Shown: piece after piece, positions 1 through 64,000 of the stretch | Numbering within the stretch: the stretch's first letter is position 1 | How the letters are laid out: each line of letters opens with the position of its first letter | From: Selaginella moellendorffii | Lineage: Eukaryota; Plantae; Lycopodiophyta | Assembly (NCBI RefSeq): GCF_000143415.4 | Contig: NW_003314312.1 | Location: 797,510-861,509 of the forward strand | Direction of reading: 5' to 3' | DNA length: 64,000 nucleotides | Notes under the pieces: generated by a model | Told to the model about the DNA's origin: nothing | Databases searched by the model: none | Seen by the model: the letters and a program-made list of their open reading frames with translations, nothing else | Translations under genes and position numbers: made by a program

Positions 1-705
1 CCCGCCCAACGACGCGCTCCCGAACAACAATGGCGGATGGTGCAACACGCCGCTCCAGCATTTCGACATGGCGCAGCCAGCGTTCGAGCAGATCGCCAAG
101 TACAGGGGAGGCATTGTGCCTGTTCTTTATAGAAGGTACAAGCACTACATTCCCATTTTCCATTTTTTCTCTTTGCTCTTAGATCAAACGCTTGGTTGTT
201 TTGTGTTGCTTTGCTTCTTCTATGTGCCAGTCCCATCTAGATCAAACTTTTGGTTGCTTTGCTTTGCGAAACTTTTGTTTGCTTGGCTTTGCTTGGCTTC
301 TTCCCTGTTCATCGAGATGAGATCCTTTAGAGAAAGTCATAGCACCCACATTGCTCTGCTTTGCTTTGCTTTTATTTACGTCAGGCTTTTCTTCGTTTCA
401 GGGTTCCATGCCAGAGGAAAGGCGGCATCCGATTCACCATGAACGGCCACAACTACTTCAACCTGGTGCTCGTCACCAACGTTGGCGGCGCCGGGGACGT
501 CCACTCGGTTTCGATCAAGGGCTCCAACACCGACTGGCTGCCAATGTCGCGCAACTGGGGCCAAAACTGGCAGAGCAACGCCATCCTCAGCGGCCAGTCG
601 CTCTCCTTCAAGGTCACCACCAGCGACGGCCGGACGGTGGTGTCGTACGACGCTGCCCCGCCCAATTGGCAGTACGGGCAGACTTACAGCGGCGACCAGT
701 TCTGA
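1..705 (+). CDS. EXPA: Alpha-expansin, 3' part (5' end outside window); exons <1-135 and 402-705
   Basis: Spliced translation [45 protein letters not shown]|[33 protein letters not shown]...[15 protein letters not shown]...[10 protein letters not shown]; HFD motif and conserved Trp residues; GT-AG intron 136-401. Confidence 0.95.
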
Positions 706-1899
706 GCTCTCTGATCCATCGACTCGACGCCGCTGGCTTTGGATTCCCTGGGTGGTGTTTTTTTTTTTTTCCCCCCTCCTTTCCTCGTTCTTCGCTCTTT
801 TCTCTTTCGGTGGATTTTGGATTTTGGTGGTGGCAGCAGCGCAGCAGCAGATTTGAGAGCTGGGATGTGGGATCTCACAAACAGCCCGTGTCTGCGGCAG
901 CAATTACGCCACCCCGTCCGATCTTGGATGCTGCGGTTTAGTTTTTTAAGGCAAAGTAGCCACCCGCATTCGAGGCATTCCTTGGTTCTCTTCCACAAGA
1001 TTTTGTTTTCTCTTTTTTACACCCTTTTCTTCGACCAGCTCCTCTGGTTACTTGATTTTGTTCTTGATTCTTGGTGGCTGCCGAGGTGGTGGTGGAACAC
1101 GACTACCCGCACCCACGAGAACAAAATATACTGGTTTTCTAGTACGTATCGCAGCCAAGGGAACGTGATCTCCTTCCTGTCACAAAGGATCACAGGACTT
1201 TTGGCGTTTGTTTTTGTTTCACAAAGCTTGATATGAATATAACTTACTAGGTTATAGTTATGGGAACTGATCAAACTCGAAACTTGATAGTACCAAATCT
1301 AAGCAACTTTATAGCCTTGTCACATGCCGCGAGAACTTTACACCCAACGCAACATGACGAGTGAGATTTCTTCCATTCTTTTGGCCTTTGTTGTTCTTGT
1401 TGTTTGTGGAGTTGCAAAAGAATAGAAGACCACCACCTCCACCACCAACTTTTTACAATCTCCCCCAAACAGATGAGATGGGCCATGGGCCCCAACCCAA
1501 ACTCTCGTCCGTACCAGCCACCATGTGGCGTGAGAAAAAGAAAGGCGAGATTGTGATTTAGTCACATGCGGCATGCCGTCATACATGTGCCATGTGCATT
1601 GCCTTTAAAGCTTTAGGTCTGTCTGTCGCGCCGCGCTCATCGTTGTCCTCCCCTTTCACACGCCCTTGACCAACAGCTTTCCTAAAACAACTATGACCGT
1701 TGACCATTTTTCGCGCTTCCAGATATTAACCCAAAACCCTAAATACTGACCATTGACCACCTGGACCAAATCTTTGTCACTCGCTAAAACAGTTTCCACA
1801 TCACGGGCCCCGGCTCATACGGCATGCTTTCGATCAGCTCCTTGGCCTGTTTCGCGAATCCTTTCCGCGCGAGGATGTCGATCACGCACTCGTAGTGCT

Positions 1900-2300
1900 C
1901 CGCGGTGTGTTCTATCCATCTGTCCGCAGCGATGGATCGGAAGTCCCTTGACGAGCGATGATCCGGTGGTGTGGTTCCTGATCGCCACCAAAACGTTGAG
2001 CATCGTTCCTCCGTCCGGGATCATCCCGTTCCAATCCATCCTCCTGAGAAGCTCCAGGACTTGCCTGAGATGCCCGGCTCTTGCGTACGGTTCCATGAGC
2101 GAGTTCCAGGAGGTCGTGAGCTAGGAAAACCTCCGCTGCTTTGGCCAGAACTCCACACTTCTCATACATGGCTACCAGCGCCGTCTTGATCGCCGCGTCC
2201 ACAAACTGCTCGTGGAGTTTTCTGCCCTGCGAGAAATCTCCCATGGCTGCGCAGGCATTGATCGCAGGCCACGCGCATTGATCGCAGGGCCGAGCTTCGC
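1900..2300 (-). pseudogene. PLS-class PPR gene remnant (frameshifted)
   Basis: AINACAAMGDFSQGRKLHEQF...TALVAMYEKCGVLAKAAEVF in one frame, continuing as YARAGHLRQVLELLRRMDWNGMIPDGGTMLNVLVA in another. Confidence 0.75.
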
Positions 2301-2454
2301 GCATTTCTCTAAGCCGCGTGCGTCGTCGCGTCCGCCAGCCTCTGCTTTTAGGGCTCTTGTATGATTCCAGCCGTATATCCATTTAGGGTTTTTAGATTTA
2401 GTTTTTAAAAAAAGTAATTTATATTAAATCTAATTCTTACCTTTAACAAACACT

Positions 2455-2980
2455 CTTAAGCTTTTCAATCACTTCCGTCAACTTGGAGAGCTGCTTCGAT
2501 CACTTCGTTCAGATTATCAGATTCTTGGGTCTGGAAAAAAGCCCTAGCCACATCCGACCAGGCCCAAGAGTGACCATAGCGAGAGCGCTGACCGGGTCAT
2601 CCGCTGGAAGTGGACCAGCCCTCGAGGAAAGATAAACAAGTCCCCGGGATATCAAACCTTCTCGAACAGCCTGTTGGCAGTCGTCACAAACCCAGCGTCG
2701 ATGCGTTCCTGGAGACAATAGGTGACCTCGGATGATCGGGGATGGACGTGGGGAGGATTCTTGCGTGTTGAGGCCTGGGAACCTTGTGATGTCGATCAGC
2801 TGGACCATGATGTGAGAGTGTTGGTGGTTTTTGCAGGCTCCCGGGATGATGGTGGAGGTGAAATCGTCGGCGGTCACCCTTGCAAGGAACTCCGTTGATG
2901 AAGATTCTGGAGTTGGGATCCTGGACGTAGGGCTCTTGACTACAACGTTGGCAATTGCCAAAACTGCAATAAGAGGACTT
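2455..2980 (-). pseudogene. Germin-like protein pseudogene, closest to the 8559-9224 copy
   Basis: Fragments VQDPNSRIFINGVPCK, VTADDFTSTI and VQLIDITRFPGLNTQ split across frames by deletions; nucleotide and 3' flank similarity to 8460-9200. Confidence 0.85.
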
Positions 2981-3616
2981 CACAATCGAACACTTGATTC
3001 CACAGCTTCAAAGAAGCAGCGCTGTCCGTAGACACAGAAAATTCCTTTGAGCTTTCGTATACTGATTGGCACAGTAGTTACAGATCTTAACATAGACAGC
3101 GCCAGCTTAACATAGAGAGTAGGATTGAGTTGTTTAAAAACATCCATCAATGCAAAAATGCAATCTGGATGATGCTTGCGTTTAATGCCTAATGTGTTTG
3201 TTATTGCCTATGAGATTTTGCATGTGTTGTGCTACAGAGATTTTGTTGTCCATTCTTATTAGCTGGATCGACTAACTGAAGTCGGGAGCTGGAGCGATGG
3301 TTTCAATCCCCCTCCACAGCAGCAGCCCCTCTTTCGTCTCGATCCTCTTGGAAATTCAAGGCTTTACCGCTGGATCCCATCTAATGGCCCCTCTTCGCTG
3401 GCTGATCTTCTCCCAAGCAGCATCCATTCCTCTCGTGACCCTCCTTGGCCCACCTCGGCACTGTCTTGGGAGAGTCTGTGAGGAATTCATATAACAAAAT
3501 AAGACATTCCTCAATTTTCAAAACTGCCACAGAGGCTTTACTAAAATTTCTCTACTAGAATGCTCCATCCAAAGAAGCAGCACAAAAATCTTGGAGAGGC
3601 CTGAAAAAGTGTAGTT

Positions 3617-3680
3617 CAATCTGCCGGAATTGGACCGGCGACCTAGGGATTCCTGAGCACCTTTGAACTAAGAGCTTTAT
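3617..3680 (-). pseudogene. Degenerate tRNA-Tyr remnant (T-arm side) just downstream of the GLP
   Basis: Reverse complement ATCCCTAGGTCGCCGGTCCAATTCCGGCAGATTG matches the plant tRNA-Tyr 3' half ATCCTTAGGTCGCTGGTTCGAATCCGGCAGGTCGG. Confidence 0.6.
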
Positions 3681-3725
3681 TGAAATTTTTTGCAAGCATT
3701 TTGTAGTTGAACCTTTTGTCCAGAA

Positions 3726-4385
3726 TCAAGTCCGACTCACTCCACGTCGTAACTCATCAATCTCATTTTCGTCAACCTGCAAAGTTGCCTCCAAAACTTC
3801 GTTCATGATGTCTGGAGTGGTCTGGAACAACGCTCTAGCCATGTCTGTTCTTCCCGGGTTTTGACTTCCAAGCGCAGCCACCGCAACCGAGTCCGACTTA
3901 TCCAGGTTTCGCTGGAAGTGAACTAGTCCCCTGGGAAAGATGAACAGATCACCGGGATGCAAAACCTTTGCGAACAACTGGTTGGAAGTTGACACAAATC
4001 CAACATAGAGGCGTCCTTGGAGGAGCCAGATGACCTCGGACGCTCGGGGATGGTTGTGCGGAGGATTCACGCCAAATGGACCGAATGCAAGGCGAGCAAT
4101 GGAGAGTCCCTGCGTGTTGAGGCCTGGAAACATTGTGATATCGATCAAGTCGACTTGGATTCGCAGTGTGTTGTTTGTGACTGGAGCCTGACGAAGGATT
4201 GTGGAGGTGAAGTCATCGGCAGTGACTGTGGTGGGATCTTTGCAAGGAACTCCGTTGATGAACACTTTGGAGTTTGGATCTTCGACGCAGAAATCCTGGA
4301 GAGGATCCTCATCGCCCAAAACTCCAATAATAGTTAAGCACAGAAAGAATGACACCGTGACAATTTTGATGAGAGCCATTGGCAT
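3726..4385 (-). CDS. GLP: Germin-like protein (cupin), intronless, with signal peptide
   Basis: Signal peptide, DPLQDFCV, germin box 1 GVNPPHNHPRASEVIWLLQG and box 2 GDLFIFPRGLVHFQRN; His/His/Glu/His metal ligands intact; ATG at 4385 or 4379. Confidence 0.93.
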   Translation of the reverse strand: MPMALIKIVTVSFFLCLTIIGVLGDEDPLQDFCVEDPNSKVFINGVPCKDPTTVTADDFTSTILRQAPVTNNTLRIQVDLIDITMFPGLNTQGLSIARLAFGPFGVNPPHNHPRASEVIWLLQGRLYVGFVSTSNQLFAKVLHPGDLFIFPRGLVHFQRNLDKSDSVAVAALGSQNPGRTDMARALFQTTPDIMNEVLEATLQVDENEIDELRRGVSRT

Positions 4386-5364
4386 AGAACACTTGAAATT
4401 GTGAAAACTCAAGACGAAACTACTTGGTATGAATCTGTGGCCTCTGCTCGCTGGTATTTATTGGCAGAAATGGCATCGAGAGCTATAATTTTTAATTGTT
4501 TCTCATGGTCACGTATACATTCATAGACCCATGCAGAGACAACGATATGTCATGTCACCCGTTGGCGTGAAGTAGTGGATCTTGAGTGAAAGATCTCAAA
4601 GGAAGAGGAGCCGTGAAAGGCAGCATGGAAAATTCGGAGATTTATAAATCAGACTTTTTAAAACATTTCTAGAACTGAAATCTCAACAATAAAGGAAGGC
4701 TCTATCAACAGCAAATCTCCACGCTAAACAGTGCACACTTTGAAAAAGTTGACAGAGATCCAGCCACGGAAAAACTCCGCTTGGAAGAATTAACTTAGCA
4801 CAGCAATGACTCAATTCACTTCCATTCACCAAGGGCTGTGGATTAAAAGGTTTAAGCCTTGAATTATTTTTGTACTTAGAAGTGTGTTGTGTTAATTGTT
4901 AATGCCTCAGATCTTCTCAAAATGTGTGCATGCAAGTGTTACAAAGATTGTTTTGTCCAAGCTACTGGATCAATTAGCTTTCATCCTTATAAAGTGGGGC
5001 CAGACTTGGGCCACCTCTTGGATTTCATGGCTCTCGTCACTGGCTGATCTTCTAAGCATAAAAAGTCCTCCACATTCCCTGCTTGGCCCACAGCACGATT
5101 GTGAGGAGTTTTAGTCAGAATTCCTATCAAATTATATTATTATATTTGTCACCAACACATTCCTCATTCTTTTATTTAAGTATCTTCGCACTAGAAACAC
5201 AAAGAGACGCTCTTATTGCCAATGAACATAAGAGAAAAGCTTACTATCCTAGATCTGGCTTGCTGTTTGCTCTTTGAATTTTATAAGCTTTTATGGGTCA
5301 GAGACAAGGCTCTTCTCCTTGAGGTCTATGCTTCTAGCTGATTTATCATTGTAAAACTAATATT

Positions 5365-5870
5365 TAATCTGCCGGAATCGAACCGGGTTGCATGTTATCA
5401 CACATTTAGTAACTTATTAATCTCATTAACTTCATTCGTGATGTTTGGAGTGGTTTGCTATGTTAAGGCCCTTGAGAAAGATAGTCACCAGGATACAAAA
5501 CCTTCTCAAACAACTTTTTGGAAGTTAACAATGATTTGTATATGTGACCATGTAAAAAAAAAATTGGCTCCTCGACGCTATTGACAACTGTGAATACTGT
5601 CGAGCAGAGGCCACAGATCCATACCAAGTATTTCATCTTGAGTTTTCGCAATTTCATATACCAACGGCGCACTCTTTTTTGTGCATCTTCTCCAGAATTT
5701 CTTCATTGAGGATCCAAACTCAACGTTTTCATCAATGGTGTGCCTTGCAAAGATCCCGACACAGACTTCACCTCTACCATCCTTCAACACACTGAGAATC
5801 GAAGTCGACTTGATCGATATTAGAATGTTTCCAGGCCTCAACACACTCCATTGCTTGCCATGCATTCGAG
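5365..5870. pseudogene. GLP pseudogene with its 5' half inverted, plus a tRNA-Tyr T-arm remnant at about 5367-5392
   Basis: 5408-5560 matches the GLP 3' half on the minus strand (KLFEKVLYPGD); about 5567-5868 matches the GLP 5' flank and 5' CDS on the plus strand ([25 protein letters not shown]). Confidence 0.75.
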
Positions 5871-6559
5871 TTTTTTCAACATTTCTAGAACTGAAATTTC
5901 AAAGATATAGGAAGGAATATTGGCCTCTATCAACCACAAATCTCCACTGTAAACAGTGAACACTTTGACAAAGTTGATAAAAATCCAGGCAAGGAAGAAC
6001 TCCAGCTTGGAAGAATAAACTCCAACACAACAATGACCCAAAACAATATAAACAAAGCTGAACTCGCTGTGCAAAACAAAGACCTGAATTCAAGGGCTTC
6101 AAGGAAGCAACGCTATAGACGTGCTAGACACATCCTGATGAATATCATTTTGCATGTAGTATAGCAATCGCCAAGAGTATAGCGGTCGCGGCGAATCGAA
6201 GGGTTTTATGCTTAAATGGACATGGTCCCTCCCTTATTAGACTTGAGCCGGAGCTGGAGTTACACCTTAGCCTCTTTGTCATCTTGGTCCTCTTGAAATT
6301 TTCAAGGCTTTCTGCAGAGGCCGCCCTCCCAGGCAGCACTGAATCTCTTAGAGTCAAAAACAAATTTCACTGTAGTGTTGACATTTTTTTCAATGGATAA
6401 CTTTAAGTCTTGGTTTGATTCCTGCAGATCGGACTTCTATTACAGGATGTAAATTCCATTGTCCAATTTCTAACACTTTCTCTGCCAACTGAGCTAAGAT
6501 CAGTTTTGATTATTTATTGAAACTTTTACAATTTATTAGTTGGACTTTTTGTCAGTAAA

Positions 6560-7092
6560 GTCTGGCCAATCCACACGAGAACTTCGTTCGTGATGTTTGG
6601 AGTTTGTTTGGAACAACGCTCTAGCCACGTCTGTGCTTCCCGGTTTTTGGATTTCAATCGCAGCCAAACCGTGTCGACTTATCCAGGTTTCGCTGGAAGT
6701 GAACGATATCTCTGGGAAAGATTCAAAACCTTTGCAAACAGCTGGTTGGAAGTTGACACAAATCCGACGCAGAGGCGGAGCCAGATGACCTCTAACGCTC
6801 GGGGATGGCTGTGTGGAGGATTCACGCTGAATGGACTGAATGCGAGGGAAACATTCTAATATCAATCAAGTTGACTTGGCTTCTCAGTGTGTTGTTTGTG
6901 ACTGGAGCCTGGGGAAGGATGGTGGAGGTGAAGTCGTAAGCAGTATCTCTTGTGGGGGCTTCGTTGATGAAGACTTTGGAGTTTGGATCCTTGACAAAAA
7001 AGTCCTAGAGAGGATCCGGATCGCCCAAAACTCCAACGATGGCCACCATGCATAAGACAAGGAATCCAAAAAGCATTTCTTGCTAGTGCCAT
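6560..7092 (-). pseudogene. Germin-like protein pseudogene, paralog of 9989-10645; tRNA-Tyr 5' half at about 6480-6503
   Basis: Starts MALARNAF; DPDPL*DFFVKDPNSKVFIN with premature stop and deletions; downstream reverse complement GATCTTAGCTCAGTTGGCAGA. Confidence 0.85.
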
Positions 7093-8150
7093 TTGTGCTC
7101 TCGCTCACTCTCTTACCTCCTCTAGTTTAATCTCTCTCGCTCTCTTTAAAACAACGCAGTGGCCGCGAGCTTAAATGAAGGAATATGTAAGTAGGTGGAT
7201 CGAGACTTTACCTTGGAATTGTCTTGTTGATTTTCCTGGCATGCTCGCGCTGAGCTGCAGCTCTTTTGATAATCGTGCTTCCAATTTTCCACCGAGGATC
7301 AATTTTACGTTGTTACAACTGTAAAGATTGTGTGGTCCCTATGACCAGGAAGGCGCTGCTGGTTGATTCGCTGCGCCGCGAGCTCGCAAAGCTAGCGGCT
7401 TTTATGCCGGAGAGCGTGTCACGGGTGAGGTGGTACCCGTCAACGACGAACTGCTGGACGCATCTTGTCAGAATCTCACACTACTTGATTCACGCGAGAG
7501 AATGAGACGAGGGCGAGGATAGTTTCCAGCACAGACCTTGAGCTGCAACTGCTCCAGGAAGTAGGGCTTGAGGACTCTATTCACCACCGTAAACTTCAAC
7601 CATGGAGAGTTGAACTTAAATCTGTGACCCAGCACAGTTGACGAAGTGTTGAGGGGTTTTTGTTCTCCTATTTGTTATCGAGAATTTGCAAGGACTCGTA
7701 AGACATCATTCCACATTTTGTACTTTGCGCATGTGTAGAACTCCTTTCACCAGTCAGGTCTTTTGGGATGGACGGCTCAGCGTTTGCTGCGAGAGAAGAA
7801 CAAGAGAGAAGAAGAAGAAAAACTTGCGTAGAAAAAGATAATTGTTACTACTAGATCGCCATTGTCAAGACCATCTGCATGTAGCCCAGCCACACTCCCA
7901 CCTGGTGTTGCTAGCGATTCTCCCAAGATTGATGCAAGCACTTGCCTCCTCCCACATCTGCACTGCTATTTGCCAGATCTTCTGAAGACCCACTATGAGG
8001 AGCTTTATCTTGTAGCTCCCAGCACGCAAACCCGTGGTCTCGTCAAGTGCCGGGAACCTCGCCATGGCCCTGAGCTCAACCCAAGGATCTACTTTTCATT
8101 ATGTGGCGGCTCCGCAAAGCCCCTCCAAAGAAGCGCACAGGTGGACGATT

Positions 8151-8239
8151 GCTGACCATGCGGCAATCGAACCAGCGACCCAAGGATTTCTCAGAGCTAC
8201 TACAGTCCTCCACTCTGCCAACTGACTCGCTAAGATTGG
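8151..8239 (-). pseudogene. trnY-GUA: tRNA-Tyr(GUA) pseudogene with intron
   Basis: Reverse complement CCAATCTTAGCGAGTCAGTTGGCAGAGTGGAGGACTGTAG-TAGCTCTGAGAA-ATCCTTGGGTCGCTGGTTCGATTGCCGCATGGTC; GTA anticodon, short intron after position 37, A and B boxes; indels in D- and T-stems. Confidence 0.8.
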
Positions 8240-8244
8240 TCTTC

Positions 8245-8450
8245 CTTGTTTACCACGTTCCACGAGACGATTCCAGCATTGGCCGCAATTCCTCGATGCA
8301 TCCAGCACTTTTCTACCACAAAATCCCGGAGGCGCTCTTGGCGGAATCCAACGCCCGTGAAACATCGCTCGCGTGCTTGGATCGCGAGATCATCTCCACC
8401 TGGTTGCGTGAGACGCTCTTGCGGATGTGATCCACGCGAGCCCTTTGTTA
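8245..8450 (-). pseudogene. Probable PPR N-terminal remnant
   Basis: ISRSKHASDV and VSWNV-like fragments; same position relative to the GLP as the PPR remnant at 1900-2300. Confidence 0.4.
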
Positions 8451-8558
8451 AATTTAAAATGATTCCAGTATGTCCTTTTAGGGCTTTTTAGAAAACTTAA
8501 TTTATATTAAACTCATTATCTCAAGAACATTCTTTCTTACCTTTATCAAAAACTCTTC

Positions 8559-9224
8559 TCAGGTCTGGCTCACTCCAGCGCGAAGCTTTTCGATCACTTC
8601 CTCGTCAACTTGGAGAGCTGCTTCGATCACTTCGTTCAGATTATCAGATTCTTGAGTCTGGAAAAGAGCCCTAGCCACATCCGTGCGACCAGGGTTTTGA
8701 CTCCCAAGAGTGGCAATAGCGAGAGCGCTGACCGGGTCAAGGTTCCGCTGGAAGTGGACCAGCCCTCGAGGAAAGATAAACAAGTCCCCGGGATACAAAA
8801 CCTTCTCGAACAGCCTGTTGGCTGTCGTTACAAACCCAGCGTAGATGCGTCCCTGGAGACAATAGATGACCTCGGATGATCGCGGATGGACGTGGGGAGG
8901 ATTCACTCCGAATGGACCGAATGAGAGGCGAGCGATGGAGAGTCCTTGCGTGTTGAGGCCTGGGAACATCGTGATGTCGATCAGCTGGACCCTGATGTTG
9001 AGAGTGTTGGTGGTGTTTGCAGGCTCGCGGAGGATGGTTGAGGTGAAATCGTCCGCAGTGACGGTGGTGGGATCCTTGCAAGGAACTCCGTTGATAAAGA
9101 CTTTGGAGTTGGGATCCTGGACGCAGACGTCTTGGAGGGGATCTTCATCACCCCGCACGACTGCAAGGCTGGCAATTGTGAAAACTGCAAGAAGAGCAAC
9201 AAAAACTTGGGGAAACTTGGCCAT
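8559..9224 (-). CDS. GLP: Germin-like protein, intronless
   Basis: 221 aa ORF with signal peptide, DEDPLQDVCV, GVNPPHVHPRSSEVIYCLQG and GDLFIFPRGLVHFQRN. Confidence 0.95.
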   Translation of the reverse strand: MAKFPQVFVALLAVFTIASLAVVRGDEDPLQDVCVQDPNSKVFINGVPCKDPTTVTADDFTSTILREPANTTNTLNIRVQLIDITMFPGLNTQGLSIARLSFGPFGVNPPHVHPRSSEVIYCLQGRIYAGFVTTANRLFEKVLYPGDLFIFPRGLVHFQRNLDPVSALAIATLGSQNPGRTDVARALFQTQESDNLNEVIEAALQVDEEVIEKLRAGVSQT

Positions 9225-9882
9225 TGAGATGTATCGATTGATCGATGCAGAGATGCTATTGGGAGGCTCTGGTATATGTATTTATACTGGGGAATTTCCC
9301 GTACATTTATTCTTATTGTATTAGTAGAGAAGTCCAACTGTGTTACCTACATATAAAGACAAACTCTCTTAGATTTTACAATCGAACACTTGGATTCAAA
9401 GGCTTCAAGGAAGCAACGCTGTCATATTTCTTTGAGCTTCCGTATGCTAATGAGAACAGTAGTTAGGAATAACATTTTGTGTGGAGGAGTGCAAACTTAA
9501 CATATAGGACTATGTAGAGCGGTAAAGCAGAGTCAATCTGGACTTCATACTTAACGTGTTTGTCATTGTTTCAATCCCCCGGCAGCCGCAGCCTCCCCTT
9601 CGTCTCGGTCCTCTTGGAAGTTTCAAGGCTTTCTGCTGGATCCCAGTTAATGGACACCGCCCCTCCTCGCTGACTGATCTTCTCATCCATAACACTCAAA
9701 AGTCTTCCTTACTCGCCGCTCTTGACCTTCCTTGGCCCAGCGGCACTGGCTTGGGAGAGTTTCCAAGTCGGAAACAAAATGCGTATAAACATTATAAGTT
9801 TATATTGGTCAGAAAAAGAATCATCAACACATTCCTCAATTTTTATATAGTGCCCAAAAATGCATACCATTGAAGAATGAAG

Positions 9883-9955
9883 TCCGATCTAGCGGAATCG
9901 AACCAGCGACAAAAGGATTTCTGAGTGATACTACAGCCCTCCGAGCCAAGATCGA
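9883..9955 (-). pseudogene. trnY-GUA: tRNA-Tyr(GUA) pseudogene with D-arm deleted, starting about 33 nt after the GLP stop
   Basis: Reverse complement TCGATCTTGGCTCGGAGGGCTGTAG-TATCACTCAGAA-ATCCTTTTGTCGCTGGTTCGATTCCGCTAGATCGGA; anticodon, intron and B box retained. Confidence 0.75.
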
Positions 9956-9988
9956 TTTTATTTGTTAATTGAAACTTTTGAACATTGA

Positions 9989-10645
9989 TTAAGTCCGACT
10001 CACTCCACTTCGTAACTTATTAATCTCATTTTCATCAACCTGTAAAGCTGTCTCTAGAACTTCGTTCATGATGTTTGGAGTGGTCTGGAACAACGCTCTA
10101 GCCATGTCTGTTCTTCCCGGGTTTTGGCTTCCAAGCGCAGCAACTGCGACCGTGCTCGAGTTATTCAGATTTCGCTGGAAGTGAACAAGACCCCTGGGAA
10201 AGATGAACAGGTCACCGGGATACAAAACCTTTGCAAACAACCGGTTGGAAGTTGACACAAATCCGACGTAGAGGCGTCCCTGGAGGAGCCAGATGATCTC
10301 GGATGCTCGGGGATGGCTGTGTGGAGGATTCACGCCAAATGGACCGAATGCGAGGCGGGCAATGGAGAGCCCTTGTGTGTTGAGGCCTGGAAACATTCTA
10401 ATATCGACCAAGTCGACTTGGATTCGCAGTGTGTTGTTTGTGACTGGAGCCTGGCGAAGGACGGTGGAGGTGAAGTCGTCAACAGTAACTCTAGTGGGAT
10501 CTTTGCAAGAGGCTCCGTTGACGAAAACTTTGGAGTTTGGATCTTTGACGCAGAAGTCCTGGAGAGGATCAGGATCGCCCAAAACTCCAAAGATGGCCAC
10601 CATGCACGAGAGAAGGAATCCAAAAGCATTGCTTGCTAGTGCCAT
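9989..10645 (-). CDS. GLP: Germin-like protein, intronless
   Basis: 218 aa ORF with signal peptide, [30 protein letters not shown] and GDLFIFPRGLVHFQRN. Confidence 0.95.
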   Translation of the reverse strand: MALASNAFGFLLSCMVAIFGVLGDPDPLQDFCVKDPNSKVFVNGASCKDPTRVTVDDFTSTVLRQAPVTNNTLRIQVDLVDIRMFPGLNTQGLSIARLAFGPFGVNPPHSHPRASEIIWLLQGRLYVGFVSTSNRLFAKVLYPGDLFIFPRGLVHFQRNLNNSSTVAVAALGSQNPGRTDMARALFQTTPNIMNEVLETALQVDENEINKLRSGVSRT

Positions 10646-11710
10646 TTGTGCTCTCGCTCACTCTCTTCTTTCCTCTAGTTTAGTCTCTCTCGCGCTCGCT
10701 CGCTCTTTTTCTCTATGATCTCTTGCTCGCTCTCTCTAAAACAATGCAGTGGCCGCGAGCTTAAATGCAAAGGAAGATGTAAGTAGGTGGATGTTGATTT
10801 TCCTGGCACGCCTACGCCGAGCTGCAGATTGTGTTTCCATCAAGGATCAGATTTACGTTGTTACAACCGTTAAGACTGAGAGGTCCCTATTATATGAGAT
10901 CAGGTTGATTCGCTGCGCCGTGACACTCGCAAAGCTGGCGGATTTGATGCGGAGAGTGTGTCACGGGTGAGGTGGCAGCCGTCGGCGATGAACTGCTAGA
11001 GGGGGTCGAGAACATCTTGCCAGAATCTCACACTACTTCCTTCTGGATTGATTCGCGCGCGAAAATGAGACGAGGGCGAGACTGTTTCCAGCACAAACCT
11101 CCGCTCCAGGAAGTAGAATGTAGCTGCGTTCACTTCTACATTAATCTAAAGGAGTGAAGATCGAGCAAAGAAAATACCGTAAGCTTCAACCTTTGACCGA
11201 GCAAAGCACCGGAGTTGAGATGACCGGTATAAGTGTTGTTGTTCTCCTACCTGGAAAGAGAAAAACAAAGACAAGTGAAAACTCGCGAACTTGCGAACTT
11301 TGTCAAATTGAGCCTGGCATCTGTTGCAGCAGCTCGAGCGTACTTCTCCATTTTTTCGTTGGGATCGATCCCAATGACACTCATGCCGCTCCCTGATCTC
11401 ACGTAATACTTGAGATTTGGACCCGTGCCAACACCCAGCTCGGCGAGAAAAGATCTTTTGTCTCAGGTTCTCAAACCTGTGCAAGCATCGGTCTTGCAGC
11501 TCCCAGCACGCAAAGATCCATCTTGTGGCCGCCTGCCGTGGCAGAATCATTACTCTGCGGCCTTAGTGTGCGCACTAAGCAAGAGATGATTAAATAATAC
11601 ACTATCTTTCAAGTTCTTCAAGGTCATCGCGCCCTTGTCAAGCCTGTGGGGAGAATGGAGGGAGTGGAGTTTTCGATTGTCGGCTGCCGTGCCGACTATC
11701 ATGGAGTTGA

Positions 11711-12230
11711 TCCGATCTGCCGGAATCGAACCAGAGGATTTCTGCCTGCCAACTAACTTTTGCAAAACATTTATTAGTTGGTCACTCCTTATTATCGTCA
11801 AACCTGAGAACTGATGTTTGGATTGGTCTGGAATAGCGCTGTAGCCATGTCTGATCTTCCCGGGTTTTGGCTTCCAAGCGCACCCGTGTCCGAGTTGTCC
11901 AGGAGTGAGCGAGACCCTGGGAAAGATGAAGAGATCACCGGAATGCAAAACCTTGAGTTGACACAAATCACGTAGAGGCGGGACGCTCGGGGATGTGTGG
12001 AGGATTCACCAAATGCGAGGCAAGAAATGGAGGGCCCCTGTGTGTTGAGGCCTGGAAACATAGTAATATCGACTTGGATTTGTTTGTGACTGGGGGGAGA
12101 TCTTTGGAAGGCACTCTATTGATGAAAACATTGGAGTTTGGATGCAGAAATCCTGGAAAGGATCCCAAAACTCGAACGATAGCTGAGGACAGAAAGAATG
12201 CCACTGTGACAACTTTGATGAAAGCCATAG
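11711..12230 (-). pseudogene. GLP pseudogene (about 11790-12230) with downstream tRNA-Tyr remnant (about 11711-11755)
   Basis: MAFIKVVTVAFFL..., MFPGLNTQG and LGSQNPGRSDMATALFQT in shifting frames; reverse complement CTGGTTCGATTCCGGCAGATCGGA. Confidence 0.8.
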
Positions 12231-12814
12231 CTATATAGAACAATACTTGGTATGAATATATGAATACCAGTGCACTGGTATTTAAGAATTGCGTCGAGAG
12301 CTCAAAAGAGAAGCCTCGTGAAATTACACAAAAGACTGCATTGGTTTCATTTCTAGAACAAAGAACTATTTGCCCCTATCCACCATAAGTCCCCACGGTA
12401 ACCAGTGGACACTATGACAAAGCGGATAGAGATCCAGGCAAGGAAAAACTCCCCACCTTGGAAGAATTAGCTCTAGCACAGCAATGACTCAAAAACACTT
12501 CCACTGCAAAGTTAAGGAAGGTGATCTCAAGGGCTGTGCAAAACAAAGAACCTGTACAAGAGTGTTGTGATGTTCCCAGCACACTCCCACCACAAGTGGC
12601 TCAGAAGATCACAGCCTTGGCCCCTCCAAAAGCTAGAGAGGCATACATTTCTATCGAAGAGCTTGCGAAGGAAAGCACTGCAATGCTAGCAATGCCCCAG
12701 GGCACTCTCCAGCACGAAAATCCTAGCTTACAAGACACGAAGCGTAAGTCAGAACCAGATTAAGTATCTCTTCAAACAGCTCTGGCAGAAGGAAAACGAA
12801 CAAGAAGAATCCTT

Positions 12815-13307
12815 CTACTCGGCAATAGTCACCTCGACTTCCACACCGGGCTCGATGGTGATGGAGGTGATTTGCTTCACAACCTCCGAAGAGCTGTGCA
12901 GGTCGATCACTCGCTTGTGGACCCTCAGCTCGAAACGATCCCAGGTGTTAGTTCCTGTCGAGAAGCAGTGAGAAACAAAAATGAAAAGAGAAAAAATCCC
13001 AGAGGGCATACCTTCGCCACAGGGAGACTTCCTGGTGGTGTGACGAAGAACTTTGGTGGGCATCCTCACGGGACCCTTCACTCGAAGCTGCTTGTCCTTG
13101 GCACCACGAACCAGATCACTACAAACTAAAGCAGACCACCCAACAAAAACCAAAGGAAAAATCGTCTCAGCCTTCTTTCATGCCTGGAAAGAAATTCTAA
13201 ACCTTACCTTTCTCCAGATTCTTCACATTCTTGGACGTCAAGGTAATGCGAATGCGATGGAGGGTTTCGGCCGCCTCCTCTTTCCCGGGCTTGTAAGGCA
13301 TCGCCAT
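12815..13307 (-). CDS. RPS20: 40S ribosomal protein S20 (uS10); exons 13307-13208, 13125-13012, 12954-12815
   Basis: [33 protein letters not shown]|[38 protein letters not shown]|[46 protein letters not shown]; GT-AG introns. Confidence 0.97.
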
Positions 13308-13444
13308 GGCGCTTCTTCCTGGCAACTAAAACCACTGAATCGAGCCTTGCGATCACGAAGAAAGCACTCACCTGGGCTCGCTGCGCAAAATCTCCGAGCG
13401 CAAGATCCCCGAGACAGACACCTCACGGCCGCTTGCTGAGGGAC

Positions 13445-13463
13445 TAGGGTTAGGTTTAGGGCT
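13445..13463 (-). promoter_or_regulatory. Telo-box-like motifs upstream of RPS20
   Basis: TAGGGTTAGGTTTAGGGC (reverse complement contains AACCCTA); telo-boxes are typical of plant ribosomal-protein promoters. Confidence 0.5.
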
Positions 13464-13567
13464 TTACAACTATTTTGTTCCGTATCCTACGGTCGAGATG
13501 GATTAGATCCAACGGCGCAGGTTTGAATGGAGTGAGCTTTATTTTATGAAGCGGGAAAAGCTTTACA

Positions 13568-14886
13568 TTAGCTCGCAAGCGATGGAAACAAGCGATTGGC
13601 GAGCAATTTGATGAGATCTTGTCCGGGATGGATGGCATCGAAGAACATGTACGAGGATCTGGGCGAGCAGACCATGGTCCCATTGCAACCATCTCCAATC
13701 TCTGTAAAGCCCAATCCACAGCAGCCTCTATTCACCACCGTGTAGCCTTGAAGAGAACAAGTGAGTAAGAAAAGCATGAGATTTTGAGAACAGCCATACT
13801 CACCATAGTTGGAAGGGTTTGAGATGGCGTCCCTTGTCACGTTGTAAGCATCGAAGTTGAAGTAGAACTTGGATCCCGTGAGGTTTGCCTGGAGAGAGTT
13901 GAGCGCGGTCTGGAGATCCACGTTGTAAGAGTAAGCCAAATTGTTTGAGTTCTCGTTGCAATTTGTCCGGCAAGATGGGAAAAAGTTGAAAGCGCTCCAG
14001 CATTGGATCGTGATCGCTATGGGAGTACAACCCAAAGGTCCCAGCGCTGGAATTATAAACTTGCGAGCTCCCAGATTGTATAAGTCCTGGAAAAGCAGAA
14101 AACATTTCAATCTTTAGATCTAATAAAACTTGTTTTACCTTAATTCTGCTCGAAAAAGTGGTGATCATAAGGGCTCGAAAGTCCGCGTCTGTGTAATTGA
14201 AGTAGATGCTAAAGTTTTTGTTGGAGAAATCATTGGATCCAAAGCTTAGAATGAAGAGTGCTCTTGCGATTCGAGCTGATGCTGCGGCCACGCCTTCTAG
14301 AGCCTGAAGCCTCTGAGTTACATTCGCAAACCACTGGATTTGGAGGCTAAAGTTGTAAGGTGTCTAGACACCAAAGAATCATTAGTATCAGGATGCTGAG
14401 ACACTGGTGGATTGTGATAGATTTACCAGATTGCTGGAGAGAGCATCTATAATCGCCGCACCTCCAGAAGCCAAGTTTACACCTTGGGTTAGATTCACCC
14501 CATTCGCATTTGGATCGAGAAACGGGAGTGCCCTGTTGATTCCACAGTATTGAGCTACAAACCACATTTACATATATGATCATCCACAACTAACATTTGA
14601 AATGTTCTTGAAAGTTGGCGGCCAACTTACCAAGATAATCAGGAAGAACTAATCCGTTTGTGAATCGGCCAGTGGGGATTTGATTGGGGTAATCAACACC
14701 ATAGGGAGTGTGATTTGCTCTGGCAATTGTGAAACTCACGTTCTCAAAATAGTTGTTGTTTCCACTGTCGACAATCGAATCGCCCAAAGTGAACACGGCG
14801 GTGGCATTCGTGCAATTGGGACTTTGGGCATAAACTAGAGACAAGGTCGAAGCAAGCAATGCACAAAACAAGATCGCAGAAGACAT
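13568..14886 (-). CDS. GDSL esterase/lipase, multi-exon, secreted
   Basis: Signal peptide; VFTLGDSIVDSGNNN (block I), TGRFTNG, GVNLASGGA, GSND (block III), PLGCTP and FFDAIHP (DxxH, block V). Confidence 0.93.
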
Positions 14887-15221
14887 GTTTTAAGTACTTT
14901 TTTTCTTGTAACAAAGATAATATGAGAAACTTGTGTGTTAACTGCGATCTTGAGCGGGGCTTTTATATCCATGATGTGGCTTCCACGCAAAATCCTGGAT
15001 CTTCCATCCATCCAGCTACAAATTATCTGATTCCAATTGAAATTTCCTAGCTGCTAGTTGTGAGATTGAGATCTTTGCTGTGCCTTCTTCCACCAAACTT
15101 AAAGCTACGACTCCAGGAATTTGATGTTGGGCATGACATCATATTTTAAAAGGCGCTTTGCTGACGATGAAATCGAGAGCGCGTGGATTGATTTTGATTC
15201 TGCGAGAAGAAGAAGAAGATC

Positions 15222-17123
15222 ATGGCTGCCAAAACACCAGACCAAGTTTTCATCGCCAACAAGCTGATTCACATGTACGGAAGCGCCGGTCGGGTGAAAG
15301 ATGCACGGATTGCGTTCGACGGCATTGCTTTGGGCGACAGGAACGTTTACACCTGGGTGCTGATGCTCTGTGCATATTCCCGAAATGGGTATATTCGCGA
15401 GTCCCGGGCTACGTTTGACGAGATGCCTGAGAAGAACATGGTGGCGTGGAATGCCATGCTAGCTGCATATGCCCAAAGCGGGCACTTTGAAGAATTTGAA
15501 ATTGTCTTTGGTGAGATTCCCATGTGGAACGTTGTTTCTTGGAACACATTGCTAGCGGCATACTCCCAGAGTGGAAGCAAACAGAAGTCGAAGATTGTTT
15601 TTGAATCGATGCCGGAGTGGAACTTAATCTCCTGGAATTCACTGCTTGCTGCGCATACCCAAAACGGGCATCTTAAACAGGCGCGAACAGTTTTTGATGG
15701 AATGCCAGCACGAAACTTTATCTCGTGGACTACACTTTTAGCAGGATACGTGCACCATCAAAAGGTCGCGGAGGCCAGCAATGTTTTTATGTCTATGCCA
15801 CAGCATGACATGGTGTCTTGGACTCTGATACTTACCGCATATGCCCGTATCCGGCATATGCGAAAGTGTGTAGAAATCTTTCATACCGCGAGGCAAGTGG
15901 ATCTCACGTTTTGCAACGCTATGTTAACTGCGTTTTCTCATGTTGGAGATGTTAAAGGTGGCAAATGCTTTTTTGATACTATGCCTCAGCATGACATGGT
16001 GTCGTGGAACAACATGCTTTTGGTCTATGCTCAGAATGGCCACATTGGAAAAGCTCGAGAACTTTTTGAGAAGATGGAGCACCGTGACCTGGTTTCATGG
16101 ACGTGCATGGTAAGCGCGTATGCTCAAGCTGGAAATATCAAAGAAGCCGAGTTCTTTTTCCAGAGAATGCCTTTCACGAATATTGTGTCGTGGAACTCGA
16201 TGATCTCGGCTTACAGCCAAAAGGGAAACTTTGAGAGAGTTGAGAAGATGGTAGAAAAAATGCCGCAGTCGAGTTTGTCGTCGTGGAACGCTGTTCTAGC
16301 TGCCAATTTCGATAGAGGAAATCCGGAAGGAGCAAAACTAGTGTTTGACGAGATGCCGGAGCACAACTCCGTGGCTATGAGCTCACTGATTTGTGGATAT
16401 GCGCAGTTTGGTTTCATGGATTTTGCACGGGAGGTTTTTGAGAGTGTTCCTCACAAAGATCTACTGTCGTGTACGTCGATGCTGATCGCTTTCGCAAACC
16501 ACGGAGAAGTGGAAGAAGCGAAGCATTTGTTTGAAACAATGCCACAGCGAGACATCGTTGCTTGGAACGCAATCCTGGTTATGTATGGTCAAAACGGTGA
16601 TTTAGAAAACGCAGCAAGGATTTTCAGCTCTATGCCCGAGCGCGATCTCGTTTCATGGACCTCGATTCTGACCAAGTTCGGACAGAGGGGAAAACTCCAA
16701 GAGGCGATGAAAATCTTCGACGAGCTCGAAACTCTACACACTCCTGACCAGGTTTGTTTCGTGGGAGTTCTCATCGCTTGCAGCCACAAAGGAAAGCTTG
16801 CTCTCGCCAAGGAGTACTTTCTGTCCATGAGACACGACTTTGGAATAGAGCCTGTGAAGCAGCACTACTGTTGCATGGTGGATTTGCTCGCCAGAGCCTC
16901 GTATCTGGAAGATGCGAGAGAGCTCTTGGCGACGATGCCATTTAAACCAGATGCTGTAAATCTGGTGGCTTTTCTTTCGGCGTGTAGGATGGGCCGGATG
17001 AGTGATGATCATATTTGTCACAGTGCCGGTCTTGTCGCAAAGAGCGTCTTGGATTTGGATTCCAGGAATGGAGCTGCTCACATCTTGCTAGCAAACGTTC
17101 TGCGTGATCCACCTGAAGTTTAA
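15222..17123 (+). CDS. PLS-class PPR protein dominated by tandem 31-aa short motifs, with an E-type C-terminus and no DYW domain
   Basis: 633 aa intronless ORF; repeated F..MP..D.VSW..ML.AYAQ.G units; ACSHKG...HYCCMVDLLARA...MPFKPD. Confidence 0.93.
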   Translation: MAAKTPDQVFIANKLIHMYGSAGRVKDARIAFDGIALGDRNVYTWVLMLCAYSRNGYIRESRATFDEMPEKNMVAWNAMLAAYAQSGHFEEFEIVFGEIPMWNVVSWNTLLAAYSQSGSKQKSKIVFESMPEWNLISWNSLLAAHTQNGHLKQARTVFDGMPARNFISWTTLLAGYVHHQKVAEASNVFMSMPQHDMVSWTLILTAYARIRHMRKCVEIFHTARQVDLTFCNAMLTAFSHVGDVKGGKCFFDTMPQHDMVSWNNMLLVYAQNGHIGKARELFEKMEHRDLVSWTCMVSAYAQAGNIKEAEFFFQRMPFTNIVSWNSMISAYSQKGNFERVEKMVEKMPQSSLSSWNAVLAANFDRGNPEGAKLVFDEMPEHNSVAMSSLICGYAQFGFMDFAREVFESVPHKDLLSCTSMLIAFANHGEVEEAKHLFETMPQRDIVAWNAILVMYGQNGDLENAARIFSSMPERDLVSWTSILTKFGQRGKLQEAMKIFDELETLHTPDQVCFVGVLIACSHKGKLALAKEYFLSMRHDFGIEPVKQHYCCMVDLLARASYLEDARELLATMPFKPDAVNLVAFLSACRMGRMSDDHICHSAGLVAKSVLDLDSRNGAAHILLANVLRDPPEV

Positions 17124-17615
17124 CTTGTTGTTTTGTTCCTGCCGCGGAGGACAATCTTGCAGTCTAGATATATGTTCGACAAAGTTGATGGGTAGCTTGA
17201 ATGAACGTCGCGTCCTTCTGGGTAAAAGTTTAAGTCAAGTACGCCTCTTCCCAGCTATTTGGAATTCGTGAATTCATGGGTTTTATCAGCGATTTCAAAA
17301 CGTGAAGGAACTTTACCTTGAGAAAAATCGAGTCAAAGTCATCAAATGTGAGGCACGAGAAAGGGTAGCCTATGTGAAAGTCCAGTCTGAGGTGTGGAAA
17401 CTTTCTTTACAATGCAAGAGAGAAGCATTGAAGTGGTCTTCGACTTTGGCAATTTAGCTTAGCAGTGGCTAAACTGTAGAATCCAGCTATAAAAACCGCC
17501 ACAAAGTTCGAACGTGAGCAGCAAGGCATCTCGCAGAGTGTTCTTCGGTGTTGCGGCAAAGTCTCAGCAAAGTTTCAAGAAAAAATCTCGATCCATTTTC
17601 CCTCTTTTTGCAAGC

Positions 17616-17974
17616 ATGAAGAAGGTGACACTCTCAACTTGTGGGAGCTGCAAGGGAAAGACTGATGCACTTAAGAAGATCAAAGGTATGTACAAACTTT
17701 GGATTGGAAATTCGAGAGCCGATCTCGTGGATGTTTCTGTTTTTGAACAACAGGGGTTGATAAGGTGGAATGGGAGTCGTCAGGCCTGGTAGTGATCGGC
17801 AAATTTGATGTGGACGACGTGGTCAAGGCGATGAATTGCCACCACAGTGTTCTTCGTTCCATCGAGAACAATTACGAGCCCCCAAAGAAGAAGGAAGAGA
17901 AGAAGGAAGAGAAGGGGGGCAGTAGCGTTTTGTATGTTTACGCCCACAACTACAATCACTACAATTGGAAGTGA
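17616..17974 (+). CDS. Small HMA-like (CxxC) protein, copy A; exons 17616-17685 and 17754-17974
   Basis: MKKVTLSTCGSCKGKTDALKKIK|GVDKVEWESSGLVVIGKFDVDDVVKAMNCHHSVLRSIENNYEPPKKKEEKK...YNHYNWK*; resembles the HIPP/HPP HMA fold (CxxC, GV, V.G..D) plus a KE-rich tail; TATA box upstream. Confidence 0.8.
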
Positions 17975-18885
17975 ATTTGTTCTTCTAATTGCTCTGCAAG
18001 AACAAGGGTGTGTATGAAATAATTTCAAGAGTTTCAAATCTAGAAGAGCACTGAATTTGACAGAGCATTTAATTGTCAGAATCATATCTGATGTAAGGTT
18101 TTCAAAAGTTAGATCTTTCTATCTATTTTTGTTGGTCCCAATCGTGAAACTGATGAATGCAAAAGACTTTGCATAGCACAAATGCCGGTGCACGTCGCCG
18201 TAGTCAAGGCTATACTTCTAGATTCAGTGACAGGAAGAATCTCACAGCGAGGGAGAGAGAGAGAGAGAGAACAAAGGGCCCAAGATAAGAACAACCTTTT
18301 GTTTAATGTCTATATCACCTTGCGGAATTTCATGGGAGATTCGGCGCCAAAAAGTTACAACATAAAAAAAAAGGTAAAGTCTTTTTGGAAACGCAGGGGT
18401 GGTGAAGTGGAATCGGAGAGAGGAGAAGAAGGAACAGTCTCTGATCATGAAGTTCGTCTCTTCGCTTTCCCACGGTGCCACGCAATGTGTTGGAATAGTG
18501 GCAACGACCACTTCAAGTAGGGAATCACCCATGCCCGGAGGCTTGCTGCTGTATGATTTGCTGCTCAACTTGGAAATTCAGTTCTGGGTTCAAACGCGAC
18601 AACCTTTTGCAGGCTTTGATGAATCGGTCTCTCATAAGAAGAATAGACAGTTAAAGTTGCAACACAGCGGATCTAGACGTGTGGAATTTTCTTCTGCATT
18701 ATGTCGTCTTTGACTATTCGCTGAAATCGCGAGGAATTTGGTGGTGACGCGTCGTCCTACAAAGACTGTACCGTAGAATCAAGCTATAAAAACCGCAAAC
18801 GTGAGCAGCAAGGCATCTCGCAGCGTATTTCTCGATTTTCTGGCACATCTTGAGCGAGCAACTCCAGTTTCCTTTCCTTGTAAGC

Positions 18886-19215
18886 ATGAAGAAGGCGACA
18901 CTCTCAACTTGTGAAAACTGCAAGGGGAAGACTGACGCGCTCAAGAAGATCAAAGGTATAGCACAATCTTTGCATTGGATCGCGGCCCTGATTCCATGAA
19001 ATCTCTGGTGCGGTTTTCCCAATAGGGGTCGATAAGGTGGAATCGGAGTCGTCAGGCTGGTGGTGATTGGAAAATTTGATGTGGACGACGTGCTAAAGGC
19101 GATGGATTGCCACCACAGTGTCCTTCGTTCCATCGAGAACAATTACGAGCCCCCCAAAAAGAAGGAAGCAGGCTCTAGCGTTATATATGTGTACACCCAC
19201 ACCTACAACCAGTGG
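18886..19215 (+). pseudogene. HMA-like copy B, with a 1-bp deletion in exon 2 and a transposon inserted at the last codons
   Basis: TCAGGCTGGTGGTGA versus intact TCAGGCCTGGTGGTG gives a frameshift and stop; native stop displaced to about 19900. Confidence 0.8.
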
Positions 19216-19893
19216 AAAACGTATGAAACTAAAAAACGTAACGTTTTAAACGCGTTAAAAAACGCCGTTCTAAACTCCCAACGAGTTTGCACTATTTGCG
19301 AAAAGAGACAAAGGTTTCTTTAGGGTTTCTTCAGAACTTCATAAGGGATCTCCCTCATTGCTTTGCACGTTTTCACACCTCTTGCCCAAACTCCAGCACT
19401 CGCTCCGCTCCCCCAGTGTGAATCTCATGACAATACTTACATGTCCAGTGCCGCTCTGCTTGTATCACATGCTTCCAGCTCCAGCATTCGTGGCGTCCTC
19501 CAATTCCTGCCATGAACCCTTAAAAAACCTCGCAGCAGTTTTTCCGATTTCGAGCTAGCAGACCCAGCAGATGCCGATGATGGGCATCTGCTGCAGCAAG
19601 CCGCACAGGGTTCAGGGGGGCCAGCAGAATCTATGGTGGCAAGCACGGAGAACTGGTCCAGTGCTGAGACAAGCAGATCAGCGAAACGGCTTCTTCTTTC
19701 ATTTGTTTTAGTATGTTATTCGGTTGGGTTTTATAAACTTAATATTANNNNNNNNNNNNNNNNNNNNNNNNNNNNNNNNNNNNNNNNNNNNNNNNNNNNN
19801 NNNNNNNNNNNNNNNNNNNNNNNNNNNNNNNNNNNNNNNNNNNNNNNNNNNNNNNNNNNNNTTTGAACGTTTGCACGTCTAGCTGCAACTATG
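19214..19893 (-). mobile_element. Non-autonomous hAT-like DNA element with a BED zinc-finger remnant (spans the N gap)
   Basis: Absent from paralog F (AACCAGT|ACTGGAAGTGA); minus-strand MAGIGGRHECWSWKHVIQAERHWTCKYCHEIHTGGAERV...GVKTCK from 19513; clustered AAACG(T/C/G) subterminal motifs at both ends; one end reads CATAGTTGCAG. Confidence 0.7.
19748..19861. other. Assembly gap (114 N)
   Basis: Run of N; the corresponding sequence is present at 22863-22976. Confidence 0.99.
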
Positions 19894-20881
19894 ACTGGAA
19901 GTGAGTTAAATAGTGTTTGTGTGTAAAAATAGATTTTCTCTTCCACCTCAAATTCTTGAATGTGGAATTCATGGGAGTGAAGCCAATTTCGAAAGTTGAT
20001 GTCTCAATCAAGGGCATTAATTTATCTCGGTTCAGAGTTCAAAAGTGAATCTAAAACATTGATCCCACAGAAAGAAGAAAGAAAACGCACTGGTGCATTT
20101 GACTGTAAAGGAATGTGGTTCATTCTTCACCTTGAACTTTGAGGAGATTAATTCTCTTCCTAAGAGTTTGAAAATGAACGTGCGTCATCACATTTTAAAG
20201 AGTGGAACTCTGAAAAAAACCATTTGTTTTATTCCTCTCAACAGGAGGAGACTTGAACGAAGTCACTTTTCAATTGCAGGATAAAAATGATGTTTTGACG
20301 AAGTGAGTTCTTTACTAGAGCTGAGAGCCACAGTATCAAACTAGATTTAATTTGTTTAGAAGAATGTATAATGCTATTCAAGCTTCAAAGTTTAGAAAAA
20401 TGGTCCGTGAACGTACACTGACCTTTCAATCTTACCATGGATTTAAGCGATCAATGTAAGCTTCTTTGGTCTCCCAGCTAGAATGGATTTGACAAAGTTG
20501 ATGGCCAGTCGCGATTGTGGTCCTTCTGGGTAAAAGTTTAAGTCAAGGACGCTTCTTTGGTCTCCCAGCATGGGTTTTGTCAGCGATTTCAAAAAGCTGC
20601 AACTCATCAAATGACGTCAAATGTGAGGCACGAGAAAGGGAAGCCCATGTGAAAGTCCAGTGTATGCTCTGAAAACTTTCTATACAATGCAAGAGAGAAG
20701 CTTTGAAATGGTCTTCGATTTGGCAATTTAGCGGTGGCTAAACTGTAGAATCCAGCTATAAAAACCGCCACAAAGTTCGAACGTGAGCAGCAAGGCATCT
20801 CGCAGCGTGTTCTTCGGAGTTGCAAAGTCTCAGCAAAGGTTCAAGAAAAAATCTCGATCCATTTTTCCTCCTTTTGCAAGC

Positions 20882-21220
20882 ATGAAGAAGGTGACACTCT
20901 CAACTTGTGGGAGCTGCGAGGGAAAGACTGATGCGCTTAAGAAGATCAAAGGTATGTGGATTGGAAATTTGAAAGCTGATATCGTTTCTTGTTTTTGAAC
21001 AACAGGGGTTGATAAGGTGGAATGGGAGTCGTCAAGCCTGGTAGTGATCGGCAAATTTGATGTGGACGACGTGGTCAAGGCGATGGATTGCCACCACAGC
21101 ATTCTTCGTTCTGTCGAGAACGATTATGAGCCCCCAAAGAAGGACAAGGAGAAGAAGGGCGGTGGTTCTAGCGTTGTATATGTTTACACCCACACCTACA
21201 ATCACTACAATTGCAAGTGA
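20882..21220 (+). CDS. Small HMA-like protein, copy C (2 exons)
   Basis: MKKVTLSTCGSCEGKTDALKKIK|GVDKVEWESSSLVVIGKFDVDDVVKAMDCHHSILRSVENDYEPPKK...YNHYNCK*. Confidence 0.8.
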
Positions 21221-22000
21221 ACTTCAGGAGTTTCTGATCTAAAAGCCAAGTTCTTAGGGTTTCTTATTTCGCATACTTTAGTTTAAAATTTAACCCTCAA
21301 TTTAACGTAAGGGTTTAAGGATGGAATTAAATTTTCAAAACTTGAATATTTTTTGATCAAACTGATGAATAATGCCGGTGCTCAGCCGTAGTCAATACGA
21401 TCGGTGTGGAGTTCTAGAATAGTAAACTAGCAGAGTTTTTTCCTACCTTACCTTTCTTTATGTTATAAAAAACAACCATCGATTAACTGGTCCGAACTCA
21501 CGGGAAACAGCTTTTTGGGGCCGAAATTTCCACGAAATTGTTCCCGCAAGGACAATTATGAGAGAGTAGAAGAAGGAACATCATGAAGTTCATCCCACGG
21601 TGCCACGCAATGTGTTGGAATAGTGGCAACGACCACTTCAAGTAGGGAATCACCCATTTGCTGCTGTATGATTTGCTGCTCAACTTGGAATCTAAGTTCT
21701 GGGTTCAAACGCGACAACCTTTTGCAGGCTTTGATGAATCGGTCTCTCATAAGAAGAATAGACAGTTAAAGTTGCAACACAGCGGATCTAGACGTGTGGA
21801 ATTTTCTTCTGCATTATGTCGTCTTTGACTATTCGCTGAAATCGCGAGGAATTTGGTGGTGACGCGTCGTCCTACAAAGACTGTACCGTAGAATCAAGCT
21901 ATAAAAACCGCAAACGTGAGCAGCAAGGCATCTCGCAGCGTATTTCTCGATTTTCTGGCACATCTTGAGCGAGCAACTCCAGTTTCCTTTCCTTGTAAGC

Positions 22001-22330
22001 ATGAAGAAGGCGACACTCTCAACTTGTGAAAACTGCAAGGGGAAGACTGACGCGCTCAAGAAGATCAAAGGTATAGCACAATCTTTGCATTGGATCGCGG
22101 CCCTGATTCCATGAAATCTCTGGTGCGGTTTTCCCAATAGGGGTCGATAAGGTGGAATCGGAGTCGTCAGGCTGGTGGTGATTGGAAAATTTGATGTGGA
22201 CGACGTGCTAAAGGCGATGGATTGCCACCACAGTGTCCTTCGTTCCATCGAGAACAATTACGAGCCCCCCAAAAAGAAGGAAGCAGGCTCTAGCGTTATA
22301 TATGTGTACACCCACACCTACAACCAGTGG
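22001..22330 (+). pseudogene. HMA-like copy D (duplicate of B)
   Basis: Same 1-bp deletion and same insertion as copy B. Confidence 0.8.
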
Positions 22331-23008
22331 AAAACGTATGAAACTAAAAAACGTAACGTTTTAAACGCGTTAAAAAACGCCGTTCTAAACTCCCAACGAG
22401 TTTGCACTATTTGCGAAAAGAGACAAAGGTTTCTTTAGGGTTTCTTCAGAACTTCATAAGGGATCTCCCTCATTGCTTTGCACGTTTTCACACCTCTTGC
22501 CCAAACTCCAGCACTCGCTCCGCTCCCCCAGTGTGAATCTCATGACAATACTTACATGTCCAGTGCCGCTCTGCTTGTATCACATGCTTCCAGCTCCAGC
22601 ATTCGTGGCGTCCTCCAATTCCTGCCATGAACCCTTAAAAAACCTCGCAGCAGTTTTTCCGATTTCGAGCTAGCAGACCCAGCAGATGCCGATGATGGGC
22701 ATCTGCTGCAGCAAGCCGCACAGGGTTCAGGGGGGCCAGCAGAATCTATGGTGGCAAGCACGGAGAACTGGTCCAGTGCTGAGACAAGCAGATCAGCGAA
22801 ACGGCTTCTTCTTTCATTTGTTTTAGTATGTTATTCGGTTGGGTTTTATAAACTTAATATTAGATTAAAGTGTCTTTAGTAAATATTAGTGTTTTCTTAA
22901 TCATTTTAGGCTTTAACATGTAAACGTTTGATTGTCCTGAAAAAAACGTTTTAAACGGCATTTAAACGTGGACGCGTTTGAACGTTTGCACGTCTAGCTG
23001 CAACTATG
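22329..23008 (-). mobile_element. hAT-like non-autonomous element, second (ungapped) copy
   Basis: Matches 19214-19893; BED remnant starts at 22628. Confidence 0.7.
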
Positions 23009-23996
23009 ACTGGAAGTGAGTTAAATAGTGTTTGTGTGTAAAAATAGATTTTCTCTTCCACCTCAAATTCTTGAATGTGGAATTCATGGGAGGTGAAGCA
23101 ATTTCGAAAGTTGATGTCTCAATCAAGGGCATTAATTTATCTCGGTTCAGAGTTCAAAAGTGAATCTAAAACATTGATCCCACAGAAAGAAGAAAGAAAA
23201 CGCACTGGTGCATTTGACTGTAAAGGAATGTGGTTCATTCTTCACCTTGAACTTTGAGGAGATTAATTCTCTTCCTAAGAGTTTGAAAATGAACGTGCGT
23301 CATCACATTTTAAAGAGTGGAACTCTGAAAAAAACCATTTGTTTTATTCCTCTCAACAGGAGGAGACTTGAACGAAGTCACTTTTCAATTGCAGGATAAA
23401 AATGATGTTTTGACGAAGTGAGTTCTTTACTAGAGCTGAGAGCCACAGTATCAAACTAGATTTAATTTGTTTAGAAGAATGTATAATGCTATTCAAGCTT
23501 CAAAGTTTAGAAAAATGGTCCGTGAACGTACACTGACCTTTCAATCTTACCATGGATTTAAGCGATCAATGTAAGCTTCTTTGGTCTCCCAGCTAGAATG
23601 GATTTGACAAAGTTGATGGCCAGTCGCGATTGTGGTCCTTCTGGGTAAAAGTTTAAGTCAAGGACGCTTCTTTGGTCTCCCAGCATGGGTTTTGTCAGCG
23701 ATTTCAAAAAGCTGCAACTCATCAAATGACGTCAAATGTGAGGCACGAGAAAGGGAAGCCCATGTGAAAGTCCAGTGTATGCTCTGAAAACTTTCTATAC
23801 AATGCAAGAGAGAAGCTTTGAAATGGTCTTCGATTTGGCAATTTAGCGGTGGCTAAACTGTAGAATCCAGCTATAAAAACCGCCACAAAGTTCGAACGTG
23901 AGCAGCAAGGCATCTCGCAGCGTGTTCTTCGGAGTTGCAAAGTCTCAGCAAAGGTTCAAGAAAAAATCTCGATCCATTTTTCCTCCTTTTGCAAGC

Positions 23997-24335
23997 ATGA
24001 AGAAGGTGACACTCTCAACTTGTGGGAGCTGCGAGGGAAAGACTGATGCGCTTAAGAAGATCAAAGGTATGTGGATTGGAAATTTGAAAGCTGATATCGT
24101 TTCTTGTTTTTGAACAACAGGGGTTGATAAGGTGGAATGGGAGTCGTCAAGCCTGGTAGTGATCGGCAAATTTGATGTGGACGACGTGGTCAAGGCGATG
24201 GATTGCCACCACAGCATTCTTCGTTCTGTCGAGAACGATTATGAGCCCCCAAAGAAGGACAAGGAGAAGAAGGGCGGTGGTTCTAGCGTTGTATATGTTT
24301 ACACCCACACCTACAATCACTACAATTGCAAGTGA
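23997..24335 (+). CDS. Small HMA-like protein, copy E (duplicate of C)
   Basis: Translation identical to copy C. Confidence 0.78.
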
Positions 24336-25143
24336 ACTTCAGGAGTTTCTGATCTAAAAGCCAAGTTCTTAGGGTTTCTTATTTCGCATACTTTAGTTTA
24401 AAATTTAACCCTCAATTTAACGTAAGGGTTTAAGGATGGAATTAAATTTTCAAAACTTGAATATTTTTTGATCAAACTGATGAATAATGCCGGTGCTCAG
24501 CCGTAGTCAATACGATCGGTGTGGAGTTCTAGAATAGTAAACTAGCAGAGTTTTTTCCTACCTTACCTTTTTTATGTTATAAAAAACAACCATCGATTAA
24601 CTGGTCCGAACTCACGGGAAACAGCTTTTTGGGGCCGAAATTTCCACGAAATTGTTCCCGCAAGGACAATTATGAGAGAGTAGAAGAAGGAACATCATGA
24701 AGTTCATCCCACGGTGCCACGCGATGTGCGGAATAGTGGCAACGACCACTTCTAGTAGGGAATCACCCATTTGCTGCTGTATGATTTGCTGCTCAACTTG
24801 AGTTCTAGGCTCAAACGCGACAATCTTTTGCGGCTTTGATGAATCGGTCTCTCAGCTAGTTGGAATGTCCTCTTCATAAGAAGAATAGACTGTTAAAGTT
24901 GCAACAACGCGGATCTAGACAGCGTGAAATTTTCTTCTGCATTGTGGTCGTCTTTGACTATTCGCTGAAATCGCGAGGAATTTGGTGGTGACGCGTCGTC
25001 CTACAAAGACTGTACCGTAGAATCAAGCTATAAAAACCGCAAACGTAGCAGCAAGGCATCTCGCAGCGTCTTTCTCGGTTTTCTGAGCAAACATCTTGAG
25101 CAAGCAACTAGTAATCTCGATCCATTTTCCTTTCCTTGCAAGC

Positions 25144-25482
25144 ATGAAGAAGGCGACACTCTCAACTTGTGAAAGCTGCAAGGGGAAGACCGACGCGCTC
25201 AAGAAGATCAAAGGTATAGCACAATCTTTGCATTGGATCGCGGCCCTGATTCCATGAAATCTCTGAACAGGGGTCGATAAGGTGGAGTCGGAGTCGTCAG
25301 GCCTGGTGGTGATTGGAAAATTTGATGTGGACGACGTGCTAAAGGCGATGGATTGCCACCACAGTGTCCTTCGTTCCATCGAGAACAATTACGAGCCCCC
25401 CAAAAAGAAGGAAGACAAGAAGGAGGAAGGTTCTAGCGTTATATATGTGTACACCCACACCTACAACCAGTACTGGAAGTGA
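25144..25482 (+). CDS. Small HMA-like protein, copy F (intact relative of B and D)
   Basis: MKKATLSTCESCKGKTDALKKIK|GVDKVESESSGLVVIGKFDVDDVLKAMDCHH...YTHTYNQYWK*. Confidence 0.8.
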
Positions 25483-26119
25483 GTTAAAATAGTGTTTGTG
25501 TATAGAAGTAGTTTTTCTCTTCCACTTCAAATACTTGAATTCATGGGAGGTGAAGCAATTTCGAAAGCTTGAAACCGATGCGGTTCAGAGATCAAAAGCG
25601 AATCTAAAATATTGATCCCGCAGAAAGAAGAAAGAAAACACACCGGAGACTCTATGGTGGCTCTCAGCTCTAGTAAACTTCTCACTTCGTCAAAACATCA
25701 TTTTTATCCTAAAAGTGATCCTCCTCCTGTTTAGAGAAATAAATGGTTTATTTTCTGAGGAGTTCCAAGTGAGTTCCAGGCTATGCGATTGGAATTGTTT
25801 AGAAGATTATATAATGCTATTCAAGCTTCAAACTTTAAAAAAATGGTCCGTGAACGTGGACTGACCTTTCAATCTTACCTTCTTTTCTGGATTTAAGCGA
25901 TCAATGTAAGCTTCTTTGGTCTCCCGGCTCGAATGGACTTTTTCTTCCAGCGATTTCAGAAAGGGAGCACGAGGGTGTCAAGTTGCAACACCAAAACAAA
26001 TCCATGATGGCACGAGATTTAGACGCGTCGATAAAACTGTGATCCGTGTGGAAATTTTCTTTTAGGTGAAATGGCTTCCGCCAGAAACGGGCCTCGTAAT
26101 TTGAACTAGCGAGGAATTT

Positions 26120-26270
26120 GGAAGTAGACGCGTCGTCTTACGGACTCGTTAGGCCTGGTGGTGATTGGAAACTTTGATGTGGACGACGTGGTCAATGCAA
26201 TGGATTGCCACCATAGAGTTCTTCACTCCATCGAGAAAGATTACGAGGAAGAGGGCCGTGGTTCTGTTCT
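26120..26270 (+). pseudogene. HMA-like copy G, an exon-2 fragment fused to promoter sequence
   Basis: GLVVIGNFDVDDVVNAMDCHHRVLHSIEKDYE directly after the GACGCGTC promoter motif; TATA box and exon 1 deleted. Confidence 0.75.
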
Positions 26271-27024
26271 AAGCAAAAGTTTCAAGAGTTTCGTGAGGGA
26301 TTATTGGATTTTCAACAGATTAAGTGCTCAGGTGTGAATAACTGATAAGATCTACAATGCTCCAGCTGTTGCAGGTCGTACTACCGTAGATTCGCACATG
26401 TATGTATACCTCTAGATTACGTGACAAGGTGGGACGAACCAACAGAGAAAAAACAGAAAACAAATGGAGCCAAGCGCAAGAACAACTTTTTGTTTCGACG
26501 TCGAACTGTTTTTGCCGTGTTCTGAGATCATCATCTGATGGAGAAGGTGACATTGTCTACTTGCGAAAAAAAAAACAGAGATAGATAGATAGATATAGTC
26601 TATAGACATTTGGGCTTGGGTCCTACTCCGGAGAGCCAGGCAAATGCTTATGCATGTAAGATCCTCTTCATCAACTTCATTCTCAACGAAATAAGAGAGG
26701 AAAACAAGATCTGGTTGTGCAAATCAATTTCAATCTTCTTTAGAAATGAGATTTCATCTTTTTTAAAGAACTACGAGTGAAATCTTCTTTTGCATTGCGA
26801 TAGCCTGGTGAAATGGTCTTCCCCCAGAAGCGGGCCTCGTGTTTTGAAGTAGCGAGGAATTTGGTAGTAGACGCGTCGTCCTACGATGGCTTAACGTAGA
26901 ATCCAGCTATAAAATCAGTTCGAAGACGAGCAAGCGCGATAGCAGCTCGGCTAATTTTCCCTAGGAGAGAGCAAGTTTCAAGGAAAAATCTCCCGGTTGG
27001 ATCTATTTTTCTTTTTTTGAAAGC

Positions 27025-27365
27025 ATGAAGAAGGTCACACTCTCTACTTGTTGGAGCTGCGAGGGAAAGATCAACGCCCTCAAAAAGATCAAAGGTATAA
27101 TCTTTGGATTGGATCTGGAGACCATGAATCTGGTGTGGTTTTTTCGACAGGAGTTGATAAGGTGGAATCGGAGTCGTCAGGCCTGGTTGTGATCGGCAAA
27201 TTTGATGTGGACGACGTGGTCAAGGCGGTGGATTGCCACCACAGCGTTCTTCGTTCCGTCGAGAACGATTACGAGCCCCCAAAGAAGAAGGACGAGAAGA
27301 AGGAGGGCGGTGGTTCTAGTGTTGTATACGTTTACACCCACACCTACAATTACTACAGCAAGTGA
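27025..27365 (+). CDS. Small HMA-like protein, copy H
   Basis: MKKVTLSTCWSCEGKINALKKIK|GVDKVESESSGLVVIGKFDVDDVVKAVDCHH...YNYYSK*. Confidence 0.8.
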
Positions 27366-27885
27366 GCTAAAACACTACACAGTCCACTGTTAAGGAGCGC
27401 CAAATTGTGATTTTGGGCAATTGGGATGGATCAAGAGCGAAGAAACCGTTTCAAGAGTTTCGTGAAGGATTGATTGGATCTGGAGAAGCTCAAAATAATA
27501 TTCCCGCGTTTGTGCAAATGCCGGTAGATTTCGGGAACTTTTGCGGGCCTCTCGAGAATAACTTTTTGTTCCGACGTCAAGCTGCTTTTTTGGCCGCCAA
27601 AAGTGGACTGCCATTTTTCGTATGGATGTGAACTTCTACACTGTCGGTCGACGCTGGGAGAAAACACGCCGAAGTAACTACAGGAAGAAGAAAGAGAAAG
27701 AGAAAGCGAGCGTATCGTGTCCCGACGCGTTTTGCTGTTGCGATGGTGTAAGATTTTCGTGCTTAAATAGGGTAGTCGAGTTCCTCAAGAGAGATCAAGC
27801 AAGTGTGTTTTTCCCGAGTGAAGAAAGAAAGCAAGGATTCTGATTTGAGATCGAAGCTCGTTTTTCCACAAGCAAGCAATTCATC

Positions 27886-28277
27886 ATGAAGAAGGTGTCA
27901 TTGTCTACTTGCGCGAGCTGCAAGGGGAAGACTGATGAATTCAAGAAGATCAAAGGTAAGAGCCTGGGAAAATTTCTCTTGTTTGCTCCCATCTAACATT
28001 TGGGTGTGAAAAAACAGGGGTGGAGAAAGTGGAATCCGATTCCTCTGGCCTGGTTGTGATCGGGAACTTCGATCTGGACGATGTTCGCAAGGTGAACAGC
28101 TGCCATCACGGGATCCTCCGCTCGATCGAGAACAATTACGAGCCCCCGAAGAAGAAAGAGGAGAAGAAGGAAGAGAAAAAGAAAGAGGAGAAGAAAGAGG
28201 AGAAGAAGAAAGGAGAGGAGAAGAAGAAGAAAGTTGTGCAAGTCTACACCGACAACTTCAATCTCTACTACAACTGA
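27886..28277 (+). CDS. Small HMA-like protein, copy I (most divergent, long KE tract)
   Basis: MKKVSLSTCASCKGKTDEFKKIK|GVEKVESDSSGLVVIGNFDLDDVRKVNSCHHGILRSIENNYEPPKKKEEKKEEKKKEEKK...FNLYYN*. Confidence 0.8.
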
Positions 28278-28417
28278 AGTGAAAGTTTGAGATGGATCGA
28301 TGCGATAGCGTTTGAATTCTTGTAAAAATCTTCCTTTTTCTCTTAAAAAGAAATTGTCAGTTTTGTATAAATTTTCTTGGGTTTTCCTTTCCTTCTTTGT
28401 TCACGAGGCTCAAAGAT

Positions 28418-28577
28418 TTTGAGAATTTGTGGCCAATTTCAGCGATTGTTCTCTAAGAATTTTCATAGCTGGATTGAGCGCTCCAAAACTTGAAGAATTT
28501 GAGAATTTTTGGCCAATTTCAGCGATTGTTCTCTAAGAATTTCCATTGCTGGATTGAGTGCTCCAAAACTTGATGAG
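28418..28577. repeat. 80-bp tandem direct repeat (2 units)
   Basis: TTTGAGAATTT(G/T)TGGCCAATTTCAGCGATTGTTCTCTAAGAATT...CTCCAAAACTTGA at 28418 and 28498. Confidence 0.85.
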
Positions 28578-29093
28578 ATTTTCTTCCATTCAAACAAGAG
28601 CTGCCACCTAAGAACTGAGGTGACGAATTTCCATGTCTTTCACGTGGCGGCGGGCGATTGACCGCGACTAAAGACCTTGACTCTCATTGAATCTTCGCAA
28701 AGACTTTTCAAAGTCTCAAAGACTTTCAAAGATTTTCCACAGATTTTCCAAGGTTCCAAAGATTTTCCAAAGTTACAATGATTGTCTAAGTTCTTCCAGA
28801 GTTCTTCAAACACTTTCCTCGAGGCACATCAGGAAAATGATGTTTTGCTGTTGCTACATTTTACATTTCATGTTCTAAGAGGAACGAGCAAAAGTATGAT
28901 CGCTCCCAAAAAATTCTCAGATTGTAACTTTTGAGCTTATTGGGATCCAACCATTTGAGAATCGAAGGATGGATGGATCGCCAGTCTTCTTTCTTCTTTG
29001 TCTGCGCGTTTTATACATGTTGAATCGTTCGCCTCACACTCGTAGTTACGACTAAAGAGAGTCTACCACTCATTCGTGATCATCACAGCAAGT

Positions 29094-32000
29094 TCAAAGC
29101 ATCTCTTGGGAATTGAATCGATTCCACGCCACCTGAAAGTGTGAATTCAAGAAGCACAAAATCATCCCTGTGTTGAAACAAAGAGGGATTTGCGAAGAAC
29201 CTGTAAGATGTGGAAGACTTTCTCGGCTATGTACTTTTGCTGGACGCTCGCGTGCTTTTGCTGCATTTTGTCCGGATGAACACACAGCGTTGCTCGTCGG
29301 TAGGCCTTCTTTACTGCGGCTGGATTGATGAGCTCGGTGAGAGTTACTTGCTTCCATCCAGATTCCGGCCACAAAACCTGTGAGATCGATGGAGCAGTGT
29401 AAAGGAAACTAGAAGAGAACACGAAGAAAAGTTTGGATCTTACGTATTGGAGTGTTGAAAGGAGAGCTCGAATGTTGCCATCTTTTCCTACAGACCACCG
29501 TTTGATATCGCTGTCGAGTCTCTCGGCCAATCTCTGGAAGCAAAGAAAGTTTTGAATTTTTCTTCTTTGGTCGGTGCCGACTTACTTGTCTTTCGGCTTG
29601 CTCGGATTGGAGCTCCAGATCGCGCTTGTTCTTTTGTGCCAAAGCCTGTGCCTGCAAACAAAATCCATTTTTTCTAAGCCCCGAGAAGGAAAAAGAAGAA
29701 TTTTTCCACATACTGCGCGGTTTTGGGTTCTCCGGTAGCGTTCCAAGCGAGCTTTCCTTCGCTCTGGCGTCTCTCCTTTCAACTCTTGGAAATCCTCGCG
29801 AGAGAAACCTGGGACACGAAAGAGACTGGCTAAGAACAATGGAAGGAAGCAACACGACGTACTGCTGTTTGAGTTGACATTGCTGGTTCGATCGCTCTCC
29901 AAGTTTGTGCTCGAACTTGTCCTCCGAATGCCTCCATTCTCGGTTTGGCTTCCAGACGTAGGCATCGATGCCTGGAAAAGGAAGAAACAAGAACAAAGTT
30001 GGAAAAAGTGCAAATCGAGAACAACTTCGAGACCGAAACAAGCTGGATCTCGAAAACAAAAACCCGAGAATGTGAGAGGAAGAACAACTCAAAGTTGGCA
30101 AAAGTTGGAAGAACCACGACCTCGAACGAGAAATGGAGAAAAAGAAAGATCTCTTACCGAGTTTGCGAAGCGTTGCTTGGGAGCGCTCGTCGGCCTGGAA
30201 GAGCTGGAAGACACTGGAGCTCGAGCAGCATCGTAGGCCGCTCGCTCGGCTCTCGCCCGTGCCTCGGCGTTGGCTCGCTCCACCGCCGCTCTCTCCATTT
30301 TCAACCGCGCCGCCACCTCCGCCGCCGCCACCGCCGCCTCCACTTCGGCTCTCTCCCGCGCCGCCTTCTCCTCCAGTCCCACTCGGTCCTTCTCTCGCTC
30401 GATCTCCCTCTCTCTCTCCAGCTCCCTCTCCAGCCTCTCCCTCTCCCTTTCGCGCTCCTTCTCTAGCCTCTCCAGCCTCTCCCTCTCGCGCCTCCTCGCA
30501 GCGTCGATCCTCTCGAGCCTCTCTCGCTCGCGCTCCTCCCTCTCGCGTTCTATCTTCGCCACTGCCGCTCGCTCGCGAGCCTCGGCTCGCATTCTCTCCA
30601 CCAGTGATCTATCCTCGCGGAGCGCTCTCCCGAATTGGCGGTGGTGCTCGCTATCCTTTGGATCGTCACGAGGAGTAGTAGCAGAAGAGCTCTCGGATCG
30701 CGCCAGCCGCTCCTTCTCGAGCTGTTCGCGCAAAGAAACGCGCGTTCCTCCTCCTCCGCCACCTTTTGCTGTGGACGAAGAACTTGGCGACGAGGACGAC
30801 GATGCCGGGTTTGCTCGATCCTCGAGCTCCTTGGCTACCACTTCGCTGCTCGATTGCTCTCTCAATCGAGGTTTGGTCCGCCGCTGCTGCTGCTGCTCGC
30901 TCGATGATTTCTTTCGATCCATAGCCGCTGCTCTCTCGGCCTTGGCCTTTGCTTCCAGCGCCGCTCTCTCGCGAACCTCGGCTGTGATCCTCGCCACCAA
31001 GCTCCTCTCGCGTGACCTTCGAGCTTCTTCCATAAGCTCTCGCTTTCGTTGCTCCTCGATCGTCCTCCTCTCCTCCGCTTCCAAGCTTTTGTTGCTCTTC
31101 TCGTGATCTCGCATTGTCGATTCAAGTCTCTCTGGAGTCTCTGGAGCCGCCTCTTCCTGATGATCCTTGGCCGCTGCTCCGGATCCAGGAGCGTTGCTGG
31201 ATGATCCGGGGGTACTCGCGCTCCGCTGGTTCGTCGTGAAGCTATCGATGCTCAGGATGGATTCGCTGTCGGTGGTCTGGTCCTTCTCGTGACTTGTTGC
31301 CACTGCTTCCGCTAGCTTGTGGATTTGCGGCGCTCCTCCAGCTTCTCCGGAGCTCGACAAACGTTCTTGATCATCATCCTTGTTCTCGAAAGTTGGCGGC
31401 GCTAAATCATTATCGGTCGAGCCTTGCTCCTGCTCCAAACCACTGCTCGATCGAGCTCCTGCTTCCTCGCGCTCCATAACGTCATTGCTTGATGGAGCTC
31501 CTGCTTCCTCGCGCTCCGGAACGTCATTGCTCGATCGAGCTTCTTCTTCCCGGAACATTGGACTGGAGGTAGAAGCATCGATGGCTTCGCTAGAGCTCTT
31601 CTCGGCTTCTTCTACTTCCGATTTGATCACCTTGCCATCACCTTCCACAGCTGCTCTAGCCTCTTCTTGCGATCCAGTCATGCTTTCTTCGATTGGAGCT
31701 GCCACCTTTTCCTCCTCGTTCAGCCTGATAGTTTGCTCGCCATCTTTGCCATCCTCGCGAGAAGATTGGAACACGGCAGCCCTCGCATCTCTCTCGATGT
31801 GCTCCAGCGCCGCTCTGTCAGCTCTCACTTTGGCTTGCTCCGCCGCCGCCACCTCCACTTCCGCTGCAATCCTGTCGATGGCTGCTCGCTCCGCTCGAAG
31901 TTTGCTCAGCGTCTCGGCTCTTGTCTTGGAGCTCGGATGAGTATCCGGCTTGACGTAGCTCGGTGGTGGAGACGAAGGAGAAGTTAGCTTCTCCTCCTCG

Positions 32001-33134
32001 GCCAAGTTGTGCTTTTGCCAGTCCAAAACTTTCTCCCTGATGCTCAGCTCCGCGTGAGCGCTTCTCTCCTTGAGAACTCGCTCGAGCAGCTCGGACGATG
32101 AGTTTTGTTGCAAAGGTGGAGGAGTTCGCACCGGCGGCGGCCCCGAGTCCGAGTGAGTCCTTTCCAGGCAAGCTTCTTCGAAAGAACTTTGATTGGAAGC
32201 TCGCGATCGAGCTGGTGCCGCTCGCACTGGAGGAGGAATATCGGATGGCCTGGTCGTCAGGCTCACTTCACCAACACTCACCCAAGCTCTCTCGAATTGA
32301 TCGTTCGAGAGATCTTGATGCTGCTCGCCGTTTTGTGACATTCCAAGGAACGATCCTTGTGGCTTCTGTGGATCAAACAAAAGATGGAAGTTTACAAGCT
32401 TAAGGAAGTGAGAGAAAAAAAGAGATTGTGATCAGCCAACCTTGAGAGCCGCCACGTCCAAAGCTTGTGGAGGTGCTGGAGCGTCTTTGGAGCTTCCAAC
32501 AGTAGCAGCACTGCACAAGAAAAGTTTGTGAGCACTTGAAAGATAGGAGAAAACAATATAAATCTATGGCTATGGCAAGAAGCTTAGTTTGAGTTACATA
32601 CTCTTTGCGTGGAGGAGTCCCAAGACCGGAGGAAGCAGTGGTGATCTTGGCCCCGGCAACATCACCCCCGAACGAAAACGGCCCCGATAAATCATCCGGC
32701 GCCTCACCAAAGATATCCTCATACGTAACTCTCGAGCTGCTCTTCTTGAGAGTTGGAATCCCCCGGAAGATCTCATTGTCTCGGAGCTCCGACACCTTCA
32801 TCCTCGACGAAGGCACCCGGAAGACGTCCTCAAACACCGGGATGGTGGAGTGGACATTGCAAGAGAAAACTTCGTCGTAGACGCTGTAAGACGATCCAAA
32901 ACTGCCATAGCCCGAGGAGTGATTGTGGTGGTGGTTTTGATCGCTCCTGCCGCGAAAGCTTCCGCCAAAATCGCTCTTTCCAAGCTTGGCTCTACCAAAA
33001 CTCTCCGAGAACCTAGCGGAGCTATCAAACTTTGGGCCACTGCCGCTGTTCTTGCTGCCTCTACTGCCAATTCGACCCTTTCCTGCCCGACCAAGTCCAT
33101 AGTCCCGCTCCAAAATGCTACCAAAATCATCCAT
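29094..33134 (-). CDS. Auxilin-like J-domain protein, multi-exon
   Basis: N-terminus [14 protein letters not shown]; long E/R/A-rich coiled coil; C-terminal [20 protein letters not shown]|VLWPESGW...[16 protein letters not shown]...[10 protein letters not shown]|[12 protein letters not shown]. Confidence 0.92.
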
Positions 33135-33799
33135 TTCTTCCCCCTGGAGCTGGAAATCCAAGTTCTAAGTCGAGTTACTCACGAGTGAGAGATGGAGATG
33201 ATCTTCCGGTTAGACCTTCTCCCCCTTCTTCACATCGGCTTCCATATACTCTTGTGTTCTTCTTCCTCCTCCTGTAGCAAAGCCCAGAGAGAAGAGTGAA
33301 AACGTGCATTGACTCTAATAGCTAGAGGCAAAAGGAAGAACTGTTTTTTCTCCTGTTCTAGAAGAAGAATATCCATTTACTCACCTTGCATAGCTCCTGC
33401 CTTTCATGGCCCCGAAGAAAAATTCCACCTCTGGAGAAAAAAAACATGGGAAAGATTTCACTGTTAGTGCCGAGAATGAAGCGAAAGAACCCACAGCTTA
33501 AGCGCAACGCAAGCGCAGTCCATGGAGGAAAAGAGAGGAAAAGGAGAAAAGAATTCACAGATCGTGAGGGCGTGGAGGAGAAAGTGGAGAGTCGAAGAAC
33601 CTGGAAGGAGGAGAGGAAGAACTTTTGCTCCTTTGGCTCGATCAGTCCGTGAACGAGAACCCACCATTCGCTGCTCGTCGGGTAGCAGCTTGTGTGCATT
33701 GTGTGCGCAAGGAAAAAAACAAAAGCTCGGGGCAAAACGAGGAAATGCTGGAAGCGCAAGCTGTTCTTGGGAGAAAAGAGAAGAAGGGATCCTTTTTCC

Positions 33800-33819
33800 G
33801 AGAGAGAGAGAGAGAGAGA
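33800..33819. repeat. (GA)n microsatellite in the auxilin 5' region
   Basis: About 10 GA units. Confidence 0.9.
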
Positions 33820-35922
33820 TGAGAGATGGAGCAGAGAAAAGAGCTCGCGAGCGCTTTGAAAGCGTCCAACAGCTCAAAAAGAGTGGTGTTTCGCAACTGG
33901 GCGTTGTGAAGACAGTGGAAAACGACACAATATAAGTAGGCTGGCTATGGAGGAAAAGAGAGGAGATAACAAAGTCTCATGAGAGAACAACGCAGTCTTT
34001 AAGCAAAGAGCTGCTTCTTCGCACTGACACAAACCAAAACCCAAAAGAGAGAAAGCGAGCAGCAGAAAAAAAAAATTCCACTTTTCCTTTAGCCCGAGAG
34101 ATCAGCAGCAGAGCTTTGAGCTTGAATGAATGAAAGGGAAGCTTTTGTTTGTGTGTTCTTCAAGAGCAAAGGCAGAGCTCTTGGAGAAGAATGCTGGTGG
34201 CGTTCCAGGCTTTGGCTGGAGAAAGCCGCAATCTTTAATCATGGGTTTGGTGCTGGAGCTCCATCTCGCAAGCAATGCGGGTAGCTAACAATTTCTCCCT
34301 ATTCCCTCATCGATCCACAGTAGAACCTAGTGAACTTTCCTTTGGGATCTTTCTTTTTCTGGCCAAATTGCGATCAGTTCCTCGCAGATTCCAGGATTTT
34401 TTCTTCATGGGTGGGGGACAAACACGGATTGGAGCAGGATTAGCTGCTACCCATTTGGGAAATCGAGCAAACTTCTCCCCCAATTATTTTTTTCCTCACA
34501 GTCACAAGTTCAACTGTTCATTGCCAGCGAAATCATGAGATTTGTGGGCGGGGGCCAACCCGCGCGGACCAAATGTGGGAAGTTTCTTCGCCGCGGGATG
34601 GGCTACGCATTCCCACCTGATGAGACAAAAGGAAGAACTTCCGGCCAAATACAGAGCACTATATACAGTGGTGGTTTGGATCGATCATTCCAACTCGAGA
34701 ACTTGATCCGCAAAAAACTAGCTGGAGCCCATTATAGCTGAGAGAAAACCCATCAAAACCCACCAAGCGATCGATCAAAGTCGCACATTTTTGCCACAAG
34801 ATCAAGGAAAATCACGAAATGTCGTGTCACGTTATGAACAAGGAAAAAGTAACATTAAGAAAATCCATCGCCCAACAGCCGGGGAGTCGCAAAAACGTGA
34901 AGTTTGGATCGATTCGACTGGGGATGAGTAAGTACTTACCACTTTTCTCTTCGACGCTACGCCCCCAACCAACATGAGTTGTTCTTCCGTCCATCAAATC
35001 GATTGTTCGTCAATCCATTGGTCCTTTTGTAGCGTTCCCTTATGAGTCCACCTACTGGAACTTCCTGCAAACGTTTCCAGGGACAATTTCCAAAACTTTG
35101 CAGGCTTCGGGAACATACCAGCACGATTCTTGGCTAACTTCACTTTTTGTTCTTCACACTCTCTAGGCTAATGTGTCCAAAGAAACTTTAGAACATTTGC
35201 GGACAGGGACGGGCAGCCAACGAAAGAAAGCTTTCTTTCTCTCGCTAAGCTACTGTAGATCCTTGCTGCAACGAGCAGCGTGGAGCAGACCTCTAGGGAC
35301 GTGGACATGTTGCAAACAGGAGAAGAAATTGTTTTCTAGTCACCGATCGATCAATCGCATGAGCTAAAACAAAGCTCTGTGTGTTTCGTGGGTGTTCTAT
35401 CAAAGAATCCGAGAATTTGTGTGAGGAGTCCTTACGTAGGTAGCTGTCCGTTGCCTGCTGGCTGGCCTGGCGCTCATCGTTCTCAAAGAAAACTCTTAAA
35501 CAAATCTCATCTCCATGGGTTTTGACAAACAATGTCAAACAATCCCTGCGAATTTCTTCCGAGGTCCACACCGTACCTGTGGAGAAAAGATTTTGTCTGG
35601 GTTGTGTATGCTTGTTTTTTGATGGTTTCATGGTGTTCTTCGTGGCGCTAAGCATTGCTTTTGGTATGATTGTTTGATTTCGCTTGGCCGCTTTTGATTG
35701 CTTGCTTCCATCGCCAGCACCATGAGGAGAAAAGAAATATGTCTAGATTAGCTCACCCATCATTGCGGAATCGATGGATTCCTCCCCATCAATTCGCGAT
35801 TGTCAAAAGCTTTTCTACGAGCGAGGACGATGCATTTGCCGCGCCCCCAAGTTTAAAATTTTAAACATTAGGGCTCTTATCTGGGTTAGGGCGCGTGCCC
35901 TAAAAACAGAGGGACACTGGAT

Positions 35923-38172
35923 TTGCGTTGCAATGTGAGCGATGGCGGTGGATTCCAGCGCCAGGGCCAGGGCGCGGGCAATCGAAACGAGGTCAGTCAC
36001 TGGAAATCGAGCCGCCGCGGCAATGCGGCGGCGCTGCTGGCGGCATTGAAGGCCGCGAGCAGAGCCAGAGACATCGAGCGCGGCCGCCAGGCGCATCTGG
36101 AAGCCATCCATGGCGGGCTGGATTCCAGCGTTTTCGTGGCGAGCTCGCTCATCGATATGTATGCCAAATGCGGGAGGATGGAGGAGGCCAGGGCTGTGTT
36201 TGATGGGATTCTCCACCGCGACGTGGTTTCTTGGAGCTCCATCATTCTTGGCTACGCACAGAACGGGCAAGGGGAGGTTGCGCTCGAGCTCTTTGTTGAA
36301 ATGCAGCGTGCCAAGGCGGAGGATCCTTCTTCTCCGCAGGCTCCGAATTCCCAGACTTTCGTGGCTGCGATCAGAGCTTGTAGCAGCATGATCGACGAGA
36401 AGAAGGAAGGAAAAGTTCGCGAGGATCGAATGGCTTGTCTGGAGAAAGGCATGGCCATCCATGCTCGAGCTCGGCTGGGCGGATTGGACACGGATGGTTT
36501 TGTAGCATGTAGCTTGGTGGACTTTTACGCGAAGTGTGGAAGCATGGTGACTGCTTGCTGGGTTTTCGATCGAGTGGACGATCGCAGCTACAGTGACTTG
36601 GTGCTGTGGACTGCTCTTATCTCAGGCTATGCACACAATGGTGACGGCGATATCGCTCTAGAGATTTTCGAGCAAGCGAGTGCCTTCTTCGATGCGAGCT
36701 CTTCTTCTTCGAGCTCGTCCCAGAGTTACTCGACCCGGACGATTTTCTTAGCGGCCGTGAAGGCTTGCACAAGCATAGCAGCAAAAGAAGAAGTCACAGA
36801 CAAGCACAGGCTCGACCGCAGCGATGCTAACAAGTTCCTCAAGGCTGTGTCGCTAGAGAAAGGAATGGCAGTGCACTCGGCAGCGGCAAGGCTCGGGTAT
36901 ATCACGGCAGCAGACATTTTCCTGATGAGCTGCTTGGTGGATTTCTACGCAAAGTGTGGAAGCATGGTGGATTCGCAACGAGTTTTTGACAGCATGAGCC
37001 GTCACGACGTTGTCTCGTGGACTGCTCTTGTCTGGGGGTATGCACACAACGGGCAGGAGGAGATCGCTTTGGAAGTTTACGCTCGGCTCCAACAACAGGG
37101 CTGTGCTTCAAACTCCCAGACGTTCGTGGCTGCTCTCAAGGCCGTCGTCTGTCTCGCGGAGGCTGAAGTTGGCAAAGAGATCGACGGGAAAGTCGTCAAG
37201 GTGACGGCTTTGGAGAAAGGAATGGCGATTCACTCCCAGGCAGCGAGCAGCGGCAAGCAGCATCACACGGAGACTTTCGTAGCGAACAGCCTGATCGACA
37301 TGTACTCCAAGTGTGGAAGCATGGTGGACGCTCTGAGAAGTTTGGAGGCGATGGCTTCTCCTCCGGATATAATCTCGTGGACAGCTCTGATCCTCGGCTA
37401 TGCCGACGCTGGAGAAGGCAACCGAGCTCTCGAGATCTTTTCTCGAATGCAAAGTCAAGGTTGCCGTCCAAACGCTCATACATTCGTGGCAGCCCTCAAG
37501 GCCTGTGGCAGCATCTCGGCTGTAGGAACTGGAAGAGTGATCCACGGGGAAATCTGCAAGTTCGGCCTGGAAACAACACTCACTGCTGGGAACAGTCTGG
37601 TCGACTTCTACGGGAAGTCCGGAAGCATGGTCCGAGCTCGCCAAGTTTTCGACTGCATTCCAGCGCTCGACGTTGCGAGTTGGACGTCGCTCATGGCCGG
37701 ATACTGTCACCAAGGCGAAGCAATGGCAGTTCTCGACCTCTTCGTTGGGATGGTCGACCAAGGCGTGAATCCAAACGAGATAACTCTCGTGACAGTTCTC
37801 ACGGCTTGCAGCCACGCCGGGCTCGTCCACAGAGGCAAGCGCTACTTCTCAGACATGAAAGAGAGATTTGGTCTCACTCCCAGGATTGATCACTACCACT
37901 GCCTCATCGATCTTCTGGGACGAGCAAACTTGCTGGAAGAAGCACTCCAGGTCGCGAAGGCGATGCCAATGGAGGCTACTTCGGTGACATGGACGATCGT
38001 GTTGGTCGCGTGTGAGAAGTGGAAGAACATAGAAGTTGCGAAGATTGCATTTGAGGCCCTGGTGGTTTTGGACGAGAACCAGGCGGGATCTTACGTCCTC
38101 ATGGCCAATGTCTATCGCCAACTTCGACCATTTGTAGTTTCATCTGGAGGAAACAAAACGATCAAGCTGTGA
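35923..38172 (+). CDS. PLS-class PPR protein with extended L motifs and an E-type C-terminus; start codon uncertain
   Basis: 749-codon open frame; SLIDMYAKCG, DVVSWTALI.GYA.NG, ACSHAGLVHRG, HYHCLIDLLGRA; first in-frame ATG only at 36157. Confidence 0.88.
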   Translation: MRCNVSDGGGFQRQGQGAGNRNEVSHWKSSRRGNAAALLAALKAASRARDIERGRQAHLEAIHGGLDSSVFVASSLIDMYAKCGRMEEARAVFDGILHRDVVSWSSIILGYAQNGQGEVALELFVEMQRAKAEDPSSPQAPNSQTFVAAIRACSSMIDEKKEGKVREDRMACLEKGMAIHARARLGGLDTDGFVACSLVDFYAKCGSMVTACWVFDRVDDRSYSDLVLWTALISGYAHNGDGDIALEIFEQASAFFDASSSSSSSSQSYSTRTIFLAAVKACTSIAAKEEVTDKHRLDRSDANKFLKAVSLEKGMAVHSAAARLGYITAADIFLMSCLVDFYAKCGSMVDSQRVFDSMSRHDVVSWTALVWGYAHNGQEEIALEVYARLQQQGCASNSQTFVAALKAVVCLAEAEVGKEIDGKVVKVTALEKGMAIHSQAASSGKQHHTETFVANSLIDMYSKCGSMVDALRSLEAMASPPDIISWTALILGYADAGEGNRALEIFSRMQSQGCRPNAHTFVAALKACGSISAVGTGRVIHGEICKFGLETTLTAGNSLVDFYGKSGSMVRARQVFDCIPALDVASWTSLMAGYCHQGEAMAVLDLFVGMVDQGVNPNEITLVTVLTACSHAGLVHRGKRYFSDMKERFGLTPRIDHYHCLIDLLGRANLLEEALQVAKAMPMEATSVTWTIVLVACEKWKNIEVAKIAFEALVVLDENQAGSYVLMANVYRQLRPFVVSSGGNKTIKL

Positions 38173-38206
38173 AAGCCTGTAGATCTCTGAAGAAGTGCTC
38201 CTGTAG

Positions 38207-38295
38207 TCAGCTCATAAGACCAACGCTCTGACCAGCTGAGCTAAGGGAGCTTGACATTAATCAATCTTATCTCATACAAAGAGTTCCCAGAGTAC
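38207..38295 (-). pseudogene. Partial duplicate of the tRNA-Ile(UAU) 5' half plus the adjacent PPR 3' end
   Basis: GCTCATAAGACCAACGCTCTGACCAGCTGAGCTAAGGGAGC-TTGACATTAATCAA matches 40096-40190. Confidence 0.85.
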
Positions 38296-38754
38296 ATACG
38301 TCCCGGCATTGGAATAGTTTGTGAAATGGATACCTCATGCAATGCAGATGAATGTTCTAAGGTGCATCAGAAACGTTTACTGGGAAGTGGAAATCAGGAC
38401 TATTGACAGTTTTCAGAAATAATGCCATGGACGAAGAGTGGAAATAGTTTGACAGAGAGGGATTCCTCGATTTTTGCTAGAGGGTCATGGAAGAAATAAG
38501 GCTAGGAGAAGGAAGCAATGATAATTTCTATGTTCTGCTCCAACAATAAAAAGGATTTGATAAAAGGTTTTGTTAGTGGAGGATGAATGTTTTGTTACAA
38601 GAGACTCTGGGAAACGATCCATTTCTTTCCGATTATTTTGGGAAGCATGGTTTCAAAAGCGCTCCATGAAACTTTATTCATATAATAACTTAAAATAGTT
38701 TTGCATTAGAAAATAATTCAATCAAACCAATCAAAGTCCAGAAGCATGCTCCAA

Positions 38755-39070
38755 ATGCGAGTGGTCGACGAAGGCCTGAATCCAGACGAGATAACTCTGG
38801 CACGGCTTGCAGCCACACCGGGTCCACAGAGGCAAGCGTTACTTCTCGGACATGGAAGAGAGATTTGGTCTCACTCCCAGGAGTGATCACTACCACTGCC
38901 TCATCGACGAGCAGAAGAAGCACTCAAGGTTGCGAAGACGATGCCAATGGAGGCTGCTGCAGTGACATGGACGAAGAAGTGAAAGAACATAGATTGTGTT
39001 TGAGGCACTGGAGGATTTGGACGAGAACCTCTTACGGCCAAATTCGACCCTTTGTAGTTTCACCCGGAGA
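38755..39070 (+). pseudogene. Deletion-riddled copy of the 3' end of PPR 35923-38172
   Basis: Collinear matches to 37750-38150 (CACGGCTTGCAGCCAC, GAGAGATTTGGTCTCACTCCCAGG, GATGCCAATGGAGGCT). Confidence 0.85.
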
Positions 39071-39110
39071 AGTGTTCTTAAGTGACAAGTGGAGGATGAA
39101 TGCTTTTTAG

Positions 39111-39290
39111 GACGTGCTCATTCTGTGGGGGGGAGAATGATCAAATCTTTACTGTGGAACTTGCTCACCGTTTGCAGAGGTAAGAGAAGCTTTTAGATTG
39201 TGCTGGTTTTGATATGTGGATTTGGCAACAGGCATCTGAGTGATTCCAAACTGGAGATCATCCCTGGAGCAGCTCATGCTCCGTACAAGA
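39111..39290 (+). pseudogene. Alpha/beta-hydrolase C-terminal fragment (2 exons, frameshift in a G run)
   Basis: DVLILWG(+1 G)ENDQIFTVELAHRLQR|HLSDSKLEIIPGAAHAP with GT-AG intron about 39180-39231; typical catalytic Asp and His contexts. Confidence 0.7.
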
Positions 39291-40062
39291 ATTTCAGAAC
39301 TAAACCATTCAAAGCTTTAGAATGGTCAACTTGAGGGAATTTAAGGAGAAACTTTATGAATCAAAACGACTTGCCCTGGAACGAGATGCGGTCAGCATAG
39401 GTCAGTTCAGGTTGACCAACTTCTTGAAATCCGGCTACATAGACCCCGTGTCTGGACACATCATCTGCTCGTAGTGAAAATGCACCTAAATGCCGAGCAA
39501 TGTCTGGAGAGTCCAGAGATCAGGTTTGCATGTTAAACTGCACAGTGAGCGCCTCAAATGTGCAGTCCCTGTGATCAGATAGCTTTCCGAAACCCTGTGA
39601 TTGTACACAAACAAAGTTTTAGAAATAAAAAACGAAAGCAATCGAACTTACTCGTAGAGAAATAGAAGGTGTCCCTGATGGGAATATTTTCCTTATAAGC
39701 TAGAAAAGAAATTAATGTAGAAAATATCACCAAGCACAAAAAAGCAAAGTACAAAGTGAGCAACATATGCTACTGAAAGGTAAACAGGGGTAAAAAGTTA
39801 CACCACACTTCCGGTGAAGAGTAATAAAATATCTCAATCATGATTGTTTGTCATATATATAACAAACAATGTTTTATGATCAATGTACAATATATTTCCT
39901 CCATTTGATGCTTTTTAATTGAGTACAAGTGTAAACTAACTATGAAACCTGGGTTGCACTAGAACTTGTTCTAGTGATGAATGTTTTGTTACAAGAGAAA
40001 AGATCCATTTCTTTCCGGTTAGTTTAGAAAACAAGCTGTGAAAGCTTATATCCCCAAGGAGG

Positions 40063-40136
40063 TGCTCCTAGCGAGGTTCGAACTCGCGACCTTCGGCTCA
40101 TAAGACCAACGCTCTGACCAGCTGAGCTAAGGGAGC
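40063..40136 (-). tRNA. trnI-UAU: tRNA-Ile(UAU), full length but with two acceptor-stem mismatches
   Basis: Reverse complement GCTCCCTTAGCTCAGCTGGTCAGAGCGTTGGTCTTATGAGCCGAAGGTCGCGAGTTCGAACCTCGCTAGGAGCA; TAT anticodon; D, anticodon and T arms intact. Confidence 0.85.
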
Positions 40137-40158
40137 TTTGACATTAATCAAGCTTATC

Positions 40159-41763
40159 TTATGGTAGTCGTACAAAAGAGTTCCCAGAGTACGGAACAGC
40201 GCCAAGGAGGATAGCGGCATCCTTGGAGGAAACACTGTATGGCATTGATGAGAGGAGCTCGCGGGCTTCGATCGCATAGCCCGATCGTGCGAGAGAGTCG
40301 ATCACGCAGCAGTAGTGCTGTTTCGATGGCTGGATCTGGTAATCCATCGCCGCGGAGACGAAGAACTGGCGGGCAGCGGCCGGAGATCCCGTGTGGCTGC
40401 ACGACGCGAGCACGGAGACGAAGCACACTGCGTCGGGAAGGTCTGTGAGGAGCATCTGGTGGAAGAGATCGCGAGCGCGGGCGTAGTGATTTGGGCCATC
40501 GTGATCACTGGGATGGGACGTGTGGGCGGAGAGCATTGTGCTCCAGGAGAATCCATCGCGCTCCGGCATTCGATCGAAGAATTGCTCCATTGCCACCAGG
40601 AGATCGCCCGATCGAGCGTGGGCTGTGAGGATCGCGTTCCACGACACGAGGCTCTTGATGGGCATGGAATCGAACAAAGCCCGCGATTGATCGAGGCAGC
40701 CGATGGATGCGAGTAGCGAAAGGATGGAATTCCACGAGATAAGGTCGTGCTCGGGCATGCAATCGAAGATGTCCCCGGCATGATCAGCGTCTAGAGCTTT
40801 CGCGTGCGCTGCAAGGATCGAGTTCCAGGAAACAATGCTGTGCTGGGGGATCTGATCGAAGAGCGATCGGGCTTCCTCGATCCGGCCTTCCAGGCCAAAT
40901 GCGGTGATTAGAGCAGTCCACGAGAAGAGATTGCGCTCCGGCATTCGCAAGAAGAGATTCTTGGCTTCGTCTAGCCTCCCGATTTGGGAAAATCCAGTGA
41001 GAATCGTGGTCCAGGAGACGAGATCTCGGCTCTCCATTGAATCAAAGAGAGACTTGGCAATGTCAAGATGTCCTTCTTGGGCATTTGCTGCGAGAATTAT
41101 GTTCCAACTGCGCAAGTTCCACTCCGGCATGGATCCAAACACAAGATCTACCATTGCTACATTCTTAGTTTGTAGTGCTACTACTAGATGTGTGTTCCAA
41201 GAAACAATGCTTAGCATTGGCATCAAATCAAAAGCGTTTGATACAGCCACAACATGCCCTGCCTCGGCAAATGCTGCTAAGAGAGAATTCCATGAGATTA
41301 GATTGGGCTCTGGCATTCTATAGAACATCCGTTTTGCTTCTTCTAGAAATCCAGCCTTTCCAAGTCCATAGATCATCGAGGTCCAGGAAATCGTGTTCCA
41401 ATGAGGCATAGAATTAAAAACCCCTTGCGCCTCGCGGAGATACCCACAGCGCATGTAAGCCGTGATCATGGCGTTGCAAGCGACGATGCTCATCGCTGGT
41501 TCTGGAATAGAATCAAAGACTAGCTTGGCAAGATCGAGATTGCCATTTTCGGAGCAAGCACACAGGAAAATCACCCAGGAGAATCTGTTCTTGCTGGAGA
41601 TAGAATCGAAAACACGCTTGGCTTGATCCAGGCTGCCACAGCGCCCATACATCTCGATCAGCCGATTGGAGTGGAGGATACCGTCGCTGGATCGATCCAA
41701 TTGCGAGAACTCAAGGAGCTGCGAGTGGATTGGATGCGCTTGAGCGAGAAAATGACAATTCAT
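40159..41763 (-). CDS. PLS-class PPR protein rich in tandem short motifs, with truncated E region
   Basis: Intronless ORF; NRLIEMYGRCG, repeated FD.MP...L.SWN, SCSHTG, HYCCVIDSLARSG; first ATG at 41763. Confidence 0.9.
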   Translation of the reverse strand: MNCHFLAQAHPIHSQLLEFSQLDRSSDGILHSNRLIEMYGRCGSLDQAKRVFDSISSKNRFSWVIFLCACSENGNLDLAKLVFDSIPEPAMSIVACNAMITAYMRCGYLREAQGVFNSMPHWNTISWTSMIYGLGKAGFLEEAKRMFYRMPEPNLISWNSLLAAFAEAGHVVAVSNAFDLMPMLSIVSWNTHLVVALQTKNVAMVDLVFGSMPEWNLRSWNIILAANAQEGHLDIAKSLFDSMESRDLVSWTTILTGFSQIGRLDEAKNLFLRMPERNLFSWTALITAFGLEGRIEEARSLFDQIPQHSIVSWNSILAAHAKALDADHAGDIFDCMPEHDLISWNSILSLLASIGCLDQSRALFDSMPIKSLVSWNAILTAHARSGDLLVAMEQFFDRMPERDGFSWSTMLSAHTSHPSDHDGPNHYARARDLFHQMLLTDLPDAVCFVSVLASCSHTGSPAAARQFFVSAAMDYQIQPSKQHYCCVIDSLARSGYAIEARELLSSMPYSVSSKDAAILLGAVPYSGNSFVRLP

Positions 41764-42002
41764 TCGCAATTGGGAAGATTTACCAAGGCTAGTGTTTGCT
41801 AAAGATTTACCAAACAATGGGGGCCAGTGGGAACGCGAGGCCGTTTGCTAAGCTAGGCAGAGTATATAAATTCCTCTGTCTGCCCTAGAACAGAGGTGAG
41901 GGATGATGGAAGAGAAGAATGCCGTCGCTTTGCTCGTCTCCCTTCCAGGGTTTCCAGGGTTTCCAGGCGGGAGCGGCTGATCCATCGAGGCGCGCTCTCG
42001 CA

Positions 42003-44679
42003 ATGGCGTCAGCGGGGTCTCCATCGGCTGCTGCTACCAAGATGAAGAAGCCGGCGAAACCAGCTCCCAAGGTGACTCTGGAGAGCTTTGTGAGCAAGAT
42101 GCTGCCTCTTCTCGAGCTGGAGAAGGTGACTGTGTGGATTCCTCAGCGATATTTCGAGTGATTTTGTGGATGGATTCGTGTGTAGGAGGCGGAGATTGCT
42201 GCGTCTACCGAAACAATTGGAATGACGAACCCTGACGTTCTACAGCAGCGTGGCTCGGCTTTGAAAGGATTAAAGTGTGTTGGTGTCGAGGTGAGTGGCT
42301 TGTACACTTTGCAGCTGCTTCATATTTCTTTCTCGATTCGTCAGGCAGGATTGCTGGGAAAGTCTTTGCTTCTCTTGCAACCGAATTCTGGAGAGCTTCT
42401 TCCGTCTCACAAGGTACATTTGTTTACGTTCTTGTGGTGTTTAAGTGCATAATTTCTTCATTGCTCTTCAGCTGTCTACACACGATGTTGTGCTTTTAAA
42501 GCCAAACAAGGGAGGCTCGGCAGCTGAATCCCTGGGTCAAGGTGTTGTCTACCGCATAAAGGTGTGGCTGGATTGTGATTTGTGGCTTCCTGATGTTTTC
42601 GCTTGTCTTTTGGTGGTAGGATAAGTCTATCACGGTTGCTATGGATGATGTTCCAGACGAAGGCGTTAATTCGCTTCTTAGGCTGGAGAAAGTCGCGAAT
42701 GAGGTTGGTACTCTAGTCACGAAGCTGATGATACAATGGCCTTGGTTCAGGTCACCTATCAAAGACTTAAAAGTACATTGTTGGACCTTGGCAAGGGTGT
42801 TTCAAGAGGTCCAGCAACTGATCTGGTTCCTGTGCTTTTCGGCGAGAAGCCTCCCTCGTTTTCCAAGACACATGCCACGTATGAACCTTACAACACAGAG
42901 CTTGACGAGTCTCAGGTGAGCGTTGTTGTCCATTAGTTTTCTTGAGAAATGATCTGCATCGTATCAGGTTAAAGCTGTCAAAATGGCTCTAAGCGCACAA
43001 GATGTGATGCTACTTCATGGTCCGCCTGGAACTGGGAAGACGACGGCAGTGGTCGAAATTATTTTGCAGGAGGTTAAGCGGGGGCTCAAAGTTCTTGCTT
43101 GCGCTTCTTCGAACATTGCCGTGGACAACATGGTGGAAAGACTCGCCTGCCACAAGTCTGTATAATTTGCATGCGTCATTGTTTTTTGAATTTTATACGC
43201 AGGGTGAAGGTTGTGCGCTTGGGACATCCAGCTCGTCTTTTGCCGCAAGTTCTTGACTGTGCACTGGATGCTCAGGCAAGCATTTTCAGTTTTCGTCAAG
43301 CTTTCTCAAAAGGGGATTCTTGCAGGTACTCAAAACCGACAACAGCTCGTTAGCCAAGGACATCAGAAAGGAGATTAGTGTAAGTCTTTCATTCCTATTG
43401 TTTTTCATGAACTGCATGGCATTCTCTTTCGTTGTCCAGGTTCTCAATGCGAAGATTCTAAAGGCCAAAGATCGAAAGAGCAGAGACGAGCTAAGGAGAG
43501 AGCTGCGCCAATTGTCGAAGGAAGAGCGCCAAAGACAACAAAAGGCTGTCACGGATGTCATTCAAGGTGCCTCTGTTGTGCTCACGACCTTGACTGGAGC
43601 CATGTCTGCACAACTGCAAAAGGTTGACTTCGATGTCGTTGTTCTTGATGAGGCTGCTCAGGCCCTTGAGACGGCTTGCTGGATCGCCATTTTAAAGGTA
43701 ATACCATTCTTTCATTCTTGTTTTGGGATAGAACGAGTGTGTTTTTATGTACTTGTGCAGGGACGAAGATGTCTTCTCGCTGGCGACCATCTCCAGCTCG
43801 CTCCAACAGTACTGAGCAAAGAAGCCGAGAAGCAAGGCTTTGGAACAACATTATTTGAACGCCTGGCAGGACTGTATGCCAGTCAAGCCATGACAATGCT
43901 CACAGTGCAGTACCGTATGCACGAGCACATTATGGATTGGTCTTCCCACGAGCTCTATGGCGGCAAGGTCGGTACGGATTGGACTTTTTGGGACTGACAG
44001 CGAGACATGCTTTTTACCAGATTCAAGCACACGAGCTTGTGGCAAGCCGCAAATTATTCGAACTAGATGGCGTCAAGAAAACTCCTGCAACTGAGCACAC
44101 GCTCGTCCTCATCGACATCTGTGGCTGCGACATGGAAGAGTCAAAGGACGAGACTGAGAGCTCTTTCAACGAAGGCGAAGCCCGCATTGCTATTACTCAC
44201 GCCCAAAAACTCGTAGAAAGCGGAGTTAAGGCTATTGACATCGGAATAGTCACACCGTATGCGGCCCAGGTATCTATATATTGTTTCAGAGTTTATGTTG
44301 TCTCTAAGTTTCATGCAATGCAGGTGAATGTTCTGAGGCGCATGAGAAATGAGGAACAGCGTTTACTGGAAGTGGAAATCAGCACTATTGACGGTTTTCA
44401 AGGCCGGGAGAAGGAAGCAATGATAATTTCCATGGTTCGCTCCAACGATAAAAAGGAGGTGTGGTTTTCTTGTTGAGGTAGCAGTGACACTAAAAGCTTT
44501 TGCTTTAGGTTGGGTTCTTGAGTGACAAGCGGAGGATGAACGTTGCAGTTACAAGAGCAAAAAGGCAATGCTGTGTCATATGTGATTCGGACACTGTGGG
44601 AAAAGATCCATTTCTCAAGCGGCTTTTGGATTATTTTGAGAAGCATGGAGAATATTGTTATGGTCTTTATTATCAATGA
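42003..44679 (+). CDS. IGHMBP2: SF1 Upf1-like helicase, IGHMBP2/SMUBP-2 homolog, multi-exon
   Basis: [10 protein letters not shown] (Walker A), [65 protein letters not shown]; ends [11 protein letters not shown]. Confidence 0.95.
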
Positions 44680-44869
44680 CTTAATTGCGGTTTCTCTGCT
44701 AACGTTTGAGACACATTGCCACGATCAATCTCATTGTTTCACTTGCGCTTACGGATCTATTTCAAGCTCTTGATCCTTGACCAGACGTGTGTCTCTACCT
44801 TTCTTTTATCAAATGATATTTGGATTAAAAGCTTTGGTTGTGAAACATCTTTCCACCTCTGGTTTTTTT

Positions 44870-45000
44870 AGTGCAGCAGTAGTTCCACAGGTGATCATTC
44901 TGACCTTGACATGCTCCAACGAGTGAGCATTCGTGCAGCCTTCTCCCCTCTATCACAAACCCGCTGCTGCAATCCTCTAATCGGGAGCCTCTGACAAAGT
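44870..45000 (+). mobile_element. Copia RNase H-region fragment
   Basis: ATGCTCCAACGAGTGAGCATTCGTGCAGCCTTC...ATCACAAACCCGCTGCTGC is the reverse complement of 50418-50475 inside the Copia remnant. Confidence 0.6.
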
Positions 45001-47517
45001 ACCATCTCTATTGCAGAAGTGCTCTTCGGACCGGACGTCAACGATAAGCTCTCGACCTGGAACCGGCATACCAGGTGCCAGATTTTATACCAGGGTCTCA
45101 ACAAGGAGAGTCATGGGTGATGCAGCGCACTTTGGACAAGCTTGTTGCTGTCCCGCTGGGAAAGCCCCACCGGTGAGCAAATTGAGCAACAGAAAGATTA
45201 CATTGACAAGACAAACAGTTCTTGGCCAGTGTTGTGCAGCTGATGTCCAAGTAGATGGAACCGACTCACTCGATACAGCCATGCAGTTCTCAAACAAGCT
45301 GAAAAATTAGCTGCTGATGGATCTGGAAGAGGAATTCAAAGGAGGGGCACGATAATTCGTGGCTATATGTTTCTTACTTAAAGATCCTTATCGACCAGTA
45401 TTTTGATTCCTCAGAGGAGTTTGCTTCCCTGGGAGAGCTGCAGAAGCACACATGCTATAAACCATAATGAGGATAGAAAAACTACGTAGATATCAAACTT
45501 GAACACCAATTTTAAGGTTTAATTCTTGCTGAAACTCTAGTCCCTAATAGTAAGTTTTCTCTGAAGCATGATTAGGAAATGATAAAAAAAGTACTTGAAA
45601 TCACTCTAAAACTACTTCATTGATAATCACTTCAGATTTTTTGTATCCCGTTATCATTATTTTACAATAATTTAAACATCAGTTTGTATTGGTGATAAGT
45701 AAAAATAATAACATTAAACTTTGATTATAAATTGAATTAGTGAAAATTTAAAAGTAGAAAATCATGACTATTGGATTGAGGAAACTATAGCTATATTATT
45801 TACACCTCTCCTACTACAAGTTTTCTAAAGAATAAAAAGTACTTAGAGGTTTTTGGTGTAGTATTGGATATACCTCAAAAATATTCTTAGATATTCTGGT
45901 ATATTTTACTATTTAACAAATTAGCCTTTAATTTATAAGCCTTTTCAAGTTAGTAAATACCCTTTACCTTTACCCTTTGAGCAAACACCTCCATACATAT
46001 TCTAGCAGTTAATGTACAATCTTGTGTATATAAATTATAAGCATGTTTGTACTTTATAAACATTATTAAACATGGATTCAATTTGGTCTAGTGGTCTCTT
46101 TGCTTTAAGTTTAGTTCCTTGTCAATAGCTATAAATGGGTGGTTCTATTCAATGGCATTGATGTGAAAGTTATGATTCTAGCTTTGTCCTATTTTCTAGT
46201 GTAAAACCAGAAAAAAAAAGCCATGGATCAAACTCCAGATCCAAGATTGATTGATATTGATTGCCAAATGATACTTCTACACTTTAATAAAAAGTATAGT
46301 AGTAGCCAATCAATGGAAAGAAAAACTAGTACATATCTAGCATTCTCTACATACCATTCAGCTTTAGAAAGTGGCAAGTTTAGAGTTTCAGGCAAAGAGC
46401 AAAGTGCTTATTAGGAAGTTTGTTTTTCCTTTATTTGATCTAGTATTTATGTATCTTGAGTCTATAAAAAAATATTTTAAATGATTTCAGTTCTAAAGTA
46501 TATTGTTATAATAGGTGCACTGCCTCAAATTGTGAATCAAAATTTGAAGTTAGAATAAAAGGATTATATATTATAGTAAAAATAAGTAAATTATTAAAAA
46601 AGTTAATATGTAATTTAATATTTGCTTATGGAGTCTTTTGCTTCATGTAGAGCCAAAAATGTCAAAACAAATGAAGTTGGATATATTGTGGCTAACACTT
46701 TATCAAAGTTTTTCAAGACTTATGCATATATTCGCCCCAACCATTTTTGACGCTTTTCGATTGGTACAATGTTAGGAAATATCACTTCTTCCACATATAA
46801 TTGCATGTGCTTCAGTTCCATATCATAAAATTTTTAATCAATTAGAAAAAGGTGTGCACTGTTGTTTATGGGTGTTTTCCTCTATACTTGAATTTGTACA
46901 AATCATCTCTTTAGTTATTTTCTTTAATTATTTACAGATATAAAAAGTATAAATATGATGCTATATACTAATATTATCATAATGAGATTTGATTTTAAAT
47001 TCAAACAATTTCCTATTTTCTCTCTATATAAACTATGTTTATTTAGTATGGCTTAACTTGAAAATATCATAATTTATATTATAATACTAATAATACTAAT
47101 TTTCTTACCATTCAATATAAAAAATAAATCTAAAGTCTATTGTGATTTAGAAGAGCTTATTTTTCCTATTTCTGTAATGTAATATTTCAATATAAACCAA
47201 ATTAAAATTAATTTATACTATATTTTATTAATTAAATTTTTAAAATAATAATTTTAAAAATGCCAAAAAAATTTATATATTAGATATATGGTAACTGTAT
47301 TAAAGATTTAAATTTTAAATTATCTTTTATTTTATTATAAATTAGAAGTTATAACATTTAGCTATTTTTATTAATATTTATTTTAATTTTAAATTTTTTG
47401 TGTAAGTTAATAGTGTAGTCAAATATAAATCTAAATTAAAAGTCATATTAGTTTTGTAGTATTTTATATATAAAAGGTTTTAAAACTCTTTTTATCACAC
47501 TCTTATTAATTATAGAT

Positions 47518-48384
47518 ATGAAGTATTTTTATATTTTATTCTTTTTTACATTTTGTATTAACATACAGATAATTTTTGCTCCAAAGAAGTTTCCTCCAGC
47601 ATTTGGAAGATTAAATATTTTAAATCAGCATGATATTAAAACAATTATTGGAGCTATTTATGGTTTAATATTTACAATTGATCGTGCAAAAAATGATTAT
47701 ATTGTTCAAACATTTAGTGAACAAACTGAAGTGATTACATCACAAGGAATTGTTGATTTGATAATTAAAGTTAAGCCAAATTGTGATGGTGATGGTACTG
47801 AAACTATTAAAGGTGAGAATTTAATAGAAGGTTTTAATAGAATTGTGAGTAGTACTGTTACTAGTATTTCTGAAAATCTTTCAGACTTTTTTCAAAAAGA
47901 AACCAATAAATTTTCTATACAGTATAAACTTAGAGAAAGGTCTGAACTTTTATTAGAAAAAAGACATGAAAAATATCATACTTTATTTTTATATTGTCGT
48001 CTTGAAAGTAGCAATTTATATTCTGGTTTTAAAATCTATAGAGATCAATTTTTAAGATCACCAAATAATAAGAATAGTTTGTTATTGGATTCAAGATGTA
48101 ACCTTATCTTATATTCAAAAAATTTTAAAATTTGGGAATCTGAAACATCAAGAAATACTTATAAAAATTGCTTTTTATTATTAATGTTAAATGGTAATTT
48201 GGTTTTGTTTTATGATGAAGAAATTATATGGGATACTAAAAGTTTTTGTAAGGAAAGTCATTGTACTTTGATATCAGTGTTCACTATTCAAAATGATTGT
48301 AATTTAGTAATTTATAATGCAAAATATCCTAATACTGTATTATGGTCGTCAAAAACCTCACATCATAAGTTCTGTTATATTTAA
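47518..48384 (+). CDS. Secreted protein with an unrecognised N-terminal domain and a C-terminal bulb-type (GNA/B-lectin) mannose-binding domain; extremely AT-rich
   Basis: 288 aa intronless ORF; hydrophobic signal peptide; LRSPNN..LLLDSRCNLILY...IWES.T...LLLMLNGNLVLF....IIWDT...IQNDCNLVIY....VLWSS; QxDxNxVxY intact at the third site; TATATATAAAA about 45 nt upstream and AATAAA at 48418. Confidence 0.8.
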   Translation: MKYFYILFFFTFCINIQIIFAPKKFPPAFGRLNILNQHDIKTIIGAIYGLIFTIDRAKNDYIVQTFSEQTEVITSQGIVDLIIKVKPNCDGDGTETIKGENLIEGFNRIVSSTVTSISENLSDFFQKETNKFSIQYKLRERSELLLEKRHEKYHTLFLYCRLESSNLYSGFKIYRDQFLRSPNNKNSLLLDSRCNLILYSKNFKIWESETSRNTYKNCFLLLMLNGNLVLFYDEEIIWDTKSFCKESHCTLISVFTIQNDCNLVIYNAKYPNTVLWSSKTSHHKFCYI

Positions 48385-48636
48385 TTATTAAAAAGCATTA
48401 TCGTTCTAGGTTTACTTAATAAAATTTAGTAATTTTAGCTAAATAATAATAACCTATCATTTGTGATCTCCTCTAACAATTATTTAAGTAGTGGTGGAGT
48501 TGCTATTATTCTTTTAGATGTATGTAAATGTATATTTTTTTAAAATACCTGTTGCTCCTACTAATAATAATATAAAGTTTCTTAATGTTTTTTAAGGGAC
48601 CCTTTGATAGTTTAATTCCATATACACATCTTCTAA

Positions 48637-48960
48637 TCAAGCAAAGTTAGTAGAACCAGCAAAAGGAGCAGCAAGCCTGGACAACAATCCGCTGTTGGCA
48701 GCATCACTGTTGCTGCTGGAAGACAATGATGATCCTTGGTTACTACGCGAGCTCAAATTCTTGGTGGAAACGTTCCTTGGCACGTCGACAGTGAGGCACA
48801 GATCTACATTCCCACGAAGATCCAAGTTCTCGCCTAAGATGAAATCTCTTTGGAAAGGCACTGGCCCGGAGAGAAGATTGTTGCTGAGATTGAGATGATA
48901 GATGTTGGAGAGCATACCGCAGAAAGCTCAAATCCTCACGAGCTCCGGCGATCACACTTG
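48637..48960 (-). pseudogene. Plant extracellular LRR (receptor-like protein) C-terminal fragment
   Basis: LRYALQ.. / LSNIYHLNLSNNLLSGPVPF...LGENLDLRGNVDLC (LxLxxNxLSGxxP and GNxxLC cap); no upstream gene body. Confidence 0.7.
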
Positions 48961-49059
48961 CATCTTGTAGGACGTGGAGGCACAGAAACACCTAGCGCAG
49001 TTTGGTTCTGAGTCGTCCTCGGGTACACGTCTGATGTCATGAGGTGAGACTGACTACGA

Positions 49060-49875
49060 GAGATGCTTTCTACCAGATTCAAGCACACGAGTTTGTGGCA
49101 AACCGCAAATCATTCGAACTAGATGGCGTCAAGAACTCCTGCAACTGAGCACACGCTCGTCCTCATCGACATCTGTGGCTGCGACATGGAAGAGTCAAAG
49201 GACGAGACTGAGAGCTCTTTCAACGAAGGCGAAGCCCGCATTGCTATTGCTCACGCCCAAAAACTCGTGGAAAGTGGAGTTAAGGCTATTGACATTGGAA
49301 TAGTCACGCCGTATGCGGCCCAGGTATCTATATATTGTTTCATGGTTTACTTGTCTCTAAGTTTCATGCAATGCAGGTGAATGTTCTGAGGCGCATGAGA
49401 AATGAGGAACAGCGTTTACTGGAAGTGGAAATCAGCACTATTGACGGTTTTCAAGGCCGGGAGAAGGAAGCAATGATAATTTCCATGGTTCGCTCCAACG
49501 ATAAAAAAGAGGTGTGGTTTTCTTGTTGAGGTAGCAGTGAGAGTAAAAGCTTTTGCCTTAGGTTTGGTTCTTGAGTGGCAAGCGGAGGATGAACGTTGCA
49601 GTTACGAGAGCAAAAAGACAATGCTGTGTCATATGTGATTCGGACACTGTGGTAAAAGATTTCTCAAGCGGTTTTTGAATTATTTTCAGAATATTGTTAT
49701 GGTCTTTATTATCAGTGACTTAATTGCGGTAAGCTCCTCGTTTCTCTGCTAACGTTTGAGACACATTGCCGCGATCAATCTCATTGTTGCACTTGCGCTT
49801 ACGGATCTATTTCAAGCTCTTGATCCTTGACCAGGCCCTTTCTTTTATCTATGATATTTGGATTAAAAGCTTTGA
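49060..49875 (+). pseudogene. Partial duplicate of the helicase 3' exons and 3' UTR
   Basis: Near-identical to about 44000-44835, introns included; small deletions near 49135 and 49660 shift the frame. Confidence 0.9.
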
Positions 49876-49939
49876 AACATTTTCCCAGCTCTAAGTTTGG
49901 TGTTCCTCAGAAGAAAGAAGCCCTTATTACCACCTGCTT

Positions 49940-52387
49940 TTTACTGCACCAGTAGATCCACATCACTGCCTGTAAAAGAGCTATCTGGCTGAGACAACTT
50001 TTCACTGACCTGGGTCTCGGTTTTACATAGATTTCTTGCGACAACCAAGGTACTATTGCCTTGAGCAAAAATCACAAGATTTCTTCCAGAACAAAGCATA
50101 TGGACATGGTGCATCACTTTCTGAACAGCCCTTGGTGTCTCCCCCAGTGGGAGTATTGGGAGATCCGGACAGCCACGTACGTCCGGTTTTTTTTCTTGTG
50201 GTTCATTGCAATACAATTCAATAGAATGACAACTGCTCCAACTCAAGCAAAAAGCAGTGTCTATATGCTGTTTTTGAGAGTATTGCGGTGCCCATCGAGA
50301 CTGATGGATGCAAAAATGCAATTTGGAATTTTCGTGCTGTCTTCGTTGTCGTTTTGCTCCGGCTATCTGCTCGTCTTCTCTTATTCGAGATCAGATGCCC
50401 CGATTATGAACCAGAGGGCAGCAGCGGGTTTGTGATAGAGGGGAAGGCTGCACGAATGCTCACTCGTTGGAGCATGTCATTAGCAGCCAAATGCCCTGCT
50501 TCGCAGCTTGAACAGGCAACCACACTTTGTTTCTTGCTACTCCAGGACATAGCAGCTTCACGAAGGCTAAAGAAATAGCCCGTGTGTGATCGACGTGAGT
50601 CAATCGCTATATCCCTGTAAGCTGCAAGATTTTGGCGTATAGAAAATGGAAAGTAGCATGTACGTTTCGTTTTACGGCTGAGGAGGATCAAGAAACCTGC
50701 TTACCATGCTTACCACAAAAGCGAGATCTGGCCGCATGCCACAGCCAAATACATCAAACTTCCGATAGCACTTTTTGAATGCTTTTGTCATCAAGCTTTT
50801 TGTACCACTGTCGGAGGCAAGCCATAAATCGCCTTGTGGAGCTTCCACACATAGCTTTCTTTCCCTGGAACTTTGTATCCATCGGACTGCTCCATGCAGA
50901 TGTCTTCATCGAGCTATTCATTCAGGAACGCTGTCTTGACATCCATTTAGAGCACGAGCAGGGTGCGGATTGACCACCGGCGCAAAAGTCTTCGTGTATA
51001 CTCCAGCTACTTGCGAGTAGCCTTTTACTAGCGTTTGATCTGTTGATAGTGGGAATCCACATGGACTTGTACCAATTTTCGCCCGGCCGGAGCTGCTTTC
51101 ACAAAAGAAAAAGTATGAAGGAATTGTACTCTTAGTGGAAAGCTGCAGCACAGCTGCGAGGAACTTCTACGCCAGCCGGCAAAATCTCGATGAGACTCTG
51201 TTGCAAGCATGGTTGGGGGGAGAGAATAACCCCAGGCTGAACCAGTTTCGTGGCGTGTTGCTAGGGTACAACGAGGAGTTACAGGTTGTTCAATCCCCAC
51301 GCCACGCTCACTTGGCATAAGCCTCCTCCGGTTTTTCTTGGGGATGTGGGTGAAGGCCTCACAACCAAAAACAAGCCACCGACCAGTCTTCCTTTAGGCG
51401 TCTTGCTCGCGACGGCCCTGGTGGGATTTGTAAGTAGCATGCGGTCATAACCGCTTCAGCCCAAAACATTACATTATAAGCCTGAAGCATGCTATTTGCC
51501 CCATCAATCAGGCTCCGGTTTTTCCTCTCAGCCATTCCGTTCTGCTGCGAGGAATAGGGGGCAATTTGTTCCCGTTGAATCCCATGTTTCTGGAGGAACA
51601 TGGAAAATTCGCGAGAAACGTACTCACCACCTCGATCTGAACGAAACCGTTTAAGTTTCTTGTTCGTCTGATTCTCAGCGAGAGCCTTAAAAATCTCAAG
51701 CTTGTTGAGAGCTTGAGATTTGGACGTCAAGCAGTCTTCCTGCTGTAGTCAAAGTGATAAAGTATTTCGAGCCGCCAAAAGAAACATGAGGGGAAGGACC
51801 CCAAATGTCACTATACACGAGCTCTAATACTTGGGAAGCTGAAAGTGGGATATGATGCTGCTTGCCGAGTTGACAACCTTGGCAAAAAAAGAGGTTTTCC
51901 AAGGTCTCTAAACTTGGAATCCATGTGATCTTTGGAGAGAGCTCGCGTGGCCAAAGCGCTTGTGCCAAAGCTCTAGCTGATCGGTTTTGGAAGCCACGAA
52001 CGTAAGGAAGTGATGTGGTTTGTCAACCACTTCGACTGCTTGTATGTGGCGTCCACATATCACAAGTGTTCAGCATGATTCGTTTTCTTGCAATGCGGGC
52101 AGGGGTCGAATTTCCTGGTCGTGTTGGAAGAACTCCCACTGGAACGTGACGGTTTCTTCTTGCCTGGCCTTGCTGTAATGGGAGGGAGCGAGGTGGGGAA
52201 GGAGGGGGAAGAGGAGGAGGAGGTGGCAGAGAATTTGGAGAATTTGCTGCCATGGGAGGTGCACTAATCCATTCTCCTTGCTCTAATTTGCCTTGTGATA
52301 CATCTTGTTGCTGCTTGAGCATGCCAACGCATCCTACACTGCTCTCTCCATCTCCTAGTCATCCTGGATCGTACTGCTCTGATACCA
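49940..52387 (-). mobile_element. Decayed Ty1/Copia LTR retrotransposon
   Basis: PBS TGGTATCAGAGC (tRNA-iMet) at 52387-52376; CQGCQLGKQH...LELVYSDIWGP; integrase RSDRGGEY...APYSSQQNGMAERKNRSL; RT (LVKGYSQVAGV.Y..TFAPV) and RNase H (SWSSKKQSVVACSSCEA) remnants; INT-RT-RH order. Confidence 0.9.
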
Positions 52388-53919
52388 TGTTGTCATTCCA
52401 TTGAATTGTATTAAAATGAAATTGGATGAACCACAAGAAAAAGAACCATACGTGTCTCCCAACTTGACATGTCAGCCACGTGGCTATTTGGATCTGCCTG
52501 TGATCCATGCTGAGTTTACCTTTGTAACTTCATTCTGTTATCTAATATGGTTGTTACAAGAAATGAGTATGGACTTCAGTTCAACCATCCACTACACTTA
52601 TATAGCTAGTTCAAGGTGATGTGGAAAGATAAAAGTTTAATGGGTTAATTTCCTGTATTCTAAACAAGAGAAGAAAAGTTATTGTTAGTGGCTCAATCTC
52701 CCATGCTGAGACTTTTGTGTCCACCAGTGGATTTAAATGTCGTAGGATTTGTCTTGCTTCAGTAAGTTCTCATCAAGTTTGACCAGTATCATCTTATAGT
52801 TAGAACTCATGGTTTCCTAAAGCAATAGTATAAGCCAACTACAAAAATCTCGATGAATTAATTGCAACCTTTTATGCAATTGCCAAATGCTTAAACTAAC
52901 CTTGAAATTATAATTTTAAATTGAAATAAAGTTTTTAATAGCCACAATAATCCATAAAACACCATTGTAGCAAATAATATCTTAAATTTATTCATCGGCC
53001 ACCCTCTGAAACCATTATTAACTTGGAATTATAACAAACGGAACATGTCTCTACATTTCCTCTTGAAATTTGCATAACTGACTCACAATTTTCATCTTAA
53101 CACCATATATAAGAGGTTAAACTCATTTTATTTGTCCCCAAGGGAAAAAATGTTCTAAAGCATTGGCTATGTTTGGACTTGTTACACTCATCATCACTCC
53201 ACTATTATATATATTTGCCCTTATTGTGTTAATGTCAGTTGTTCTATTTAAATTTGCTAGACTCATCTTTACTTAACAATTCATGTTATTTGCTATCACT
53301 CTATTGTCATATTCATTTGTCCTCACATCATCATTAGAGTTGAACTCTTGCTCATCCCCTTTACCTTGTTCTTTGAAGAAAAAAAAGTTTAAAGAGTTGG
53401 GATAAAGAAGAAGAAATAAAAAAAATAAAGAAGAAATATTGTAGAAGAAGAAAAAATAAATAAAGAAGCATTAGAAAAAGAACTTTTGGAATTGGAGAAA
53501 TATGGGTTTCACTTTAGGACGTAGGGATTTTTTTTATATGTGCTAATACTATAAATAAGGAAGAAATGTTAGAAACCTAAAGAGGCCATAAAGGCTAAAA
53601 ATATAAAAAAAGTTAGGAAAGAGTAGAAAGTAAAGGAAAAAGATCTGATAATAAATTAAGAGAATCAACTTATCACAATGTGAAAGATTTAGATCATCAT
53701 TGTAGCCATTCTATCTCACAACCTCTCCAAAATTAATTCAGACTTCTATTTGTTTTTGCTAGTTTCTACATGTTTGTCTTCACTCCTAGATAACACTTAG
53801 ATTGGTGACTTAGTGTATGATTGTATGATTCATCAATATACAGCTTAACATGTCCAATAATTCATGTGAGTTGAAATGTTTATCTCACTCATTTAATAAC
53901 TTCAAGACATTGAAGTTAT

Positions 53920-53921
<2 letters not shown>

Positions 53922-54004
<83 letters not shown>
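53922..54004. repeat. (TA)n microsatellite
   Basis: About 41 perfect TA units. Confidence 0.98.
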
Positions 54005-54009
<5 letters not shown>

Positions 54010-56797
54010 GAGCTTTTATGCCACCGTATTACTATTTCTTTGTAATTTTATTTGCATTCTTCTTATGTGTGGTGATGTGTTTTATAAATGTCCTTTAGTT
54101 CTCACTTATAATAATACTCACAAAGTGTAAAGACTTTTAGCATGCCACTATTACTTCCACTTTCTTCAAATACATACAAAATTTTCAATATTTATGCTCT
54201 TCTAGTGGTAATATTATATGTTTACCCACCTATAGCAAGTGGTCTATATAACTTCTATTGCACCTCTAAGATAATTTTGTGATCCATCAATATTTTACTA
54301 GATTGAAGATAAAATATAATATCAATAAAAAATATATTAAGTAACAAAATAAATTTAATGTCATTTGTAAATAAATACCTGTGAACAGGAAATAGAGTTT
54401 TGTCTTATAATTAATTAAGCATATCACTAAAGTGTTTTGCTAAAATTTAAATCTGTGCTAGCAAACACTATTCAACCTTATTATATTATTTGAGAATGTT
54501 CTTTCTTTTGTCATAAAAATAGAAGTGTTAAATAAAACATTTGAAATAACATTCAACATATAACACATTTATATTTCTTTTCTACTTGGACAACATTAAA
54601 TAATGCTTTGAAACACAATCTCAAATGTAAATATAAGTGTTATATAACACTTTATTTTTTAGTAGATTTTCTTGTTTATAGATGTTATTGCAATGTAATA
54701 TTTATACAAAATTACTATAGTGATGCTGTTATATCAAGTGCATCCACATAAAGCTCCTCTGTCCACCATTGTTTTTATTATGAAAAATTATACATTAATG
54801 TCAAAATTTATAAACAACTAAATATCACTATAAAGTTTATTATGATGTTTCTAAGCCTTTTGCCAACAACAAACTTTTTCTAGACTACATCATTATTTTT
54901 TGGTATGATGAATATTTTTTGGTAGCTTTATAAAAATTTAGAGTAATTACACTAAGCTAAATAATCCTCAAAAGTAAGTTGAAAGCCTAGAGATAAGATA
55001 TTCTATCTTTACCTTTTTTTATTTGGAAAGAAAACCCAAAAATAAAATAGAAACATCTTATATTCTCAAATATCCACTTATCTTTAAGTGAAAAAAATGT
55101 AATATGAAATTTTTTGTTTCATTGCTCATAGATTATTGCTATCAAAAGCGTGATGGCATATAAGTAAGTTTGAAAAGACATTAGATTAATCAATTTGACA
55201 TTTAGTAAAATCATGAAAGATATTATGTTAACATTAAGTATAAATATTTATAAAAATGTTTTCATAATCTAATGGAATTGTATTATATGTTCTCTTACTT
55301 TGAACAAAGAACTTTACATTCACTTTAGACCTATTTAATTACTCAATCAAGTCAGTTGCACTTTAGAATTGTCAATCCAGTGTGAGTAAGAGGCTTGTAG
55401 CCAGATAAAAATAAAGAGAAATGAAAAACATTTATAAGTGTCTGTGTGAGGAATGACAGAAAGTCCATAAAATAGGAATAATAGAAATAATTTAAAGAAA
55501 CTTATTTTAGAAGTTTATGTAATGAGAGTTATTTTAAGGTTCTTTTCTGGGACTTTAGCATCACAAGTTTTCAATTTAGCTTCATCTTTGGCATTTTTTC
55601 TTTCTTTTAACCCATTTTTCAAAGCAATATTAATTAAAAAATCTTTCTAGAAAATGCACACTATTAAGCTAAATATTTGACACTCTTTATACCTAGAAAT
55701 TGTAAGGCTTAATAATTCTGTCCCACATAACACCTTACTTGAGTGAATTTAATTTTTAACTCACAACTATTAGCCATAAGACAATTATAAGTAAATATAA
55801 ACTTAATGTGCAACTAAATGTCTTCTTAATATGCAACTAAATATCCATCTCCCATGTGATGAATCTGAAGTCATTTCTGAAGTCCTTTCTATCTTGCAAT
55901 GAATTTAAAATCCTTTACCTATTTTTAGTATCTCAAAATCAAATGACTTAATGTATTGCTTACATGATCAGGTTATATGGGATTAGGTGAGAACCACTTT
56001 GCAAAAACATGTCTTTGTCCTATTAGGAAGGCCTCAATGGTGAGCACATTGAGCAATAAAAAGATCACATTGTTATGATTGATTGTTCTTGGCTAGTGTT
56101 ATCCAAGTAAATGACTAAGGCAACAATAGGATTGAGCTCTTACCAATAGTGAAGATGAATTGAGTCTAAGTTTGCAGCATATGGCTCACTCAATATAGTT
56201 ATCAAGCAAGCTAGAAAATTAGTTGTTAACAAATCTAGAAGAGGAATTCAAAGGGCTAGGCTACATATTTCTTACTTAATGATCCTTACTAATAAGTATT
56301 TTGAGGAGTTTGCTTCCCTGGAAGAGCTGCAGAAGCATATTCTATTTTCGTTTCAAACCATAACAAGGATAGAAAAATTATATAGACATCTATGGGATGC
56401 AAGTCAAACTTGAACACCAATTTAAATTTAAATTTTTGCTAAAACTCTAGTTCCTAAATCGTTTTCTCGATTAGGAATAATAAAGAAAAGTTTTTGAAAT
56501 CTCTAAAAACTACCTCAATACTTATTATAAATAAACTTTTTAAAGTTTTGATCACTTTTTGTTTTATGTACATGTTATCATTACCTTATAAGAATGAGTA
56601 AAATTTAAAATAATAATTTGTATTGGAGCGTATTCCCTGAACGGGCATATCAGCAAAGCCAGGAGAAATGCCCCCAAGAGCTCAATGGAGGCATTTCTTG
56701 CTACAAGTTTCCTAAGGCAAACAAACGATATTTAGAACACTCATTTTTTAAATTGTGTTATTAAATATATGTAAAAGGTTTTCTTGAATATTCAAGT

Positions 56798-59700
56798 TGT
56801 GAGTGCTTGGAATATGAAAAGGGAATATAGAAAATGTGCATATCAATTAACCCAAAAACCCTAGTTTATAAACAGGAGCAAGTGGTCTATATTGAAACCA
56901 ATCCGACGACTACCAAAATCCCACTAGGCTAATATTAATATACGGCATCGTAGCTGTACACTTGGCCTTCACATCATCCCCTCCTCTCAAAATAATGAAA
57001 GACCATCAGGATTCTCTTATAGACAGGCCAGGATTTAGAGGAACGTCAAGAGTAGGCATCGGCGGATCTGTAGGTGGTATTAACTTTTCCTGATCCCTTT
57101 GTGTGAAACGTTTCAACTGCTGCATATGCACAATCTCTGGAGGATCGGCTTGCTGGATATTATGCCGAACTTCATAAACTTGTGGTCCAACTTGCTGCAG
57201 CATCCAATACGGTCCTTTCCACTGCGCAAGAAGCCCATTAGATAAACCATGTATTGTAAGATGGGGAAAACGGACTAACACTAAATCATCCACTTTATAA
57301 TCTATATGTGGATGATGATGGGAGTTGTAATGTCATTGTTGTCCCACTTGTATGCAGCCTAAGTGTTTAGCAGACTCTGCTCGGACAAGTGGAAGAATAC
57401 TCGTCAAATATTAATCCCATGACCTAGCATCGGCAGCTCGTGGCAATTGTGATGGTAAACCCAGCTCCGTTAGAATATTGGATCATGACCATATATGAGT
57501 TTATATGATGAAGCACCAACAAAACTCTACACCTCTGTGACATATGCATACCGAAGAGACAGCAAATAACCATCCCAATTCGAATACTAAAAGTTCATAT
57601 ACTTCGCAATCATCCTTTTGAATGTCCGAATGAGCCGTTCCACCACACCGTTTGATTGTGGATGATAAGCACTCGTGAAAGTGTGGCGTATCCCCAACCG
57701 AGATGTCAAAACATGAAATGCCTTAGCCATAAATGCGGGACCATTATCTGAAAGAATTTGCTCTGGACAAGAATGCTGGAATACCACTCGATTGAGGAGG
57801 AAGTATTCAACAGCAGTTGCAGAGGCACTAGCAAGAGCACCAACTTCCACCCAATGAGTCAAGTAGTCAGAAGCAATAATAACATACTCATTGCTAGCAG
57901 TCGACCATGGAAAAGGTCCCATAAGATCAAATGCCACCAACTCAAATGGACGAGAAACTGCAATTGACTCCAACTGTCCTTTCGTAGCACAAGAGGGAGT
58001 ATTACAAGATTGGCACTAAACATAGTTACGCACATACCAGATAATATCAAGTCACATTTTTGGCCAATAGAAAGACCTATGCAGCTTCTTGGTTATATGA
58101 CGATGTCCCATATGCCCACATAAAATAGGAGAATCATGGTAGACATGGAGAAACTACGGAATAAAGATAGAAGGCACCACCAGCTGTAAATGATCATGAG
58201 GATCTGTCCCCACAAAATAAAGAAGACTATTTTTAAGGCGATATTGAGAATGTAAATTCCGGAAAGGCAAGTCATCAGCAAGTGATGCAGGATTCTCAAA
58301 CCCATCTCGAAGCCTTCGAATCCACAACTCAATCTTTTGAGCCTTGCGAACCTCATTAAAAGAAGGTAGATCTTGTTTTGCACCTTGTGAACACTAAATG
58401 TCAAGTACAGCAACCGCCGGCGGCACAGAATCCTCATCTAGAAAATCCACAGATGCTGGAACAACAGACTCGTTAGAAATATGAGAAGAGAGTGGAAAAG
58501 GAAGAGGAGCTCAAGAAAAGGCATCAGCATCAGTATCAGCCATAGAACTTCTTGGGCAATGAACAACATCAAAATCATGTATCTGAAGCTTCAAAGCCCA
58601 TCGAGTAGTACGACTCACTATATTCTTCCGCTTCTATAATGAAGTAACAAGAATATGGTCACCTTCAAGTAATGTCTAAGAACCATGTACATATGCATAA
58701 AGTTTCTCAAAACCCTATACTGCTGCTAAACACTCCTTTGTTGTAGAGTAGTTCATCTCTGCCAGTTGTAATGTACAGCTTATATATGCAATGGGATGGT
58801 GTTGACCATGTACACTCGGGCTCTCTTGCATCAATACACCTCCAAGACCAATGTCAGAAGCATCTACGTGCAAAATAAAAGGTCAAGTGTAGTCAGGATA
58901 TGCCAAAACCATAGGAGTCGTCAATAACTTTTTGAGATCCACAAACACCCGCTCACAATTTGGAGACCAAATGAAAGATGGCTTTGATGACTTCAGCAAC
59001 GCTCGCAATGGTGCAATGCAATCAGAAAGAAGATCCACAAAACGACTGAGATACTGCACCTTGCCCAAAAAACACTACACATCATTCACACACTTCAGAT
59101 AAGGGAACTTTACAACAACCACAAGTTTGTCAGGATCAACTTGTAAACTCTCTTGAGAAATATGGTACCCTAGATTGTGTCCTTGGACCCAAACATGCAC
59201 TTTGATCGCTTCAGCTTTAAACCAACATCGCGTAGCCAATCTAACACTTTACAAATATCACAAACGTGCTTCTCCCACATCCCCTCCGAGTGGATCAAGA
59301 CATCATTAATGAAGTTAGCACTCACCTCCGGTATATCGTAAAGAACCTCATCCATCATCCACTAGAAAGTTGCTAGAGAATTGTTCAAACCAAACGGAAT
59401 CACCAAGAACTTGTACAAACCAAATGGTGTACAAAAAAAAGTCTTAGGAATATCTTCTTCGGCCATCGGTACTTGCCAGTACCCAGAAGCAAGATTTAGC
59501 TTGGTGAACTAACGACTTCACCCCAGACGATCCAAGAGATCAGCAGTGTGAAGAAGAGGGTACACATGTGGGATTGTCACTTCGTTTAACGAACAATAGT
59601 CGATGCAAAAACGAATACTCCTATCAGACTTCGTCACAAGATGAGGTTCACATACCCAAGGACTCCACGACTTTGGAATAACACCCTTCTCCAACATCTC

Positions 59701-61729
59701 CTTGACGTTTGCATGTAAAATCTTGATCTCTTTTGGGTGACCGACAACGAACAAGAACTTTGATTGGACAAACATCCTTAGTTGGAATCGGATGACGTGT
59801 GGCAATCTTGGCCCTAGACAATAGGTCAAATTCAAAGAGGTCAGAATACTCCTTCATGAGCCAGTCAACTGCTGCAACACAAAGATTGTTGGAGGGATCA
59901 GAAAAGGGACGAGCAAAACAAACGGAAACATAGGAGGAAATAGTGGAGGAACAAATGTAATGGAAGTAAAGGTAAAAGTAGAGGGACAAAGAGGTATAGA
60001 AGTGAGAGGAATGGATGAAACATTGTCTCATACTTCCTTATGAAACAAGGGAGAGAAGCCTCAAAGTCACACTTGGTATGATTGTGCTGCAACCAATCCT
60101 CGCCTCATCTCGTGCACATGCATGTGTACAGCCGTTGCCACAAAGAATGAAAACTAGTTCTGCTGCACGACACAAATGTAAACGGCAACGTGTGGCAATA
60201 AGTCGAGCAATAGAAAATAAACTCAAACCTATATCAACCAACATGGAGAGAATAATAGGAAACCTCTTATTATAAAAATGAGCTTGGAAAGTAAACACTG
60301 GATGAACCGGTGCCGAATGAACCCCTTGATGATACTCCTGAAAGAAAGATGGAAGGGTCACTGACTTATTTGCGCAAGGTCCTTCCATTACTCGCGTGGC
60401 TCCTCATTTCCTGGATGCATCTCAATGTTCAGACCTTCCACTGTAGCAGCACTAACGGGACGTTGCTGACGCCAAGGTCTCCAACTAGGAAATGGAGGTC
60501 GCAAATCCGGAAAACACCGATAATGCCGATAAGTATAACCGACTTCATCACATGCCCAGTAGCGAATATCATGGCCATGACTACGTCCTCACCCTTGTCC
60601 TTGGACTCGAACAGCAGTAGCATCAACCTCCATGGGAACAGGACCAACACCCATAAGAAGTGGAGCTGAAGGACGTGAAACAAGAAGTGGAAGAGGTAAT
60701 GTCTTATAACGTTGTGCTAAGCGAAGGGCATCGTTAAGGGTGGCAGGAGCAAGTGCATGCACAAGTCTGACTAGATCTTGACGAAGTGCTGGCCATAACA
60801 TTTTTAGGTTGATTCACTCTGACATATTTGGCTCCACACGAAGCAAAGGACTTTGGAAACAAATGCCAAATTGCATCACCGACTCAAATGGCTTTTGGCG
60901 AAAATAATGCAATTGTTGGAAGGCATCATCATAGTCATTAGCATATCCGAAGGCACATTTGAAGACATCTGGGAGAACACTCCAATCCCCACGAGTGGCT
61001 GCGCTCAAACCATTGTACCACTACAATGTTGTCCCTTGGAGACACATGGGAAACTCATGCAAATGTTGAGCATCATCCCAAGAATGATATGTGGCAATCA
61101 CCGTGAAGTGATTGAACTAATGGTACATATCATCCCTAGGATTCCCATGAAAGAACTCCGGCCGAACGCAAGGATTGGCACCAAGAGCAGAAAGAGTTGT
61201 GCCACGTGCCATGAATGCTGCCATCAATTGAGTTTGGTTGTTCAATTGCAAGCATATAGCATCAAGCAATTGTACCAACTGCTGCTTCAAAGTCAAAACA
61301 AGAGATTGCTGATTTCCCATGAAGATGAACAAAAAAGAAAGAGCAAAAGAAGAGAAATGACAAAAAGCTAAAAGGAAATAGTTGATCTAGACAATGCAAA
61401 AAGCTAAATGTAAACTAAAATCCTAAAAGGAAAGAACAAAAGAAAGGAAATGGAAAAAATTACATCTAAACGATGCAAAAGCTAAATCTAAACCAAAATC
61501 CTAAATCTAAGCACTCCTCAGAGACAATCAAAGGTGCCCCTCACCTCCACTAATGTGAGTGTTTGGAATATGGAAAGGGAATACAGAAAATGTACATATC
61601 AATTAACCCAAAAACCTTAGCTTATATACAAGAGCGAGCGGTCCGGATTAAAAGCAATCTGACAACTACTAAAATCCTATTATGCTAATATTAGTATATG
61701 GCATTATAGCTGTACACTTGGCCCTCACA
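56798..61729 (-). mobile_element. Full-length but decayed Ty3/Gypsy LTR retrotransposon; LTRs 56798-56973 and 61554-61729
   Basis: About 176-bp TG...CA direct repeats; PPT GAGAGGAGGGGATGA next to the left LTR; gag, RT ([26 protein letters not shown]), RNase H (HVDASDIGLGGVL), integrase (RPFELVAFDLMGP, SDNGPAF, TSAYHPQSNGVVER, GPY); flanks AAGT and AGGT. Confidence 0.93.
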
Positions 61730-62770
61730 AGGTATATTTTACTATTTAAAAAATTATAAATATGTTTTATAATTTTTTAAAAATATATTATCATATTATA
61801 ATATTTAACATATAATCAAGCAGATTTATAATTTACAAACATCTTGATATTTTTTATTTTAAAAGAGTGGTGTAAATATTTCTTTGTATTAGTTTTAGTT
61901 CCTTGTAATAGTTATAAATGGGATTTAGATATAATGGTTTTATTTGATAGCATTGATTTGAAAGTTGTGATTCTAGTTTTGTCTTGAGTTAGTTAGTATT
62001 ATTAGTAACTAATCAATAAAAAGAAAAACTGCTACATGTCTAGCATACTATACATACAAGTTTACTTGAGAAAGTGGCAATGCACATGAAGAGTAAAGTG
62101 CTTCATATGAAATTTATTTTCCATTATTTTAATATAGTATTTGTGTAGTTTGAATTGTTTAGAAAACATCTTCATTTCAGCTCTATAGCATATTGACTAC
62201 AATATATAATCCATGTATTTTGAATTTAAAATGTGATTTATAATTTGCGGCTGTGCATCTAATATAACAACACTAAAAAAACTAAAATTATTATTTATAA
62301 TTGTAAAATTACAAAAGTTAGAAAAACTTATAAACATTCTTAAGAATTTATAAATTTAATAATAATCTAATATCAGTTATATGAAATAATATAATGCATA
62401 TTCAAGAATATTCTAAGTATACATATATATCATTTGACTAATAAGAATAAATACTTGGTAGAAATAAGGAAATATTACAATAATAAAAAATAATATTTAT
62501 TTTCTAACAAAAATAGATGTTAAAAGTAAGATAAAAATGAAATCTGTATTAAAAACTCCTAGTTTCATTTACAATGTAGTGTGAAAACTATTGCTTAAAA
62601 TATCAAATTAATGAGTATTATATAAATTTATTTATTTATATTATATTTATCCATTTAATATATTTCTTACATTAATAAAATTTAAATATGAAATTAATAC
62701 TAATTTACTTATAAAAGCTAAAATTTAAAATTTATTATGACTAATAGGAGTTTATATTTTTTATTCAAGA

Positions 62771-64000
62771 TGTGAGTTCCAAATATACAACTAAAATCCC
62801 GTATATTAATATTAACGTAGTGGGATTTTAGTAGCTATCAGATTTGTTTCAATATAAAGTTTTGGGGCTAATTCAATATACACATTTTTATATTTTACCA
62901 TATGTCATGTTTTCACATTCGTGGTGGTGAGGGGTAACTCTAATTATCCTGATAAGTGTTTAGGTTTGTGCTTTTGATTTAGATTTAGCTTCTATATCTT
63001 ATAAATCTCTCTTATTTGTATAGTTTTTCAACTTTTTATTTTTTGCATTTCTTCTTTTTGTTCATCTTCATGGCAAAATAACAACTTCCTCTTCTTTTGA
63101 CTTTGGAGTAATAATTAATGTAGTTGCTCAATGTTGTATAGTTGTAGCAATCATAGCACATGGTGCACCTCTTTCTACTCTTGTTGCCAATTCTTGTGTT
63201 CAACTAAAGTTTTTTTTATAGGAATCTTGAGGATGATGTGTAGTATTTGCATGAGTTTCCCACATGTCTCAAAGGGATGGCAATACAATGGTACAATAGT
63301 TTAAGAGTGGCAACTTGTGTAGATTGGAGCCTTCTCTGAAATGTACACGTGGACATCCTAATGATCGTAATGATGCATTTCAGCAATTGTATCATCTTTG
63401 TCAATAGTTATTTGAGTTAGTAATGCAATTTAGTGTCCACTTCCAAAACCTCTTATTTCATGTAAAGCTAAATATATGGTTAGCACTTCGTCAAGATCTT
63501 GTGGGCTTGTGCATACACTAATTGCAACCACCTTTAATAATGTCATTTAATTGTATAACACTATGAAACATCACCTTTCCCACATATCACTATAAATTTT
63601 ATAGTTCCACTTTCTATGGAAGATGATCCTATCACGTTATTGATCCTCTTTATTGATCTTCCAGATTATATGGGAAGAAGCTATTAGTACTAAGTTAAAT
63701 TTCGCTTATATGTAATACCAAGTGCTGATGGCTAAAATTAAAGTTCCTAAGGCTACTTTTCATAAATCATTTGGTTTATACAAGTTCTTTATAATGCCAA
63801 TGAACAATGCTCCAATAGCTTTCTTTTTAATAAATGATAGACGAGGTTCTTTGTGATATGTTAGAGGTGACTATTAACTTTATTGATGATGTTTTAATCC
63901 ACTTGAAGGGGATATAGAAGGAGCACATGTGATATTTGCAAAGTGCTAGATTGGTTGCGGGAAGTTGATTTAAATTTGAAGTAGTCGAAGTGCATACTTA
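62771..64000 (+). mobile_element. Second, more decayed Gypsy element of the same family in opposite orientation, internally deleted and running off the window
   Basis: 62771-62918 resembles the reverse complement of the LTR; GTGGTGGTGAGGGG PBS-like motif; gag-like 63200-63530; RT-like FGLYKFFIMP and NFIDDVLIH near 63770-63900. Confidence 0.8.

Follow-up and report, generated by a model that had tools for sequence, protein, structure and literature searches.

Results

An island of extremely AT-rich DNA lies in the window analysed here, a stretch of 64,000 nucleotides from the genome of Selaginella moellendorffii (scaffold GL377616.1), and holds one intact gene for a predicted secreted lectin fusion, at about 845,027-845,893 of the scaffold (Table 1). 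A preliminary description of this DNA had set the island at 45350-48630, and the GC profile agrees: GC falls below 35% from about 45400-45500, has its minimum of 8-15% at 47100-47500, and exceeds 45% again at about 48630. The gene is 24.0% GC (28, 30 and 13.5% at the first, second and third codon positions), in line with an earlier estimate of roughly 20-25% for a long frame with third positions nearly all A or T. The adjoining PPR, germin-like cupin and helicase ORFs, described before as about 50% GC, measure 48-55%, with GC3 of 51-63%, and the mean GC3 across the S. moellendorffii genome is 60.65% (PMC11276031). Set against the GC3 of its neighbours, the gene is, as was first thought, foreign-looking in composition. 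Exact-product look-ups with the neighbouring PPR ORFs, for annotation near the island, returned no record.

At the composition of the gene, the probability of a stop is 0.095 per codon, which corresponds to a probability of 3.5e-13 for 288 codons without a stop. The longest stop-free run in shuffles of the island (n = 2000) had a mean of 74 codons and never exceeded 134, compared to 310 for the real run; elsewhere in the island the longest run is 69 codons. A chance ORF is ruled out by these figures, and the earlier claims that other ORFs in the island are short and that this frame is too long for chance and under selection are upheld. The gene is absent from the protein collections searched.

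Table 1. Features in and around the AT-rich island (window coordinates) and the loci of the paralogs (scaffold coordinates)
Feature	Position	Strand	Remarks
Direct repeat, left copy, ~0.87 kb	43989..44860	+	3' part of helicase gene, with AAA_12
AT-decayed, CpG-depleted repeat fragments, left part of island	45128..46990	.	Outside the gene
Upstream region, putative promoter and 5' UTR	47000..47517	+	15% GC, no CpG
AT-rich lectin-fusion CDS	47518..48384	+	Intact, single exon, ATG to TAA, 288 aa plus stop
Hydrophobic N-terminus, putative signal peptide or signal anchor	47518..47580	+	Residues 1-21; then invariant Ala-Pro
Orphan N-domain	47581..48006	+	Residues 22-163 (~140 aa); no assignable family
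GNA-type (bulb-type, predicted beta-prism II) lectin domain	48007..48381	+	Residues 164-288; Pfam B_lectin, PDB profile matches
Sole intact QxDxNxVxY mannose-binding motif, subdomain III	48289..48315	+	Residues 258-266; sequence motif
AT-rich 3' flank	48385..48636	+	AATAAA at +34; ends at stop codon of convergent ORF
Direct repeat, right copy	49045..49892	+	~91% identical with gaps, 97% in ungapped blocks
Paralog locus	GL377565.1 3,890,088-3,910,441		Gene within
Paralog locus	GL377566.1 3,493,588-3,513,899		Gene within
Paralog locus	GL377594.1 1,062,169-1,082,384		Gene within

The TATA box and AATAAA reported earlier are present as strings, the TATA-like ones at -53 to -49, and weigh little as signals because the 3.2-kb island contains 17 TATAWAW and six AATAAA strings in total. 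Repeat fragments in the left part of the island match 55995-56457, 60654-60876 and 61731-62326 by blastn with 65-74% identity (96% for one 26-nt match), and they also occur in the other AT islands of the window and in a Ty3/Gypsy relic. About half of the mismatches in these repeats are C>T or G>A, and their CpG observed/expected ratio is 0.16. Further AT islands of similar kind are found at 53000-56500 and 61500-63500, and no other long ORF has survived in any AT island examined. Copies of the direct repeat flank the island on both sides. Around the gene itself we found no TIR, LTR, tRNA, Rfam feature or tandem repeat, just low-complexity chance repeats. A convergent minus-strand ORF at 48637-48915 appears LRR-like by eye and has no Pfam match.

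The hydrophobic N-terminus of the predicted protein, about 21 residues long, keeps its position in every paralog. Proline at +1 disfavours cleavage by signal peptidase. With the invariant Ala-Pro at this point, the cleavage site is uncertain, and the segment may be either a cleaved signal or a signal anchor.

Searches with HMMER and Foldseek identified residues 164-288 as a lectin domain. Pfam B_lectin (PF01453) matches the protein at 34.1 bits (cut-off 32.4; E = 4e-8) and is also matched by all three intact family copies. In the PDB, the family profile finds gastrodianin-4 at E = 3.4e-17, and gastrodianin, garlic and snowdrop lectins at E = 1e-15 to 1e-17, making plant GNA-type lectins the nearest solved structures. 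An exhaustive HMMER search returned 1112 matches, every one to residues about 164-286. Foldseek scores against 1xd5/1xd6 were TM(target) 0.61-0.63 over about 97 columns, for a lectin-part model with a pLDDT of only 55-65. The domain has three motif-bearing repeats, at intervals of about 32-33 residues. A single complete QxDxNxVxY motif remains in the window copy, as had been noted, and subdomains I and II are degenerate. The paralogs carry one or two motifs each (two in one of them), and all three have an intact motif in subdomain II.

The N-domain, described previously as about 150 residues of no assignable family, spans residues about 22-163 and found no family in any search. Nothing credible was recovered from Pfam, PDB, PHROGs or NCBIfam, and its profile had no match among 5.8 billion proteins. 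Word-seeded protein searches with the protein, the family profile and the N-domain profile gave no full-length or N-domain relative, nor was any relative of the domain or of the full protein found among 15 billion proteins. A degenerate second lectin domain is ruled out (hhalign probability 0.2%). For this reason one alignment (A3), in which MAFFT had forced tandem-lectin matches onto the N-domain, was left out of folding. Kinship with P0047 or P0093 was likewise rejected, the resemblance being a low-complexity Lys/Glu linker only, or nothing. Two structure models of the protein were both poor (pLDDT 34 and 39). The full-length translations of the paralogs were left out, and the N-domain was in effect modelled from one sequence. 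Fold searches are informative on the lectin part only. Both weak models place helices near residues 37-57 and 99-113 and start another at 118-119; these low-confidence models suggest an alpha/beta fold.

The gene had been described as a single oddity. It is not unique: we found three AT-rich paralogs on other S. moellendorffii scaffolds (L001-L003), with homology over the full length of the gene. Across the four loci, homology extends from residues 5/19 to 281/286 in a single frame uninterrupted by introns. Two of the paralogs, L001 (287 aa) and L002 (288 aa), are intact, and L003 is decaying. The three are 39-43% identical to the window protein in amino acids; identity among paralogs is 39-46%, or 37-41% in the N-domain, where two cysteines are conserved in the domain and linker; the family alignment has 81 invariant columns, including eight cysteines and the lectin core. 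All four copies are about 24% GC, with GC3 of 10-13.5%. The gene thus has its place in a small, old and dispersed paralogous family of at least four copies.

The AT islands of L001 and L002 measure just 1.2-1.4 kb or so, the gene plus short flanks. They end sharply; on the tight sides the nearest genes, of normal GC, are 150-720 bp off, and there is no TE nearby. Between-copy homology stops at the ends of the CDS, and the flanks are unshared. Neither terminal repeats nor shared termini or flanks between copies, as expected of mobile-element cargo (TIR, LTR, Helitron), were found. Even within S. moellendorffii the family is mis-annotated, the paralogs being recorded merely as lectin fragments of 72-117 aa, and the literature collection searched has no paper citing the three paralog accessions. 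No orthologue was found outside S. moellendorffii in collections that probably hold few lycophyte proteins.

Synonymous differences between copies (pS 0.44-0.50) are saturated, with third positions essentially two-state, and the copies have not moved towards the composition of the host. Raw dN/dS between copies, computed as had been proposed, is 0.58-0.78 overall and 0.74-1.16 in the N-domain; the extreme A/T bias leaves synonymous sites saturated, which makes these values unreliable, and they were not used further. They do not by themselves demonstrate constraint on the N-domain. The window gene contains 10 CpG, compared to 31.1 +/- 4.9 in shuffles that preserve codon position (0 of 2000 as low), and its flanks contain 4 compared to 14.9 expected. 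The GpC control in the gene gave 32 compared to 39.8 expected. The AT-rich TE relics of the window are likewise depleted in CpG, and they have an excess of C>T and G>A.

Discussion

We consider it highly probable that these genes form a real, selected lectin-fusion family. The most likely description is that they encode lineage-specific secreted chimeric lectins under selection. The N-terminal hydrophobic segment would take the product into the secretory pathway, and the eight conserved cysteines are of the kind expected in extracellular, disulfide-bonded proteins. Its architecture would combine an alpha/beta N-domain, about 140 residues long and restricted to this lineage, with a C-terminal GNA-type beta-prism II lectin. 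The lectin domain may dock on mannose-containing glycans through subdomain III, and the N-domain may provide a second activity, acting as an effector, as an inhibitor or in oligomerisation. Defence would be the likeliest role, judging by the antifungal gastrodianins and by chimeric lectins of the GNA type.

The AT-richness belongs to each copy and the few hundred bases beside it rather than to a compartment of the genome. One earlier proposal was that the gene is AT-rich through residence in a hypermutated, TE-rich AT isochore, like fungal effector genes in RIP regions. The gene does adjoin AT-decayed, CpG-depleted TE relics with an excess of C>T and G>A, and the window holds two similar islands. 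However, L001 and L002 are equally AT-rich without a TE, between GC-normal genes, and no other long ORF is left in any AT island examined. Since these paralogs have the same GC in TE-free islands of 1.2-1.4 kb, AT-richness follows the gene family rather than a TE compartment. The TE relics at 45128-46990 are neighbours and not the cause, because the paralogs lack them and homology ends at the CDS. The paralog loci have already largely refuted the compartment proposal, and we regard it as very improbable. Contaminant DNA or an assembly chimera is harder still to credit. The composition is alien, and the direct repeat around the island could reflect a local mis-join in a two-haplotype assembly, but the family occupies four independent loci on four scaffolds, each flanked on either side by plant genes no more than a few hundred bases away, and the window sequence is identical to the public scaffold where compared. 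In addition, the paralogs are too divergent to be duplicates of one contaminant read.

Gene-local methylation and deamination are the most economical explanation of the composition because synonymous sites are saturated while GC3 is still 10-13.5%, and because gene and flanks alike show a three-fold shortage of CpG, like the TE relics next to them. Each copy would have been subject to a long-standing, gene-local, AT-biased mutation regime through TE-like cytosine methylation and deamination, and selection would meanwhile have preserved the protein. This mechanism is the weakest link in the explanation. Silencing-type methylation on a selected gene would need a special expression context, and the CpG depletion could equally be a donor signature. 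As the cause of the family's composition, methylation-driven bias in situ is a tentative choice. For the explanation as a whole, a real, selected, secreted lectin-fusion family whose composition reflects gene-local methylation-driven bias, we lean modestly in favour.

Alternatively, the copies may have diverged in an AT-rich donor (giant virus, protist, fungus or symbiont) and been inserted separately and fairly recently as single-gene segments of about 1.2-1.4 kb, retaining donor composition and remaining intact because they are young. The family composition is wholly alien to the host, the copies are scattered and intronless without common flanks, the island edges are sharp, one copy is already decaying, and divergence is saturated yet has brought no shift to host composition. 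In addition, some S. moellendorffii gene families are reported to have probably come from NCLDV or by horizontal transfer (PMC4083422), and bulb-type lectins of AT-rich Mimiviridae are the top BFVD fold matches. These viral lectin matches are, however, 16-19% identical compared to 27-33% for plant lectins, and the islands lack other ORFs, so that the resemblance to giant-virus (NCLDV-like) genes is poor. The horizontal or viral acquisition suggested in the preliminary description found no donor in viral, prokaryote, metagenome or protein searches: we found neither the full protein nor the N-domain to have a relative in IMG/VR viral contigs, GTDB genomes, JGI metagenomes or 15 billion proteins, and scanning viral, prokaryotic and metagenomic DNA for the family motifs gave no confirmed relative (for IMG/VR, none confirmed by tblastn). 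No further foreign genes lie beside any of the four copies, PMC4083422 does not list the lectin family with its NCLDV-like Selaginella families, and four single-gene insertions, each into a short intergenic space, are demanding. We therefore judge repeated foreign acquisition unlikely, although less so than residence in a hypermutated compartment. A bolder formulation makes the copies either independent captures of fairly recent date from a Selaginella-associated, AT-rich donor not yet sampled (for example a giant virus, or an AT-rich eukaryotic symbiont or parasite) or a protein-coding family that a land plant holds permanently in a TE-like methylated state driven by deamination (GC3 about 10%), under selection for the protein; we consider it rather improbable. 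None of the explanations tested accounts for the composition, for which TE-like methylation and repeated foreign acquisition are the two candidates.

Plant lectin surveys missed the architecture of an orphan domain with a GNA-type lectin because the window gene is absent from the collections and the paralogs are annotated as fragments. The N-domain, kept in four copies, may represent a new fold, or a new activity that a mannose lectin delivers. Although saturated at synonymous sites, the paralogs have all remained at GC3 10-13%, against values near 55-60% in genes a few hundred bases off. Either, then, single genes can be subject to a mutation regime of their own over very long periods, or Selaginella repeatedly took up genes from an AT-rich source. 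If the genes are in a methylated state, they would be a plant counterpart of the fungal effectors of hypermutated compartments, one gene at a time. If they came from a donor, the N-domain and lectin would be the donor's glycan-targeting factor, and the insertions its only surviving trace.

Several known systems share some of these properties. The resemblance to effectors in fungal RIP isochores is that of an intact gene for a putative secreted protein beside AT-decayed, C>T-mutated repeats; the difference is that here AT-richness follows the gene and not the compartment. RIP is not known in plants. The exoribonuclease and EFJ10148 families of S. moellendorffii, for which horizontal or viral transfer has been proposed, are multi-copy, as is the lectin-fusion family, and molecular evolution analysis found the exoribonuclease sequences to be under purifying selection (PMC4083422). 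For the lectin-fusion family, unlike these NCLDV-like families, the only viral matches are generic ones to the B_lectin fold. Lectin-like bacteriocins (LlpA/putidacin L1, pyocin L1) share B_lectin homology and a putative secreted, lectin-targeted activity, the killing activity being theirs; they have a tandem double B_lectin, whereas the N-domain here is not a lectin. Membership in the putidacin L1/LlpA family (NF033557) was rejected at 42.5 bits against a cut-off of 275.

Among plant GNA-related lectins, gastrodianin/GAFP (1xd5, 1xd6) and the snowdrop and garlic lectins (1jpc/1msa, 1bwu) match the C-terminal 125 residues at the E-values given above. They share with the window protein a threefold internal repeat, visible even in the DNA of L002, the conserved cysteine pair of subdomains I/II and a QxDxNxVxY site. 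Identity is only about 27-33%, however, and the window copy has one of three sites intact, four extra conserved cysteines and a GC3 of 13.5%, with the lectin forming the C-terminal half of a fusion with the orphan domain. In G-type lectin kinases, by contrast, the lectin is N-terminal. Chimerolectins include GNA with peptidase M11 and the GNA/S-locus/PAN/kinase architecture (PMC6362431), and the nearest database matches to our protein include CHAP with B_lectin and cutinase with B_lectin. Their partner families are unlike the N-domain, which matches none of them, but the plan is the same: a B_lectin module that targets carbohydrate, linked to another module.

An intact lectin-fusion gene in AT-rich DNA

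The window contains an intact, single-exon gene under selection, the unannotated lectin-fusion ORF at 47518-48384 (+), with 288 codons, a GC content of 24.0% and a GC3 of 13.5%. Given that the published mean GC3 of S. moellendorffii is 60.65%, with the bulk of genes between 0.35 and 0.95 (PMC11276031), the gene is an extreme outlier for this species; the genes adjoining it have a GC3 of 51-63%. Its AT island spans about 45400-48630, and GC is 8-15% directly 5' of the ATG. The preliminary description held that the intact ORF is too long to have arisen by chance, and the numbers agree: stops are 9.5% of random codons at the ORF's composition, so a run of 288 codons would lack a stop with a probability of 3.5e-13; stop-free runs were at most 134 codons in every shuffle of the island sequence, and the longest in the remainder of the island is only 69 codons. 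The TATA box and AATAAA also reported there are present as strings, but as gene signals they carry little weight, being expected by chance in such AT-rich DNA. The right edge of the island is the stop codon of a convergent 92-aa ORF (48637-48915, -), which is LRR-like by eye but lacks a Pfam match and is possibly a fragment of a gene. Around the lectin-fusion gene there are no terminal repeats, tRNA, Rfam match or tandem repeats.

Features of the window other than the lectin-fusion ORF, and regions of its product
Feature	Position	Strand	Remarks
Germin-like (Cupin_1) genes, three in tandem	3726-4412, 8559-9224, 9989-10645	-	Normal GC
PPR genes, three, long, intronless	15222-17123, 35923-38172, 40159-41817	+, +, -	One with E motif
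763-aa ORF	30089-32380	-	GC-richest part of window (56-60% GC); no Pfam match
Direct repeat of helicase gene 3' part (AAA_12), ~0.87 kb	43989-44860, 49045-49892		97% identical in ungapped blocks
Repeat fragments, left part of island	45128-46990		Separate from lectin-fusion gene
AT islands 2 and 3	53000-56500, 61500-63500		GC 26-27%; CpG o/e 0.11-0.30; no long ORFs
(TA)n microsatellite, about 100 bp	53909-54016		Within AT island 2
Ty3/Gypsy LTR-retrotransposon relic, degenerate	57000-61400	-	Order RT, RNase H, integrase, integrase C-terminal domain
Hydrophobic N-terminus	Residues 1-21		
Orphan N-domain	Residues 22-163		No relatives detectable in profile, Pfam and PDB searches
GNA-type B_lectin domain	Residues 164-288		Pfam and PDB profile matches

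Domains of the product

The product has a GNA-type domain that carries the canonical site motif. This domain matches Pfam B_lectin with E = 4e-8, barely exceeding the cut-off, and the family profile has gastrodianin-4 as a PDB match at E = 3.4e-17, along with lectins of garlic, snowdrop and daffodil, with bacterial LlpA and pyocin L1 scoring far lower than the plant lectins. Identity to PDB plant lectins reaches 27-33%. Both structure predictions are poor models; the lectin part of the low-confidence model superposes on gastrodianin with a TM(target) of 0.61-0.63. As first described, a single full QxDxNxVxY motif is left in the window copy, at residues 258-266 in subdomain III. All intact copies share eight cysteines in the mature protein. 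The domain that the preliminary description could not assign is indeed an orphan: no Pfam family or PDB sequence matches it even at E = 10, its profile found zero matches in 5.8 billion proteins, and among the best matches listed from an exhaustive HMMER search (1.84 billion representatives) none was N-terminal. A decayed lectin domain was ruled out as its identity (hhalign probability 0.2%).

A dispersed paralog family

The gene is a member of an old, dispersed family. A search of 15 billion proteins gave no close relatives other than three S. moellendorffii models (117, 103 and 72 aa), which are 48-52% identical to it and annotated as lectin fragments; no protein represents the window copy itself in the collections searched. 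At the loci of these three paralogs, on other scaffolds (L001, L002 and L003), tblastn with the window protein found homology from residue 5 or 19 to 281 or 286, intronless, in one frame each, at 39-43% identity. L001 and L002 have intact ORFs (287 and 288 aa) with a hydrophobic start as in the window copy. L003 has a conserved frame without internal stops, but its in-frame start is missing, a single apparent frameshift lies close to the 5' end, and the subdomain-III motif and C-terminal cysteines are lost, which suggests that this copy is probably decaying. The genomic copy number of the family is a lower bound.

Divergence among the copies has reached saturation, with no drift to host composition. 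Paralog pS of 0.44-0.50 is saturation where 88% of third positions are A or T, and for this reason the raw dN/dS values (0.58-0.78 overall, 0.46-0.52 in the lectin domain, 0.74-1.16 in the N-domain) are untrustworthy. Homology between copies is 61-63% at the nucleotide level and ends where the CDS ends. At L002, the three lectin subdomain motifs form a 29-nt direct repeat (10022-10245; spacing 96-99 nt; 76-83% identical) because almost only A/T-ending codons encode the conserved peptide motif. A PPR gene lies directly upstream of the L001 paralog (7426-9240), probably by coincidence, since S. moellendorffii has so many PPR genes.

Composition of the gene and its surroundings

AT-richness and CpG depletion are gene-autonomous. 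All family copies have 24% GC and a GC3 of 10-13.5%, and no AT island of the window or paralog loci has further long ORFs. The three intact CDSs contain 10 CpG compared to 31.1 +/- 4.9 expected, a three-fold depletion not reached in any of 2000 shuffles that kept each codon position's composition; the GpC control gave 32 compared to 39.8 expected. The gene flanks have 4 CpG where 14.9 are expected. CpG o/e is ~0.97 in adjoining PPR genes and 0.11-0.30 in AT-rich TE relics.

The window's gene content is that of plant DNA: three PPR genes (one product is 633 aa), three germin-like cupin genes and one helicase gene with AAA_11/AAA_12 domains. The 633-aa product has an exact record on S. moellendorffii scaffold GL377616.1, 5.9 kb of which is identical to 13222-19123 of the window; the window thus lies on this scaffold at an offset of +797,509. 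The fragments in the left part of the island (CpG o/e 0.16) are repeats common to the window's other two AT islands and the Ty3/Gypsy relic; C>T or G>A changes account for about half of their mismatches to the GC-normal copy, compared to 21-23% for the reverse changes. Within AT island 3 the gag-side region of the adjacent relic recurs as inverted, AT-decayed copies, in which C>T and G>A again make up half of the mismatches; this RIP-like-looking decay in a plant is most simply explained by methyl-cytosine deamination. The relic's pol frame is broken into several short ORFs. The 0.87-kb direct repeat flanks an entire 4.2-kb segment containing TE relics, the lectin gene and the short LRR-like ORF, and may represent a genuine segmental duplication or a local mis-join in this two-haplotype assembly. 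An 88-nt piece (44907-44994) has an inverted second copy at 50391-50479.

Discussion

We favor a gene-local, methylation-driven deamination bias as the cause of the composition, with selection holding the protein. Cytosine methylation and deamination, confined to the gene, would drive the AT bias, and selection would preserve the protein despite it. This model is favored because the CpG signature, the AT-rich flanks and the absence of drift to host composition fit it without an unseen donor. The paralog loci largely refute the TE-rich, hypermutated compartment proposed initially: gene-sized AT islands there (~9300-10500 at L001, with the PPR gene stopping at 9240 on one side and a convergent gene stopping at 10503 on the other; about 9300-10700 at L002) have no adjoining TE. 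A 7-kb block upstream of the L001 PPR gene (1-7000; GC 19-40%; no ORF >=90 aa) indicates that large AT-decayed blocks coexist with a small gene-sized AT island on one scaffold. Contamination is very unlikely, as all four loci are embedded among plant genes.

The horizontal or viral origin also proposed initially is still a serious rival to deamination, in the form of repeated uptake from an AT-rich lineage not yet sampled. The top fold matches in BFVD, with an identity of only 16-19%, are bulb-type lectins from AT-rich Mimiviridae. Searches with family-specific peptide motifs of IMG/VR, 185,579 prokaryote genomes and JGI metagenomes found no donor and no relative confirmed by tblastn, and the NCLDV-like families published for S. 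moellendorffii do not include a lectin (PMC4083422).

Judging by its sequence, the protein may enter the secretory pathway and subdomain III may bind mannose glycans; the N-domain could have an effector or assembly role. The nearest lectin domains outside Selaginella (40-53 bits) are in plant proteins (Ranunculus, Nymphaea) mixed with environmental multi-domain proteins that join a lectin to a CHAP or cutinase domain. The likeness to gastrodianin and other GNA-type proteins suggests a possible function in defence.
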